DNA of 64,000 nt from Candidatus Altimarinota bacterium (GTDB lineage Bacteria; Patescibacteriota; Gracilibacteria; JBDHUY01), in the NCBI GenBank assembly GCA_039809385.1, contig JBDHUY010000009.1, positions 32,347 to 96,346 on the forward strand, read 5' to 3'. The stretch's first letter is position 1. Each line of letters starts with the position of its first letter. Below the pieces are notes generated by a model that worked only from the letters and a program-made list of their open reading frames with translations, was not told the origin of the DNA and searched no databases. A program made the position numbers and the translations under genes. This document shows, piece by piece, positions 1 through 64,000 of this stretch.

Positions 1-758
1 CGAGTATCGCGGATACCAATCAATTCGACTTCTTCATTGACTTTTACTACTCCCTGCTCAACGCGTCCGGTTACGACCGTACCGCGTCCTTTGATCGAGA
101 ACACGTCTTCGACCGGCATCAGGAAGGGTTTGTCAAGATCGCGGACCGGATCGGGTATATAGCTGTCCAATTGATCCAAAAGCTCTTGAATACATTTGGT
201 AGCACCTTCATCGGCCGGAGCTTCCAAGGCCTTAAGAGCCGATCCTTTGATAATCGGGACCTGGTCTCCGGGAAATTTGTATTTGGAAAGCAGATCACGG
301 ACTTCAACTTCTACCAGCTGCAGCAATTCGGGATCATCAACCATGTCTACCTTATTCAAGAATACCACGATATTCGGAACGTTTACCTGACGAGCCAGCA
401 AAATATGCTCACGGGTCTGAGGCATCGGGCCGTCTGCGGCGGATACGACCAGAATCGCACCGTCCATCTGAGCGGCACCGGTAATCATATTCTTGATATA
501 GTCGGCGTGTCCCGGACAGTCTACGTGTGCGTAGTGACGAGTAGCTGTTTCATATTCCTGGTGCGATGTGTTAATGGTAATACCACGGCTTCTTTCTTCG
601 GGAGCACTGTCGATTTCACCATAAGCGCGGGCCTGGGCCAATCCTTTGGAAGCAAGATAGGTACAAATAGCGGCGGTCAACGTTGTCTTTCCATGGTCTA
701 CGTGACCGATCGTACCGACATTGACGTGCGTTTTGTTGCGGACAAATGTGCCTGCCAT
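1..758 (-). CDS. tuf: Elongation factor Tu (5' part; truncated by the window edge)
   Basis: Reverse strand from ATG at 758 reads [31 protein letters not shown]...; the DCPGHADY and [11 protein letters not shown] motifs follow. Not in the ORF track because the gene is truncated. Confidence 0.97.
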
Positions 759-1211
759 AGAAGTAATTTGGGTAACAAAATAAGAAAGCCAATAATTTAC
801 ATAGGCGGAAGATACGTTATCAAAAGGCAAAAACGAATGCAAGATTTTTTTAAATTTAGCGGTTAGTACATAGCGGCTAGCAGACAGTCTGTTGTTATTA
901 TCGTCATGGCGCAGCAGAAGATAGCCAAATTATGGCATTGTAGCAACTTTCCAGGCTGACCGCTCATCGCTCGTCGCTAGCCGCTCATCGCAACCTGCCT
1001 TTTTCACCAGATTTTATCTTTTCCTCATTATTGTACGAATAGGATAGAACTCGATAGTGTATCTTTCCTTTCGAAATGGATACGACCAAAAAGCTAAAAA
1101 AAGTCGAGACGTGATGATTTTATGTCGTTTGAAAAATTAAAGAAAATTTTATATCTATACTCTATAGATCATATATACTATTGGTATTTTACATTTAAAA
1201 CAAATATACCA

Positions 1212-2150
1212 ATGTCATCAACCATGCGGTACCTTGCGGGAATTTTGTTTTTCAGCGTATTGCTGGGAATACCGGCTGCTTCATCGGAAAACAACTGCCG
1301 CTCCTACCCGATTGATTGTTGGGGTTCTATAAACGGGATTTCCTGCGGACAGGTGGGAGTATCCGAATATTGCGGGTACGAGCAATTCACGGCCTGCCCG
1401 GCAAAGTATCCCGCGTGCTATTACACCGGACCAGACCCCCAATGTCTGGAGAATTGTGAGAAAGACCATATTCCGCCCCACATCATAGCGATCCCTCCAG
1501 CTCTCAATGTTACGATTCCCAATTTCATACATGTGATACTTACTCTCCGGGATGAGAATATGCGGGTTGCTCGGGGGCGATATATGATTGACGGCCTCGC
1601 AGATACCAGGAAGGGGTTGTATTTCGAAGAAAGTACGGTGATTACGATTGTCGCACCCGGGCATCATTTCATATCGGTATGGGCGACAGATGATGCCGGG
1701 AATACTCAAACAGCGGTTTTTGGCCCCTACCGGATAAACACCGAAACGGACGGAAACAGCAATCAGAATATCAGCCCGCAGATAGTTGAATGCCCTTATT
1801 CCATGGATGCTCCCGAAACCATCAGATCGGGTACGGTACTTGCATGGCTGAGACTCTGCGGCCCCTCTTTTGAAAAATTATTAGAAGAGAAAGAAGTGGC
1901 GACGGGACCGATCTTACTTACCGACTCTTTTGATAGAATCGTGTCTAGCGCAAAGCTGCCGAGCCAACATAGCTGGACACCGACCGAACCGAGCGGCAAT
2001 ATTCAAACGAAACTCCGCGAGATGCTCCAGAAAAAGGTTTGTGCACTTGCTGACAAAGAATTTCCCATAGACTTATTGCTCACAACCTATCATCTGGAGG
2101 GCTTTCCATTTTTTATCATGTCAGATTGCCCGATGATATATAAAGAATAG
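1212..2150 (+). CDS. Secreted Cys-rich protein with an Ig-like domain and a shared helical WL-x2-CG domain
   Basis: Signal peptide (LAGILFFSVLLGIPAAS), Ig-like segment ...ISVWATDDAGN, C-terminal domain paralogous to the next two ORFs. Start placed at ATG 1212 because the upstream part of the ORF is AT-rich intergenic-like sequence. Confidence 0.75.
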   Translation: MSSTMRYLAGILFFSVLLGIPAASSENNCRSYPIDCWGSINGISCGQVGVSEYCGYEQFTACPAKYPACYYTGPDPQCLENCEKDHIPPHIIAIPPALNVTIPNFIHVILTLRDENMRVARGRYMIDGLADTRKGLYFEESTVITIVAPGHHFISVWATDDAGNTQTAVFGPYRINTETDGNSNQNISPQIVECPYSMDAPETIRSGTVLAWLRLCGPSFEKLLEEKEVATGPILLTDSFDRIVSSAKLPSQHSWTPTEPSGNIQTKLREMLQKKVCALADKEFPIDLLLTTYHLEGFPFFIMSDCPMIYKE

Positions 2151-2279
2151 ACCCGCTATTTCAAAACACCGTTATAGTACTCTTTACTTTTATAGTTGAA
2201 GCAACATTCTTTCTATTTGTTCCATAGAAAAATTATGTTATAATAAAAATGCATTCTGAAAAAATAAACAAAAAATACC

Positions 2280-4520
2280 ATGGACTTATCATCTTGCCAG
2301 TTGAAAAAATACGATTTTCAACTATTGCCCCTCATCTTAGGTATAATCGTGGCAGCCAGTTTTTTCCTTATGGGAAGTCCCGTACACGCGGCCGTACGTG
2401 GAGGATATTGCGGCGACGGAGTATGTGATTCGACAACTGAAAGCAGTAGTACGTGTTCAGCAGATTGCGGCGCCAGCACGACAATCACTTATGGTGCTTA
2501 TTATTGCGATACAACGACTTACCAGTGTTCTACAAAAAAATGTATAAGCGGAACAACCGGCTGTTATAGTGATGCGACTACTTGCGCCAATAATTGCAAA
2601 GCTCCCGCAACGTACGGTTATACCTGTAATACCTCTACCTATCAATGTTCCTCTTGCGTCATCGGTACTGCAGGTTGTAACTACTCCGATCTAACATCCT
2701 GTCAATCAGGCTGTCAAGCTCCTACCAGATATGGCTATGCCTGTAATACCTCTACTTATCAATGTTCTTCCTGCGTCATCGGTACTGCAGGTTGTAACTA
2801 CTCCGATCTAACATCCTGTCAATCCGGATGCCAGGCTCCTACGAAGTACGGCTATACCTGTAACACCTCTACGTATCAATGTTCTTCCTGCGTCATCGGT
2901 ACTGCTGGCTGCTCCTTCTCTGACCTCACTTCGTGTCAATCAGGCTGCCAAAATACAAATACAATCCAATTATCGAGTATCAGTCCCAGTAGTGGACTCG
3001 CCGGTACGATCGTTGGGATTACCAGTGGAAACAGTGGCTTTACCAGTACGGGCAATATCGTATATCTCAGAAATACTTCAACCGGAAACACCACAAGCAT
3101 CACGAATACTACGGCGCTCAGTTCGTTAAAAACAGGAGATGCGGCAGCCTTGGCATTCTTATCAGGTCCGTTCGCGATAGCACAAACCGAAGCGGCGGGA
3201 GGGTATAATATATTGAGATTTACAATTCCTTCCGGATTACCGAACGGTTTATACGACCTTACCGTAAAGAACGGAGCGGGAGAAGACAGCATAGATCCCC
3301 CGCTGCAATTTAGTATTTCCAATGACTCGACACCTCCCGACATAACGGCAGCTCCGAGCAGCGCCAACTCCAATAGCCCGATAAGCGTACTGCTTCAGGC
3401 GAGCGATACAGGCGGGTCAGGTCTTTTGGAAGCACGCTATATGCTCGACGCGGCAGCAGGAGACGGAGTAGGTTTTACATTTACTGCCAGCACGACCGTA
3501 ACCATCAACCGCACGACATCCCAGCCGAGCGAGACACATTACATTTCTGTATGGGCGCGTGACAATGCCGGAAATACTTTCAGCCATACGTTTCAGCCAT
3601 TCACGATCACCACCACGAACAGCAATACCAATGCATCCAACAGCAATCAAAACAACAGTATTTCTGGTATTGATATAGGGAGTTGTATTTATACGCTTGA
3701 TCAAGCTAAAGTTCAAAGTGGTACGCTTTTCAATTGGCTGAGGGATTGCGGACCGGCATATAAACAGTTGTTAGCCAACCGTAACGTGCCGATACAAGTC
3801 GATTTGACCGCACCGTTCGATACGATAGTTTCTGCTGTATCTATCCCACAATTATACGGCTGGGTGCCAACTTATAGCGGCGGAAATATTCAAAACACCA
3901 TCGGCGAAGAACTACAACGTTCGGTATGTACGCTAACCGCCCAAGGCGTCCCCTTTTCTACGCTGGTGACCAGTTATCATCTGAATGATTTGCCGTTTCC
4001 ACTTAGTAACAGCTGTAGCGGAAGTGGCGGCGGGAACGGTAACGCAAACGGCACCGGCGGCGGGACAAGCTTGGACCAGATCCGTCCATGGGTGAATGTC
4101 AATGTTACTCAGGTGATCAATCGACCAAGATCAACAATCGTCCGATTAACGGCCAAAGACAATGTCGGCGGGAGCGGAATCCAGGACGCGGCGTATGAGA
4201 TCAATACTCCTGTTTCATCTTCCACTGCGTCGAATAAACACTTTACCGATACGATCAACGCGGCAATTCCCGATGGTGGAACGCTTCACTGGTATGCCAA
4301 AGACAAGGCCGGGAACGAAGCACGGGGAACGTTTACTCCCAATAGTAGCGGTTCAACCGAACCACCCATTGTTATAACGGATCCCGGGGGTACAACCCGT
4401 CAGTGCGAAACAAATACGATCTGTATTCCCCATCCCCTTTGTTCAGTAGATACGGGGGGAGTTCCTTGCCCGCCTCCCATGTGTAACACAACTACCGTGT
4501 GTGTTCCGGTACAGAACTGA
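2280..4520 (+). CDS. Secreted modular Cys-rich surface protein (CGDG motif, 39-aa Cys repeats, IPT/TIG-like and Ig-like domains)
   Basis: 746-aa ORF with signal peptide ending VHA, YCGDGVC motif, tandem repeats, ISPSSGLAGT IPT-like start and DxAGN Ig motifs. Confidence 0.85.
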   Translation: MDLSSCQLKKYDFQLLPLILGIIVAASFFLMGSPVHAAVRGGYCGDGVCDSTTESSSTCSADCGASTTITYGAYYCDTTTYQCSTKKCISGTTGCYSDATTCANNCKAPATYGYTCNTSTYQCSSCVIGTAGCNYSDLTSCQSGCQAPTRYGYACNTSTYQCSSCVIGTAGCNYSDLTSCQSGCQAPTKYGYTCNTSTYQCSSCVIGTAGCSFSDLTSCQSGCQNTNTIQLSSISPSSGLAGTIVGITSGNSGFTSTGNIVYLRNTSTGNTTSITNTTALSSLKTGDAAALAFLSGPFAIAQTEAAGGYNILRFTIPSGLPNGLYDLTVKNGAGEDSIDPPLQFSISNDSTPPDITAAPSSANSNSPISVLLQASDTGGSGLLEARYMLDAAAGDGVGFTFTASTTVTINRTTSQPSETHYISVWARDNAGNTFSHTFQPFTITTTNSNTNASNSNQNNSISGIDIGSCIYTLDQAKVQSGTLFNWLRDCGPAYKQLLANRNVPIQVDLTAPFDTIVSAVSIPQLYGWVPTYSGGNIQNTIGEELQRSVCTLTAQGVPFSTLVTSYHLNDLPFPLSNSCSGSGGGNGNANGTGGGTSLDQIRPWVNVNVTQVINRPRSTIVRLTAKDNVGGSGIQDAAYEINTPVSSSTASNKHFTDTINAAIPDGGTLHWYAKDKAGNEARGTFTPNSSGSTEPPIVITDPGGTTRQCETNTICIPHPLCSVDTGGVPCPPPMCNTTTVCVPVQN
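2613..2951 (+). repeat. In-frame tandem repeat, 117-bp unit x3, plus a degenerate copy upstream
   Basis: Units start at 2613, 2730 and 2847 and encode YGYxCNTSTYQCSSCVIGTAGCxxSDLTSCQSGCQ, differing mostly at synonymous positions. Confidence 0.95.
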
Positions 4521-4578
4521 TGTACATAATAAACCCGATTCATAGCTATTTTTCTTTAACCATCAACTCTGCTCATCC

Positions 4579-7500
4579 ATGTCTACCAAATACAAAATCG
4601 CCATATTGTTAGGATACGTCTGGGCTATGAGTATCATACCAAATGCTTTGGGGTTCACAGGAATGATCAATCCAGACTACAATCCGACTACTCCTGGTAT
4701 AAATACCGAAATAGGAAGTATTAATACTACCGCAGGTGGAACAAAATTTGGATTCCAAGGAAACAGCTATAATGCAAACTATGTAGGTGAATGCAGTAGT
4801 ATGACGTGTCCTTGTGATCCAGACGAAGTCACTGCACAAACCTGCGAACACCAAGATAGTGTCCTCGAATGCAACGGCGGCGGCGGTACAGTCCGGATCA
4901 ATGATGGTAATCACGGGACATCGGTTATCTGCGATTCAGGGGTACACAGTTTAGGGATGATCAATTCGAGTTTTTGCGGAGACGGAATATGTATCGATGG
5001 TGAGGCTTGCTTGCTGGATTGCGGTGAGAGCGGGGGTAACAGTGGGGAAACATTTTGCCCATACTACGCGTCTTCTTTGAAGGATTGCGGTGAGAGCGGG
5101 GGTAACAGTACATCATCTACCTTTTTAAGTATAACCTCCATCACACCTGACTCCGCCAGTAGTGGAAGCAGTATACTCATCAACGGAACTGGATTTAGCG
5201 CTGCAGGGAATATCGTTTCTTTTAGCAATCGTACCACCCGGGGATCGACCACACAGCTGCAAACGCAGGCCAGCAAAAGACCTCCTCGAGCCAACGACTA
5301 CAACATCCTTAGTCTGACCGTACCCGCCAATCTGAGCGGGCTGTATGATGTATCGGTAAGAAATAGCACCGGAGAGGTAAGCAATACGTTAGTCTTTTTG
5401 GTACCCTCTTCCGGAACTCAAACAACAAATACAGACACTGCCAATAGCAATATATCCCCACCACCAGGTACCAATTTCGCTATTACTGATCTCACCCCTT
5501 CTCAAGCCAACGCGAGTTCCAATATTCTCGTTACCGGAAACAGATTTACCGGAAGCGATAACACGTTCTTTCTCAGAAACCTCCAAACCGGCCAGACCTT
5601 TACCATCCGCAATGCCAGCGGATCAAATCCGATCACGTCATGGCTCGACGCCCCAGAGGAAACAAACAGATTATTTTCCTGGCTAATTCCTCAGGCCGAA
5701 GCGGTTGAATTTATCCCTGGGGGTGCGAGTAGTGGTGGGATCAGCGCGAATACCGGCGGAGGCGGCAGTATCGGAATTGGGCCGGGAGGGAACGATATTA
5801 TTATCATCTGTGGAGGACCGGGAGGAACGTATGAAACAACCGGATCGCTCGAGGAAAATCCTTGTGGCGGGGGAGAACAAATCATCGATATTATCGACCG
5901 TCCGTTCGTTGAAGGGTATTGTGGTGATGGAATGTGTACCCCTCTGCTAGGGGAAAGTACCCAGACATGCCCAGTTGATTGCGGCGGCGGGACCTGCATT
6001 GACACAAACTGGAGCCCCAGCGCGGGCAATGTATGCAGCGGCGTATCCTTTCTTCAGACCAGTAACTGTTCGAACACGAGAACAGAAATAGGAACCAAGA
6101 CGTGTGCCGGCAGCTGTACCGTTTCTGCATGGAGCCCGGATGCATCCACCATCTGCAGCGGTCAAAGCTTTGTGCAATGCGCTACTACCCAAGGTCCTTT
6201 TGCTCATGTTTGGTGTCAAAGTCAAAGCTTTGTGCAAAGCAGCAATTGCGGTACTACCAGAACCGTGAATGGAACAAAAAACTGCAGCTCGAATACAACG
6301 CTTTATAGCAATGCTGCATTTGTCATACCTTCCACAGCACAACCCGGTACCTATGAAGTGACAGCACAAAACGGCTTGGGACAAGTAAGCAACCCCCTTC
6401 AATTTACCATTCCTGGCAGCGCAACTCCGCCACCAAGCATCTGTACGAAAACCGGAGGCAATGTCTACGGTATCGCCTACGGTCAGGATGCTGGTCCTCT
6501 GTATTTCCAGCCTTCCGATGCGGCAAACGCGCATCCAGCACTGTGTATCGATTTTGGAGTAACGATTAACCCGGACAACTCAGTCAGCGGCACCAGTCTT
6601 AGTCCGTTTTACGGTACAATTGACTGGCATAACTCCCAGGTCACAAGCGGAAGTACCTACTCCGTTTTCACCGGCAGTGTAGCACTAAGCAATTATTCGC
6701 TTAATCTGGGAAATACGACATCTCCGGATACGGATTGCGTTCCTGCCAATCTGAGTTTCCCGCCTAAAAAGGAAATTATCTGCATAGACGGAACCGGAAA
6801 GTTTTCGGGATGGATCAAGCACCCGACTACGTTCGGGTACATCAATTTCGACAACGTAACGACCACCTGGAGACCGGCGGGTGGAGCAATCGCAGCTGGA
6901 TCGTGCGATTTTGATCCGAACGATCAAACTAATAAACGCAACGGCGTGTACGTATCCTGGCTGTTACAATGCGGTCATGCTTTTGGTACCTATCTCACCG
7001 GCAAAGGGATTTATGACAATACGACACTGGCCCTGTTGAATTTATCGTCTCCAACTGAGATTAGTACCGAAAATTCCAAGATTGTCACAGAAAGTAGTAA
7101 ACTTTCAGAAAATACCGTATCGACCCGAGGTGCAGGGATTGCCGGAATCGGCAATGTAATCCGGTCTCTGACGCTGGGAGCAACGGCGCTGCCTTCGACG
7201 ACACGGCAAAGTACCGCCACGTTTGCTACAGAGGGAACGATTGTACGACTGATGCGGGAAAAAATCGAAAGCTACCTTTGCCGAGCCGAAAACTCCGAGA
7301 CAGCCAGACAACAGATACTGACCGATTTTCATATCTCCGGGAACCCGTTTTTCATTCAAAATTCAAAGTGTCTGGGGGGAGCGGGATCGCAGGATTTGGA
7401 AGCCCCAGCGGTCAATATAACTCCCGTGGATATCGGCAGTTCTCAGATTACCCTGAAGCTCCATGCTGTAGACAATGTGGCGATCTCAGACGCTGCGTTT

Positions 7501-7857
7501 GATATCAACACAACCGCGTCTCAAAGCACGCCCTCTTCCAAGCATTTTAATCCGAACAAAAATGGAGTGATACTGGCACCGGGAGATGCGCTCTATTGGT
7601 GGGCACAAGATACTGCGGGGAATATTGGGGCCGGAGTAGCCGTGGCCCCTGGAGGAAGCGGAGGAAACAGCAATAGAAATATCAACGGAACTTTTCCGAT
7701 TGGTGAAGTGGGAAACGAGTTACCACCTGAGAGACCTGGTTATGAACGCTGTTTACCGACCAGAACATGCTACGAAATAGTATGCCGGGATATAGCATTC
7801 TGCCCTGACGGACCTCCACCACCTCAATGTGATATAACTTACACGTGTTCTCAGTAA
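4579..7857 (+). CDS. Large secreted modular Cys/Gly/Thr-rich surface protein (CGDG motifs, IPT/TIG-like domains)
   Basis: 1092-aa ORF with N-terminal hydrophobic signal, two CGDG motifs, two IPT-like domains and a C-terminal 6-Cys motif. Confidence 0.85.
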   Translation: MSTKYKIAILLGYVWAMSIIPNALGFTGMINPDYNPTTPGINTEIGSINTTAGGTKFGFQGNSYNANYVGECSSMTCPCDPDEVTAQTCEHQDSVLECNGGGGTVRINDGNHGTSVICDSGVHSLGMINSSFCGDGICIDGEACLLDCGESGGNSGETFCPYYASSLKDCGESGGNSTSSTFLSITSITPDSASSGSSILINGTGFSAAGNIVSFSNRTTRGSTTQLQTQASKRPPRANDYNILSLTVPANLSGLYDVSVRNSTGEVSNTLVFLVPSSGTQTTNTDTANSNISPPPGTNFAITDLTPSQANASSNILVTGNRFTGSDNTFFLRNLQTGQTFTIRNASGSNPITSWLDAPEETNRLFSWLIPQAEAVEFIPGGASSGGISANTGGGGSIGIGPGGNDIIIICGGPGGTYETTGSLEENPCGGGEQIIDIIDRPFVEGYCGDGMCTPLLGESTQTCPVDCGGGTCIDTNWSPSAGNVCSGVSFLQTSNCSNTRTEIGTKTCAGSCTVSAWSPDASTICSGQSFVQCATTQGPFAHVWCQSQSFVQSSNCGTTRTVNGTKNCSSNTTLYSNAAFVIPSTAQPGTYEVTAQNGLGQVSNPLQFTIPGSATPPPSICTKTGGNVYGIAYGQDAGPLYFQPSDAANAHPALCIDFGVTINPDNSVSGTSLSPFYGTIDWHNSQVTSGSTYSVFTGSVALSNYSLNLGNTTSPDTDCVPANLSFPPKKEIICIDGTGKFSGWIKHPTTFGYINFDNVTTTWRPAGGAIAAGSCDFDPNDQTNKRNGVYVSWLLQCGHAFGTYLTGKGIYDNTTLALLNLSSPTEISTENSKIVTESSKLSENTVSTRGAGIAGIGNVIRSLTLGATALPSTTRQSTATFATEGTIVRLMREKIESYLCRAENSETARQQILTDFHISGNPFFIQNSKCLGGAGSQDLEAPAVNITPVDIGSSQITLKLHAVDNVAISDAAFDINTTASQSTPSSKHFNPNKNGVILAPGDALYWWAQDTAGNIGAGVAVAPGGSGGNSNRNINGTFPIGEVGNELPPERPGYERCLPTRTCYEIVCRDIAFCPDGPPPPQCDITYTCSQ

Positions 7858-8034
7858 AAATGCTGACAAATCCCGTCTCCGCTGACAATTTATCAAATGA
7901 CACCCAAAATATATTGACATATCTTATCACGGGGTTATAATTCTAGAAAGAGGAGGTTGATAAAAATTAAAAGAATTGTAAAAAAATAAAATAGAAATAA
8001 AAAAAGATACTATATTTTTTTATTTCTATTTTTT

Positions 8035-8331
8035 ATGAAATCAGCTTTACGGCCTCTGGCAATCGTTCTGACTCTTGGACTCGTTCTAACATTTTCCCAT
8101 CAAACAGCAGTCGATGCTTCGGGATCATATAATCCAAAAGATTACGGAGAAACGACTTCCTTTGTAGTAGAAAGATCTGAAAAATCTGCCAGACAATCTT
8201 TCCCCATCTGCCGTCATTACCGGCAGTGCTTTCCAGTAATCTGCGATGCCCGCACTGACCCGCATTATTGCGATAATGTGCCAAAGCAAGAATGTTTCTG
8301 GACTACCGTATGTCCGGATGAGAATTTATAA
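8035..8331 (+). CDS. Small secreted protein with a 6-Cys C-terminal motif
   Basis: Clear signal peptide (MKSALRPLAIVLTLGLVLTFSHQTAVDA); Cys spacing matches the C-termini of the two upstream ORFs. Confidence 0.75.
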   Translation: MKSALRPLAIVLTLGLVLTFSHQTAVDASGSYNPKDYGETTSFVVERSEKSARQSFPICRHYRQCFPVICDARTDPHYCDNVPKQECFWTTVCPDENL

Positions 8332-8357
8332 ATTTTGAAGTGAACTAAAAAAATCTC

Positions 8358-8391
8358 AAAAAAGAGTGTGGCGGCCCCACACTCTTTTTTT
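8358..8391. terminator. Bidirectional intrinsic terminator
   Basis: aaaaaagagtgtgg-cggc-cccacactcttttttt hairpin with A and T tails, between convergent genes. Confidence 0.85.
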
Positions 8392-8552
8392 ATCTATTAG
8401 ATTCTCCTTCAAGGATGGAGCAGGGGTGTGTTTTTCGATCCGAATAGTGTGAAAAGTAACTCTTTGTGAATAATAGCAGTTACTAGAGTAGAGCCCTGGA
8501 GAAAGTTTTCTTCAACATCCGTATCCATTGGATTGGAACTTATTTTTTCCTT

Positions 8553-9949
8553 TTACGGTGCAGTCAGGACAACCTCTATCGGAAATGGCTTTCCTACATA
8601 CCCCAATGGTGCAACTTCTACTCTGGCAAAAACCGTAACTTTGCGTTTTTCTCCCGAAGGAATCCCTTCCATTTTATATTCGTGCTGCACGGGCTCAGCT
8701 TTTTGATTTTCGAGGGGAACACGTACCTCCGGGGAGCCATCACCAAAGTCATAAACGACTTCCTCCAGAGCAGAAGATGCCGCATCTCCACGGTTCTGGT
8801 TCTGGGGAGCCATAATACTCACGAAATAACCATTGACAGCGAGTTTGTTTTTTCAACGTAGGTAATATAAGCCCCCAGTAAATCTACTCGTACAGGTTTG
8901 AACAGCTTTTTATGAGCCCCGACGCCATCTTGTATGTCATATTCAATCTCATAGGGCCCATCTCCGGGAAAAGTTACTACCAACACATCACCATTTCGAG
9001 TATTATCACGAGACTGATATAACTCTCGTACAAGTTTAATATTTCCCTCCTGATCTTTTTCTTCAACGACCCTCCATATTTTAAAATTGGGAAATGTATA
9101 TGCCGGAACATCTGTATCTTGATCCTGCTTTCCGGGCGTCCTCCCGCTGGCGTCGAATTGAAATAACCACGTATAGGCATTTTGTGGAATCGCTTTAACC
9201 CGGTCGATCAGATCAAAACTGAGGGGGACATTGATTGTCTCCTCACGTTTGCCATCAGTACTAATAGAAATCTCAACACTTGTATAGCCGTTTTCTTTTA
9301 GCTGATTTACCAACTCTGGACTCAGATTTTGGGTAATCCTTCCTGTACCGGCGGGTAGGTTGCTAATATCATCCCGGATGATGAGCGGTTCTTTAAGTGG
9401 CGGAATACTTTTGAATTGATATTTCAAGACGACTTTTGGTTTTTGTTTTCCTTTGATGTCTGGCCGGACAACGTCAACATCAAGTCGATTGAATGGCAGG
9501 CTCGAATCGAGTAAAATAGGCTCGGCATGTAATGACCACGTTTCGCTTTGTTTTTCTCGTTGCTCCTTGCTCGGCGGTGACAGGATAACGGAAACATCAT
9601 TTCCGGGCGTAGAAACTTCGGCGCCAGGCGTTTGTCCGGAAGGTGCGGCGGGTGAGGATACCGGAAGAGATTGAATCTTTGACTGACCGTCTTCAACTAT
9701 ATCCGTACCCGACCGGACGGCCGCCGGTTCTGGTTTCGGGTGGGGCGACTGAGCGTGCGCCGTAAAGCGATCATGTAAACCGACAAATGGAGCAGCGAGA
9801 GTAACAACAAGAGGACCAGCGATCTTGGCAAAGCCTTGACGGATTTTTTGGAACGGGAAGATTGCGGAATTCTGCTCTACCTGTGTATCTGGACTTTCGG
9901 CTATCGTTTCCGGCTTGTGAGAAGAACCTTTTGGCAAAGAGTTTCTCAT
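8553..9949 (-). pseudogene. Membrane-anchored protein with a C-terminal PKD-like domain, split into two overlapping ORFs by a frameshift
   Basis: ORFs 8819..9949 and 8553..8822 overlap. One extra A in the A6 run (8848-8853) joins them as ...YVEKNKLAVNGYFVSIMAPQ...VVYDFGDGS. Confidence 0.55.
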
Positions 9950-10167
9950 AGGGAGAGAAGAAAAAAACTAGTCGTTACGCGTACAAATTTAAATTAATTC
10001 AAAGCGGAAATAAGTAGCACTATATATACGTTGTCGTTTTTCATTTCTTTTGATCGAAAGAAAGTCTCCCATATTCAGAAATTAATCATACATATAACTA
10101 TTTCTTCTATGGTAGCATAAAAGGCACGCTTCTTCCAGAAAACCAGGGGACACCCAGTTTATGGAAC

Positions 10168-11238
10168 TCAGGCAGCCTGGTCGACTCTGACCATATCCGG
10201 AGAGACCATCTCAGCCGATTCGCGAGTCGCGATAGGAATAATCCGTTCCCGGATTTCTTCCTCAGTCAGCGTTTCCAGACTTTCTCCAGGACGAAGACAC
10301 AGCACGGGACATTCAGCTGTAAATATCGAATATACATGTTGTGCCCCCTTTCCTGTGGCATAATCGAAATCTTCTTTGGATGGCTGAAAACGTAATTCCA
10401 CCCAAGAAGGAACATCAATCTCTCCTGCAGGTCTGACAAATTCCGGGCGAGGATTGACCGGGTTAGTACCGGAAGCAAGACTTAGTTTAGTTTTTACCGG
10501 AGGGAGAGATACGATACCTCCTTCTCCAGAGTCGGAAAGATTGAAAGGTCGCAGAAGTATGGCGCTACACAAATACCCTACCGGCAGTGGTTCTGGAATG
10601 ACGATAGAAATAGCATCACGGGAACAAGTCTTCAGCAAAGTTTCCACTGTCTCACGTCCATCGATATCCGATTGCATCAGAAAGTCAGGCACAAATTTAC
10701 CGGATGTATGCTCCTGAGTATATCGATTTCCCTCAGCTAGCAAAGACAATACAGACTTCAATTGTTCATACTCGGGCATGGGCAGTCGGGTAGGAATTTT
10801 TCTTATAACTTCGGGAGTAAGTCTTTTTTCTGTCGCAATACGAGACAAGGTCTCCGGAAATTTTGCCAAAAGTGTACGACGTTCTATTTCTTCAACGGAA
10901 AGTTCAGCAGGGATTCTTTCTTTCGCCTCAACTTGATCAGCAAAAGATAGACCACTTGCAGCAACTCCTACCGCTCCTACTGCTAATTTTTTTAAAGCAT
11001 GTCGTCTACTTGGAGTAAATTCTGAGATAGAAGGTTTTAAGGAAGCAAGCGTCAAACGGACATGAGCTTGATAAAATCTCGAGAACCGACCTCTAAAAGA
11101 GCCAATATGTCCCTTTATAACGTCAGCCTTTTCTCTGAGAGCAGTACTACCTTTATTAAAAACGGCAGTACCTTGATCGACCATCTTTCTCCCTTTAGCC
11201 TGAAAATCAGCATGGAACTCTTTGAGGGTCTGGCTCAT
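10168..11238 (-). CDS. Hypothetical protein with an internal twin-arginine-like signal/TM segment
   Basis: 356-aa ORF; SRRHALKKLAVGAVGVAASGLSFADQVEA at about residues 77-105. Confidence 0.7.
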   Translation of the reverse strand: MSQTLKEFHADFQAKGRKMVDQGTAVFNKGSTALREKADVIKGHIGSFRGRFSRFYQAHVRLTLASLKPSISEFTPSRRHALKKLAVGAVGVAASGLSFADQVEAKERIPAELSVEEIERRTLLAKFPETLSRIATEKRLTPEVIRKIPTRLPMPEYEQLKSVLSLLAEGNRYTQEHTSGKFVPDFLMQSDIDGRETVETLLKTCSRDAISIVIPEPLPVGYLCSAILLRPFNLSDSGEGGIVSLPPVKTKLSLASGTNPVNPRPEFVRPAGEIDVPSWVELRFQPSKEDFDYATGKGAQHVYSIFTAECPVLCLRPGESLETLTEEEIRERIIPIATRESAEMVSPDMVRVDQAA

Positions 11239-11606
11239 AAAATAAAGGATTACAAATTAAAAATATGCCTCCTCCTTCCTGTAATAACCGTAAAGCTGAT
11301 CTCACAATAACAGCCACTTGTCAATTTGTCCAGTTTTCGGGATAAATTTTTCATAAGAAATGTTACTCGTCTCGAATAAAAATGTAAAACATGTTACACA
11401 TCTTGTGTTGTTTTTTTCCCACGCCGAAGAGCAAAATATGCTGCACCATAAAAATAAAATAACCCCAAATTCACTTGAATCAAAATACCTGCCAATTTTA
11501 TTTGACAATCTATATTTTTCCTTCCCCGCCACTTTCGACTGGCAAACGCAGGTATATTCGTTTAAGCTGCGAATATATATCGCTTTATTCGTCACTGACA
11601 TTCACT

Positions 11607-12419
11607 GTGAACAAGCCAGCCGTCCAGATACGCAATTTAAGCTTCGGATTCAGCCAGCAGCTGCTGTTTCACCATCTCGATCTCGAGATCGCAGAGGGCG
11701 AATTCGCCGGGATAGTCGGCCCTAGCGGATCGGGCAAAACTACTTTGCTCAAAACCATGCTCGGCCTCGTCCGTGCGCCAAGAGATACCGTATTTATCCT
11801 GGGACAAGATATTCGCAAACAACTCCCCAACGGCCTCGCCTACGTCCCCCAGCGGGAAAGTATCGACTGGTTCTTTCCCGTCACTGTCGAACAAGTCGTC
11901 GCCATGGGTATCCGGGACCGGTCCAGTCACTGGCCGTGGATCTCCCTGGAAGAACGAAAGGAAATACGGAAAGTACTGAATCAACTTGAGATAGACTCCC
12001 TGGCTAAACGTCACATCCGCGAACTTTCCGGCGGACAACAACAGCGAGTCTTTTTGGCGCGGGCACTGATACACAAACCTCGCATTCTCATCCTGGACGA
12101 ACCGACCAACGGGATCGACGTCAAAACCCGCCACATGTTGCTCCATGTATTATTGGATCTGCACAAAAAAGGCATGACTATCATTCTCACCACCCACGAC
12201 CTGAATGCCGTAGCCGCCCATTTACCCCAAGTCATCTGCTTTAACGGCGGGATAATCGCCAAAGGCGCTCCTCGAGACATATTTACCGAAACCAATCTGA
12301 GTAAAACCTATGATGCCCCGCTCGAAGTCATCCGGCACACCGGCGTCATGGGAGCGGGATTGATCGTGACCGAGAAAATGCCGCATCGGCACGAGGGGGA
12401 GGGGAAGTATAAGGTATAA
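11607..12419 (+). CDS. znuC: Metal (Zn/Mn) ABC transporter ATP-binding protein, ZnuC/MntA-like
   Basis: GPSGSGKT Walker A, AYVPQR, LSGGQQQRVFLARAL, LDEP, THDL. Start estimated at GTG 11607. Confidence 0.88.
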   Translation: MNKPAVQIRNLSFGFSQQLLFHHLDLEIAEGEFAGIVGPSGSGKTTLLKTMLGLVRAPRDTVFILGQDIRKQLPNGLAYVPQRESIDWFFPVTVEQVVAMGIRDRSSHWPWISLEERKEIRKVLNQLEIDSLAKRHIRELSGGQQQRVFLARALIHKPRILILDEPTNGIDVKTRHMLLHVLLDLHKKGMTIILTTHDLNAVAAHLPQVICFNGGIIAKGAPRDIFTETNLSKTYDAPLEVIRHTGVMGAGLIVTEKMPHRHEGEGKYKV

Positions 12420-12634
12420 AGTAGTAAGTATAATGTATGAACAGCTTGAATCTACTGCTAATTCTACGCTCAGTGCAGGTCTTATCAGGGGAAAAAAGAA
12501 ACATAGCCTGGTCTGTTAATTTTGCACTTTGCATTTTGAACTTTTAATTTTGCAGCCCCATGGGTCTGCTGCGATAAATGTCCGCTGCCTCTCAATTTAT
12601 AATTCATCATTCATAATTAATAATTTCCCTTCCC

Positions 12635-13471
12635 ATGTCTCTTCTCGATCCCTTTCAATACCAGTTCTTCGTTAATGGCTTTATTGCGGCCGCCATTATC
12701 GGAGCGCTGACCGGACTGATCGGCGTCTTCGTGATTCTGCGTAAAATGAGCTATATCGGCCACGGACTGTCGCATTCGGTATTTGGCGGAGCGGTGCTAA
12801 CCTATATTCTGGGCTGGAATTTCTACCTGGGGGCAGGTATCTGGGGATTTCTGTCCGCCCTGCTTATTTTTGCAATTGGCAGGAGCAAAAAAATTGGCGC
12901 CGACGCCGCGATCGGTATCGTTACAACTGCGAGCTTCGCTCTAGGAGTAGCGATTATCAGCCGTGTACGAAATTTTACGCGCAATTTCGAAGCGGCGCTG
13001 TTCGGAAATATTTTGGGAACAACGGAGAGCGATGTGATCATCATCCTGGCGATCGCGCTCGTGGTAGGCATGATCATTTTCTTTTTCTACCGGCCTTTGT
13101 TGTTTACCAGTTTCGATCCTGAGACTGCGCATGTCTTTGGTGTACGCGAGCAACGCTATGAAATCCTGTTCGCCCTCATCTTGGCAATCACCATTATCGC
13201 CTCAATCCAGATTCTGGGAGTAACGCTCATCGCCGCCACCCTGGTTATTCCAGCCAGCATTGCCCGTATCAGCACCGACAGTTTTGGCAAAATGCTGGTC
13301 ATTTCAACGATCATCGGGAGTATCTGCGGCATAACCGGTATGTATCTGAGCTACTATCTAGATATTGCTTCCGGGGCTGCCATTGTCCTGACCGCTACCG
13401 TCTTCTTTGCCCTGGCAAGTTATCTCTTTTCCGGCAACCAGAAACCAACCGTCAACGAACACATCCACTAA
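12635..13471 (+). CDS. znuB: Metal (Zn/Mn) ABC transporter permease, ZnuB/MntB family
   Basis: LRKMSYIGHGLSHSVFGG, LFGNILG, SFDPETA and YYLDIASGAAIV motifs; multiple TM helices. Confidence 0.9.
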   Translation: MSLLDPFQYQFFVNGFIAAAIIGALTGLIGVFVILRKMSYIGHGLSHSVFGGAVLTYILGWNFYLGAGIWGFLSALLIFAIGRSKKIGADAAIGIVTTASFALGVAIISRVRNFTRNFEAALFGNILGTTESDVIIILAIALVVGMIIFFFYRPLLFTSFDPETAHVFGVREQRYEILFALILAITIIASIQILGVTLIAATLVIPASIARISTDSFGKMLVISTIIGSICGITGMYLSYYLDIASGAAIVLTATVFFALASYLFSGNQKPTVNEHIH

Positions 13472-13513
13472 GTCATTCTAAGCGAAGCGAAGAGCCCCGC
13501 AGCGAAGAATCCC
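13472..13513 (+). repeat. GTCATTCT...GAAGAATCCC palindromic (REP-like) repeat
   Basis: gtcattctaagcgaagcgaagagccccgcagcgaagaatccc; inverted relatives at 16773-16800 and 33392-33429. Confidence 0.75.
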
Positions 13514-13525
13514 GAAGACACGAGT

Positions 13526-14092
13526 CTACCGGCTTGTTGCTATCCCCTGCAACTCCTGTTTCAACTCCCGATAATTGGGAAACACCTCCCGGAGCAAGTC
13601 CCAGAATTTTTTGCTGTGGTTCATTTCTCTCAGATGACATACTTCGTGAGCCACCACATAATCTCGTAAACTGGGTGGCAGGAAAGCGACCCGGTAGTTG
13701 AAACTGAGATTTTTGGCCGTGGAACAGCTCCCCCAACGGGAACTTTGATTACGAATAGACAGTTTTTTGAAGGAGGTATTGTAAAGATGCGCGAAAAAAG
13801 CGGCCCGGGAGAGTAAAACAGCGCGGGCTTCTTCTTTTTTTTCGAGATACTCTTCCCGGCTTTGGCGAGAAGTGCTCGAGAGACGCGGCGGGAAGCGGGT
13901 CACCATATCCTTGACCCACTCGCGCTTGGAACGCAAAAAACGATTCAGGAGAAACAGCGGATAATGCTTCGGCGCAGTGAGGGACAATCCGCTGCGGGCA
14001 TTATACGATAACGTGACGCTTCTGACCCCCCTGCGCCGTACCAACCGGTATGGCAGGGGTTGGGAGAAAGATCCCAGGGAAAGAGTATGCAT
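13526..14092 (-). CDS. M48/YgjP (DUF45) family metal-dependent hydrolase
   Basis: SRWGSCS...LSFNYR...DYVVAHEVCHLREMNHSKKFW motif. Confidence 0.9.
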   Translation of the reverse strand: MHTLSLGSFSQPLPYRLVRRRGVRSVTLSYNARSGLSLTAPKHYPLFLLNRFLRSKREWVKDMVTRFPPRLSSTSRQSREEYLEKKEEARAVLLSRAAFFAHLYNTSFKKLSIRNQSSRWGSCSTAKNLSFNYRVAFLPPSLRDYVVAHEVCHLREMNHSKKFWDLLREVFPNYRELKQELQGIATSR

Positions 14093-14258
14093 AGATTGCG
14101 AGGAATAAGCCCGATGGCAAAACCAAAATAACCGCTAAAGATTACGGGAAGAAAAGGATTCTCAGCAAGAAGAAGGATTATAAAACAATGAGGAATATTT
14201 CACGATAAGTTTTTTCTTCACCTCTTACAGCTCTATACGCTTTTTCGCAAAGAAATAT

Positions 14259-14720
14259 TTAACGCATTGTTCGTTCATAACGGCCGATCAGCTCGGCGTA
14301 CCCCAGTACATGACCCTTCAATGCTTCCTCAATCTCTTTTTTAGAAGATCCGTGATGCAAAGGGAGCGTCGTATCGAGAGCATACAATTTAAAAAAATAG
14401 CGGTGCTCCCGGTCGGGAGGACAAGGACCCTGGTATTCGTTCTTCCCCAAAGTATTGCTCCCGATAATAGCCTTTGAAACGCCTTTTCCTTCTTCTATGA
14501 CCATTATATCAGGCGGAATATTAAAGACAACCCAGTGATCCCACATACCGTCGGCCCGCAAGTGTTTAGGTACATCGGGGTCATCCACCAGGAGCACCAG
14601 ACTGTGCGCATTATCCGGAACGTCTTCAAACAAAAGCGGAGGATTAATATTATCGCCGTCGCAGGTGTAGCGTAGCGGAATCAGGCCATTATGGCGAAAT
14701 GCCGGGCTGGTCAGTTGCAT
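14259..14720 (-). CDS. YbhB/YbcL (PEBP, Raf kinase inhibitor-like) family protein
   Basis: YTCDG, DDPD, WDHWVVFNIP, YQGPCPP...HRYFFKLYALD. Confidence 0.93.
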   Translation of the reverse strand: MQLTSPAFRHNGLIPLRYTCDGDNINPPLLFEDVPDNAHSLVLLVDDPDVPKHLRADGMWDHWVVFNIPPDIMVIEEGKGVSKAIIGSNTLGKNEYQGPCPPDREHRYFFKLYALDTTLPLHHGSSKKEIEEALKGHVLGYAELIGRYERTMR

Positions 14721-15225
14721 ACATTTCTAGAAGAAAAGCTGATACGAAGAGTATAGACTAACCGATCCCAAAAGCGAAGAAAACCAAACAAAATAATCCA
14801 AAAATACAAAACATACCCTGAGGAAGAATAACGAATGGATACCAAGCCGAGTTTAATAAAGAAACTCAAATCAACCCGCCGGGCGAACAAAACTCACATG
14901 GTAGAATTAACACGTGGTAGACTCTCTTCCTGTGTCTCATATGCCCAGGAAATATGCAGAGCCCCTTCAGGCGACTTTTTGAAGCAAATATTGTGTCTCT
15001 TTTCTTATTTTCGTGACCCGAGCATCCCCGGACTCCGGACGAGCCGGCGTGACAACCCCGGCGATTCTAGCGCCCTTGTCTTTCAGTCATGCTGGATTAT
15101 CCAGCATCCGGGAACACATCAAACGTATAAAACTCACGTTGTGACGAGGTCTCATAGTTAAACAGGCCGGGATTCCCCTGACGGCAGCATGTTTTGACTT
15201 TTGACTATTACGTTTTGAGATTTCT

Positions 15226-16620
15226 CTAATATATTTCCAGCAATTTCATGAGCAATCGAATGGGTGCTCCTGCCGATCCCTTGGACAACTGGTCGTGCTC
15301 GGCGACAACCATACGCGGAGCAATATCCAGATGAACCCATGGAAATTTCTTCGCAAACTGGTGCAAAAATACAGCCGCCGCAACGGACGACCCCATGAAA
15401 CGTGAAGTCAGACTGATCTGCATAAAGTCAGCAAAGCGCCCCTTGATATCTTCTTCATACTCTTCCCAAAGGGGCAAAGGCCAGACATAATCGCCACTCT
15501 GTTCTCCCAAATCCCGGAATAGTTTTTCGAGTTTCTCGTCCGGGGTAAACAAGGCGCTCGCTTTATTCCCGAACATGAGCATCGCTGCTCCGGTAAGCGT
15601 GGCGACGTCAACTACTAATCGAGGGTTATACCGTTCCGCATAGGTCAAACCGTCGGCCAGGATCACACGGCCTTCGGCGTCGGTATTGTAAATCTCGACA
15701 GTTTTGCCCGACATCATCTTGATAATATCTCCGGGACGATAACTCGATCCTGATGGCATATTTTCGACCAGCGGAATCAATCCCACGACATTTTTTTTGA
15801 GACGGATCTTCGAAGCGGCCAGCAGCGTATGAGCAACGGCAGCCCCCCCGGACATATCCATGTGCATTCCCATCAAACCGTCAAAAGGCTTGAGATTCAA
15901 ACCGCCCGAATCGAAAGTAACCCCTTTTCCTACCAGCACAATCGGTTTCTCCTTTTTGGTTCCTCCGAAATATTCCAGGATCAAGAACCGGGGCTCCTGA
16001 ACCGACCCGCGCCCAACAGCCAGAACTCCGTTCATGCCGAGTTTTTGCATTTCCTTAACCCCAAGCACCTTGGCTTTTACGGAAGTTTTACGGGCGGCAG
16101 CGATAATCTGTTTCACAAATTCTTCCGGGTATAGCTCGTTTCCGGGCATATTGCAAAGAGCACGCGAGGCATTGATTTCGGTACCGATGATCTGTCCCTG
16201 CTCAAAACCTTTTTTGATATGGGACGTAGGAACTTCGGTCACGATCACGATTTCTTCGACACTTTTCCACCCCTCTTTGGGTGGGGTTTTATATTTGGTA
16301 AAAGCAAAATTGACCATTTCGAAGTTGATTCCCATCATTTCGGCCAATTCTCGATCATCAATCTCCAAATGTGAAAACGAAAAATCGGAGAAATTGAGCG
16401 CAATACGCTGGAATTTATGTGACTTGGCCAGCGTAACAACCTTACGCAAGAAAGGAACCAGTTTACGCCTGGTCATTTTTTTGGGATCTTCCAGCCCCAG
16501 CCGGATCTCTTTCTGACCACTGGGAAGCAGCAGAACCTCAGTATCTTTGCTCTTGATTACGGTAACGAGCGCAATCTCTTTATTGGTAGGTTTTTGGGTG
16601 GAGAAGGTGATTTTTATCAT
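15226..16620 (-). CDS. pepA: Leucyl aminopeptidase (M17)
   Basis: VGKGVTFDSGG, MDMSGGAAV, NTDAEGRVILAD, DVATLTGA, WVHLDIA. Start placed at MIKITF (16620); the ORF-track extension upstream runs through repeat DNA. Confidence 0.93.
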   Translation of the reverse strand: MIKITFSTQKPTNKEIALVTVIKSKDTEVLLLPSGQKEIRLGLEDPKKMTRRKLVPFLRKVVTLAKSHKFQRIALNFSDFSFSHLEIDDRELAEMMGINFEMVNFAFTKYKTPPKEGWKSVEEIVIVTEVPTSHIKKGFEQGQIIGTEINASRALCNMPGNELYPEEFVKQIIAAARKTSVKAKVLGVKEMQKLGMNGVLAVGRGSVQEPRFLILEYFGGTKKEKPIVLVGKGVTFDSGGLNLKPFDGLMGMHMDMSGGAAVAHTLLAASKIRLKKNVVGLIPLVENMPSGSSYRPGDIIKMMSGKTVEIYNTDAEGRVILADGLTYAERYNPRLVVDVATLTGAAMLMFGNKASALFTPDEKLEKLFRDLGEQSGDYVWPLPLWEEYEEDIKGRFADFMQISLTSRFMGSSVAAAVFLHQFAKKFPWVHLDIAPRMVVAEHDQLSKGSAGAPIRLLMKLLEIY

Positions 16621-16772
16621 AGCTGATTGTTTAAACAACGGACATAAAGAAAGAAAAACTTTGTCTCTACTATACGAATGAAAATCCCAAGTTCCAAATC
16701 CAAATTTCAAATAATACGATCCAGGGGAAATGAGAGTTTTATCCTGAGATTTTGATTGTTTCAAGAGTGTCA

Positions 16773-16800
16773 GGGATTCTTCGCTTAGGCTCAGAATGAC
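16773..16800 (-). repeat. GTCATTCTGAG-type palindromic repeat
   Basis: Reverse complement is GTCATTCTGAGCCTAAGCGAAGAATCCC. Confidence 0.75.
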
Positions 16801-16896
16801 TGCAGGGTACACCATAACAATAAATCCGCCAATCCTCCCGGCCCATATCGGGGATCTTAACGTTCTGGGAGGAGCTGATTACGTACCGCGAGCATT

Positions 16897-18639
16897 TCAA
16901 AACTTCTGCGCTTGCCACATGTCATAGAAGACACCCCGCCGCGCCAACAGCTCCTCGAACGAGCCCTGTTCGGCGATACGTCCCTGTTCCAGGACGATAA
17001 TTCGATCCATCTGCTGCAGGGTACTGAGGCGGTGCGCGATCACGATCGCGGTGATATCGCGAAAGACTTCGTGCAAGGCGTTCTGGATGCGTTGTTCGGA
17101 CAGAGAGTCCAGGTGCGACGTAGCCTCGTCCAGAAAAAGAATGTCGGGATCGCGAAAAACGGCGCGCGCTATGCCAACCCTCTGGCGTTCGCCGCCCGAG
17201 AGTTTGACGCCCTTCTCTCCGACCAAGGTATCGAGACCGTCTTTGAGCTTGTGCGAAAAATCGGCGACGCGGGCGATCGAAGCCGCATGTTTTATGTTAT
17301 CTTCCTGATACTGCGTGATTTGTGGAGAAAACGCAATATTCGTCTTGAGCGAAAGGTTAAAAAGCTCAATTTCCTGCGGGACATAGGCGATACGAGCCAC
17401 ATACGAGGCACGGTCGATCTCGCGTAAAGAAAGATGATCGAAGCGGACTTCTCCCTCATAACTATCGTACATTTTGAGTAAAATTTTGAACAAGGTCGAT
17501 TTGCCGGCTCCCGAAACACCAACAATTCCGATTTTTTCACCCCGGGAAAGCGAAAAGGTGAGACCGCGAAGAACATCTTTTTCACTGTAGGAAAATGCAA
17601 GATCTTGAACATGCAGCGTCTGCCAAGTAGCGGGAAAGGTAATGTTCCCGGATACTTCCAGATTCGGTTCCTGGGTAAATATTTCCTGCAGCCGTTCAAT
17701 GGCCAGTTTGGAAATGAAGAAATCGTTATAGATTTGGGAAAATTCGTAGGCGCTTTCTTCCACTTTGCTAAAATAAAATAAAACCAGCGCCACCATTCCG
17801 ACCGCAAAATATCCCTGCCAGACCTGCCAGATAGTAAATCCCAGAATCAGCGATAAGAATATTCCCTTATAGACGCTTAAAATTGCGTCCCGAAAACGCC
17901 CGTAGACAACGCGTCTGGTGATCGCATCCAGCAAAAGAGTCACTTTGTTTTCGAGAAAAACGGTTACCGATTGCATCAGACGCATCGCTTTGAGGGTAAA
18001 CAGCGTATTGAGCGATTCGAAGATGACTCCCTGTACCTCTTCTTCCCGCTCGTTCATTACCCGGGTGAGTATTCCCACTTTTCTGGTCAGAGCTAACGAC
18101 ACACCGTAAAACGAGACAAAGAAAAAGAGCAGCATGATGCCAAGGAACCAATTCGCCGTAAACAGAACAGCCATGACTAGCACGGTACTAATCACCGAAT
18201 CGAGCAGCAAATCGACATAGAGTCGTATCAAAGTTTCAAGATTGGCGCCGCCGCGATCAATTTTTTTCAATTTATTGCCACTATTTTCTTGTTCGTGCCA
18301 GGCCCAATCGAGCAAAAACAGATGTTGCAGCGCCGACACTTGCGTCCGGAAATTAACCTGAGCGGCGATATTGTACAAAAGAGATTTCCCGATATTGCGT
18401 ACGATATAATGATACAAATTGGCCAGTGTGATACCGGTAAGGAGCCAGAGTATCGCCGAATGGGAAGCGTCTATCATATCGGCCCCCAGAAGCGTAATGA
18501 TCTGTCCGATCATGATCGGGATAGTCAATTTGACCACATCGCTGCTGCCTCTGATGAGCGTTCCCAGAATGAACCTGGTACGGTAAGGACGCAGATAGTA
18601 CCACATATCTTTGATCAAGTGCCAATTCGTATAGTGCAT
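16897..18639 (-). CDS. ABC exporter, fused permease and ATP-binding (MdlB/MsbA-like)
   Basis: N-terminal TM domain; GVSGAGKS, LSGGERQRVGIAR, LDEATSHLD, IAHRLST. Start estimated at MHYTNWH. Confidence 0.9.
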   Translation of the reverse strand: MHYTNWHLIKDMWYYLRPYRTRFILGTLIRGSSDVVKLTIPIMIGQIITLLGADMIDASHSAILWLLTGITLANLYHYIVRNIGKSLLYNIAAQVNFRTQVSALQHLFLLDWAWHEQENSGNKLKKIDRGGANLETLIRLYVDLLLDSVISTVLVMAVLFTANWFLGIMLLFFFVSFYGVSLALTRKVGILTRVMNEREEEVQGVIFESLNTLFTLKAMRLMQSVTVFLENKVTLLLDAITRRVVYGRFRDAILSVYKGIFLSLILGFTIWQVWQGYFAVGMVALVLFYFSKVEESAYEFSQIYNDFFISKLAIERLQEIFTQEPNLEVSGNITFPATWQTLHVQDLAFSYSEKDVLRGLTFSLSRGEKIGIVGVSGAGKSTLFKILLKMYDSYEGEVRFDHLSLREIDRASYVARIAYVPQEIELFNLSLKTNIAFSPQITQYQEDNIKHAASIARVADFSHKLKDGLDTLVGEKGVKLSGGERQRVGIARAVFRDPDILFLDEATSHLDSLSEQRIQNALHEVFRDITAIVIAHRLSTLQQMDRIIVLEQGRIAEQGSFEELLARRGVFYDMWQAQKF

Positions 18640-18971
18640 AAAAGGAATAAGTAAAAAAGAGCCGCCCGGTGGCAAGAAGCGTACCGGACAAATATAAACG
18701 GCAAAGAATGAGGTGTTATAGTTGTAAACGTATCCGTTAGCGATTTGTTTCAACAAATGCAAAAAAACAACCGAACGAGGACGGACGATCTTTTCTTTTG
18801 AAATCAACCGGGATCATGACATTGTGGCAAGGAAATGCGTACACCAGCAATCATGGTTGCGCCGCAGAGCTCGTCCGGTTAAAACTCAACCGCTAATTTT
18901 TGAACGTCCAGTAAGGGAATGTTGATACGAAGCCGGTTTCGATTTTTTCGAGAACAGACTCTGAGTTTCTG

Positions 18972-19955
18972 TCACGCTTCCATGCGTTGTTTTAAAAAGA
19001 TCAATACGTCGCCGTTTTTGAGCATAAGCGGTGTGTCGTCAAAATGAATTTCGTAACGATTGTGGTCGAACCGGTACCACGAAATCAGACGCGCTCCTTC
19101 TTTTTTTTGGATCTGTTCGACCGTATGCGGTTTTACAACATACGGGTGTTCTCCGGTCAAGACAATCTCTTCGACCCGCATCGTGGCATGGTTCTGATAC
19201 AACATTTTGTCCAGGAAACGCACGACTTCGGGCCGTACGACCAGACTAGCCAGTCGCATTCCTCCCAGGCGATAGGGGTTGACGATTTCGTCGACACCGG
19301 CACGGATCAGGTTTTTGCGCGACGATTCTTCTTTGAGCCGAGCAACAATGGTCAAATGCGGGTTGAGTTCGCGGGCATTCATGACCAGAAAGACGTTTTC
19401 GTGATCACTGCTTAAACAGGCGATAAGAGCTTTGGCCCGCTCCACATGGACTTTTTTGAGTGTTTTCTCGTCCGTGGCGTCGCCGACGATACTAAGCAAG
19501 GCGAGACCGTTCGAGCAAGTACGAAGGCGTTCTTCGTTTCTATCGATCAGTACAAACGGCTGTTTGATGGCGCTCAGTTCGTTAAGAATTCCGATAGAGG
19601 TATCGCTGGCTCCGCATACGATCACATGGTCTTTCAGATCTTCGATTCGTTGTTGCATGGCACGTGAGTTGAGAAAAGAGGTAAATTGACCCTTGAGAAA
19701 GAATGACGTAATGCTGCTCACGGTGTAGGTAATAGTTCCGATACCGAAAGCGATCAGAAAAATAGTAAAAATACGTCCGGATTGGGATAGCGGATGGACT
19801 TCGCCATAACCGATAGTCGTGAGCGTGATCGTGGTCATGAACAATGCGTCCAGAAAATGCCAGTGTTCGATCAGCATATAGCCGGATACGCCGACAGCCA
19901 CGACCAGCAACAGCAGTAAGACATCAAACAAAACCGTATTTCGAAAACGCAGCAT
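18972..19955 (-). CDS. Potassium channel protein with TrkA-N (RCK) domain
   Basis: TLTTIGYGE selectivity filter, HVIVCG, GDATDE, ARELNP. Confidence 0.92.
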   Translation of the reverse strand: MLRFRNTVLFDVLLLLLVVAVGVSGYMLIEHWHFLDALFMTTITLTTIGYGEVHPLSQSGRIFTIFLIAFGIGTITYTVSSITSFFLKGQFTSFLNSRAMQQRIEDLKDHVIVCGASDTSIGILNELSAIKQPFVLIDRNEERLRTCSNGLALLSIVGDATDEKTLKKVHVERAKALIACLSSDHENVFLVMNARELNPHLTIVARLKEESSRKNLIRAGVDEIVNPYRLGGMRLASLVVRPEVVRFLDKMLYQNHATMRVEEIVLTGEHPYVVKPHTVEQIQKKEGARLISWYRFDHNRYEIHFDDTPLMLKNGDVLIFLKQRMEA

Positions 19956-20103
19956 AGGTAATTTTTAGCCTGGTCAGTGTAGCAAGACTGCTCATTACAT
20001 GCAAAAGAAAGAGCAAACCAGCTTAATTTGATATATTTATATTTTTATTTTATAATATATAGATGATCAGTAAAATCGTTTTATTACCATATTAGTTGAT
20101 TGC

Positions 20104-20466
20104 ATGTTGTTTGAATCAGAAGGAAGAGTTTCTAGGGAGGAGATAAACTTACAAAGCACTGTTAGACAATACCATTCTCTAAATAAAGGCAGTTTAGAGA
20201 AAGAAATTCAGTCTTTATCGGCAGATTTAAGAAGTTTCAAGAGTTCTTATCCTGCCATTGTTCCTGTCTTGGAAAGAGAAGATATCATTACTGAAACTGT
20301 CCACTTCGTCAAAATACTAAGAGCCGACCTGCCGATTGACACCGTTACTATCGAAAGATCCCATATGGATCCGGATAATCTACCAGTCTATGCTGTAACA
20401 GAGGTACGATTCATACAAAAGGCACCGACACTTAAAAAAAACAGCTGGGCAACTACAGAAAGGTGA
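20104..20466 (+). CDS. Hypothetical protein
   Basis: 120-aa ORF after an AT-rich promoter-like region; co-oriented with nrnA. Confidence 0.55.
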   Translation: MLFESEGRVSREEINLQSTVRQYHSLNKGSLEKEIQSLSADLRSFKSSYPAIVPVLEREDIITETVHFVKILRADLPIDTVTIERSHMDPDNLPVYAVTEVRFIQKAPTLKKNSWATTER

Positions 20467-20470
20467 ATCT

Positions 20471-20797
20471 TTGAGTCCCGCTTTCAAGGAATTCATAAAA
20501 AAGAAGCTTGAGGAAATCCTTAATCGTAACTTTCAGAAAAAGATAGCTGGAGATCCACTAAACATGGAAAGACAAAATGTAGGCGGACTACTGGTACCTG
20601 CTCGGCAAGCACAACGACAAGGGCCAAACATGTTTTCAAAACAAGAACTTATCGATACGTTAGAAGGAATCACGGAACGACTAAGCCCGGATCAGGATGA
20701 ACAAAGAATACTCAGCTTATTTAGAGAAAAGGAAATAGGACTGGCTTGTGCCCAGTTTGCCCTTCATTTACGAAATACCAGTAACACCAACTCATGA
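20471..20797 (+). CDS. Hypothetical protein
   Basis: 108-aa ORF whose stop overlaps the nrnA start (ATGA). Confidence 0.5.
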   Translation: MSPAFKEFIKKKLEEILNRNFQKKIAGDPLNMERQNVGGLLVPARQAQRQGPNMFSKQELIDTLEGITERLSPDQDEQRILSLFREKEIGLACAQFALHLRNTSNTNS

Positions 20798-21780
20798 GCG
20801 ATCAAACGATGTTAACAGATATCGCCACAAAGATACAAACCGCCAAACGGATCGCGATTTTATCCCATCGCAATCCCGACGGCGATACGATCGGCAGTAA
20901 TGTCGGACTGCGACTGGGATTGGAAAGTATTGGAAAAGAAGTCATTTCCGTGTGCCATGATACTATTTCCGAAAAATTTTCCCTTCTCCCCTCGGTACGC
21001 CTGTTTCGACGCAACCTCGCGTCCCACGACATCGATCTTGTCATTACCGTAGACATCGCCGCCAAAAGCCTGATCGGTTCGAACGAAGAACAACAGCAGA
21101 TCCTCGATTTCCCCCACATCATCAATATCGACCACCACCCGGACAACGAGCAGTTCGGACATCTCAATCTCGTGGATCCGCACGCCGCAGCGGCCGCCAT
21201 CCTGATATACCTCCTGCTCGATTTTATGAAGATCCCGATACGGCGCGATATAGCGACAGCCCTGCTGGTGGGGCTCTACTGGGATACCGGTAGTTTCATG
21301 CACGGCAACACTTCTCAGGAAGCCTACGCCGTAGCCGCAAAATTAGTCTCTTGTGGAGGAAACATCAATCTGATCAGCCAATACCTTTTCCGCAACTTCC
21401 CGGTAAACAAACTAAAATTATGGGGCGAAGTCTTGAACCGGGTCAAAGTCAACGAACAACAGGTTGTTTCTTCAGTTGTCACAAGTGAGGATTTCGACAA
21501 AACCGGCACTTCTTCGGAAGACCTAAACGGCCTGGTAGAGTACCTCAATATGATCCCCAACAGTCGTTACGCCATGCTGCTCACCGAAGACGAACAAGGA
21601 CACCAGGTCAAAGGATCGTTACGTACACTCAACGACAATGTGGATGTCTCCAGTATCGCCCATCAATTCGGCGGCGGCGGACACTCCAAAGCATCAGGGT
21701 TTCGCATCAGCGGCAAACTCGAAGAAGAAGTCACATGGAAAGTCGTCGGAGAGAGTAACAAAGATATTATAAAAATATAG
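20794..21780 (+). CDS. nrnA: Bifunctional oligoribonuclease/PAP phosphatase NrnA (DHH/DHHA1)
   Basis: HRNPDGD, NIDHH, DTGSF, KGSLR, FGGGGH motifs. Confidence 0.92.
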   Translation: MSDQTMLTDIATKIQTAKRIAILSHRNPDGDTIGSNVGLRLGLESIGKEVISVCHDTISEKFSLLPSVRLFRRNLASHDIDLVITVDIAAKSLIGSNEEQQQILDFPHIINIDHHPDNEQFGHLNLVDPHAAAAAILIYLLLDFMKIPIRRDIATALLVGLYWDTGSFMHGNTSQEAYAVAAKLVSCGGNINLISQYLFRNFPVNKLKLWGEVLNRVKVNEQQVVSSVVTSEDFDKTGTSSEDLNGLVEYLNMIPNSRYAMLLTEDEQGHQVKGSLRTLNDNVDVSSIAHQFGGGGHSKASGFRISGKLEEEVTWKVVGESNKDIIKI

Positions 21781-21889
21781 CATTCCGCAACCGACGATCT
21801 GTATCGGAGGAAGCAGTCAATCTACTTGGAACTTCTGCTAACAGAGGGAGTTTTTTGGAGTTATGTCAAACTCAGAGAATATTGCAGCC

Positions 21890-21909
21890 GGACAAAAATA
21901 TGCTATAAT
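21890..21909 (+). promoter_or_regulatory. Putative sigma70 extended -10 promoter
   Basis: TGCTATAAT at 21901-21909, upstream of the giant surface-protein gene. Confidence 0.55.
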
Positions 21910-21979
21910 ACAAACAAGCAAAATTAAAACACAAAAATGTACGTGAGAACTACAGGAAAAATATCCTCGAACATTCGAA

Positions 21980-22010
21980 AACTTCGTCCCTTCGGACGAA
22001 GTTCTTTTTC
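21980..22010 (+). terminator. Intrinsic terminator-like hairpin in the leader of the giant surface-protein gene
   Basis: aacttcgtcc-cttc-ggacgaagtt followed by ctttttc. Confidence 0.7.
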
Positions 22011-22036
22011 ATTATACCTCTTTGTTTCTCTCTGCT

Positions 22037-25000
22037 ATGACTATTAGATTGCCGGTCAGGAAAAGGTGGAAGATTTCCCTGCTTTGCATCATGGCGGCCA
22101 GCTTGTTTTTCTTGGTGCAAAATGCTCACAATATGCCAGCAGAAGCTCTCATATCGACATCCGTTGAAGTTGGAGGCACCCCGGTAGGAATCATTCCAGT
22201 AGACATCGGTACGGTACCTGACTCCGGCGCATCTTGCGATCCGGCTCCAGAGGGAGCGGCTTGTGGGACAAGTTATTGCCGGGGTAGCATCATGTGCGCC
22301 GTTATATGCGACATTCCAGACATTCCATTAGGCAATTTTAACCCGGAACTTCCGGAATTACCGGATCCGACGAGCAACGCTTACCGTTGCAACGCTGCTA
22401 TCCAACTCTGTGAAATTTGTACGGCAGGAGAAACTGGCTGTACGACGCTTGACAATTGTCTGTCAAGTTGTCAGGCCGCGCCGACGGAAAACATACCCCC
22501 ATTCTTCACGACAAATCCGGTCAGCGGACAAATTGGCAGCAGCAATCCTAGAGTCACGATCATGATCGAAGACCCGAGTCCGAGCAGCTTGATCGCACTC
22601 GCAACCTGGAGACTTCAGAAAAAAATATCCGGCGCATGGAACAATACTCTCACCTTCGGCTCGATTACCGACGCAATCAACAATACTAGGGGAAGTGCCG
22701 TTGTTGTACTGCCGGGAGTCGGCGAATACCGGTTTCAGCTTGTCGGAAAAGACCAGGCGAATAACACGACATCGACATTTTCGAATGCTTTTCAGGTCGT
22801 CGACAATCCGGTCGATACGACACCGCCGACGGTGACGGCCAACCCGACCTCACAGACAGCCGCCGGCACCATATTTGTGGCATTGACGCCGGAAGATACG
22901 GGAGGATCCGGCTTGTCTCAAGCACGTTATGTAATGGACGGTAGCGTATCGTTGGGAAGCGGCATACAATTTCAATCTACCACCAATATCAGTATTGCCA
23001 GCGCAGGATCACATACCATAAATTGGATTGCGCAGGATAATGCCGGAAATATCGCCTCAGGACAATTCGGCCCATACACAGTTACCGCAAGCACCGGCAG
23101 CGATTGTACGCTCAATGCCAGTATCGTCGGACCGGCCGAGGGTGTGGTATCGCAAAATCTGGCGTTTGCCGCTTCGGTATCAAGCACAGGGACAGGTTGC
23201 TCCGGATCTATCCAGCACACCTGGGATTTCGGAGACGGGAGTACTATTCCAGCGGGGAACAACCCCGGAGTCAGTCATGTATATACGAGCGGAGGCAACA
23301 AAACCCTGGTTTTGAGAGTTACGCAAGGAACAAGTGCGACAACAGCGACCAAACTAGTCAAGATAAACGCGACCTCGTTAAACGGAGTTTGCGGTACGGC
23401 GGTAAATCAATATTTTTCCACGGAACCGACACAAAACCTGTGTGAAGCGGGAAACAGTACGAAGCCGACGGCTTTGGGAAACGGAGCGTGGAGTTGGTCG
23501 TGTCAGGGACTCAATGGAGGACAAACCGCCACCTGTCAGTCACAAACTACTGGCAGCGGTGACGTGACGGCTCCCTCCGTAACCTTTACCCCGAACGGAG
23601 GCAGCTGGAGCAAAAACAGCCAAACGGTAACTGTCAATGTGACCGATACGCAAAGCAATATTCAAGCCGCTACCTGGCAAGTACAGCAATTCAACGGGAC
23701 TAGCTGGCGTACCGTGGTACAACAAGGAAGTATGACTACCGGAAACCAGAATACGTCGCAAAACATAACACTGAACGGTATAGGACAGTACCGGATCTAT
23801 GTATATGTTCAGGATAGCAGTAATAACGAAAATTTTGTCTATTCGCTGACCTACGATCTGAATACCGGCGCGCAAAACGGCTCATGCGGCAGCGCGGCCA
23901 GAACCTATCTGGATACCGAGACCAAATACACGGGAAGTTTTTGCTTAGTCGGAACGGCAAACCCGGCTACGCCTGCTTTTCCGGCGAACGGAGCGACGAC
24001 CGGCTGGACGTGTCAAGGCGTATTAGGAGGAAATAATACCCAATGCAGCGCCAGCAGAGACTCAGCGACGAATACGATCTGGCAGGGAAATCTGCATAAC
24101 TCTGCTTACGGACAAGACATGGGCTGGCTGCTGGTCGGAAATCCCGCCGGGACAGCTTATGAAGGGATGTACAACGGGTTGAGAATCGAACAAAATCCTC
24201 TGCTGAGCGGAGGAAGTCAGTACCGCATTACCGGGAACGCATATAGTCCCTACTTCGGCATATTTGTTCTGGATGCTGCTACCGTCAACGTGATCAGTCC
24301 GCAATGGGCCGTCATCCAAGGCAGCGGACGCTTTCCTTCAGCGGGAATCAATCTGGTTACGGCCAGTGGCAATATTACGCCGGCATTATGCGAGGGCTAT
24401 AAAAATTTCGGTCTTTGGCCGGCAAATCCCGGTCAACCGTTTGCTATCTGTATTGATCTGAGTACAGTCGGGACTAATACTCCGCTAAAGATGAACGGAT
24501 ATGCTTGGAGCGACACGTACGGATGGTTGAAAGTGGCTGACGACGGAGGAACGATTCAAAATCCGCCGGTTTACGACAATCCGGTAGCGGGCAGCTCCTA
24601 TCAAATGACAACAACCTGGAATCCCAATCTGAACATCAACGGGAACGCCAATCAAAATGGAAATAACAATATTAACCAGAATACGAACAGTCCGGTTACG
24701 GGAAAAAATCCGCTGGTCACTATCAACGCGACGCCGGACTATGTAATTGATGCCAGTAATCGCTGGGACACTTCGGCTCAGGCGATTGTCAGCTGTAAAC
24801 CGGGAAGCGGAACCAGTTGTGATACTGCCTCGTATAAAATAGCGGTATTCCCCAGCAATCCCGGCAGCTGTCCGCAGGATTACGCATTATATACTATTGA
24901 TTCCCCAATGCTTGTTGGCGACAATCTATGGGTATGCGGCGCAGCTCACACCATCGAACAGGATAAGAGCGGGAACTTCTACTACGGATATTCGACCGAT

Positions 25001-27658
25001 CCGGTGCAATTTCGGGTCGATACGATCGCACCCGACTGCAGCAGTGAATTCCCGCCGTCGGGGCAGTATTACAGTCAAATCATCCTTGAAAACGGCAATT
25101 GTAGCGATAGCGGATCGGGAATCGAAGAGACCGGTATCCAGTTCGGCTATGGAGAAAGTTTCGAGACTCCTTTTACTGATGCAAAATCTTTTCCGAAAGA
25201 GATCTGTAGAGAAGGCGATAGTACCAATTGTTATACGATACTCTCGGATCAGATCGCGCTCCCAAGTGACGATTTCGAAGGAGACAAATATCAAAATTCG
25301 TTCGCGGTTAAGGCACGAGACCGGGTAGGTAACGAAACGTTCGTACCGTTACGGTATAATTTTACGCTCATCGCTCCGTTGATCCGGTATTACGAACTAA
25401 AAGGATCATTACTACGACTGTACGGAACGAATTTCGGACGTAGCGGTATGGCGCGCTTTTATGACGGAACGAAACAAGAACTGGAAAATATGAGAATGCG
25501 CTATAGCAGCAGCGACGGGAAAAAGGTCGAAATTCAGACTACTCGGGATAGCCGTGTGCGATATATCAGGATTCAACGCAATACTGATGACCGTCCCCAG
25601 GAGACCGAAATAAGTCTCTATTTTCCCTTTAGCTTCGTGCATAACGCCGATCAAAGTTTAACACTGCTGCCGAGTGCGGTAACCGCGTTGCCAGGAGATA
25701 CCGTTACACTCATCGCTTCGATGGGACCCGAAACCGCGCAGCACATTTTTGACTGGCAAATTCCCTATATCGATCCGCAAGATCAGAACAAAGGTAAAAT
25801 CAGCGATTCTCCTTTGCCAGAACTGAAACCTGGCAATAATGTTTTTACCTTACAATTAAAAGATAGCATCCCGAGCGGCCAATACCCCGTCGTCGTCAAA
25901 GATATCCTCGGCGGGTCGACGGCACAGATAGACGCAGGTCACCTCTACAGCGTTATATTTTCCGACACATCCAATAACAAAAGACTGGCTCTGCTGCAGA
26001 ACCGTGATATAGATTCTGGAGATTATGGGACCGGAGACATTGGAACTTCTGGCAGTACTTCGATGAGCACCAATACTTACATGAAAACAACCAGCAGCAA
26101 CGGAACGGAAAGCCTTAAAACCACCAGCGAACTTCTCAATGAAGGATATAGTCCGATACTGGGTACGGACGGAAACACCCTCTATTACAACCGCAATACC
26201 GGCGATGTGGTCAGAACTGAAACCACGAATATCAGTACGGATGGAAAAACGACCATTCAACCTAGCTGCGGCAGTAGTAACAATCAGACGTTCGAGACCG
26301 CCCCGACACAGAATTTATGTCTGTCCGGAGCCCCGACAACGGTTACGCTGAACGGTACGACCTGGGGATGGAGTTGTATCGGGACCAACGAGAGCAAAGT
26401 CTCCTGCAGTGCGGCCAAAACCGCAACGACACAAATCACAACCGGACTGAATACAAATGGAAACCAATCCCAATCCAATCAAAATGCGGGTACCAAAGAG
26501 TCTCAGAGAAATACCAACACGAACGGGACAAAAGAAACATGTACGGATATTACCGGATTACTGGCATCCTATTGTACGACAAATCCGACAGATACGGCTT
26601 GCTACACGACGGATATCAATACGATTTGTGCTTCGTTCATAGGCCAAACCGGAACACCTCTTAGTTCTTATTGTTATGCCTATTTCAACAATCCGTCGAG
26701 TATCTGCCCGCTTACTTCGCCGATACGATCGGGAAATAACGGAGAGACCGGAGGTATCCAAAACATCAACACCAACGGCAGCCTCAACCTAAATCAAAAC
26801 AGCGGTACCGGCACAAGCGGAAACGCCAACAACAATAGTTCTCCGCAGAATCAGAATACCAACAGCCCGGGAACAACCATCCCCCAGTCGACCGCAACAG
26901 CGGTAATCACGGTAATCAATCCCGACAGTACCGATACTTCCAAGTATATGAGCTGCTGGGGGCTACCGTGTAACGCGGTGATCGTTACCAGCGCCGCCAA
27001 CGAAATCGTGCAGGATGGTGTGAACTGCGGAGACGCCACGAAACAGCGTACGAGAGCATTGAGCGAAAGCGGTATAACTGGCGATCAGCAAGCAGGCGAA
27101 CCTAACCAGATCTGTCTGTCCGATCTGTATCTGGGCACTGAAAAAGAACTTGCCCAGATCAGCGCGACGTTTGACGGTAGTCCGGATCTGCAGTTTGTCT
27201 TGGAACTGAAAGGCGATCAGGGGCAGGTAGTTACCTATGCAGTGCCAGCCGAAGGGAGTCATCACACTTTTGGAGAAAAGGTTAACTTCACCGGTTTTAA
27301 GATAGAACCTACCATTACGATCACCCGGGGAACCCTGTCGCGCGTACTGATCTCGCTGGACAACCGTACCGACGAATCCGTAACGTTAACGATCAACGAT
27401 ACGCTTGCTTCCAGCCAGACAAATCAGTGTAGTTACATATCGACCGGATATTGTTACCAGATGTGTTATACGACAGTAGAAGCCAACGGCAACGTAACCG
27501 CCCATGTGCGCGGAGATTGCCCGGCAACCGCGGCCGACACCGGACCGATCAGCATCGCCGACAACACCATCTGTCGTCCCGACGATACTTCGGCCGCTAA
27601 CACGCTCAACTGCCAAAAGATCGAACGTTACTGTACCAATTTGTGTCGGGAACACTAA
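22037..27658 (+). CDS. Giant secreted surface protein (Ig-like domains, PKD, CPR-type CG...LC...W.W.C repeats)
   Basis: About 1874 aa with a signal peptide, WDFGDG PKD motif, three NGxCG...WxCxG repeats, GYAWSDTYGWL motif and Asn-rich linkers. Confidence 0.88.
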   Translation: MTIRLPVRKRWKISLLCIMAASLFFLVQNAHNMPAEALISTSVEVGGTPVGIIPVDIGTVPDSGASCDPAPEGAACGTSYCRGSIMCAVICDIPDIPLGNFNPELPELPDPTSNAYRCNAAIQLCEICTAGETGCTTLDNCLSSCQAAPTENIPPFFTTNPVSGQIGSSNPRVTIMIEDPSPSSLIALATWRLQKKISGAWNNTLTFGSITDAINNTRGSAVVVLPGVGEYRFQLVGKDQANNTTSTFSNAFQVVDNPVDTTPPTVTANPTSQTAAGTIFVALTPEDTGGSGLSQARYVMDGSVSLGSGIQFQSTTNISIASAGSHTINWIAQDNAGNIASGQFGPYTVTASTGSDCTLNASIVGPAEGVVSQNLAFAASVSSTGTGCSGSIQHTWDFGDGSTIPAGNNPGVSHVYTSGGNKTLVLRVTQGTSATTATKLVKINATSLNGVCGTAVNQYFSTEPTQNLCEAGNSTKPTALGNGAWSWSCQGLNGGQTATCQSQTTGSGDVTAPSVTFTPNGGSWSKNSQTVTVNVTDTQSNIQAATWQVQQFNGTSWRTVVQQGSMTTGNQNTSQNITLNGIGQYRIYVYVQDSSNNENFVYSLTYDLNTGAQNGSCGSAARTYLDTETKYTGSFCLVGTANPATPAFPANGATTGWTCQGVLGGNNTQCSASRDSATNTIWQGNLHNSAYGQDMGWLLVGNPAGTAYEGMYNGLRIEQNPLLSGGSQYRITGNAYSPYFGIFVLDAATVNVISPQWAVIQGSGRFPSAGINLVTASGNITPALCEGYKNFGLWPANPGQPFAICIDLSTVGTNTPLKMNGYAWSDTYGWLKVADDGGTIQNPPVYDNPVAGSSYQMTTTWNPNLNINGNANQNGNNNINQNTNSPVTGKNPLVTINATPDYVIDASNRWDTSAQAIVSCKPGSGTSCDTASYKIAVFPSNPGSCPQDYALYTIDSPMLVGDNLWVCGAAHTIEQDKSGNFYYGYSTDPVQFRVDTIAPDCSSEFPPSGQYYSQIILENGNCSDSGSGIEETGIQFGYGESFETPFTDAKSFPKEICREGDSTNCYTILSDQIALPSDDFEGDKYQNSFAVKARDRVGNETFVPLRYNFTLIAPLIRYYELKGSLLRLYGTNFGRSGMARFYDGTKQELENMRMRYSSSDGKKVEIQTTRDSRVRYIRIQRNTDDRPQETEISLYFPFSFVHNADQSLTLLPSAVTALPGDTVTLIASMGPETAQHIFDWQIPYIDPQDQNKGKISDSPLPELKPGNNVFTLQLKDSIPSGQYPVVVKDILGGSTAQIDAGHLYSVIFSDTSNNKRLALLQNRDIDSGDYGTGDIGTSGSTSMSTNTYMKTTSSNGTESLKTTSELLNEGYSPILGTDGNTLYYNRNTGDVVRTETTNISTDGKTTIQPSCGSSNNQTFETAPTQNLCLSGAPTTVTLNGTTWGWSCIGTNESKVSCSAAKTATTQITTGLNTNGNQSQSNQNAGTKESQRNTNTNGTKETCTDITGLLASYCTTNPTDTACYTTDINTICASFIGQTGTPLSSYCYAYFNNPSSICPLTSPIRSGNNGETGGIQNINTNGSLNLNQNSGTGTSGNANNNSSPQNQNTNSPGTTIPQSTATAVITVINPDSTDTSKYMSCWGLPCNAVIVTSAANEIVQDGVNCGDATKQRTRALSESGITGDQQAGEPNQICLSDLYLGTEKELAQISATFDGSPDLQFVLELKGDQGQVVTYAVPAEGSHHTFGEKVNFTGFKIEPTITITRGTLSRVLISLDNRTDESVTLTINDTLASSQTNQCSYISTGYCYQMCYTTVEANGNVTAHVRGDCPATAADTGPISIADNTICRPDDTSAANTLNCQKIERYCTNLCREH

Positions 27659-27693
27659 AGGATGAAAAATTCAAAATTACCAATACCAGCCAG

Positions 27694-27719
27694 GAGAGAC
27701 GGTTTTGAAACCGTCTCTC
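27694..27719. repeat. Perfect palindrome (REP-like or terminator)
   Basis: gagagacggttt-tg-aaaccgtctctc. Confidence 0.65.
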
Positions 27720-27799
27720 TTGAGGCCGGGCTGATTTGAGTTTCGCATCCAAATAGCTTATAATAAAAAAGAAGGATATTATTTAAAAAACAAAGAAAT

Positions 27800-28483
27800 A
27801 TGAAAACAAAAATCGGATTATGGAGTCTGGTCTTAGGAATGACGCTGCTGTCGGCATGCGGATTTTCGGGTGGAACACCCAACGGAAGCACGAATGGAAC
27901 AAAACCTGCTCCGGACACCAGCACGACCGGCATGGACATCACTGCCGAAGCTTTGGCAAAAGGAGACGAAAGTCTGTGTAGCAAAATCGCTTCGGGAGCG
28001 GAAAAAGAGAGCTGCGTCAACCAAGTATTCTCTACTCAAGCCATAAAAAATAAAGATCCGAAAACGTGCGACAAGATAGCCAAGGACGACGAGCGATCAG
28101 CCTGTACCAAAAACGTGGCGGTCGGGAGCGGCATTGTCTCGGGAAACGATCAAGGCTGTAATATACTGACAGACGAAAAGAGCAAAGCTGACTGCAAGGA
28201 TACCGTTAATATCAATCTGGCCTATAGCCAGCTCAAAACCGGGCAGTGCGACGCAGTCTCCAATCCGCAGAATCGGGAAGCGTGTAAAAATCAAGTACTG
28301 ATCCTGGAAGCCAAGCAGGGCGGCGATTTTTCGCTATGTGATAACGTGACAAATATAAATCTGCGGGGTAATTGCCGGGATAATATCTACTATGATCAGG
28401 CACTGAGAAAACAAGACCAATCGCTGTGCGAAAAAATAGAAAACACTCCGTTTCTCAAAGAAAATTGCTTAAAAAACCTGTAA
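27800..28483 (+). CDS. Lipoprotein with repeated C-x2-I-x7-C units
   Basis: Lipobox LSAC; about six repeats of the type D.SLC.KI......+E.C. Confidence 0.85.
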   Translation: MKTKIGLWSLVLGMTLLSACGFSGGTPNGSTNGTKPAPDTSTTGMDITAEALAKGDESLCSKIASGAEKESCVNQVFSTQAIKNKDPKTCDKIAKDDERSACTKNVAVGSGIVSGNDQGCNILTDEKSKADCKDTVNINLAYSQLKTGQCDAVSNPQNREACKNQVLILEAKQGGDFSLCDNVTNINLRGNCRDNIYYDQALRKQDQSLCEKIENTPFLKENCLKNL

Positions 28484-28522
28484 TGAGTTTTCCCGTCGGC
28501 GTCTCATCTGTAGTTTTTCATT

Positions 28523-30496
28523 ATGCATACGGACCGATCACCTACTTTACAAAAACATCGCGGCAGCATATTTATTTATGTATTGTTTGCCGTGTCACTG
28601 TTTATGCTGACATTTACGTCGATTATCTATTTTTCCAAGCAGAATCTGGCGTATGTGGACAAAGCTATCACGACCCGCGACCTGATCGCCCAAGCAAAAT
28701 CGAATATTGCCGAGATAGTAACCCAGTTCCAGGCCGGAGCACGCAACCAGGCGATTAACAACGTGAGAAAAACCAGCTATGAAGCCTACGAGGAGACCAG
28801 AAACGGTTACGTATACCAGGGCAAAAGCGACGTTATATCGATCAACTGGCACGACTACGACACAGACCTGCGTATGCCCGGCGGCGTGGGAATCGAAAAA
28901 GCGGCCGGGAGTAAGGGGACTCTTTACGCGACCTTGCGGAAAATAGTGCTGGATAATAACGCTACGGTCTTATCCGAAACGTTGGTCATTCCCGACGGAA
29001 CACAGCTGCGAGAAGAAGACTATTGTCTTTTTAAGCCCCGCGACGAAAGCGACCGGATTGCATTCTACACCGAAATAATTCTGTTTTCGGACAGTCCGGA
29101 AGGCTCACGATATACGCTGAGCGCGCTGGCTTACAATAAAAACAAAACCCAGGACTGCTTGCCGGTGAATCCGGATGAGGCAACTACGCCCAACCCAGCC
29201 CGTTTCGCCATGCAAAAACTGTCGGTCGCAACCGAGACCTCTACTGATTTCAACCCGATTGCGACCAGTTCGACGCTTGCCGTCCAAGCCGATGTAGACC
29301 TCACATACCCGACATATAATATCGCGTCCAAATTCGATTTCGAAGATGCGCGCAGCACGTTTGACGGGACAGTATCTTCGTCTCTGAATGAACCGGGCGT
29401 ATCGACCGGGTATTTCGATTTTCTCGACGTGGAAGGCAACGACTGGCAATCGCGCGGTTCGTACAGTTATACTCTTCCTGGGTTTAATCCGGGCACACAG
29501 GAATTCGGAATATTCCCCAACAGCAACTATACCCTGAACCGGGACATACGCGGAGAATTCGATATGCGCGTAACTATGCGCGAGAGTCCGGCTGCGACAC
29601 AAAGTACATCTTCCGACGGAACCGTCTACAACGGAAGCAGCAATATAAGCGGAGAAAACGGGATTTTCGTTCAGAACGGTTCTATCAGTTACAAAGCAGG
29701 TGTGAAGAACGTACAGGTATGTCATACCGTAACCGATCCAGTCACTAAGGTTTCCCGTTGTGAATGCGACGAAAATACCAATATCTATTTATTCTATGAC
29801 ACCTTGAGCGGTCCGCCGACGCAGGTAAAGAGAGATACCGGTTCGGCCTGTACCAACATGCCGACGCTGGCAAGCGTGGGGGGTTCGGCCAAACAGTTCA
29901 AAGCACTGGCAGAATTTCCCAGCGGGGTGGAAGCCAAAGAAGCGAATATCGGACAAGCCCGGAATAAATTCATGCTAAATCTGCGACGGGAAGACGGCAA
30001 CAAACTGCGGGCTTATTTTTGCTCGGCCGGAACGCTCTGCGACACCACCGGCAACGGTTGGATCCTTATTTCCGATATTTCGGATTTTACACTCTCTCCC
30101 GATACGCCGGTTCAGGTCGGTCTCTATAATGATTCTCCCGATGGTGGGGCCAAAGTATACAGTTATGTCCGGATAAATCAGATTCAGGATGAAAATGACG
30201 GCGATGCGATAGCAAAGTATGCTAAAACCTTAGAATTCGGCCGGGATGTATCGATCAAAAAGGTAGTAGTATATGGGTATATCCCCGACGACGGTCTGTT
30301 CGGCTTAAGTCTAAACAATATTTGTTTCGGCGAGCAACCTGAAGGGAAACCGTGCCAAAATAGCAGTCTGGTCGTTACTCCCGAAAACCTGGTTACCGAT
30401 CATCTCGATATTGCGATTAACTTGAAATCGACCAAAGGTGAGTTATCGGCGATTCCGTTTATTCGGAGTATTCAGGTCTTCTACGAACCCTTCTGA
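28523..30496 (+). CDS. PilX-like N-terminus large pilus-associated protein
   Basis: HRG/SIFIYVLFAVSLF class III-like signal followed by a ...AQAKSNIAE helix and a large beta-rich C-terminus. Confidence 0.65.
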   Translation: MHTDRSPTLQKHRGSIFIYVLFAVSLFMLTFTSIIYFSKQNLAYVDKAITTRDLIAQAKSNIAEIVTQFQAGARNQAINNVRKTSYEAYEETRNGYVYQGKSDVISINWHDYDTDLRMPGGVGIEKAAGSKGTLYATLRKIVLDNNATVLSETLVIPDGTQLREEDYCLFKPRDESDRIAFYTEIILFSDSPEGSRYTLSALAYNKNKTQDCLPVNPDEATTPNPARFAMQKLSVATETSTDFNPIATSSTLAVQADVDLTYPTYNIASKFDFEDARSTFDGTVSSSLNEPGVSTGYFDFLDVEGNDWQSRGSYSYTLPGFNPGTQEFGIFPNSNYTLNRDIRGEFDMRVTMRESPAATQSTSSDGTVYNGSSNISGENGIFVQNGSISYKAGVKNVQVCHTVTDPVTKVSRCECDENTNIYLFYDTLSGPPTQVKRDTGSACTNMPTLASVGGSAKQFKALAEFPSGVEAKEANIGQARNKFMLNLRREDGNKLRAYFCSAGTLCDTTGNGWILISDISDFTLSPDTPVQVGLYNDSPDGGAKVYSYVRINQIQDENDGDAIAKYAKTLEFGRDVSIKKVVVYGYIPDDGLFGLSLNNICFGEQPEGKPCQNSSLVVTPENLVTDHLDIAINLKSTKGELSAIPFIRSIQVFYEPF

Positions 30497-30985
30497 ACGT
30501 AGTGAAGAATCTGTCTCAAGCGTAGTGAAGAATCTGATCTACTACTAGTTCCAAGACGAAGGAAGTCAAGTGAAGAGCAACGCTGTTTTTTTTCAGTACG
30601 CTTTTATTTCTGACGATTTTCGCTCAATGGGGTTCAGGTCAGGAGAATCAGAAAAATAGGGGGCGGGATAGAGTAAAGTATGCTGGCCCGAGGATAACGG
30701 CTCTTCAATATTTCTTCTTTTGTGAAATGTGGCATTATCCATTACCCAATGCTACCGGGAGAAAACGGTGGGAGCAAATCTTCGGTCATCCCGGCGGAAA
30801 AAACATCGCTGTCAATATTACAGCCAAAAACATATGCTACCAGAAGTTCTTTCCCATCAAGAACTCCGATAATATTTTCTTCCCCTGGCGTGCCAATCAT
30901 GCTCTCCGTAACAACGATAACCTCGTTCGACGTTTTGTCCGAGCAAGAAGAGGGGAACAACAGGCTCTATAGTAAGGCTATCACA

Positions 30986-32263
30986 TCAATACCGCAACGA
31001 TTCAGCAGGATCCAGACGAGAAGCGTAGTATGCCGGATAGAGCGTGGCAAGGACACCGAGAACAACCGAGAAAAGCAGCGAAAACAGGACCACAAACCAA
31101 GAGGGAACGATTACGTGCTGTTCTATGCCGGCAAAAAAAGGCAGATTAATCAGCAGTAATTTATCAATAAGCACAACGACAAACCAACCAACAATAATAC
31201 CCACAATCCCAGCGAAAAACGAAACCAGCGCGGCCTTGGCACAGACCAAGATACGAATAAAACTCTTGGTGGCGCCAACACTGCGCAGGATACCGATCAG
31301 GCCGGTCTGTTCGGTCACGTCGCTAAAGAAAGTATTAAGGATGCTGACAGCGCTGCTCAGTAAAATAACCAGGCTGATAATTCCAAGAATCAACGACAAC
31401 GCTTTGAGATTATCCCCAATTCCGGCAATCCGTTTCTGCAACGAATCGGCTTGAAAACCCATCTCTTCTATTTTTTTTGAAACGGCTTCCACATCTTCGG
31501 GAGAGTTGGTAACCACTTGTAAGGCAGTGATCTTTCCCCGGCCTTTGTTAAATTCGGTACCCACCCGCTGGACAGTTTCGAGGGGGACAGAAACACCGAA
31601 CAGAGGCACTTTATTCGATAGACCAACAATCTTGGCCTGTACTTCTTTGGTCGTATCACCTTTAAATCCGGTAAAGGAAGAATAACCTAAAAAGAGCGTG
31701 AAGTCTTTATCAAGTAGGAAATTTTCGTCAACCTTGGGAATACCGAGACTGTCGGCAAAACCGGCGTTGTAGAAATCCACCAGATCCCGCGACAGTACCA
31801 CGGGGATATAGTCGTCGGCTTTATCCTGAAACGAGTCGGACCGCCGCAGATCGGAGGCTACCAGCGCCGGAGCTATTCCAAAGACCGGAGCATCCGATTC
31901 GAACGTGTTGCCAAATACCTGCACCCGTAGGGATGTCGGCAGCTGTAATACGACGTTGGGGTAGACTGCCGTAACCGCGGGAATCGCCGCCAATTCGCTC
32001 GCAGTGTCGTAGGTAATCTCACGCTTTTCTTCTTTATTCACCAACAACAGCCCGGTACGATAGGTCGGTTTCACGACGATTTCGTTTACGCCGATAGCGG
32101 CAACCGCCTTACTGGTGAGCAACTCTTTAGAACCTTCATAGATCGTCAGCAGCACAAACAAGGACGCAATCCCGGTAACAATACTCAACGCTAAAAAGAA
32201 AAAACGACTTTTGCGGTTTTTTAGAAATTGCCAAGCCAGATAAAAAGCAGAAGACATAGGCAA
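30986..32263 (-). CDS. ABC transporter permease, MacB/FtsX family
   Basis: N-terminal TM, periplasmic domain, IGILRSVGAT, YPAYYASRLDPAESLRY. Confidence 0.9.
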   Translation of the reverse strand: MPMSSAFYLAWQFLKNRKSRFFFLALSIVTGIASLFVLLTIYEGSKELLTSKAVAAIGVNEIVVKPTYRTGLLLVNKEEKREITYDTASELAAIPAVTAVYPNVVLQLPTSLRVQVFGNTFESDAPVFGIAPALVASDLRRSDSFQDKADDYIPVVLSRDLVDFYNAGFADSLGIPKVDENFLLDKDFTLFLGYSSFTGFKGDTTKEVQAKIVGLSNKVPLFGVSVPLETVQRVGTEFNKGRGKITALQVVTNSPEDVEAVSKKIEEMGFQADSLQKRIAGIGDNLKALSLILGIISLVILLSSAVSILNTFFSDVTEQTGLIGILRSVGATKSFIRILVCAKAALVSFFAGIVGIIVGWFVVVLIDKLLLINLPFFAGIEQHVIVPSWFVVLFSLLFSVVLGVLATLYPAYYASRLDPAESLRY

Positions 32264-32340
32264 ATAAACAGGGAGTATGCTAGCAGGGTAACTGTTTATG
32301 CTTGTTCTTTCAAGCTGGAATCGGGAAATGTTAAAACAAA

Positions 32341-32514
32341 CTCAAATATCAAAACCCAAAACTACTCGAGGTTTTAATCAAATCACTCGCCACTGAGCGG
32401 GTCTTATACGTTACTTGTGTTTACGGATGCTGGACAAGCCAGCATGACTTTTCCTTGTCACTCGCGAGGCAAGATACGTAAAGAGTATCAGGCTAGTACG
32501 TTTTGATATTTGAG
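32341..32514. repeat. Element bounded by a 15-bp perfect inverted repeat with heptameric texture
   Basis: ctcaaatatcaaaac (32341-32355) and gttttgatatttgag (32500-32514). Confidence 0.65.
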
Positions 32515-32596
32515 ATTTGAAAAAGAGATCGCTGGAAAAGAAAGAGCAGAATCTATAAAAAGTTTCGTCTCTCCTGCACAAGGAGTATATTCTTTT

Positions 32597-32626
32597 TGTA
32601 ACCAAACCAAAAGATCCGAGATATAG
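32597..32626 (+). promoter_or_regulatory. Possible ECF-type autoregulatory promoter
   Basis: TGTAACC...CGAGATATAG about 70-100 nt upstream of the ECF gene; resembles the ECF AAC/CGT-type consensus. Confidence 0.35.
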
Positions 32627-32694
32627 TACATGTGAGCAACTAAAAAAATAGACATAAAAAAAGTCAAAAATTATCTTTCCTACTTATCTCTGCT

Positions 32695-33285
32695 ATGCAC
32701 GCAAGCGACAAACTGGAACCGGCCCGGGAACAAGAATGGGTAAAAAAAGCCCAAGCCGACGCGTCTGATTTTACACCTTTGTACGAACACTACGTCCCGA
32801 AGATCTATCGCTACTTACGTTTTAAGACCAATAACGATTCGCTGGCAGAAGACCTGACCGCCCAAACATTTTGCGAAGCGCTCGAAAATATCGGAAAATT
32901 TCGCTGGCAAGGGACATCGTTTGGCGCATGGCTCTACCGTATCGCCCATAATCTGCTGGTCGACCACGTACGGGCGCATAACCGCCGGGAACCTCTGAAC
33001 GAGAACGAAGACTACGATGCAAACCAAGATATCGAAAGCGAAGTAAACGAACAATGGTCTTTGGAAAAAGTATACGAAGCGCTGCGCACGCTGCCCGAAA
33101 TTGCGCAACAGGTAGTCAGCTTGCGTGTGATGGAAGATTTATCACACCGGGAGATTGCGGTCATTGTCGGGAAGACCGAAACAAACGTGAAAGTCATCTA
33201 TTCTCGAGCGATTGCCCAACTGAAAGCACGCATCGTTTTTGTGCTGGCCATTGCCGTAATGTATATAACGTTGAACAAGTGGTAA
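32695..33285 (+). CDS. RNA polymerase ECF sigma-70 factor
   Basis: FTPLYEHY, AEDLTAQTF, FGAWLYRIAHNLLVD, LSHREIA, VKVIYSRA. Confidence 0.93.
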   Translation: MHASDKLEPAREQEWVKKAQADASDFTPLYEHYVPKIYRYLRFKTNNDSLAEDLTAQTFCEALENIGKFRWQGTSFGAWLYRIAHNLLVDHVRAHNRREPLNENEDYDANQDIESEVNEQWSLEKVYEALRTLPEIAQQVVSLRVMEDLSHREIAVIVGKTETNVKVIYSRAIAQLKARIVFVLAIAVMYITLNKW

Positions 33286-33391
33286 GCATGGGCACTAGAC
33301 CGAGTCTTCGTGCACCAAAAGCACGTCGGGAAGAACGATGGAACCCGAAAGCTTCACGTGTAGAGGAAGACAACTTGAAAAAAGCGATTAC

Positions 33392-33429
33392 GGGATTCTT
33401 CGTCCCGCCGGGGCGGGACTCAGAATGAC
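33392..33429 (-). repeat. GTCATTCTGAG-type palindromic repeat
   Basis: gggattcttcgtcccgccggggcgggactcagaatgac, between the ECF and A2M genes. Confidence 0.75.
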
Positions 33430-33466
33430 TACACCCTACTCCTAACTCCTAACTTCTCCTCCCATC

Positions 33467-36400
33467 ATGTCGATCAATAAGAAAAACCTGAAACACGACC
33501 TGGAACTGATTACGCAAAAACTACTCGCCGGCGAAGCGATTGACGATACGGACGAAGAAACCCTCAAAGTTCTATCGGCATTGATCCGGAAATCACCCCA
33601 GCATCAGTTATCCCGGGAAGCCAAGCAACATTTGGACAAGATTATTGCCGAGAAGATCCGACAGATGCAGGCAGGAAAAAAGAAAACAGCGCCGAATTCG
33701 CGTTTACCGCTCATAGCTTGGATGCTGAGTCATAAGAGACTGTTGACCGGACTGGCTTCGGGCATGGCCATCGCGGTTATAGGGGTCTTCTCATTTTTTC
33801 TGATGGTCGCGGCCCCCCTTGTCATCGGAAGTAATGTTGATGCCGTTACTAAAAGTATCGCCTACAATGCCCCAATAAAAATTACGTTTAACGCGGCAAT
33901 GAACCGCGAAAAAACGCAACGCTCTTTTCACACCGAGCCGCGTCTCAACGGGAATTTTGCCTGGGATGGAAATACGATGATCTTTACACCGGCCGAAAAA
34001 TTCCAGATCGGTACTCGATATACTATAAAAATTGATGAAAATGCCGAGACCGTCTTTGGCAAGCATCTTGAAAAACCTTATACGCTGAATGTCCTGATCA
34101 AAGGACCGCCCGAAGTTACGTTCAGCGCCCCCCAAGACATCGTGGTCGGACAAGATGCACGCATAGTAATGATGTTTAATCAACCTATGATCTCGCTCAA
34201 AAACATCGATCAAAATTCAGCCGACAATATTCACTTGGAAATAATGCCTAGGACCGAAGGAACTATTCGCTGGATCGATACCGCTTCATTCGAATTTGTG
34301 CCCAAAAACGGTCTGATGCTTTCGACCAACTATACCATTCAGATAAAGCAAGGCAGCCAGAGTGCCGACGGCGGTAGCACTGAACAGGATTATATGTTCG
34401 GCTTTTCGACTATCTCGCCTAAAGTTGTTTCCCTCTCTCCGGCCAGCGGCTATAATCTGGCCGGCCCGTCCACCAAGCTGGCCATTACGTTTAATCAGCC
34501 GGTAGATCTGGCCTCGCTCAAAGAAAACTTTCAGTCAAAACCCGATATAGCACCACAATTCCAATATGATGCCAAAGACCGCAATACGGTACAAATAACC
34601 ACAGGCAGACCGCTGGAACTGGCTAAGACGTACGAAATGATCATCGGCAAGAATCTGCGAGGAGCAGAAGGCAATTTTAGTCTGGGAGAAGATACGAAAT
34701 GGAGTATCGTCACAGTCGGAGCGCCGAAGCTGGTACTTAGCGATCCGGCCAACCAAAGTACGAACGCTTCGGAGACCGGCATAACGCTGACTTTTAGCAA
34801 CCCGATCGACTACAAAAGTTTCGATGGGAAATACACGATCACGCCTCAGGCGAAGATCGAACTGAGCGAGCCGTATTTTTATGGTGACGAGAACAATGAG
34901 AACACAGTGCTCAATTTTGCCGCCGAACTGATGTACGATACTCAATATACTCTGACGCTGCAGCCGGGCGGAAAAGACATTTTTGGCCAGACGATTGAAC
35001 AACCGATTACCGTAAAATTCAAAACAAAAGACCGCGATCCATTCTTCGATATTGCCAAAAAAGATGTCTACAACCTTTTCAGCGCTTACCAGAAACCGGT
35101 CTACCCGATCAAAACGATCAATATCGCCAGACTCGATGCGTTCTTCTGTCGCATGGACCAGGCCACTTTTTTGAAACGTACCCAGAGCGACGAATCGGTC
35201 AACCCGACCGAATGTATCGAACGCAAAAACTGGTCGGTGGACACGGCGGGAGACAAAAACAAAACCGTGACCAAGTTTGTCGACTTCGAAAGCATCTTGG
35301 GCAAGCGTCTGGAACCGGGTATTTACTATTTTTCACTCTCCTCGGACAAACCGTTCAACGACTGGGAAAAACGCAAATACGTGACGTTTTTTGTTTCAAA
35401 AACGGCGCTGACCATGAAGGCTGACGATGACAAAGTGCTGGTGTGGGCGACCGACCTCGCCACTGGACAACCGGTCGCAGACATGACAATCGAGATTCAT
35501 GAAACACCGACCTACAGCCCGGATGAAACGGCCATAAAACAGATTTTACGCAGCGGAAAAACTGACAAAAACGGCCTTTTCGAAGGCAAACTCCAGTCCA
35601 AAGGCAGTCTGTTTATTATCGGCAAAAAAGGAGACGACATAGCTCTCTTGTCGCGCTGGTGGAATCAGGGTATCGCAGCATACGATTTCGGTTTCACTCC
35701 GGACTATAACGAAGGCGCCTATTTTTCCTACCTCTATACGGAACGGCCGATCTACCGCCCCGAACAGAAAGTCTACTTCAAAGGGATCGTACGGGTGGAC
35801 AACGATGCCAAATTCGAACTGCCCGATATAAAAGAAGCAAAAGTAGAGATCGTGGATGCAGTTGGCACCAAAGTATACGAGCAAAAAATGCCCCTGAGCA
35901 AAACCGGCACGTTCAACGGCGAGTTTACTTTGGACAAGAGCGCAGCTACCGGCCAGTACCAAATCAATATGGTGCTGGGTGAACGCTATTTCTCGACCGA
36001 GTTCTTTGTGGAAGAATACCGCAAACCCGAATTCAGCGTTTCGATTGCTACAGACAAAGATCAATACAGTGATGGCGATACGTTGACCGCAACGCTTAAA
36101 GGCGCCTATTATTTTGGCGGAGCACTCAAAAATAAAAACGTTACTTGGACGCTTTCCGGTTCTGATGCCTATATCCCGGAATACGAAGGCGAATGGTACA
36201 GTTTTGCGGATAACGACGGGTTCTGGTATTGCTTCGACGGCTGTAATGCCTCGCAGTCACAGATAACGTCCCAAACCGGCACGCTCAACGAACAAGGAGA
36301 ACTCAAGATTTCGATACCATTGAGCCTGAAAGATAAAAAAATCAACCAGCTCTACACACTGGAAGCCACGATCGAGGACGACTCGCACCAGACAGTGTCA

Positions 36401-39400
36401 AACCGCAACAGTTTTGTGGTGAATCAGGGCAGCTACAATCTGGGTATCCGCGCCGACGGCTACGCGTTTAGCAAAGGCGAAAAGGGAACTTTCAAGACCA
36501 TACTGCTCGATCTGGAACGAAAGCCGGTCGCGAACCGCAAATTTACGGCAAGCCTGTTTGAACGTACATGGAAGCAGGTCGAAAAGAAAAACATCGACGG
36601 AGAATTCTATAAAGAATTTGAGCCCCAAGATACGCTGATAAAAACCCAAGAAATAACCAGCGACGCCGACGGATCATCTTCGTTCAAGTTCGATTTCGCC
36701 ACAGGAGGAGAAATGGTTGTAAGGGTCCAAATACAGGACGACAAGGGTCGCAAAAACATCGCGTCGACCAGTGTATATGTTTCCGACGATAACTTTATCT
36801 CATGGTTTAGCGGCAATGACTCGCGTATCAATTTGATTCCGGATAAGCAAGAATATGCCGTAGGGGAACGAGCCAAAGTTCTGATCCGGGCACCTTTTGA
36901 GAATTCCAAAGCGCTCATAACCTATGAACGCCGCGGCATCTTACATTCGGAAATCATGGATATCCCCGGAACCTCCCAGCTGCTTGAAATACCGATCACC
37001 GAAAATTTCGCGCCCAATATGTACGTTTCGGCGGTATTGGTAAAAGGCGGCGGCGAAAGCCGCGCTATGCTCTCGACCGAATTGGAAATAAAAAACAAGC
37101 AACTGAACACTCCCGATTTGGCACCGGAGACAACTACCTCTTTATCGCAGGAGATTGCGAACGTAAAACAACGTCTGAAAGAGGCAAAAGATACCGCCGG
37201 CAAACCCGAGTTTCGGGTCGGCTATGCACTCCTGCGGGTACCGCCCGTCTCGCACGAGATGAAAGTCGTCCTTACACCCGACAAAGACCGCTATAAGCCG
37301 GGAGAAACTGTTACTCTTACGGTAAAAACTACCAACAACGATGCCAAGCCGGTTGCAGCCGAGGTATCCGTGGCGGTGGTTGACCAGGCCGTGTTGGCTC
37401 TGAAAACCAGGGAACAAGATATCCTAAATGCTTTTTATGGAAAAAAGGACCTGGGCGTAGATACCTCCTCCTCGCTGGCCATATTTACCGATACGGTAGA
37501 TGTCAAAAGTCGATCGAAAGGAGGGGGAGGCGGAGAATTGCCGCCAAATATTCGCGGGAACTTTAAAGATACCGCCTATTTTCAGGCCAGCGTCACAACC
37601 GACGCTAGAAGCGGAGAAGGCAAAATAACGTTTACACTACCGGACAATCTTACCACCTGGAAAGCTACGGGAGTTGCCGTAAACGATCAGACCATGGTAG
37701 GCGTCGGCAATGTCGAATTTCTATCGAGTAAAGATCTGTTGATCCGTCCGGTGCTGCCCCGTTTCGTGAGACTTCAGGACGAAGTCAATGTGGAAGCGAT
37801 TGTGCATAACGGCCAAAAGAATGCCGATACCGTTTTGACTCGTTTGGATATCGTCGAAGGGGATGTTGAGCTCGTCGGCGCAGCCACACAGAGCAAAGAT
37901 ATCGCGTCCGACGGCGACGAGAAAATGACTTGGAAATTACGGGTCAAAAACGGCACGCACCTGGTTTTGCAATTTACAGCGTCCGGCAAAGGACAGGAAG
38001 ACGGTGTCCGCGTAACCTTGCCAATCCTGGGGTATGCTACGCCCGAAGTCGTGGCAACCTCCGGCGAAGTAACCGATCCGCGCAGTGAGGTTATCGAATT
38101 TGGCAATCAGGTAGTCCCCTCGCTGGGCCAGGTATCAGTGACCGTCTATGCATCGCTGTTGACCAATCTGCACCAAGGTCTCGAAGCGCTGATACGTTAT
38201 CCGTATGGTTGTGCCGAACAGACTATGAGCGCACTGCTGGGAACGATCAGCGTCAAAAACATCTTCGCGAATTTACAAAAACCACTGCCCCGCTTACCGA
38301 TCGAAAAAGGAACAATTTTCGAAAACGAGAAACTGATAGCCGAAACCGATCCGCAAAAACAAGTGGACGGGATGCTTCAGATAGGCCTGCAAAAGATCTA
38401 TTCGTTCCAGCGCGCCGACGGCGGTTTCGGGTACTGGCAGGACAGCCGCGATTCTAACGCACACCTAAGCGCCTATCTGTTACTGGGTTTCAGCGAAATC
38501 GAAAAGAGCGGATACCAAATCGATCCTTCGGCACGCGACCGCGGTCTCGATTTCCTGCGTAATTACGTTCGTAATTATTCAATTCTGGCGACCACGTTGA
38601 AAGACGGACAGTATGTGGAAACCGATCAAGTCGACCGTTTCAAAGCTAACGAACGCGCCATTCTTCTCTATGTGCTCTCGCGTTACCAGCAGGGAGATCT
38701 GGGACTGAGTAACAATTTATATGAGAAACGTGACAGCTTGAATCTCTACGCGAAGGGGTACCTGCTGGACACACTGAGAGAGCTGAAACAGACCGATAAG
38801 GTAACCACATTGAAAAACGAACTGCTGGCCAATTTGGTAGAAGACGTCGCCGCCCGTACCGCGCATTTCGAAGAAAAAAATCCGGATAGCTACGGTATGA
38901 ATACGGACACGCGCACCACCGCAATCATCCTGCGTGGGCTGCTGGCAACCGATCCGGACAATCCGACCGTTCCCAAAATCGTACGCTATCTGGCACGGCA
39001 GAAAAATTATTTTAGAGACATCAATACCCAGGAGATCAGTTATACGCTCTTCGCGTTGAACGACTATCTCAAATTGCGGCAGGAAAACAGCAACACCAGT
39101 GTCGGTGCCAAAGTCAGTCGTAATGGAGAAACGGTGATGAACGAAATCTTAAACGAAACAAATCCGCAAAAAACCGTAACGTTGCCGGTATCCGAATTTG
39201 TCGACCATTCGAATGAAATCGTCTTTGAAAACAGCGGATCAAAGGGCAGTTATTTCTACGATATCGTAGCGCGTTATTTTATTCCGCTCGCAGAGATCGA
39301 GCCGCGCAGCAACGGGTTTAGCATCAAACGTGAGTATTTCACCTTTTCCGACGACAAGATGACCAAGCCGGTACAGAGCGCACGGGTAGGTGACACGCTG

Positions 39401-39772
39401 CGAGGGAAATTGACAATTGTAGTACCTAAAGCTCGTAATAACGTCGTGATTGAAGCGCACTTGCCGGCCGGTCTGGAAGCGGTGAACTTTCATCTGGATA
39501 CGGCACAGCAAAGTACCAACCCGCAAGATCGGCAGCTCTACGGAGACCGCTACTGGGAATCGGGGTTGTGGCACTTTAACCATATCGAAATCCGCGATGA
39601 TCGTATCGCCCTGTTTGCCGATCAGCTGCCGGCGGGCGTCTACGAATATACGTATGTGGTTCAGGGAACTTCGTCCGGTATCTTTGCCAATCCGCCGACG
39701 TTGGGCTATGAGATGTATTTCCCGGAAATTTTCGGGAGAAGCCGGGGGGAATTGTTTACGGTAACGGAATAA
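33467..39772 (+). CDS. Membrane-anchored alpha-2-macroglobulin family protein with Big_5-like Ig repeats
   Basis: YTERPIYRP, VEEYRKPEF, LPDNLTTW, LPRF, thioester YPYGCAEQ (CAEQ at 38210-38221), FQRADGGFGYW, EMYFPEIFGRS. N-terminal cytoplasmic domain, one TM and four Ig-like repeats (ITFN motifs). Confidence 0.93.
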   Translation: MSINKKNLKHDLELITQKLLAGEAIDDTDEETLKVLSALIRKSPQHQLSREAKQHLDKIIAEKIRQMQAGKKKTAPNSRLPLIAWMLSHKRLLTGLASGMAIAVIGVFSFFLMVAAPLVIGSNVDAVTKSIAYNAPIKITFNAAMNREKTQRSFHTEPRLNGNFAWDGNTMIFTPAEKFQIGTRYTIKIDENAETVFGKHLEKPYTLNVLIKGPPEVTFSAPQDIVVGQDARIVMMFNQPMISLKNIDQNSADNIHLEIMPRTEGTIRWIDTASFEFVPKNGLMLSTNYTIQIKQGSQSADGGSTEQDYMFGFSTISPKVVSLSPASGYNLAGPSTKLAITFNQPVDLASLKENFQSKPDIAPQFQYDAKDRNTVQITTGRPLELAKTYEMIIGKNLRGAEGNFSLGEDTKWSIVTVGAPKLVLSDPANQSTNASETGITLTFSNPIDYKSFDGKYTITPQAKIELSEPYFYGDENNENTVLNFAAELMYDTQYTLTLQPGGKDIFGQTIEQPITVKFKTKDRDPFFDIAKKDVYNLFSAYQKPVYPIKTINIARLDAFFCRMDQATFLKRTQSDESVNPTECIERKNWSVDTAGDKNKTVTKFVDFESILGKRLEPGIYYFSLSSDKPFNDWEKRKYVTFFVSKTALTMKADDDKVLVWATDLATGQPVADMTIEIHETPTYSPDETAIKQILRSGKTDKNGLFEGKLQSKGSLFIIGKKGDDIALLSRWWNQGIAAYDFGFTPDYNEGAYFSYLYTERPIYRPEQKVYFKGIVRVDNDAKFELPDIKEAKVEIVDAVGTKVYEQKMPLSKTGTFNGEFTLDKSAATGQYQINMVLGERYFSTEFFVEEYRKPEFSVSIATDKDQYSDGDTLTATLKGAYYFGGALKNKNVTWTLSGSDAYIPEYEGEWYSFADNDGFWYCFDGCNASQSQITSQTGTLNEQGELKISIPLSLKDKKINQLYTLEATIEDDSHQTVSNRNSFVVNQGSYNLGIRADGYAFSKGEKGTFKTILLDLERKPVANRKFTASLFERTWKQVEKKNIDGEFYKEFEPQDTLIKTQEITSDADGSSSFKFDFATGGEMVVRVQIQDDKGRKNIASTSVYVSDDNFISWFSGNDSRINLIPDKQEYAVGERAKVLIRAPFENSKALITYERRGILHSEIMDIPGTSQLLEIPITENFAPNMYVSAVLVKGGGESRAMLSTELEIKNKQLNTPDLAPETTTSLSQEIANVKQRLKEAKDTAGKPEFRVGYALLRVPPVSHEMKVVLTPDKDRYKPGETVTLTVKTTNNDAKPVAAEVSVAVVDQAVLALKTREQDILNAFYGKKDLGVDTSSSLAIFTDTVDVKSRSKGGGGGELPPNIRGNFKDTAYFQASVTTDARSGEGKITFTLPDNLTTWKATGVAVNDQTMVGVGNVEFLSSKDLLIRPVLPRFVRLQDEVNVEAIVHNGQKNADTVLTRLDIVEGDVELVGAATQSKDIASDGDEKMTWKLRVKNGTHLVLQFTASGKGQEDGVRVTLPILGYATPEVVATSGEVTDPRSEVIEFGNQVVPSLGQVSVTVYASLLTNLHQGLEALIRYPYGCAEQTMSALLGTISVKNIFANLQKPLPRLPIEKGTIFENEKLIAETDPQKQVDGMLQIGLQKIYSFQRADGGFGYWQDSRDSNAHLSAYLLLGFSEIEKSGYQIDPSARDRGLDFLRNYVRNYSILATTLKDGQYVETDQVDRFKANERAILLYVLSRYQQGDLGLSNNLYEKRDSLNLYAKGYLLDTLRELKQTDKVTTLKNELLANLVEDVAARTAHFEEKNPDSYGMNTDTRTTAIILRGLLATDPDNPTVPKIVRYLARQKNYFRDINTQEISYTLFALNDYLKLRQENSNTSVGAKVSRNGETVMNEILNETNPQKTVTLPVSEFVDHSNEIVFENSGSKGSYFYDIVARYFIPLAEIEPRSNGFSIKREYFTFSDDKMTKPVQSARVGDTLRGKLTIVVPKARNNVVIEAHLPAGLEAVNFHLDTAQQSTNPQDRQLYGDRYWESGLWHFNHIEIRDDRIALFADQLPAGVYEYTYVVQGTSSGIFANPPTLGYEMYFPEIFGRSRGELFTVTE

Positions 39773-39821
39773 ACTATGCTATAATGATTCGATGTTATGT
39801 CACATAATCGCGAACTACTTT

Positions 39822-40895
39822 ATGAAAAAAATGCCCCACCAAGCTCCGGTTGAATTTTCATCTATGGAAAACGTAGACTTGAAAGACCCTTACGCACGGC
39901 TGATCGAAACGGTATTTGGCAACAATTCTCATGTTGAAGATTTTATGCTTCATGAGATCAGACAATGGTACAACGAGGGTGACAAAGATTCCAAGCGAAC
40001 AAAACTGGCAACATGGATGGCTGGAGTACTGAGTGATGCTGACTATGGAATAATGATGGGGTTACTAGAAACACTGCAATCAGACCAAACACAACAGTGG
40101 GAAACAACGATTCATACTGATAGAATACAGAGTATTCTGAGGCAATTACAATCCCAACAGGCAGTAAAGCGTCTGGTATACAAAACTCCCGAAACGGGCC
40201 CTCAACTGATAGATATAGCTAAAGAAGAAAGAGATATACTAGAAAAGATCGCGAAAAATTCTACTACGTCACCTGAATTTAGAAAACTACTGACAGCTCT
40301 GGCGATTCATATTGATGGAATGTCGAACAGTAAGGACAAGTTTGATATTATTTGCAGAAAAACAAGCAGCGGCTCGTTATCAAAAATGTCGCAGTCTGAA
40401 CGGTATGACATGTTGCTATTACTATGCTGCTGGCCTGATCCGCAGGCAATACGACAATTAGGTGCATCTCAATCGCACATAGAAAGCCTGATTCTACAAT
40501 TGGAAGATACAGGACAACAAGGTCGTGTCAGGGAATATTATGGCATCGCTCCCCACGAACAGGTTAATAATACCAAACGGGATAGAATTTTAGGCGAAGC
40601 TGAAGAAAATCTGCGGGCTCTTCACGATGGCACCTATAAAGAAAAACAATTGAATAAAAAACTAGCCGAGACGAATAAAATAAAAGCAAAAATTTACAAA
40701 TTATTGTTTCGGTCAGAAGGTATTTTAGAAGGTATCGAAACAGGTCTCACTACGTTGGAACAACTTATTAAGGATATAGAAAGGACGGAAGGTGACAACA
40801 ATGAGATGATTCCTTCCGAATTTCTAACGAGATTCGAAGAGCTCATACAACGTATGCAAAATTTGGTAGCTACGAAAAAAGCAAAAGCCGCATAG
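39822..40895 (+). CDS. Hypothetical helical/coiled-coil protein
   Basis: About 358-aa ORF preceded by TGCTATAAT; no recognisable motif. Confidence 0.7.
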   Translation: MKKMPHQAPVEFSSMENVDLKDPYARLIETVFGNNSHVEDFMLHEIRQWYNEGDKDSKRTKLATWMAGVLSDADYGIMMGLLETLQSDQTQQWETTIHTDRIQSILRQLQSQQAVKRLVYKTPETGPQLIDIAKEERDILEKIAKNSTTSPEFRKLLTALAIHIDGMSNSKDKFDIICRKTSSGSLSKMSQSERYDMLLLLCCWPDPQAIRQLGASQSHIESLILQLEDTGQQGRVREYYGIAPHEQVNNTKRDRILGEAEENLRALHDGTYKEKQLNKKLAETNKIKAKIYKLLFRSEGILEGIETGLTTLEQLIKDIERTEGDNNEMIPSEFLTRFEELIQRMQNLVATKKAKAA

Positions 40896-41009
40896 GGCGT
40901 CATTCAGAGCATACGCATACCGAAAAAATTGCTCCCATTGTTTCGGATTTTGCTATATCTTAATGATGACTATTACCGATTTACCGGTACTTGAGAAATT
41001 CATATTGTC

Positions 41010-42311
41010 TCACTCGCTTACCTCCCGCAACGTCCCGTCAGTACCTTGCAGTAAGTACGTTGACGCTAGAGTGGGAACTTCGTGAGGCAGCATCAGGATC
41101 ATATTTTTCCCGGCGCCATACTGGCCGAAAAGCTCGACGCTGCGTTTCACTGCGTCGGAAGAAAGCGTCAGAAAATTCCGTTTAAACGGGTCTTTGATCC
41201 GATAAAGTCCATCGTCGGTTTTGCCAAAGATGGTAAACGTATGTTCGCCCACCACCATACCACGATGATCTTCCAAATTGAGACGCAGCGCTGCTCCGCC
41301 ATGCGGATTTCCGTCTCGATCAAAGAAAACTCCCTGCACGATCACCGGGACATTGAACGAGAGCGCATGATCGAGCACAGCAAGCGAAAACGGTTGTAGC
41401 TGTGCCGCGGGAGCAAACGGAAACACGACTTTTTCCAAAAAAGACCGATCCAGATGAACACCGTATCCTCCGAGCGGCCCCGCCGTAACATGAAACGCCT
41501 GCGGAACACTCACGCCGAATCCATATTCGCCCAAAAAAACCTCGCGGGGATCCAGTGTCGGGTCTTTCGTATCTCCCTGCGGGAAACGCGGGATCAGGTC
41601 GGTCCGCTCGTCGGTCACAATCCCCAGCAGTGCCAACGCATTCTGGACCGAAGCGAATTCACAGGTCAGCGTACCAGACTGAGTATACGACTCGACAGAA
41701 GACGACGGGTACAATGTTTGTCGTGCATAGGGAATCCACTCCAACCGGATCGAAAACGAAGCGCGCTCGTAGGTGCGGGTATCATCGAAAAAACGGTACG
41801 AAACAGGGATTGAAGAACGTTGCCGGTGGGTCAACGCGAGAGTACCTGCATATACCTTCAGCCCGATCAAACGGGACTGATCCGACCCCAACGGCAGTTG
41901 TTGTGCATCGAACAGCACAAAACGATCCAGAGAAGAGAGCCGGTACCACTCCATACGCCATTTCCCGTCGGAAGCAGGTTTTAGCGAACGCACCAGCCCA
42001 GACTGGTCAGCCACCAGATCGACAATGCGAATAGCATCATAGCGATTTTCAACGCCGTCCAGATGGAAGCGAAATCCCAGACGATCCTGACGGTTACTAC
42101 CAAACAGATCGTCATACGTCTGCCGGGAAATCAAAAAAGGTACTACAATATACTCATCTGCAAGCGAAAATTCATTCAGACGCAACGACAAATCGGACGG
42201 TATCTGAAAATAGCCGGACAGACCGTATACTTTGACCATACCGGTAAAAAAAAGTACCATACCCAACAATATGACGCAGATAAAACGAAAAACAGCAAAA
42301 TTTCGCACCAT
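41010..42311 (-). CDS. Secreted protein with a C-terminal C39-like peptidase domain
   Basis: Signal/TM; Q...TCEFASVQNAL (catalytic Cys), EHTFTIFG (His), YRIKDP (Asp). Confidence 0.75.
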   Translation of the reverse strand: MVRNFAVFRFICVILLGMVLFFTGMVKVYGLSGYFQIPSDLSLRLNEFSLADEYIVVPFLISRQTYDDLFGSNRQDRLGFRFHLDGVENRYDAIRIVDLVADQSGLVRSLKPASDGKWRMEWYRLSSLDRFVLFDAQQLPLGSDQSRLIGLKVYAGTLALTHRQRSSIPVSYRFFDDTRTYERASFSIRLEWIPYARQTLYPSSSVESYTQSGTLTCEFASVQNALALLGIVTDERTDLIPRFPQGDTKDPTLDPREVFLGEYGFGVSVPQAFHVTAGPLGGYGVHLDRSFLEKVVFPFAPAAQLQPFSLAVLDHALSFNVPVIVQGVFFDRDGNPHGGAALRLNLEDHRGMVVGEHTFTIFGKTDDGLYRIKDPFKRNFLTLSSDAVKRSVELFGQYGAGKNMILMLPHEVPTLASTYLLQGTDGTLREVSE

Positions 42312-42606
42312 AGAGAAAGATCGAGACAGAACGGAAGACTAAAATACCGTGGACGTATTCGGATCATAGCATATTTTTTTAAAAAAAGTCCCGGATTTGA
42401 CCATACCGTTACGTCTCGGAAATTTGTAAAGTTGGCAGTACCGCGTTCAAACAGGCCGTCTTTCACCAGTCATTACGCATCATTGGCGGAAACCGTTAAA
42501 AAATTTGCAAAATTGTATTGAAGTTTATTATACTTTGTTCCGGTCAGGATATATTTTTATCTATGGAAAGGTAAATAATAAAGCTTTTCTTTCTCTGCAA
42601 GAATAA

Positions 42607-44973
42607 ATGAAAATATCCATCATCTGCGGCGGCCCCTCGTTGGAAAGAGGGATTTCACTCAATTCGGCCCGGTCGGTGCTGGACCATCTCCAGCGTACCG
42701 GGATCGAGATAGTCCCCTTTTACCTGGACCATAGCAAAAACGCTTATGCCATTTCGACGGCACAGCTATACTCCAACACACCGTCCGATTTTGATTTTAA
42801 ACTTCGACTGACTGCCAAACCGTTGAATAAAGCCGGTTTTGTCAAAGCGCTCAAAGAGACCGATCTGTGTTTTCCGGCAATGCATGGTTTTTTCGGAGAA
42901 GACGGCGGCATTCAGCATTTTCTCGAACAGAACCGGATTCCGTTCGTCGGTTCCGGGAGCGTCGCTTGTAAAAAAGCTTTCGACAAATTCGCGGCAAACG
43001 AATATATTCGCTCGCAGGGCTTTTTTACGCTTCCGTCCGCACTGCTGAAAATTTACCATTCCGACCATAAAAAAATTCTAAGCGATTTCTTTCGCAAACA
43101 CCGCGTCACGCGGGCTGTTGTCAAACCGGCCAGCGGGGGCTCGAGTATCGGAGTATTTTCGGTATCTACCGTGGAGGAGGCTTTGGAAAAGGCCCAGCTT
43201 CTTTTTTCCAAACGCATGGATACCCGTCTGGTCGTAGAACCGTTCGCTACCGGCACCGAATTTACGGTGATCGTCCTGGAGAATCGTTTTGGCATGCCGG
43301 TAGCGCTCACCCCGACCGAGATTGAAACCGACTACACCGAGCACCAGATTTTCGATTTTCGAAAAAAATATCTGCCGACCCGACAGGTGATCTGGCACTG
43401 CCCGCCGCGTTTTGACAATCGTACTATAGACATTATTCAAACCCAGGCCGAACAATTGTTCAAACTCCTGGGTATGCGAGATTTCGGCCGGTTCGACGGT
43501 TGGGTATTACCGGACGGGAAGGTGTGGTTTTGCGATTTCAACATGATCAGCGGCATGGAACAAAACAGTTTTTTGTTTCAACAGGCCTCCCGGATCGGCA
43601 TGACACACCAAAACGTCCTGAACCATATCGTAGAAAACGCCTGCCGCCGCTATGGTATCGTTTTTCCGCAATCCGTGAAAAATAAGCATGGAAGACGCAA
43701 GGAAGTATATGTGCTTTTCGGCGGCGGAAATTCGGAACGACAGGTATCTCTCATGAGCGGCAGCAACGTTTGGCTGAAGCTGAGAAACTCCGCAAAATAC
43801 AAACCGATTCCGCATCTGCTGGACCGGCACGGAACGGTATGGAAACTCCCCTATCAGCTCATCCTGAATCATACGGTGGAAGAGATTACCGAAAACTGTC
43901 TCGGCTATGAGAGCGCCAAACAGCGGCTGGATGATTTCGAAAACCGGGCCCGGCTACGCCTGGGGCTTTGGGAAGGCAAAGACGAACAGGAATTCTTCGC
44001 TCCTCAAAAGATGGATATGGAGACCTTCCTGTCTCACGCTCCCTTTGTATTTTTGGCGCTGCACGGCGGCAAGGGCGAAAACGGCGAGATGCAAGCGATA
44101 CTGGAAAGGAAGAAGATCGGATTTAACGGTTCCGGATCGGCAACATCACGACTTTGCATGGATAAATGGGAAACGTCGCGACACATAGAAACACTCGGTA
44201 TTCCTGGAGTTTCCGCCATTGCCGGAGAACTGCTGAAAACTGCTGCATTTATCGATCTGAGCGTCGGAGAGGTCGCGAATTTATGGCATCGTCTAAAACG
44301 AGATCTCGCAACCAAGACGTTGATCATAAAACCCCGGGCGGACGGATGCTCTACCGGGGTTGTCCGAATACAAACCGCCGCCGATCTGCTCGCTTACCAA
44401 AGACTATTGCAGATAAAAGCCCCTTTTGCGCCGCGCCATACGTTTCGGAATCAATCCGAAATGATCGAAATGCCGACGGTTCGACCTGAAGAACTGGTAT
44501 GCGAACGGTTTATCGAAACAGACGGACTGCGGGTAAGGGGCCATACACTGAAAGAAACAAATCGCTCGGGCTGGATCGAAGTGACCGTGGGAGTACTCGA
44601 AGAAAAAGGCATAATCCGGGCGCTGCATCCCAGTATAACGGTGGCGGAAGGCGAAGTTTTGAGTGTCGAAGAAAAATTCCAAGGAGGGACCGGCGTCAAC
44701 ATTACCCCCCCGCCCAACACAATCGTTGCCCCCAAAGCACTGGCAAAAGCGATGCACAACGTGGGGCTGATTGCAAAAAAGATGGGCATCGGCGGCTATG
44801 CGCGCATTGACGCTTTTCTGGAGCGAATAACCGGAGATCTGCTCGTCATCGAGATCAACACGCTTCCGGCCCTGACCCCTTCCACGGTTCTGTACCATCA
44901 AGGCTTGGCTGAGAAAAAAACGCTCTTCCCGGGAGATTTCATTGAACAGTTAATCGAGAATAAAGGATATTGA
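42607..44973 (+). CDS. ddl: D-alanine--D-alanine ligase, tandem two-domain form
   Basis: Two complete Ddl units: GGPSLERGISLNS/HGFFGEDG/KPASGGSSIG/RFDG and GGGNSERQVSLMS/LHGGKGENG/KPRADGCSTG/ARID...EINTLP. Confidence 0.88.
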   Translation: MKISIICGGPSLERGISLNSARSVLDHLQRTGIEIVPFYLDHSKNAYAISTAQLYSNTPSDFDFKLRLTAKPLNKAGFVKALKETDLCFPAMHGFFGEDGGIQHFLEQNRIPFVGSGSVACKKAFDKFAANEYIRSQGFFTLPSALLKIYHSDHKKILSDFFRKHRVTRAVVKPASGGSSIGVFSVSTVEEALEKAQLLFSKRMDTRLVVEPFATGTEFTVIVLENRFGMPVALTPTEIETDYTEHQIFDFRKKYLPTRQVIWHCPPRFDNRTIDIIQTQAEQLFKLLGMRDFGRFDGWVLPDGKVWFCDFNMISGMEQNSFLFQQASRIGMTHQNVLNHIVENACRRYGIVFPQSVKNKHGRRKEVYVLFGGGNSERQVSLMSGSNVWLKLRNSAKYKPIPHLLDRHGTVWKLPYQLILNHTVEEITENCLGYESAKQRLDDFENRARLRLGLWEGKDEQEFFAPQKMDMETFLSHAPFVFLALHGGKGENGEMQAILERKKIGFNGSGSATSRLCMDKWETSRHIETLGIPGVSAIAGELLKTAAFIDLSVGEVANLWHRLKRDLATKTLIIKPRADGCSTGVVRIQTAADLLAYQRLLQIKAPFAPRHTFRNQSEMIEMPTVRPEELVCERFIETDGLRVRGHTLKETNRSGWIEVTVGVLEEKGIIRALHPSITVAEGEVLSVEEKFQGGTGVNITPPPNTIVAPKALAKAMHNVGLIAKKMGIGGYARIDAFLERITGDLLVIEINTLPALTPSTVLYHQGLAEKKTLFPGDFIEQLIENKGY

Positions 44974-45044
44974 GTTGTAAGGGGACACGTGGACATAGAA
45001 TAAGCAATCCCCCTTTGTTTTAGTTGAACGCTGTTTGCCCCGAA

Positions 45045-45108
45045 GAGGCCCCCTTTGGGGCCGACTACACCGTTTTTCTCCGGGGCAGACACAGGGGTCT
45101 GCGGCTAC
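45045..45108 (-). repeat. Two tandem GTAG-headed REP-like palindromes
   Basis: Reverse complements GTAGtcggccccaaagggggcctc (45045-45068) and GTAGccgcagacccctgtgtctgcccc (45082-45108). Confidence 0.6.
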
Positions 45109-45111
45109 TAG

Positions 45112-46107
45112 TTACGATTCGTTCATCCACTGCCGTACCTCCGGTACATTCGGAAAGGCACCGCTGCGTTCGTCAAAATAGAGCAGTCCGAGATCTGCAT
45201 CGATAAAATGCTGATCGGTCACATTCTCGGGAACCACCAGAAGTCCCTTAACCAGAATCGCCTCGCCCTGCATGACACGGTAGATATTCATATAATGCCG
45301 CAATTCGGACACAGCAATCGCAAGAGTGTCGACCGTCACGGTCAGACGCACTTCGATCAAATAGTGAACAGCTCCGTCCTGCAGTACGGCATCGATCACG
45401 TGTCGCGGACGGCCCCGGTAAAAGAGACGCAAGTCTTGGATAATCTTTCCGCCGAAGGGCTGCTGCTGCTCGAGAATTTCAAGTACGCGGTCGCGCAGAT
45501 CCACCGTGCGATTTACCAACGTATCGAAGGCTTCGGCTGATTCCATGCCCGCATCAATGGCTTCCTGTAAATTAGCTATACCGCTTATTTGTGAAGCAGC
45601 CGGAGATTCCGGCGCCGATGCGGTTGTTTCATCCCTTGTTCGGGACGAAAAAGGTTTTTTGGAACGAAAATGACTGAATTGTTGCGATTTTAAGCGTTCC
45701 GGTGACGTCGTTTTAGAAGTATTTGATGCTGTGCCTTCTTCGGTGGTCTGCGCTTGTTCTTCCTGAACTTGGCGTCGAACTTTGGCTTTCACATCCTGAG
45801 GACGGGCTTTTTCCACTTTCCACCAGCTGCGATTCCAAAAAATGGAAGCCAAGTCGAGCAGAAATTGTAAATTGGTGACCAGCGTCGCAATGATAAATAC
45901 CGCCAGACCGTAGACAACTACATTATTGGCCAGCAGGGCCAGAAAAACGACAAGAAAAGTTCCAAACAACTTCCAAACCGATTCATTTTGTAAATCTTTG
46001 CGAAAAACCGCTACCATAACAATCGCAGCTGCCACCAAAAAAGACAGCAATGCTAAAACGAGAACCAGTTGATCGCGCTGAGTGAAAAAAATCAGGAAAT
46101 CGTTCAT
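45112..46107 (-). CDS. Membrane protein with a possible C-terminal PD-(D/E)xK nuclease-like domain
   Basis: About 3 N-terminal TM helices; IDAVLQDGAVHYLIEVR...ELRHY...GLLVVP. Confidence 0.6.
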   Translation of the reverse strand: MNDFLIFFTQRDQLVLVLALLSFLVAAAIVMVAVFRKDLQNESVWKLFGTFLVVFLALLANNVVVYGLAVFIIATLVTNLQFLLDLASIFWNRSWWKVEKARPQDVKAKVRRQVQEEQAQTTEEGTASNTSKTTSPERLKSQQFSHFRSKKPFSSRTRDETTASAPESPAASQISGIANLQEAIDAGMESAEAFDTLVNRTVDLRDRVLEILEQQQPFGGKIIQDLRLFYRGRPRHVIDAVLQDGAVHYLIEVRLTVTVDTLAIAVSELRHYMNIYRVMQGEAILVKGLLVVPENVTDQHFIDADLGLLYFDERSGAFPNVPEVRQWMNES

Positions 46108-46398
46108 CGGAATAAAGGTAAAGTTACATCTTATACTCCTTAACTTTCAATCTGATACTATAGCACTACGAAGCATTTCATAATAACTACCCTATAGCAA
46201 GATTATTTCCAGCTTCGTAGTATTAGTTCCTAATTTTTTCTCAAATAAATTTGGCAATTGACCTGATGTTGTTATACTTACTTTAGTTCTATTTTTTTCA
46301 GTAGTTGTCTTATGGATAGGTGAATAATATTGGGTCGAATACAAATCATTTTTGACATTGAACCTATTCATATTATATAAATATCCTCCATACATTGT

Positions 46399-46878
46399 AT
46401 GGAAATTACTCGCACTCTGGAATTCGATGCTGGTCACAGAATTCCAAATCATAGCAGTAAGTGTCGTAATATTCACGGACACCGGTTTAAATGTGAGCTA
46501 ACACTGGAAGGAGACCTAATAGAAACCTGTGGGGTATCGAATGAAGGTATGGTTCTAGACTTTGCAGATATCAAAAGCATTGCCAACAATCTCATCGACA
46601 ATGAATTAGATCATTCATTTATCGCGTTCGAAAAGGACGAAAGAGTTGTCCAATTTATCGAAAGCGAAAAGCTGAAACTGGTCAAGATGCCGTCTATACC
46701 GACCGCAGAGAACATAGCGAAGTACCTCTTCGATCGCCTGGAGCCTCTATTCAAAGATCGGTACGAGAACGAATTACGATTAAAACAAATCAAGCTATAC
46801 GAGACGCCTAACGCATATGTTGTTTACCAAAGAAACATTTATAATGGTTCCCTAAAATCGGACAGTGGGATAAGGTAA
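46399..46878 (+). CDS. queD: 6-carboxy-5,6,7,8-tetrahydropterin synthase QueD; last 12 aa derived from the IS3 end
   Basis: EFDAGHRIPNHSSKCRNIHGH, GMVLDF, LDH, PTAENIA, LYETP. Confidence 0.93.
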   Translation: MEITRTLEFDAGHRIPNHSSKCRNIHGHRFKCELTLEGDLIETCGVSNEGMVLDFADIKSIANNLIDNELDHSFIAFEKDERVVQFIESEKLKLVKMPSIPTAENIAKYLFDRLEPLFKDRYENELRLKQIKLYETPNAYVVYQRNIYNGSLKSDSGIR

Positions 46879-46907
46879 AATAAGTTAAACTTTACCCCCC
46901 TGAAAAT

Positions 46908-48021
46908 ATGGAGACCAAACGAAGACAACATAGCGCAGAATTCAAGGCTAGAGTCGCTCTAGATGCATTGACGGGCCAACATACACTCGCTGAACTTGCA
47001 GCGAAATACCAGGTTCATGCGATTCAAATTTCAAAATGGAAAACTGAAATGGCCAAGGAAGCCCCAAAGATTTTTGCCAGGCGCAAAGATCGGGAATCTG
47101 AAGAGAAAGACCACTTGATTGAAGATCTGTATTGGAAAGTTGGCAAAGCCGAGATGGAAGTCGAGTGGCTTAAAAAAAAAGTTGTGTAAAAAATCTTCTG
47201 AAAAAATTCCGCTCCTTGAAAAAGATCACCCGCATATTTCTCTCAAGCGCCAATGTGAGCTTCTGGGAATGGCCAGATCAACGGCATATTATCAAAAACA
47301 CCCTGAGCCTGATGATGAAGCGTTATTAAAGGCTTTGGACGAGATCTATACCTCCTGCCCGTTCTATGGAAAACGAAAGATGGTGTGGGAACTGAGGCGC
47401 AAGGGATGTTGGATCGGCATCAAGAAAGTTCGCAGGCTCATGAGGAAACTTGGACTCATCTCGATCTATCGAAAACCCAAGACATCAGAACAAAATCCAT
47501 TCCATCGAAAATATCCGTATCTCCTGGGAGGAGTGAAAATCAACCGCACCAATCAAGTCTGGGGAACGGATATCACGTTCATACGTATGCAGCAGGGCTG
47601 GGTGTATCTGGTGGCAATTCTGGACTGGTACTCACGGTATGTCCTAGGGTTCAGAATATCGATCACGATGGAGAAAGAGTTTTGCATTGAAGCACTGGAG
47701 GAAAGTCTCAAGAAAGCGCACCCTGAAATCTTCAACAGCGATCAGGGATCACAGTTCACGAGTCACGAATTCACCGAAAAACTCGAGGAGCACGGAATCC
47801 GTATCAGCATGGACGGCCGCGGCAGATGCTTGGACAACATCTTCACGGAACGGCTCTGGAAAAGTGTGAAATACGAGGAAGTGTATCTCAAAAGCTATGG
47901 TACAGTACAAGAAGCGCGGGACGGACTGAGTGCCTACTTCGACTTCTACAACAACCGACGACCACACCAATCACTCAACTACAAAACCCCCGCAGAAATC
48001 TACTTCAATTTATTAACTTAA
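46908..48021 (+). CDS. IS3-family transposase OrfA/OrfB with programmed -1 frameshift
   Basis: OrfA HTH (HSAEFKARVAL); A9G slippery site at 47172-47181; OrfB DDE domain (WGTDITF, NSDQGSQF, DNIFTERLWKSVKYE). Confidence 0.93.
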
Positions 48022-48030
48022 TTTCCCTAA

Positions 48031-48924
48031 GAGCCTGTTCAAGATTTTTATTTGAATAATATAATTGCTCAATTGGTATGATATATGTTAAGAAAGAGGT
48101 ATAAATAACCTTTTTTTATACGCATGGCAAAGCAATATCCCAGTGACATCAGTTTGGAGCAATTTGACCGCATACGTGAGATACTGGAAGGAGCCAGAAA
48201 AAGAACAAAGCCTCGGGAGGTAGATCTCTATGAAGTGTTTAATGGTGTGTTATATATTCTGAAAAGTGGTTGTCAGTGGAGAATGCTGCCGAGTGAATAT
48301 CCCAAATGGAGAACGGTACACGAGTACTTTCTGATCTGGAGCAAAGTAACATCTGAAACGAAAACAAGCCTCCTGGAAGAGGTATTAAAAAAAATTGGTT
48401 GGAGAGGAGCGACAAAAACAGGGGCGCAAAGAGAAGACGAGCTTCGTCATAGTAGACGCACAGAGCGTGAAAAACACGGATACAGCCAAGGAGAAGGGCT
48501 ATGATGCGGGCAAGAAGGTTTCGGGCATTAAGCGCCATATCGCGGTAGATACGCAAGGGCTGCCACATGCTCTTTATGTGAGCACTGCCGATGTTACCGA
48601 TAGACAGGGAGCCTTGATGGCTTTTCAGTCTCACAAAGAAAATCTTGCCGATGTAAAGAACGTGCTGGCAGATGGTGGCTATAGCGGTGAAGATTTTGCA
48701 ACACAGGTCCGTGCAATACTGGAAGCAACGGTTGAAATTGCCAAAAGGAGTGACTTACATAAATTTGTTGTTATCCCTAAAAGATGGGTGGTGGAACGCT
48801 CCTTCGCCTGGGTCGAAAAGTGTCGCCGTTTATGGAAAAATTGTGAACGACTCTTAAACTCCAGCCTCAACATGCTTTGTCTTGCTTTTATCTCTCTTCT
48901 ACTGAGAAAATCTTGAACAGGTTC
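48031..48924 (+). mobile_element. IS5-family (IS1031-like) insertion sequence
   Basis: IRs GAGCCTGTTCAAGATTTT / AAAATCTTGAACAGGTTC; TAA duplicated at 48028-30 and 48925-27. Confidence 0.92.
48124..48916 (+). CDS. IS5-family transposase (two frames joined at an A8 run)
   Basis: YPSD...GCQWRMLP; IVDAQSVK, KRHIAVDTQG, LADGGYSG, KRWVVERSFAW; A8 at 48387-48394. Confidence 0.92.
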
Positions 48925-48973
48925 TAAAAAATTGTCTGGACAAAGGGGACCACTATAATTTAATGTTGACTTT

Positions 48974-49558
48974 ATGAAATATAACAAGAAAAAAATGCTG
49001 AGTTCTGTAGAATTATTTCTACAATGCTTCGAACTGGACTATAAAAAGGACCCGAACTTAAGAGAGACGCCTCAAAGAGTGACAAGAATGTATGAGGAGC
49101 TCTTGGAAGGTTATTTCATAGACCCCAAACAGTTTCTAAAAACGTTTCCCATAAAAAACAGTGATCTTGTGTCCTTAACGAATATTCCCTTCTTCAGTCT
49201 TTGCTCACATCATATTATTCCCTTTTTCGGTAAGATCCATATCGGGTACATTCCGAATGGAAGGGTGGTAGGCATTTCAAAACTCATTCGTTTTGCTCGC
49301 GTATTTACAAAACGACTAAACTTACAGGAGGAGCTGACAGAGAATATCGCAAATATACTACTCGAACATCTTAAACCACAGGGCATTATTGTTAAGATTG
49401 AAGCCCACCATCTCTGTATGTCTATTCGTGGAGTACAAAGCCATAATACTGTTATGACCACTGTGGCCAAAAGGGGAAACTTCGCAAATGATAAAGAAAT
49501 AGTTGAAGAGTTCTACAGGACAATACGACACGACAGTAACTCTCTATTTACTTACTAA
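48974..49558 (+). CDS. folE: GTP cyclohydrolase I
   Basis: ETPQRV, SLCSHHIIPF, YIP...GISKL.R, LQEELT, HLCMSIRGV. Confidence 0.95.
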   Translation: MKYNKKKMLSSVELFLQCFELDYKKDPNLRETPQRVTRMYEELLEGYFIDPKQFLKTFPIKNSDLVSLTNIPFFSLCSHHIIPFFGKIHIGYIPNGRVVGISKLIRFARVFTKRLNLQEELTENIANILLEHLKPQGIIVKIEAHHLCMSIRGVQSHNTVMTTVAKRGNFANDKEIVEEFYRTIRHDSNSLFTY

Positions 49559-49644
49559 ATGCGATTGGATTGCTCAATTGATCTCGCTCTGAAATCTAGG
49601 TCCAACGATACTCTATAGTGGGTCCTCGCATAACCTCATATCTC

Positions 49645-50766
49645 ATGAAAAAAAATCCCGATGATACTCCTGATGACACGCCAGAAGGCTTAATGGAAGA
49701 GATTAAGCATCTGCGTGGGGATCGCACGTTTGGGAAAAAATTGCAAGATAGAAGCCGCAGGAGAAAACGCTTTGACAATAAGAAGGAGTTTGATCGATCA
49801 AGAAAGAAAATTCCAGAAAGCCAGGTCAGTCATCCACCGGATCCTGTAGAACCCTCTGACGAAAATGGGTATACTGAAAAAACTGAACTCCAGACAAACA
49901 AGGATGAACTAGATCAGCATCTCTTAATTGACCCGGCAGCAATAACCTCCCTCGTTGACGCAGCAAGGATTTCCTCAAGGGATAATATTCTGGAGATTGG
50001 CCCCGGAAGCGGGAATATAACGAAGGAACTTCTTGATGTATGCCGAAAAGTTAGAGCATCTCTCATAACGATTGAAATTGACACTAGATTCAAAGCCTTG
50101 TTAGAAGAGATTGATAGGACCGGGGATATAACTATGTATTGGGGAGATGCCATTGAACTGCTACCAATGGTAGCACGTAAGCATAAAATCACTAAGATAG
50201 TCGCAAACATACCATTTTCAATACTAGAGCCCTTATTAGTAGGTATTCATATAAATCGGTCCATAAGATCAGTAGCGCTTGTCGTAGGCAAACGATATGC
50301 AGACCGGGCTACGGCTGACTTTAAGGATGAAGATACCGATTCAGAACCTTTTTCTGTCACTTCCTTGTTAAGTCAGGCTAGATTTAAGCCAAATTTCATT
50401 GGTGATGTTCCAGCGGAAAGTTTTAATCCAAGACCGAGAACAGGCGGAGCAATTCTTACTTTAGAAGAAAAAACAGGACGCGATTATTTAACCGCCCTTG
50501 CAGATTGGGTTGTAAAAAAACCGAATATGACCGTAAGGAATTTACTTCGAAACATGTTTGCCGATAAGTACAGCAATAAAACACTACGATCCCTGCGTTA
50601 TAGAGATAGTCAAACCGCATTAGATGAAATAGATGCAGCCCGAGAGGAGCGGCCATCCGCTTTGGAAAATGAACTCGGAAAAATTCAAATCTCTAAACTT
50701 TCCAATGACCAGCTACGCCGACTGCTTAATTTTATTGACCTTACGATGAAAAAACGCAAGAAATGA
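49645..50766 (+). CDS. KsgA/Erm-like SAM-dependent adenine methyltransferase
   Basis: DQHLLID, LEIGPGSG, IEID, GDA, VANIPF and SFNPRP motifs; charged N-terminal extension. Confidence 0.8.
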   Translation: MKKNPDDTPDDTPEGLMEEIKHLRGDRTFGKKLQDRSRRRKRFDNKKEFDRSRKKIPESQVSHPPDPVEPSDENGYTEKTELQTNKDELDQHLLIDPAAITSLVDAARISSRDNILEIGPGSGNITKELLDVCRKVRASLITIEIDTRFKALLEEIDRTGDITMYWGDAIELLPMVARKHKITKIVANIPFSILEPLLVGIHINRSIRSVALVVGKRYADRATADFKDEDTDSEPFSVTSLLSQARFKPNFIGDVPAESFNPRPRTGGAILTLEEKTGRDYLTALADWVVKKPNMTVRNLLRNMFADKYSNKTLRSLRYRDSQTALDEIDAAREERPSALENELGKIQISKLSNDQLRRLLNFIDLTMKKRKK

Positions 50767-50778
50767 TGATGTTATACT

Positions 50779-51549
50779 ATGAATGAAGTACTTGGCACCT
50801 TCAAAAATCAGTTGAACACACTCGCCGTATCGGGAGACCGTGTTTTTTTTACAGAACAAGGTGAGGGGTTAACAGCCGGAATGCCTGCCGTATTTCTGAG
50901 ATTACACTATTGTAATTTAAATTGCAGGTGGTGTGACACACCTTACACTTGGAATAAAAACATGCCAGAGTTTCATTCTGAAAGAGAACAATGGTCTCTT
51001 GAAGAAACCAGTCGTAACATTCATGAAAGCTGGCGGAATGGCATAACAACCTATCCCAACAGGAGTGCTGTCCCACGACTCGTTATTTCTGGCGGAGAAC
51101 CTCTGTTACAGCATAAAAGAATTGCCGAGCTTATTCGCCGCCCAGAGTTCAGAGGGTGGGAAATAGAAATTGAGACCAATGGGACTATATTGGTACCCGG
51201 AGACTTTCCCAAAGAAGTACAGTTCAACTGCTCACCCAAGCTAAGCAACTCTGGAATACCCGCTGAACGAAGAATCCGTAGAGAGGTCTTACAAAGTATG
51301 GCTGAAAATAATAATGTGGTTTTTAAATTTGTTGTCGAAACTATAGCGGATATTGATGAAATATTACGGGATTATCTTCCCATTATTCCGGACCTCCCTC
51401 GAAACCGCATTTATATCATGCCTCAGGGAACGAATGTAGAATCAATTGACACAATACGAGAAAACATGCGAATGCGAGTCGAAAAAGAAGGTTTTGTCCT
51501 GGGTGACCGACAGCACATTCGAAAACATGGAAATAAGCGAAGAACTTGA
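50779..51549 (+). CDS. queE: 7-carboxy-7-deazaguanine synthase QueE (radical SAM)
   Basis: QGEG..G.PAVFLRL..CNLNCRWCDT, ISGGEPLLQ, IETNG, CSPKL, KFVV, IMPQG. Confidence 0.93.
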   Translation: MNEVLGTFKNQLNTLAVSGDRVFFTEQGEGLTAGMPAVFLRLHYCNLNCRWCDTPYTWNKNMPEFHSEREQWSLEETSRNIHESWRNGITTYPNRSAVPRLVISGGEPLLQHKRIAELIRRPEFRGWEIEIETNGTILVPGDFPKEVQFNCSPKLSNSGIPAERRIRREVLQSMAENNNVVFKFVVETIADIDEILRDYLPIIPDLPRNRIYIMPQGTNVESIDTIRENMRMRVEKEGFVLGDRQHIRKHGNKRRT

Positions 51550-51588
51550 AAGTGTACTTCATACAAATAGTATTCCATCTGCTCATCT

Positions 51589-52914
51589 ATGAGATCAAAA
51601 AATTCTCAAATCATCTCTCTCGCAGGTCAAATACTATCTGATCAACCGCCAATTCATACGCCAAGCGATACCGTCACGCCAATCTTTGAAGTATATAAAG
51701 ACTACTGTAGACAAGTCCTCGCACAACATAGCGATGAGGTACTTCTAAAAATACAGGAGTACCTGTTTCAGAATAATAATCGCGATGCATTTGCCGCACA
51801 TCTTGTACTCAAGCTAGAACTAGGGCGACGGTTTATCGCTTCATCACTCCCTTCTCAAGGTGTTACTGTTTACGTGTTAAACCCAATGTACAAGGAAACA
51901 AAGCGCCTTGCTCCTCGAACTTCCAGTAATCCGTATGGAGAGAACGCATTACTGGAAAAAATCAAATATTATCGCGAACTTGAAAGAGAAAGTAACGGAC
52001 GGTTAGGTATACATTACCTGGCTATCGACGACGTGTGTCCAGATGGCTCCGGGGAAATTGCCAAATGGCTACTCAAAAAAGCCTATCCTAAAGATTTTGG
52101 CCATAAATATCAGGTTATTGACTTACGCAATGGGATAAATGAAAAAAAGTATCCACCTAAGGGAGCTAGGAATGGCAGTATAAAAGGTGGCAGTATCCAT
52201 TATGGTATGGCATATGTATTAGCTCAGGCTAGGGGGAAAGCAACTGATTGTTTTATTTTAGATACTGATACCGATCTCTCCATACATCCCGGGCAGCTAA
52301 GTCTCGCCCTTCGAGAGTCCTATAAAAAGAGGGCTCTTGCGATTATTGCCTCTCGAAGACAGCATGACTCGGTAGCAAAGATTGAGCCCCAACGTGACAA
52401 TCGCGGCAAATTATATATTGCAATCATCCAAAGTTTATTACCAGGTATAGCCGCCGCCGGAATTTTGGATACGAACCGGGCTTTGAAACTATATCGACTT
52501 TCTGCAGCAGAGATTGTACACATCGAACAACGTATATTTCAATTCCCATATCAGATCGAGAACATTCTGTCCGCCCAAAAGTACTTCCCCCATGAAACCG
52601 TACCGCTAGGAATTGTTTCAGTAGACTCACCCGCACTTTCAACTTCGACATTTCTTGCTTCATATTACGACCAGATACTAACGATATGTAACCTTGCGGA
52701 TCAGTTCATGGGCAATAGGCATGCGGCACAGTTAAAGAATTACCTTCGCAAATTGGGAGCACGTGGTTGGCAGGAATTTGAACAACAACTAGCTATGGTA
52801 TTAGATTCAGTCGAAGTGAATCAACTACAGAACATCAATCTTGCTATACTTCTCCAAGAGTATCTTAAAATGCATTTTATCATCGACTCCGTACAATCGA
52901 GAACTCCGCGGTGA
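51589..52914 (+). CDS. Divergent GT2-like (GT-A) glycosyltransferase
   Basis: NPMYKE..RL, IDD.CPDGS, KGGSIHYG, DTDTDLS (DxD), IIASRR, DTNRALKLY; resembles the Dol-P-glucose synthase-type pattern. Confidence 0.7.
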   Translation: MRSKNSQIISLAGQILSDQPPIHTPSDTVTPIFEVYKDYCRQVLAQHSDEVLLKIQEYLFQNNNRDAFAAHLVLKLELGRRFIASSLPSQGVTVYVLNPMYKETKRLAPRTSSNPYGENALLEKIKYYRELERESNGRLGIHYLAIDDVCPDGSGEIAKWLLKKAYPKDFGHKYQVIDLRNGINEKKYPPKGARNGSIKGGSIHYGMAYVLAQARGKATDCFILDTDTDLSIHPGQLSLALRESYKKRALAIIASRRQHDSVAKIEPQRDNRGKLYIAIIQSLLPGIAAAGILDTNRALKLYRLSAAEIVHIEQRIFQFPYQIENILSAQKYFPHETVPLGIVSVDSPALSTSTFLASYYDQILTICNLADQFMGNRHAAQLKNYLRKLGARGWQEFEQQLAMVLDSVEVNQLQNINLAILLQEYLKMHFIIDSVQSRTPR

Positions 52915-53046
52915 TTGGAGAGATTGTCTTGAAAATTTCAGTTGTTGTCTATTGGTTTAACACAATACTGGGAACCAATTCCAGCACTTCAAAAACAAAG
53001 CTTATATTGCCCCCCAAGTTTATTCCTACTGTATCAACACCTCTTT

Positions 53047-54765
53047 ATGAACGCATTCCTAGGTATCAGTAATCTAGAAGTACGCTCGCATGACAATGCG
53101 GCCTGTATAATCAGCAATGGCCACCTAATCGCACAAGCAGAAGAGGAACGTTTTACACGTAAAAAACATTCTTACGATGCTATTACAAGAAACGCTATAG
53201 ACTTTTGTCTGAAGCAAGCGCATCTCACAGCCCAAGATGTAAGAACAGTCAGTGTTGGTTGGGATTTACCTCACACAACTTTTGACAGGGATAATACACC
53301 CGTATTACAATATGGTCCTCTAGAAGTGATGAAAAAGATATTTCCTGAATCTGTATACGGCAAACATGGTATTGAAAAAGTTTACTTTGTCCCCCATCAT
53401 TTATCTCACGCCTTGGTGGCCTACTACGCTAGCGCATTTCATAACGCCGCGATATTAGTTATCGATGGGTCTGGTGAAACAGAGTCAACAACGCTATGGC
53501 AAGCAGATGGCAGTGTTATAAGGAAAAAGATGTCGATTCAAAGCACGCCTCATTCTTTAGGGAGCATGTACGAAGGCATAAGCAACGTATTAGGATTCAA
53601 AAGCAGCGATGCTGGAAAAGTTATGGGATTAGCACCCTATGGAGATTCGAATCTCAGTCCTTTTGATATTGTAAAACTTCATCCAGATGGGTATAAAATC
53701 GAGTTTCCGCAACATATCTACGACAAGGTAAACGAAAGATACAAATCTCAGAATTATTATCGGATTGATTTTGTAAGAGCCTTGTGGATCGAATATATAA
53801 AAATGCTTTATCCAGAGATCAATAGAGTTGAACCTGACAACAACAATCCGCATCTGGACAATCGCGCTAACATTGCTGCGAGAGTACAAAAGACGTTAGA
53901 AAAAACCCTTCTTCATATTGTACAAATTGCCCGACAGGTAACCTCGAGGACAAACTTAGTATTGGGAGGGGGTGTCGCTCTCAATTGTTCAGCGAATGGA
54001 TTAATTGAAGAGTCTGGATTATTCAAAGAAGTATCGATTTATCCTGCATCAAATGATGCAGGGGTGGCATTGGGCAGCGCAATTTATGCCTGCCAAAGGG
54101 AAAACGTGGATGTAGACAAATTAGGTCTTAAGAATAACCCATACTGGGGACCGGAATACTCTATGGAGGAAATAGAACGATTTTTAAAGGAAGCCGGTAT
54201 AGACTTTACCTATACCGAAGAGACCTTCAATGACGTTGCAGAGCTTTTGGACCAAGGGAATATTATTGCTTGGATGCAGGGAAGAATGGAAATTGGACCT
54301 CGAGCGCTTGGTAATCGAAGTATTTTAGCCGACCCGCGTTCAATCTATTTACGAGACAAAGTAAATTCACTAAAAGGACGTGAACACTGGCGCCCACTTG
54401 CACCTTCCATCTTGGCAGGCCATGAAGCCGAATACTTTTCACCAGCGGTTTTATCCCCATTCATGATTAAGGCAGCCAAAGTACACCTTCAGAAAAGAGC
54501 GGCCATAGCAGGTGTTACTCACGTGGATGGATCAGCGCGCTATCAAAGCGTCCTGCCAGAAACTAATCCGACCTACTATCTTCTGATCTCCTCGTTTTAT
54601 AAAAGAACGGGCATACCGATGGTCTTAAATACATCCTTTAATCACCAAAGTGAACCTATTGTGTGTTCACCAGCTGATGCATTGCGGAATTTTACTCTCT
54701 GTTCACTAGATTATTTGGTAATGGGTAGAGCCTTAATTTCAAAGAATCATGTAAATCCCATATGA
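53047..54765 (+). CDS. Carbamoyltransferase, NodU/CmcH/TobZ family
   Basis: HDNAA...AEEERFTRKKH, HHLSHA, DGSGE, GKVMGLAPYG, GGVALNC, EIGPRALGNRSILADP, RPLAP, HVDGSAR, LNTSFN. Confidence 0.95.
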   Translation: MNAFLGISNLEVRSHDNAACIISNGHLIAQAEEERFTRKKHSYDAITRNAIDFCLKQAHLTAQDVRTVSVGWDLPHTTFDRDNTPVLQYGPLEVMKKIFPESVYGKHGIEKVYFVPHHLSHALVAYYASAFHNAAILVIDGSGETESTTLWQADGSVIRKKMSIQSTPHSLGSMYEGISNVLGFKSSDAGKVMGLAPYGDSNLSPFDIVKLHPDGYKIEFPQHIYDKVNERYKSQNYYRIDFVRALWIEYIKMLYPEINRVEPDNNNPHLDNRANIAARVQKTLEKTLLHIVQIARQVTSRTNLVLGGGVALNCSANGLIEESGLFKEVSIYPASNDAGVALGSAIYACQRENVDVDKLGLKNNPYWGPEYSMEEIERFLKEAGIDFTYTEETFNDVAELLDQGNIIAWMQGRMEIGPRALGNRSILADPRSIYLRDKVNSLKGREHWRPLAPSILAGHEAEYFSPAVLSPFMIKAAKVHLQKRAAIAGVTHVDGSARYQSVLPETNPTYYLLISSFYKRTGIPMVLNTSFNHQSEPIVCSPADALRNFTLCSLDYLVMGRALISKNHVNPI

Positions 54766-55433
54766 AAAAAACGATGGACGTCTCTAAAAACGTACTTGTC
54801 TTTGCACCACATCATGATGATGAATCGATCGGTTGTGGCGGACAGATAAGCATCCATGCGCTGCAAGGAGATAATGTGCAGTTAGCCGTAGTCACCAAGG
54901 GAACAATGGGTGTCCCGGATAAGACAGGACCTGAAGCCATGCAAATAAGGGAGCAAGAAGCAAGAGTTGCTGCGAAGATATTAGGAATTAAACGGATACT
55001 ATTCATGAGGCTCCAAGATCATGCGCTTGAATTCAATGCTACGAACAGAGATCGTTTCATCGAAACGATTCGACAGACGCAACCCGATCTTATCTACTTA
55101 CCCCACTCCGATGAAAGCGATCGCGATCACCGCATAACTTGCGAAATAGGAAAAGAAGCTACCTGGCTCGCAAAGGAAGCATCTATCAGAACACATAAAA
55201 AACACTTAGAGAAGACCCCACAGTTACGATACTACGAGGTCTGGACCCCGATAGCAAAACCGCATATATCAGTGGATATCGATAGCGTATGGCATATCAA
55301 GGAAGCTGCGATTGCAAGCTATCGATCTCAAATTTCGGAAACGGACTATATACAGATGGCAAAAGGCTTAAACATGTACAGGGCCATTCAAAGACATACG
55401 AGAGCAAAATTGGCCGAATGCTTCGATATCTAA
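54762..55433 (+). CDS. PIG-L/LmbE family N-acetyl deacetylase
   Basis: VFAPHHDDESIGCGG, REQEA..AA..LG, DRDH, YEVWTP, K..AI..YRSQ. Confidence 0.92.
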   Translation: MKKTMDVSKNVLVFAPHHDDESIGCGGQISIHALQGDNVQLAVVTKGTMGVPDKTGPEAMQIREQEARVAAKILGIKRILFMRLQDHALEFNATNRDRFIETIRQTQPDLIYLPHSDESDRDHRITCEIGKEATWLAKEASIRTHKKHLEKTPQLRYYEVWTPIAKPHISVDIDSVWHIKEAAIASYRSQISETDYIQMAKGLNMYRAIQRHTRAKLAECFDI

Positions 55434-55445
55434 TTTTACAATATC

Positions 55446-56645
55446 ATGTTCAACGCCACTTCCCCTGCCTGGGGTACCGTAAAAAAGCTGAGTTTGATGA
55501 CTTTTTTTCTCAATCTTTATTTTCTGAGTCCCGTCATTGTATTCTTTTATCAGCAGAAAGGATTGGATTTTTTCCAGATTTTGGCCTTGGAATCGTTCTT
55601 ATCCTTATGTATATTCCTGTTCGAAGTCCCCACCGGCATATTGGCTGATAAAATTGGACGCCGCAAAACCATCATCCTAGGTTCAGCATTTTTTATGTTA
55701 CAAAGTATTATATTCTTGCTTTCTAATAGCTTCTTATTCTTCATCCTAGCTTTTGCTCTAAGTGGTATTGGTGTGACATTGCATTCCGGTACAACAGAAG
55801 CCATCATTTATGACCAGTTGAAGAGGGAGAATCAGGAAAAGGAGATGAAGAAGGCCATGGGAATGGTCGATTCGGCCTCCTCTTTCGCAATGGTCATTGC
55901 TCCGGTTATAGGAAGCATTCTGGCATCTGATCTCAATCCGGAGCGATTCACCCTGGTTTTAGTCATGACCGTCCTGGCAACGAGTACTGGATTTATATGC
56001 TCGCTATTCATCTCTGATGACAATCACACTCCTGTTAAGGAAACAAATCCCCTGACTATCTTGGCAGAGGGCAGTCGCATAATAAAAAACAATCCCGCCT
56101 TAATGCGGATTTTGTTGTTAAGTATTTTCTCCAGTCCCTTCATCATGATCCTTAATTACCTATACCAGCCGTTTTTCAAAAATGCAAATGTTGCTGTTTC
56201 CTTATTTGGTCTCATTTTCGGATGTTCCCTCCTCCTGTCAGGAGTTGCTTCCAGACATGCCCATGCAATCGAAAAGAAATGGGGCTCAAAATTAACCGTG
56301 TTTGTAACTACTCTTATTCCAGGTCTGGCGTACGTATCGATGGCCATTATTCAAGATCCAATCCTTGCTGTTTTGTCTTTCATCATTGTAGTAGCTGTGA
56401 GTGGTGTCAGGACGCCACTATTTTCGGCCTATAAAAATCATCATATCCCTTCTCACATTCGAGCGACTGTACTTTCCGTTATCTCCTTGATCGGCAGCTT
56501 ATTTTCCATGATTATGCGCCTTATCATAGGGAAGATTGCTGACTGGAATCTTTACTGCGCTTTTTTTCTGATGGGAGCAATCATTATCACTGCTTCATTG
56601 CTTCTTCAAATCAATGAATCTCATCTTGAAGCTAATAAATCTTAA
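55446..56645 (+). CDS. MFS transporter (probable exporter)
   Basis: About 12 TM helices; FEVPTGILADKIGRR, SGTTEAIIYD, IRATVLS. Confidence 0.92.
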   Translation: MFNATSPAWGTVKKLSLMTFFLNLYFLSPVIVFFYQQKGLDFFQILALESFLSLCIFLFEVPTGILADKIGRRKTIILGSAFFMLQSIIFLLSNSFLFFILAFALSGIGVTLHSGTTEAIIYDQLKRENQEKEMKKAMGMVDSASSFAMVIAPVIGSILASDLNPERFTLVLVMTVLATSTGFICSLFISDDNHTPVKETNPLTILAEGSRIIKNNPALMRILLLSIFSSPFIMILNYLYQPFFKNANVAVSLFGLIFGCSLLLSGVASRHAHAIEKKWGSKLTVFVTTLIPGLAYVSMAIIQDPILAVLSFIIVVAVSGVRTPLFSAYKNHHIPSHIRATVLSVISLIGSLFSMIMRLIIGKIADWNLYCAFFLMGAIIITASLLLQINESHLEANKS

Positions 56646-56655
56646 ACCGTCCAAT

Positions 56656-57816
56656 ATGCTTACAAAAATTGGCAGCATTATAGGTAAAGAGACCGTGGAG
56701 TTGGACACGAACAATGTTCCAGTATCAGACCCATCTCTTCTGGACAACTTCACGAAGCTTGCAGTTCTTACGGTACTTGCAGCCTATAGAAAAGAAAATA
56801 TCATAAAAGTGGCGGACGAATTTTCTCCCAATATCGACCGCAAGAAATTAGGTCGGTTCATGTCGTATGTCGTCAACCATCCCATAGCTCCCATGGTATA
56901 CGACCTAAAGATCCAGCAATCCGCAACGGCAGAATCAATAAATATGCCCTATGAGCCAAATGACCATGAGGTGGTACTCAACTTTAGCGGAGGGATCGAC
57001 TCAACCGCTGGTTTATTATATAACCTCGATAGCAGTCAGAATGTACTTCCCCTGGTAGTATCTTTCGGCCAGAAGAATCAAGCTGAGGAACTAGCAAGCA
57101 TAGAGAGAATACGAAGGAAACTGGCAATAGCAGTAAAAACGGTACAAGTCGACCTAGCCCAGGAGGTAGATAAAGGAGCGAGAGAGTGGCAATACATTGT
57201 TCCCGGTAGAAATTTTCTGTTCATGGCTATTGCAAATTCTATATTAAGACGTTCGCAATCTGCATCGGCCAGTATACACTTGTGTGCCGTTAAGGAAGAA
57301 TTAGGCAAACAGAAGCACCGAGACAAAAGTCTGTATTACTTCCGAAATGTTGGAAAATATTTTTCTCAGGATACTGGAAAGAAAATAACGACCGGCAGTC
57401 CCTTCACTCAATACACCAAAGCAGAAATTCTCTATTGGTGGCGTACTCATTGGGAAAAGAGGTATGGAATTTCTCCTCATGATACCGCTACCTGCTATAA
57501 TGGTCACAAATGCGGTACATGTAGAGCCTGTTTTCGCAGAGAAGTGTCACTTATATGTGCTGGGTATGAGGTCGATCCAGAGTTACAGGCTCATCCATTA
57601 TCAGACCCTGTCGGATTTATAAAACATACGTGGATTCCGGAAATTCAATCAGGAAAAAAACCTCGTACATCAACACTGGACTTTTTGATCGCATTGGAGA
57701 GGAGCAGGCAGATAGCACCAACTCACCTACGAAAGTACCTTGACGAAACCAGCTGGCAGACACGTCGGGCAATGACCGCCCGCCAAAAAAAGATAGAGTC
57801 TACTCAGTTGACATAA
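56656..57816 (+). CDS. queC: QueC-like 7-cyano-7-deazaguanine synthase with N- and C-terminal extensions
   Basis: PP-loop FSGGIDST, FGQKN, VPGRN, TKAEI, Zn motif TCY...CGTCRAC..R. Confidence 0.85.
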   Translation: MLTKIGSIIGKETVELDTNNVPVSDPSLLDNFTKLAVLTVLAAYRKENIIKVADEFSPNIDRKKLGRFMSYVVNHPIAPMVYDLKIQQSATAESINMPYEPNDHEVVLNFSGGIDSTAGLLYNLDSSQNVLPLVVSFGQKNQAEELASIERIRRKLAIAVKTVQVDLAQEVDKGAREWQYIVPGRNFLFMAIANSILRRSQSASASIHLCAVKEELGKQKHRDKSLYYFRNVGKYFSQDTGKKITTGSPFTQYTKAEILYWWRTHWEKRYGISPHDTATCYNGHKCGTCRACFRREVSLICAGYEVDPELQAHPLSDPVGFIKHTWIPEIQSGKKPRTSTLDFLIALERSRQIAPTHLRKYLDETSWQTRRAMTARQKKIESTQLT

Positions 57817-57820
57817 AACC

Positions 57821-58648
57821 ATGAAAGAAGTACCGCTGTCCATCATAGTACCAGTATCAAAGGACATAAAAATAATTCAATGCCTAGAGAGTATTGATGT
57901 TCGCACGGAGATAGTAGTTGTCCTTAATAACGACCCATCAGATGAAGTAGTCCGTGCTGTTCAAAAAGATGAAAGAGTAGTGAGCGTTCATTTGGACAAC
58001 CAGCCATGTAATCTGGCAAAAGCTTTTAATCGTGGAGTGGAAAAAGCAAAAAATGAAAAAATACTGCTAACAAATTCAGACTGTGTATTTCCAGCAGGCC
58101 TCATAGAAAGCATGTCCGAACTGCTAGACGAATATGAAGTAGTAAAAAGCAGAGTGGAATTCCGATTCCGCACTTTTGACGAGTTTTTAGTCGCACGCTT
58201 ACGATATTTGTTTCATCATGTATATAATGACTCCCTCAATTTATTCGGTCCTGGTCTGGGATTCCGCAAAAAGATTATCAAATCTATAGGAGGATACTTA
58301 TTTGATGAAGATATGGCTTGGGGAGAAGATGGTGAATTGAGTAGAAGAATCCATACGGTACAACTCGATGTGACATTTACTGGTAGCAACTTAGTACATG
58401 CGGAAGAAAAAGTATCCCATGACCTAACAATGGCAAGCCGAATCGGAAGTGGAAAAAGAGCAGCAGATACTAAAAACCAAGTATCACTATCTCAAGGAGC
58501 TTCTCGCCTAGCACTGGAAATACTTCTGGATAAAAAGAAACAATTGAGGATAGCACTACAACAAGAACAACCAGCTGTAGCCGCATACTACTTTCTGTGG
58601 AAGATTGCGTATGTTTTAGGATATCTCAAAGGGAACAAAAGATACTGA
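57821..58648 (+). CDS. Glycosyltransferase family 2
   Basis: SIIVPV, EIVVV, AFNRG...A, LTNSDC, GGYLFDE...WGEDGELSRR. Confidence 0.88.
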   Translation: MKEVPLSIIVPVSKDIKIIQCLESIDVRTEIVVVLNNDPSDEVVRAVQKDERVVSVHLDNQPCNLAKAFNRGVEKAKNEKILLTNSDCVFPAGLIESMSELLDEYEVVKSRVEFRFRTFDEFLVARLRYLFHHVYNDSLNLFGPGLGFRKKIIKSIGGYLFDEDMAWGEDGELSRRIHTVQLDVTFTGSNLVHAEEKVSHDLTMASRIGSGKRAADTKNQVSLSQGASRLALEILLDKKKQLRIALQQEQPAVAAYYFLWKIAYVLGYLKGNKRY

Positions 58649-58704
58649 TTTCTACAAATTTCTCTCTCTAATACGTTACCTACGTGATCGCTCCCGTCGT
58701 ACCT

Positions 58705-58731
58705 GTAACAGACACACGGGGCTGCTGCTAC
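58705..58731 (-). repeat. GTAG-headed REP-like palindrome
   Basis: Reverse complement GTAGcagcagccccgtgtgtctgttac; related to 45082-45108 and 12552-12572. Confidence 0.55.
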
Positions 58732-58742
58732 ATACGTTTCGT

Positions 58743-59885
58743 TTATTCCTCGCAATTAGTACCTAAACCACCTACACACGATTCTGTCGGAGGTTTACCG
58801 CGTTCCGGACATTTTTCGGAATAGATGCAGGCCTTGTCTGACACGGCGGCGATCTCTTTATCCAGGGTAGTCTGATCCTGGTTGCCGTAGATAATCAAGA
58901 TCCGGTCGAGATCTTTGGGCTGGTATTGATCAAATTGGGTGTTTTCTTTGCCGTTGACAAACATACGCAGCTTTTTGTCGTCTTCGTTACAATACTTGTC
59001 TCCGCCGTCAAGCACGAAACAGGTACTGGAAAATTGCATCCCCAAAGACATAAAAAAATCAGCCAGGCGAATGCCTGACTGATGAAAGTGTACCACTTCG
59101 CCGTTGCGATCGTGAAGATGTACATATTCGTTCAAATGTTTTTCTTCGGTCGACTGGTATTTCGTTTGAGATAGATCGACCGGTTTGTCTTGTAACACGA
59201 TCCGCAGATCGGCGTGGGCGTGATAGCTCAGCGAGCTGGCATTTTTATTGTCGGGTGTGGCGGATTTGAGAAAATCGGCCTGCTGTAAAGACAGATCAAG
59301 CAATTTTCGAAAATCTTCGATACTGCGCGGAGGCTGGATCGCCTGTCCGTTGAGAAAAAAAATCGGCGTACCATTTACCCCCAAGGCCCGGCCGGCATCC
59401 ATACCCCGGCGAACCCGGGCTTCTACGTCGGAACTGTCGAGATCTTTCAGGAACTGATCTTTATTCGCTCCGATCTTTTCGGCATACCCCGCAAACATAT
59501 CCCGAGCGCCCCCCGATTCGGACCAGTCTTTCTGTTGCTGGTAGAGCATATCGTGCATCTCCCAGAATTTCCCCTGACGTCCGGCCGCCTCGGCGGCTTT
59601 GGAAGCCAGCAGCGCGTTTTGATGGATCGAGGTTAACGGAAAGTGCCGAAAAATAACTCTGAGATCTTTGGGATAATCAGCGGCTATTTCTTTGACCAGC
59701 GGATAATACGCTCCGCAAGCAGGACACTGGAAATCGGCAAATTCTACCAGAGTCAGTTTTGCCGTTGCGGGTCCTTTGACCCAATCCTGGGCATCTACTT
59801 TGAGCGCTTCGTCTTTGGAGATTGATGAACCGTTACATGCGGAAAGAAGTAAGAGAGACAGGAATAACAAGGAAAATTTTTTCAT
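58743..59885 (-). CDS. DsbA-family thiol-disulfide oxidoreductase lipoprotein with a His-rich C-terminal domain
   Basis: Lipobox LSAC, EFADFQCPAC, RHFPL, GKFWEMHD, GVNGTP; second domain HAHAD...HLHD...VHFH. Confidence 0.88.
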   Translation of the reverse strand: MKKFSLLFLSLLLLSACNGSSISKDEALKVDAQDWVKGPATAKLTLVEFADFQCPACGAYYPLVKEIAADYPKDLRVIFRHFPLTSIHQNALLASKAAEAAGRQGKFWEMHDMLYQQQKDWSESGGARDMFAGYAEKIGANKDQFLKDLDSSDVEARVRRGMDAGRALGVNGTPIFFLNGQAIQPPRSIEDFRKLLDLSLQQADFLKSATPDNKNASSLSYHAHADLRIVLQDKPVDLSQTKYQSTEEKHLNEYVHLHDRNGEVVHFHQSGIRLADFFMSLGMQFSSTCFVLDGGDKYCNEDDKKLRMFVNGKENTQFDQYQPKDLDRILIIYGNQDQTTLDKEIAAVSDKACIYSEKCPERGKPPTESCVGGLGTNCEE

Positions 59886-60145
59886 AACAGAAAGAGAACA
59901 ATATAGAGTAAACGGATAAACAAGGAACTTCCAGAATCGAAAACAACATAGCAAAAAAAGTTCAAAATTCAAAGTTCAAATCACAAAAGAATGCTAAATA
60001 TCAAAGCTCCAAGAACTACGACAAGCAATTATGATGTGTATTTTCCACGTTTGATATTGGACATTTAAGCTTTGTTCGCCTCGGCGGATTGTCATTTGGA
60101 TTGTAAGCTTTGGCATTATCTACCAATTCGTTAACCGCTCTTTCC

Positions 60146-60904
60146 CTAGAGATACTCCATCAGCGCATCATACTGAAAAAAGGAAAAGAACCGCCCGCCA
60201 TACTCAACGAGCAGGGATATGTTGTCGGTCAGCATAAGTACGCCGATCGCAATAAAAAACAGTCCTCCTAACAGTGAGATCCATGGCAAAACCGGTCCGA
60301 TCTTTTTCACAAACTTTTTGGCTTGCGCGATGAACAGGGCCATTATAAAAAAAGGAAGTCCCAAACCGAGCGAAAAAACTGCTAACAGCAGACTGCCTTG
60401 CCAAACTGTCTGTACATTTCCGGCGAGCAGCAGAATCGACCCCAGGATAGGACCGATACACGGTGTCCACCCGAAGGCAAAAGACGCTCCCAACAACAGG
60501 GAATTAAGAGCGGTGCCATGGTCGAAAAAAGACGGAATCCTCAGTTGCTTTGCATTCAGAAAATAAGGCATTTTCAGCAAACCGGTCATGAGAAGGCCGA
60601 AAAAAACAATAAACACTCCGGCAGCTTTGGTCAAAAAAGCCCGGTACGGAAACAAAGCTTGCGTGCCGACAAACGCCACAAAACTCCCGAAGAAGATAAA
60701 AACAAGCGAAAAACCCAGGACAAAAAAAAGACCGTTGCGGACGACCCGGTTACGCAACAAACGCGCCTTTTCGGGATGTTCCAGATCTCCCAGATGCGTC
60801 CCGCTCACAAAAACCAAATACCCGGGAATCAGCGGTAACGTACACGGAGCCAGAAAAGTAATAAGACCGGCTACAAAAGCGGCCAAGACAAGCGCAAGAT
60901 CCAT
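60146..60904 (-). CDS. ccdA: Cytochrome c biogenesis CcdA / DsbD transmembrane protein
   Basis: AGLITFLAPCTLPLIPGYL and FAFGWTPCIGPILGSIL. Confidence 0.93.
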   Translation of the reverse strand: MDLALVLAAFVAGLITFLAPCTLPLIPGYLVFVSGTHLGDLEHPEKARLLRNRVVRNGLFFVLGFSLVFIFFGSFVAFVGTQALFPYRAFLTKAAGVFIVFFGLLMTGLLKMPYFLNAKQLRIPSFFDHGTALNSLLLGASFAFGWTPCIGPILGSILLLAGNVQTVWQGSLLLAVFSLGLGLPFFIMALFIAQAKKFVKKIGPVLPWISLLGGLFFIAIGVLMLTDNISLLVEYGGRFFSFFQYDALMEYL

Positions 60905-61034
60905 GGGAAGACAATCAATGTATTACGTATTAGGTATAATGTATTCTTAAATCAGAGGTTACAAGCGGATTACAAATCATCAGTTTTACTAACCGATTGA
61001 AACGCAACTGTCTAGCCAGCACATACGTTTGCTC

Positions 61035-61778
61035 CTACTGGCTGTCACAAAGGGGCCACTTCGGGGCTGATGGCTGACCGCTCTTGCTTTGTACTCCGTT
61101 CACGCGGCGTGGCGCGAATGAGAATCCCAATGGTTCTTCGGCCTGATATATCGGACGGCTGAGTTTTTCCCGATCGGCAGGGTGCAGGAAAGAAGCGATC
61201 ATACGATCTTTTTCATCCTTGTCGAACAAATAATCTTTAAAAAATCTTTCATACTCGTCTTGCTCGTAAAAAAAGCGGCGATCAAGCAGACCATGTTCAT
61301 CCGTCTCAAAATTCTCGAGGAAAATCCCCAGACTGGAATGAGGCCATTCCTTGCTGTCTTTGACCAAACCGGAACGTTCGGGATGGTAGTGAAGATAACA
61401 AGTCAGTGTTTTTAAATGCTCGCTGTTGTCGATCAGATAGATCTCCAGATCGGGATCGTGTAAACCGGCATGCTCCAGATGCTTTGCCGTTACTTGACGA
61501 TTGTATTCGTGATGAAGGGACCGCATAAACGTTACGAGCGGGTGCATATCGATATTGCCCTTCATAGTTCCCGGAGCCTCGTGCATATCGGCTCCGATAA
61601 TGAAATGGTAGTGATCGGGTAACAGGCAATATGCGGTCAGTTCCATATTATGCTGGTGCCTGAGGCGCGCCGCAGCATGGATAAAGAAAAAATAATCATT
61701 CCGGTCGGCAAACAAAATGCGTCCGTCTTGTTTTTTGGTATACAGGTGATAATAATGTCCCCGCAGCAGTTCTTCCAT
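61035..61778 (-). CDS. REP-associated tyrosine transposase (RAYT, IS200/Y1 family)
   Basis: YYHLYTK, LFAD..DY, AYCLLPDHYH (HUH), YLHYHP...GLV....WPHSS. Confidence 0.82.
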   Translation of the reverse strand: MEELLRGHYYHLYTKKQDGRILFADRNDYFFFIHAAARLRHQHNMELTAYCLLPDHYHFIIGADMHEAPGTMKGNIDMHPLVTFMRSLHHEYNRQVTAKHLEHAGLHDPDLEIYLIDNSEHLKTLTCYLHYHPERSGLVKDSKEWPHSSLGIFLENFETDEHGLLDRRFFYEQDEYERFFKDYLFDKDEKDRMIASFLHPADREKLSRPIYQAEEPLGFSFAPRRVNGVQSKSGQPSAPKWPLCDSQ

Positions 61779-61842
61779 GAAATAGGTTATTGTATCTGTA
61801 AATCATAGCATATCCGATAGAAGAATCACGAGAGAATGAGCT

Positions 61843-62553
61843 TTACAGATTGCCCAAAAAGACCTTTTCTAAAATGCCGGAATCCAGGATGGCGCGGGCC
61901 GAATCGGTCACAACCACCCGGCCTTTATCCAGCACACAGCCCCGATCTACCAAATCCAGCAGTGACTTTATATTATGCTCAACGACCACGATCGTCGTTT
62001 TTTGATTTTTATGAACATCCCGGATCAGCGCAAATATTTCCGAGACAACCTTGGGAGCCAGGCCGAGCGACGGTTCGTCCAAGAGCAAGAGTTTCGGTCT
62101 GGTCATCAATCCGCGCGCAATTGCCAGAGCTTGTTGCTGCCCGCCGGAAAGCGTCCCGGATTTGTTTTTGCGTTTGCTTTTCAGCATCGGAAAAAGATGA
62201 AACATCTCTTCGAACCGGGAGCGTACCAGATTCTGGTCCAAAACCGTAACGGCGCCGATTTCCAGATTTTCTTCCACCGTCAGATCCCGAAAGACCCGCC
62301 GTCCCTGGGGTACGAATGATACCCCTTGCTCAACCATACGATGAGGTAGCGGGACGATTTTTTTCCCCTGAAACAGCACCGACCCTGCTTGATGCGGGAC
62401 CAATCCAAACATCGTTTTCAGCACCGTCGATTTTCCGGCTCCGTTCGGTCCCATAAGCGCCAAAAATTCGCCTTCCGCTACCGCCAGGGTCACATTGTCC
62501 AATACTTTGAGTTTGCCGTAGTAGGTGGTGACACGGTCAAGTTGGAACAGCAT
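61843..62553 (-). CDS. livF: Branched-chain amino acid ABC transporter ATP-binding protein
   Basis: GPNGAGKST, VPQGRRVF..LTVEENL, LSGGQQQ, DEPSLGLAP. Confidence 0.92.
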   Translation of the reverse strand: MLFQLDRVTTYYGKLKVLDNVTLAVAEGEFLALMGPNGAGKSTVLKTMFGLVPHQAGSVLFQGKKIVPLPHRMVEQGVSFVPQGRRVFRDLTVEENLEIGAVTVLDQNLVRSRFEEMFHLFPMLKSKRKNKSGTLSGGQQQALAIARGLMTRPKLLLLDEPSLGLAPKVVSEIFALIRDVHKNQKTTIVVVEHNIKSLLDLVDRGCVLDKGRVVVTDSARAILDSGILEKVFLGNL

Positions 62554-62578
62554 AGGTCAAAGATTGTAAGAAAATTCT

Positions 62579-63053
62579 AAATTCGAAATACTAATTTCTA
62601 AACAAAATCAAAATCCTAAATATAAAAAAACAAATAACTTATGCTACGGATTTTACCAAAATAGAGGCTAAAATTTTCATTAACTCTGTAGCTTCGCGCA
62701 GGAGAACCTCTTTCATATCCTCGTAGGATTGCAAAGGTTCAGTGAGATGCAGCCAGTAGATGGTTTCTTTCGCCTCCTTCTTTGAAATTTTTATTCTCAT
62801 AATGAAATCTTTTTTGCTCAATGATTCATTAGCTTCAATATAATTGGCACCTATGGATCCTGCAGAACGAACCAGTTGTTTTGTAACTTCGATTTGCGGA
62901 ATAGTTCGGGGAAGCTGTTTTACATACATAAAAACCTGCTTGGAAAAGAGCATTGTCCTAGCTTCAAGATCGTACTTCGGGAAAGGTTGTTTTGGATTTA
63001 TAGTTTGCATTCTTCGGGTTTATTTAGAATTTAGAAATTAGTATTTCGAATTT
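62579..63053 (-). mobile_element. Inverted-repeat-bounded cassette carrying a four-helix-bundle gene
   Basis: Perfect 24-bp IR aaattcgaaatactaatttctaaa (62579-62602) / tttagaaattagtatttcgaattt (63030-63053). Confidence 0.7.
62639..63010 (-). CDS. Four helix bundle protein (23S rRNA IVP / TIGR02436-like)
   Basis: QLVRSAGSIGANYIEANESLSKKDF..RIKISKKEAKETIYWL. Confidence 0.92.
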   Translation of the reverse strand: MQTINPKQPFPKYDLEARTMLFSKQVFMYVKQLPRTIPQIEVTKQLVRSAGSIGANYIEANESLSKKDFIMRIKISKKEAKETIYWLHLTEPLQSYEDMKEVLLREATELMKILASILVKSVA

Positions 63054-63784
63054 TATCCTCCTAGGTACGCCTCTACTACATCCGGTCGGCTCAAAACTTC
63101 CTCGGCAGTTCCCTGTGCCAGCAGTTTGCCGGCATCCAGGACCAAAACCCAGTCGGAGAGGCGGCGGATCAGATCCATATTGTGTTCGATCAATACTACG
63201 GTTTTGCCTGCGCGGCGCAGCTGTTCCAATATGGCCACAACAATTTTGATCATCTCGGGAAACATCCCGGCGAAGGGTTCGTCGAATAAATACATCTCGG
63301 CTTTCATGGCGAGCGCGCGGGCTATCTCCAGCAATTTGCGCTGACCATAGGAAAGATTACGGGCCCACGAATGCTCCTTATCAAGCAAGCCGGCCTGAGA
63401 CAACAATGCGCGCGCCTCGCTTACATGAAGCTTAGTATGTCGTTCAAACAGCGAGCCTGCCACATGCCGCTTGGTGAGAACCACCAGCACATTATCCAAC
63501 ACGGACATCTGTTCAAATAACCGAACTTCCTGAAAGGTCCGTGTGATGCCGTAGACCGGATTGTCATAAGGAAAAAGGCGCGTCATTTTTTCCGGTCCGA
63601 TCACGACGGTTCCGGCATCAAAACGGGTAACGCCGCTCAACAGATTGGTCAACGTCGTTTTACCCGAGCCGTTGGGACCGATAATACTCGTAATACGGCC
63701 TTTTTGAAATTCCACCGACAGATGATCAACGGCCATGACGCCCTGAAAACATTTGACGAGTTGATGGGTCTGGAGGAAGGACAT
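63053..63784 (-). CDS. livG: Branched-chain amino acid ABC transporter ATP-binding protein
   Basis: GPNGSGKTT, GITRTFQ..RLF..MSVLDN, LSYGQRKLLEIARAL, EHNM, VVEAYLG. Confidence 0.92.
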   Translation of the reverse strand: MSFLQTHQLVKCFQGVMAVDHLSVEFQKGRITSIIGPNGSGKTTLTNLLSGVTRFDAGTVVIGPEKMTRLFPYDNPVYGITRTFQEVRLFEQMSVLDNVLVVLTKRHVAGSLFERHTKLHVSEARALLSQAGLLDKEHSWARNLSYGQRKLLEIARALAMKAEMYLFDEPFAGMFPEMIKIVVAILEQLRRAGKTVVLIEHNMDLIRRLSDWVLVLDAGKLLAQGTAEEVLSRPDVVEAYLGG

Positions 63785-63838
63785 GGGGAAAAGAAGCTAG
63801 AAGCAAGAATATAGAATTAAGGTCCTTTTTAAGCACGG

Positions 63839-64000
63839 TTAGTACACTTCCTTCAAATAACAGTCTTCGCAGTACACGATTTCCGGTCGTTCCGGAGCAT
63901 ACGTAGTCTCAATCGCTTTGCGACATTTCATGCAATTCCGTTTCCACAGTTTCCGCGGATTTCGCAAATTTAACCGATCCTTATGCCGCTGATCCGGGTG
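63839..64000 (-). CDS. C-terminus of a CPR-type zinc-ribbon (CxxC-x17-CxxC) protein (partial)
   Basis: Reads HPDQRHKDRLNLRNPRKLWKRNCMKCRKAIETTYAPERPEIVYCEDCYLKEVY*. Confidence 0.8.
   Translation of the reverse strand, partial: HPDQRHKDRLNLRNPRKLWKRNCMKCRKAIETTYAPERPEIVYCEDCYLKEVY

What the first reader, a model, noticed from the sequence alone, without database searches (positions are those of the whole stretch)
32695..39772. ECF sigma factor paired with an alpha-2-macroglobulin that looks fused to an anti-sigma domain
Seen: directly downstream of an ECF sigma gene lies a 2101-aa A2M with no signal peptide or lipobox. It has a ~90-aa charged helical N-terminus, one TM helix, four Ig-like repeats, then a full A2M with an intact CAEQ thioester. 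No pbpC is adjacent. Established: anti-sigma factors are typically encoded just after their ECF with this cytoplasmic-domain/TM/sensor topology; proteobacterial A2Ms are usually lipoproteins paired with PBP1C. Inference: a one-component protease-sensing system in which bait cleavage or protease trapping releases the sigma factor. The ECF also has an odd hydrophobic C-terminal tail (IVFVLAIAVMYITL).
Basis: partly seen in the sequence, partly recalled or inferred. Interest (0 to 1): 0.72.

Follow-up and report, generated by a model that had tools for sequence, protein, structure and literature searches.

The report
Protease trap fused to anti-sigma domain
A tiny-genome bacterium encodes a giant membrane-anchored protease trap whose inner tail looks built to hold the neighbouring sigma factor, so damage to the trap could switch on its own replacement.

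Summary
An ECF sigma gene (32695-33285) lies 181 nt upstream of a 2101-aa thioester alpha-2-macroglobulin (A2M; 33467-39772). The A2M has a 91-aa cytoplasmic helical N-terminus, one TM helix, four Big_5 repeats and an intact CAEQ. No pbpC lies in the window.

The fusion reading is well supported:
- In 43 A2M genes of this class, an N-terminal extension co-occurs with an ECF gene directly upstream in 8 of 9. None of 34 without the extension has one.
- In 28 of the 30 best sigma loci found with a profile of these sigmas, the next gene encodes a single-pass protein with a 60-106 aa cytoplasmic N-terminus. It is an A2M in 8 of the 30.
- The N-terminus is remotely similar to those partners' N-termini.
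- A predicted complex passes its controls (0.68 vs 0.02) and touches sigma regions 2 and 4.
- A TGTAACC-N12-CCGAGATA motif lies upstream of the sigma gene and occurs only twice in the genome.

The closest known system is BldN-RsbN. That bait cleavage itself releases sigma is untested and mechanistically doubtful. Ectodomain destruction followed by site-2 proteolysis is more likely. I rate this a new variant of a known kind.

The parts
32597..32623 (+). Candidate ECF-type autoregulated promoter, TGTAACC-N12-CCGAGATA, 72 nt upstream of the sigma start codon
   Evidence: A TTTGTAA(C/T) element followed 13-16 nt later by a C(C/T)G(T/A) element lies upstream of the sigma gene in 7 of the 10 loci printed. 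Those are the window, L021, L024, L025, L029, L033 and L041. It is doubtful in L026 and not seen in L042 or L065 (read by eye). The exact 15-specified-base motif occurs only twice in the 1.87-Mb genome, here and at C6:34783 upstream of a 416-aa lipoprotein gene.
32695..33285 (+). ECF sigma factor gene (196 aa, P0001)
   Evidence: Pfam Sigma70_r2 and Sigma70_r4_2. Best NCBIfam match is TIGR02952, BldN family, at 138.9 bits, below the 206.45 cut-off. Best solved chain is 6dxo_A at E 5.4e-24.
33226..33282 (+). Codons for the hydrophobic C-terminal tail of the sigma factor (residues 178-196)
   Evidence: The tail is kept in 5 of 5 closest orthologues (P0084-P0088) and 7 further relatives (P0091-P0097). 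It is present in 13 of the 30 best sigma loci of the class.
33286..33466 (+). 181-nt spacer between the sigma and A2M genes, with a local GC hairpin near 33393-33420
   Evidence: No terminator-like site on the + strand. No Rfam match. Folding is no better than shuffles, z = -0.53.
33467..33739 (+). Cytoplasmic N-terminal domain of the A2M (residues 1-91): proposed anti-sigma domain
   Evidence: Three modelled helices. Conserved in P0004 and P0005. Profile similarity to the N-termini of stand-alone ECF partners. Predicted complex with P0001 scores 0.68 against a best control of 0.02.
33740..33829 (+). Single transmembrane helix (about residues 92-121)
   Evidence: Hydropathy scan. The stretch G.F.FF.MVAAP.VIGSN is invariant among the three orthologues.
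33830..35032 (+). Four Big_5 Ig-like repeats (stalk)
   Evidence: Pfam PF13205, 4 stretches, E 4.9e-39. The outer limits are my estimate from the best stretch (419-520) and the TM end.
35393..36007 (+). bMG3 and MG2 macroglobulin domains
   Evidence: Pfam PF11974 (residues 643-743) and PF01835 (residues 755-847).
36830..37402 (+). Bait-region domain
   Evidence: Pfam PF07703, residues 1122-1312, E 5.3e-23.
37571..37834 (+). A2M domain
   Evidence: Pfam PF00207, residues 1369-1456.
38159..38557 (+). Thioester domain, with CAEQ at nt 38210-38221
   Evidence: Pfam PF07678, residues 1565-1697. CAEQ at residues 1582-1585.
39314..39727 (+). bMG10 C-terminal domain
   Evidence: Pfam PF17973, residues 1950-2087, E 1.8e-30.

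Best explanation
This is a two-gene ECF sigma / membrane anti-sigma module in which the anti-sigma factor is itself a type I (thioester) alpha-2-macroglobulin.

The A2M is inserted N-in. Its first 91 residues form three helices in the cytoplasm, followed by one TM helix. Four Ig-like repeats and the complete protease trap lie outside the cell.

The cytoplasmic helices hold the sigma factor encoded just upstream by contacting both its sigma-2 and sigma-4 regions, much as RsbN holds BldN. The sigma factor drives its own promoter (TGTAACC-N12-CCGAGATA) and, by read-through, the A2M gene. Free sigma therefore makes more A2M, which titrates it again.

The step I think most likely for release is this. 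When foreign proteases destroy or shed the exposed ectodomain near the membrane, the remaining stub is cut by the genome's M50 site-2 protease and sigma is freed. The cell then replaces spent trap molecules in proportion to proteolytic attack.

- Shown: gene order, domain make-up, topology signals, recurrence of the arrangement, the promoter motif.
- Inferred: binding (prediction only), co-transcription, the release step.
- My odds: about 0.75 that the N-terminus is the cognate anti-sigma domain, and about 0.4 that proteolysis of the ectodomain is the releasing signal.
For: 1. Anatomy.

2. The N-terminus is coding and conserved. phmmer finds P0005 at E 4.2e-17 over residues 11-125. Identity to P0004 and P0005 is 44 and 43% over 140 residues.

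3. Census of 43 A2M genes in the class.
   - Of 9 with a TM start at residue 55 or later, 8 have an ECF gene directly upstream. These are the window and G320, G340, G207, G306, G266, G007 and G060. The exception is G368.
   - Of 34 with a TM start before residue 40, 0 have one within the 0.37-2.8 kb examined.
   - Sources.
   - Within the sample chosen without regard to the N-terminus, the counts are 3 of 3 against 0 of 32.

4. Among the 30 best class loci found with a profile of the sigmas, 28 have a +1 gene with a TM start at residues 60-106. That gene is an A2M in 8 of the 30, and those 8 include 6 of the profile's own 7 rows.

5. Similarity of the N-terminus to stand-alone partners.
   - The profile of the own clade finds the partners of the G093 and G100 sigmas at E 2.8e-6 and 2.1e-5.
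   - An HMM of 11 non-A2M partner N-termini, without their TM helices, ranks the A2M first of 3007 genome ORFs at E 0.0053.
   - hhalign gives E 0.0016 over 64 collinear columns for the own clade, and E 1.6e-5 for the f35 A2M N-termini.

6. Predicted complex.
   - Scores 0.66, 0.68 and 0.68; best of 3 controls 0.02.
   - This mark was reached by 58 of 80 solved complexes and 2 of 110 mismatched pairs.
   - The runs agree in at least 52% of contacts. Partner pLDDT is 60-61.
   - Contacts: sigma residues 23-64 and 123-180 with partner residues 32-71.

7. Promoter motif: conserved upstream of these sigma genes, with exactly two copies in the genome.

8. An M50 site-2 protease is encoded at C8:35182-36330.

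9. Two of the three other small ECF genes in this genome are also followed by membrane proteins.

10. On the sigma tree the A2M pairing needs at least 2 origins under well-supported branches.
Against: - The N-terminus matches no Pfam or NCBIfam anti-sigma model and no solved anti-sigma chain by sequence or by fold.
- For the own clade the profile-profile probability is only 16%.
- The complex pass may lean on solved sigma/anti-sigma complexes. My own alignments were used, so the calibration holds only roughly.
- Here the two genes are 181 nt apart with a hairpin between them, against 3-24 nt in f35. Co-transcription is not shown.
- G368 keeps a shorter extension without an upstream sigma gene.
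- The gene contexts of the closest A2M orthologues (P0004, P0005, P0007, P0008) could not be read. The only hint is that sigma P0087 and A2M P0004 share a longest-contig length of 129,943 nt.
- Nothing here bears on what releases sigma. After bait cleavage, bacterial A2M fragments persist or stay associated (PMC5764988, passages), so bait cleavage alone should not create a site-2 substrate.
- The census genomes are related to one another and are not independent samples.
Confidence: 0.7

Rival explanations
1. The anti-sigma domain is real, but there is no external signal. The module is a plain product-feedback loop: sigma drives A2M synthesis, and each new A2M molecule sequesters one sigma. This sets a fixed surface density of the trap, and release comes only through ordinary turnover or dilution.
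For: All the evidence for binding and autoregulation fits this equally well. Nothing in the data shows a triggered release. Bait cleavage leaves a large N-terminal product (PMC5764988, passages).
Against: The same group of sigmas pairs with many different ectodomains (22 of 30 loci are non-A2M), which is the usual pattern of sensor diversity. The genome keeps a site-2 protease. Known single-pass anti-sigma factors are generally signal-responsive, which I state from established knowledge of RseA, RsiW and RsiV and did not test here.
Confidence: 0.2
2. The sigma factor merely regulates the A2M gene, or only sits beside it. On this reading the 91-residue N-terminus is a long signal-anchor leader or serves some other cytoplasmic role, and the sigma factor is controlled in another way, for example through its own hydrophobic C-terminal tail.
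For: There is no family or fold match for the N-terminus. The sigma tail is conserved and unexplained. A 181-nt spacer separates the genes. In the ECF classification paper, C-terminal extensions typically go with a lack of anti-sigma factors (PMC7826278, passage).
Against: The extension and the upstream sigma gene come and go together: 8 of 9 against 0 of 34 (and others). The A2M occupies the partner slot of this group of sigmas. The complex prediction passes its controls. Tailed sigmas in 11 of the 12 other loci that have them still carry a +1 single-pass partner.
Confidence: 0.12
3. Artefact: the true start codon is Met86 and the A2M has an ordinary short signal anchor, or the adjacency is an assembly error or chance.
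For: No Shine-Dalgarno-like sequence precedes the ATG at 33467. Met86 lies just before the TM helix.
Against: Residues 1-90 are conserved at protein level in P0004 and P0005. In f35 the extension starts 3-24 nt after the sigma stop codon, which leaves no room for another reading. Contigs from other runs bridge the junction without differences.
Confidence: 0.04

Closest known systems
BldN-RsbN of Streptomyces (ECF sigma with a single-pass anti-sigma factor of a distinct three-helix class; PMC6101532, abstract and passages read)
   Same: - P0001's best NCBIfam model is the BldN family, and its best solved relative is 6dxo_A. That 6dxo is the RsbN-BldN entry is recalled; the paper search found no '6DXO' string.
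- The partner is N-in and single-pass, with about 90-117 cytoplasmic residues and a large ectodomain.
- The cytoplasmic domain has three helices with a long third one. In the prediction the third helix lies on sigma-2 and the domain also touches sigma-4.
   Different: - P0001 scores below the family's curated cut-off (138.9 against 206.45 bits).
- No sequence similarity to RsbN was found. The paper reports RsbN homologues only in Streptomyces.
- The ectodomain here is a complete A2M rather than a domain of unknown function.
- The sigma factor carries a hydrophobic C-terminal tail.
- The first helix of the N-terminus is not in confident contact in the prediction.
Type I bacterial alpha-2-macroglobulins (E. 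coli ECAM/YfhM, Salmonella Sa-A2M), encoded beside pbpC (PMC5764988, abstract and passages read)
   Same: - CXEQ thioester, bait-region domain, MG domains, TED and bMG10.
- In family f35 of this class the pair follows a gene with Transgly, Transpeptidase and BiPBP_C domains.
   Different: - No lipoprotein signal or cleavable signal peptide.
- Anchored instead by an N-in TM helix behind a 91-residue cytoplasmic domain.
- Four Big_5 repeats at the N-terminus.
- No pbpC beside it in this genome.
- Preceded by an ECF sigma gene.
Classical membrane anti-sigma factors released by regulated intramembrane proteolysis (RseA, RsiW, RsiV). The mechanism is recalled from established knowledge.
   Same: Gene order is sigma then anti-sigma. 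Topology is N-in and single-pass. A site-2 protease of family M50 is present in the genome.
   Different: - No HxxxCxxC zinc motif and no zf-HC2 or RseA_N match.
- The ectodomain is far larger, about 1980 residues.
- The ectodomain is itself a protease substrate and trap.
- No site-1 protease is identified.

Membership tests
ECF (group 4) sigma-70 factors | Sigma-2 and sigma-4 regions only, about 200 aa | tested here: met
   PF04542 at 2.2e-18 and PF08281 at 8.3e-13 in a 196-aa protein. TIGR02937 scores 92.9 bits against a cut-off of 42.9.
BldN family (TIGR02952) | Score above NCBIfam's curated cut-off | tested here: not met
   138.9 bits against a cut-off of 206.45. It is the best-scoring model all the same.
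Type I bacterial A2M | CXEQ thioester within a TED | tested here: met
   CAEQ at residues 1582-1585, inside the PF07678 match 1565-1697.
Type I bacterial A2M | Bait-region domain and MG/bMG10 domains | tested here: met
   PF07703, PF01835, PF11974, PF00207 and PF17973 all score above their cut-offs.
Type I bacterial A2M | Lipoprotein signal (lipobox) | tested here: not met
   First hydrophobic stretch at residue 92; first Cys at residue 561.
Type I bacterial A2M | Gene adjacent to pbpC | tested here: not met
   No Transgly or Transpeptidase domain in the 38 window ORFs scanned. The class-A PBPs lie on contigs C12 and C1. The feature is met in the f35 relative G266.
Membrane-bound anti-sigma factor | Encoded next to its ECF gene, N-in single-pass topology | tested here: met
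   Gene order and hydropathy. The same layout is seen in 28 of the 30 best sigma loci of the class.
Membrane-bound anti-sigma factor | Cytoplasmic domain binds the cognate sigma across regions 2 and 4 | tested here: inconclusive
   Prediction only. The score is 0.68 against a best control of 0.02, with contacts on sigma residues 23-64 and 123-180. The tool states that this supports binding but does not show it.
Membrane-bound anti-sigma factor | Inhibits sigma-dependent transcription and is released on a signal | not testable with these tools
   Needs reporter and proteolysis experiments.
Class I anti-sigma domain (zf-HC2 / RsrA-ChrR-RsiW type) | Pfam zf-HC2 match or HxxxCxxC motif | tested here: not met
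   No such family appears even at E up to 10. There is no Cys in residues 1-560.
RsbN-type anti-sigma domain | Sequence similarity to RsbN | tested here: not met
   The profile A3 searched against all PDB chain sequences gives no anti-sigma chain at E up to 10.
RsbN-type anti-sigma domain | [quoted passage not shown] | tested here: inconclusive
   The model has helices 5-21, 30-42 and 50-73, and the predicted contacts fit. Fold searches of the isolated domain list no anti-sigma chain; the best Z is 6.6, which is noise level for helical models.

The most novel reading that the evidence does not exclude
The A2M ectodomain is a true sensor. Attack by foreign proteases on the surface-exposed trap is converted into release of the ECF sigma, through shedding of the ectodomain and cutting of the conserved TM helix by the site-2 protease. 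Sigma then re-induces the trap (and, in family f35, sits in a unit with the peptidoglycan synthase PBP1C). That would make this a self-renewing, damage-triggered anti-protease response in ultra-small Patescibacteria, assembled at least twice independently. A bolder version holds that the sigma factor's own conserved hydrophobic tail packs in the membrane against the invariant TM helix of the A2M, so that a single intramembrane cut frees both.
Probability: 0.35. Interest if true: 0.85.

Novelty: new variant of a known kind. Interest (0 to 1): 0.7.

Why it matters
What bacterial alpha-2-macroglobulins are for, and how they are regulated, has remained largely a hypothesis: periplasmic defence together with PBP1C (PMC5764988, passages). 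Here the trap is physically joined to a transcription switch. That gives a direct, testable link between proteolytic attack on the cell surface and gene expression.

The arrangement occurs in a lineage with about 1-2 Mb genomes, which keeps few regulators. In the genomes sampled it recurs in four families (f1, f7, f27, f35), with at least two origins on the sigma tree. This argues for selection rather than accident.

The finding also suggests that three-helix anti-sigma domains resembling RsbN exist outside Streptomyces and serve as a portable module for very different ectodomains.

Four full-text searches for macroglobulin with anti-sigma, ECF or Patescibacteria terms found no paper that describes such a fusion. 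The ECF reclassification paper does not mention macroglobulin in its text or in the one supplement held. Other supplements of that paper, which I could not see, may list such contexts.

Tried and rejected
- N-terminus (125 aa) against Pfam at E up to 10: only two chance-level rows. NCBIfam gave one chance-level row.
- phmmer of the N-terminus against 1.84 billion representatives: only P0005 is real. P0079 and P0080 are repeat proteins with 11 and 6 stretches.
- Profile A3 against PDB sequences: no anti-sigma chain.
- Structure search of the N-terminal model: Foldseek gave nothing at E up to 0.001. VIA wide gave a best Z of 6.6, with no anti-sigma chain among the 50 rows. Both are uninformative for a 92-residue helical model with pLDDT 65.7.
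- Genome-contig scan with the single protein: 7 loci, all distant Big_5 relatives and none of the own clade. I should have used an alignment.
- Metagenome-contig scan with A1: one locus, L040, which is a chance match inside a gene that looks by eye like an M50 (RseP-type) protease.
- Profile A3 with lengths 'longer': 3 proteins, all stand-alone partners.
- G035:C8: a sigma-like stretch in a 1003-aa frame lies three genes upstream of a short-N-terminus A2M. I did not count it as adjacent.
- Spacer between the two genes: no Rfam family, fold z = -0.53, no + strand terminator.
- Expression: no RNA holder listed. Only DNA contigs could be laid.
- Downstream ORF P0003 (39792-40895): no Pfam or NCBIfam family, and not found with this query in 60 relatives. 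I left it out of the system.
- The 'no support' caveats of complex prediction do not apply, since the job passed.
Full report
**What is there**

The window is G000:C9:32347-96346 of a 1.87-Mb, 26-contig genome. Its relatives have genomes of about 0.7-2 Mb.

ORF 32695-33285 (+) encodes a 196-aa protein with Sigma70_r2 and Sigma70_r4_2 domains. After a 181-nt spacer, ORF 33467-39772 (+) encodes 2101 aa. Pfam finds four Big_5 stretches, bMG3, MG2, the bait-region domain, A2M, TED and bMG10. The thioester motif CAEQ is at residues 1582-1585.

The first hydrophobic stretch begins at residue 92 and the first cysteine is residue 561, so there is neither a signal peptide nor a lipobox. Residues 1-91 are charged (18 K/R, 11 D/E). 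They are modelled as helices 5-21, 30-42 and 50-73 at modest confidence, mean pLDDT 65.7.

None of the 38 window ORFs scanned is a penicillin-binding protein. The genome's single A2M gene and its two class-A PBP genes lie on different contigs. Contigs from other public runs bridge the sigma-A2M junction with no differences.

**Is the N-terminus real and special?**

Of 76 proteins found with residues 1-560, nearly all begin with a short signal or lipobox sequence. Only P0004, P0005, P0007 and P0008 share a TM start near residue 90-120. An exhaustive phmmer of residues 1-125 finds only P0005 at E 4.2e-17. The three orthologues are 43-44% identical over 140 residues and have an almost invariant TM helix. 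The segment is therefore coding and conserved, but it belongs to no described family.

**Synteny test**

I examined the start and upstream DNA of 43 A2M genes of the class.

- Unbiased set: 35 genes came from a search with residues 1-560 in 61 relatives. This set was not chosen by N-terminus.
- Guided set: 8 genes came from a class-wide search of 401 genomes with the N-terminal profile.
- Method: sigma genes were called with an HMM of alignment A2 at E up to 1e-5 on ORFs of at least 90 aa and checked with Pfam.
- With an extension: of 9 A2M genes whose TM helix starts at residue 55 or later, 8 have an ECF gene directly upstream. These are the window (TM start 92) and G320, G340, G207, G306, G266 (77-88), G060 (64) and G007 (about 71). 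Gaps in f35 are 3-24 nt, and the genes overlap in G007.
- The exception: G368 has a shorter extension and dnaJ upstream.
- Without an extension: of 34 genes with a TM start before residue 40, none has a sigma gene in the 1.2-2.8 kb fetched. For G015 only 370 nt were available.
- Unbiased set alone: 3 of 3 against 0 of 32.
- Rows dropped before counting: seven weak matches in short frames or in frames with many TGA stops, which are unlikely to be A2Ms.
- Caveat: these genomes are related to one another, so the figures describe a pattern and are not a probability.

The large G007 and G060 proteins are A2Ms by Pfam and also carry a Hint domain.

**The partner slot**

A class-wide search with the sigma profile gave 30 best loci. 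These include 6 of the profile's own 7 rows; the seventh, G093, is also there but has a non-A2M partner.

- In 28 of the 30, the next gene on the same strand (gap -66 to +182 nt) encodes a protein whose first TM helix starts at residue 60-106.
- One locus (L087) has a +1 ORF in which my hydropathy threshold found no helix, and one (L098) showed no +1 ORF.
- The +1 protein is an A2M in 8 of the 30: the window, G207, G340, G306, G320, G392, G266 and G376. The others are 239 to more than 500 aa with other ectodomains, one of them DKNYY.

In the own genome, two of the three other small ECF genes are also followed by membrane proteins. The A2M therefore sits where this group of sigmas keeps its membrane partner.

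**Similarity to those partners**

- The own-clade profile finds the stand-alone partners next to the G093 and G100 sigmas at E 2.8e-6 and 2.1e-5, but these matches include the TM helix.
- An HMM of 11 non-A2M partner N-termini (72 aa, no TM helix) ranks the A2M first among the first 120 residues of all 3007 ORFs of the genome, at E 0.0053. The next ORF scores 0.053.
- hhalign aligns the own clade to those partners over 64 collinear columns at E 0.0016, with probability only 16%.
- The f35 A2M N-termini reach E 1.6e-5 with probability 79%.

The homology is weak but reciprocal, and it is stronger for f35 than for this clade.

**Predicted binding**

The sigma factor (alignment A2) was folded with A2M residues 1-92 (alignment A3).

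- Scores were 0.66, 0.68 and 0.68, against a best of 0.02 among 3 controls.
- This mark was reached by 58 of 80 solved complexes and 2 of 110 mismatched pairs.
- The runs agree in at least 52% of contacts, and partner pLDDT is 60-61.
- Confident contacts join partner residues 32-71 to sigma residues 23-64 (region 2) and 123-180 (region 4). The third helix presents one face: A52, K53, H55, L56, I59, I60, K63, I64, M67.
- Five of the seven invariant residues between positions 32 and 71 lie in the interface.
[quoted passage not shown] My own alignments were used, so the counts hold only roughly.

**Regulation**

A TTTGTAA(C/T) element, followed 13-16 nt later by a C(C/T)G(T/A) element, lies upstream of the sigma gene in the window, L021, L024, L025, L029, L033 and L041 (read by eye). 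In f35 it comes right after the stop codon of the upstream gene, which Pfam shows to be a PBP1C-type gene in G266.

The exact string TGTAACC-N12-CCGAGATA occurs only twice in the genome. One copy is at window 32597. The other is at C6:34783, 57 nt before a 416-aa lipoprotein gene. I expect about 0.01 such pairs by chance; that is my own estimate from base counts, not a shuffle test. Its resemblance to Bacillus sigma-X and sigma-W promoters (TGTAAC / CGAC) is recalled and was not tested.

No + strand terminator lies between the two genes, so read-through is plausible but not shown. An M50 site-2 protease is encoded on contig C8.

**Closest known**

P0001's best NCBIfam model is the BldN family, below its cut-off. 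Its best solved relative is 6dxo_A.

The RsbN-BldN paper (PMC6101532; abstract and passages read) describes a single-pass anti-sigma factor. [quoted passage not shown] The authors found homologues only in Streptomyces.

The present N-terminus has the same outline and predicted contact pattern, but I could detect no sequence similarity. It works like an RsbN-type domain, but membership is not established. The ectodomain is a type I bacterial A2M by every domain criterion. It lacks the lipoprotein anchor and, in this genome, the pbpC neighbour (PMC5764988, passages).

**Mechanism**

The fusion and the pairing are well supported. What frees sigma is inference.

Bait cleavage of Sa-A2M gives 102- and 77-kDa products, and the fragments of MagD stay together (PMC5764988, passages). 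So bait cleavage alone would leave about 1200 residues outside the cell, which is not a site-2 substrate. I therefore favour destruction or shedding of the ectodomain close to the membrane, followed by M50 cleavage. A plain product-feedback loop is the main rival.

The sigma tree places the f35 A2M-linked sigmas in one well-supported clade (97/92) and places the window's sigma elsewhere. It sits in a weakly supported grouping (67/61) with sigmas that also carry a hydrophobic tail. Well-supported branches force at least two origins of the pairing. G007 and G060 sit on long branches, so their placement is unsure.

**Verdict**

This is a real, recurrent domain architecture, and I found no paper describing it. 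An ECF sigma is paired with an A2M that carries the cognate anti-sigma-type domain. It is a new variant of a known kind. The sensing mechanism remains open and is directly testable.

Noticed in passing
window 33226-33282; proteins P0084-P0097; loci L079, L087-L100: The ECF sigma ends in a 14-17-residue hydrophobic tail after region 4. The tail is conserved in all 5 closest orthologues and in 13 of the 30 best sigma loci of the class. All 13 fall in the part of the sigma tree that holds the window's sigma (weak support, 67/61). The tail is too short for a standard TM helix. It might pack against the partner's invariant TM helix or dip into the membrane.
   Followed up: partly
G000:C6:34783-36090 (locus L070:1784-3091): A second exact copy of TGTAACC-N12-CCGAGATA lies 57 nt upstream of a 416-aa lipoprotein gene (LTGC lipobox; weak PsbP_2 match at E 5e-4). 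This gene is a likely second member of the sigma factor's regulon.
   Followed up: partly
L066:37-5310 (G007) and L067:195-5711 (G060); also P0011 and P0015: Several A2Ms of this class carry a Hint/intein-like domain (PT-HINT, Vint) inserted between the bait-region domain and the A2M domain.
   Followed up: no
L041:493-2970 (G266); also L025, L029, L039, L011, L052, L063: PBP genes lie next to A2M genes in many of these genomes. In G266 the gene carries Transgly, Transpeptidase and BiPBP_C domains (PBP1C type); the others were judged from their sequences by eye. In f35 the order is pbpC, sigma, A2M, with the ECF-type motif starting right after the pbpC stop codon.
   Followed up: partly
window 42607-44973: A 788-aa ORF has two copies each of the D-Ala-D-Ala ligase N- and C-terminal domains, which looks like a tandem Ddl fusion.
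   Followed up: no
window 46000-58700: This stretch has lower GC (0.41-0.43 against about 0.47-0.49). It begins with two transposase genes (rve at 47119-48021; DDE_Tnp_1 at 48395-48916). It carries 7-deazapurine-type genes (PTPS, GTP cyclohydrolase I, radical SAM, QueC-like) together with a carbamoyltransferase, a PIG-L deacetylase, an MFS transporter and a GT2 glycosyltransferase. It may be an acquired island for a modified nucleoside or a small metabolite.
   Followed up: no
window 39792-40895: A 367-aa ORF starts 19 nt after the A2M stop codon. It has no Pfam or NCBIfam family and no match in 60 relatives. It is an orphan that may or may not be co-transcribed.
   Followed up: partly
window 22022-27658, 4579-7857, 28523-30496: Three large ORFs (1878, 1092 and 657 aa) have little or no family assignment. 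Only the first has a match, a single PKD_4 domain.
   Followed up: no
window 33393-33420: Two overlapping GC-rich hairpins share the GTCCCGC stretch in the sigma-A2M spacer, with no T-run after them. The spacer as a whole does not fold better than shuffles.
   Followed up: yes
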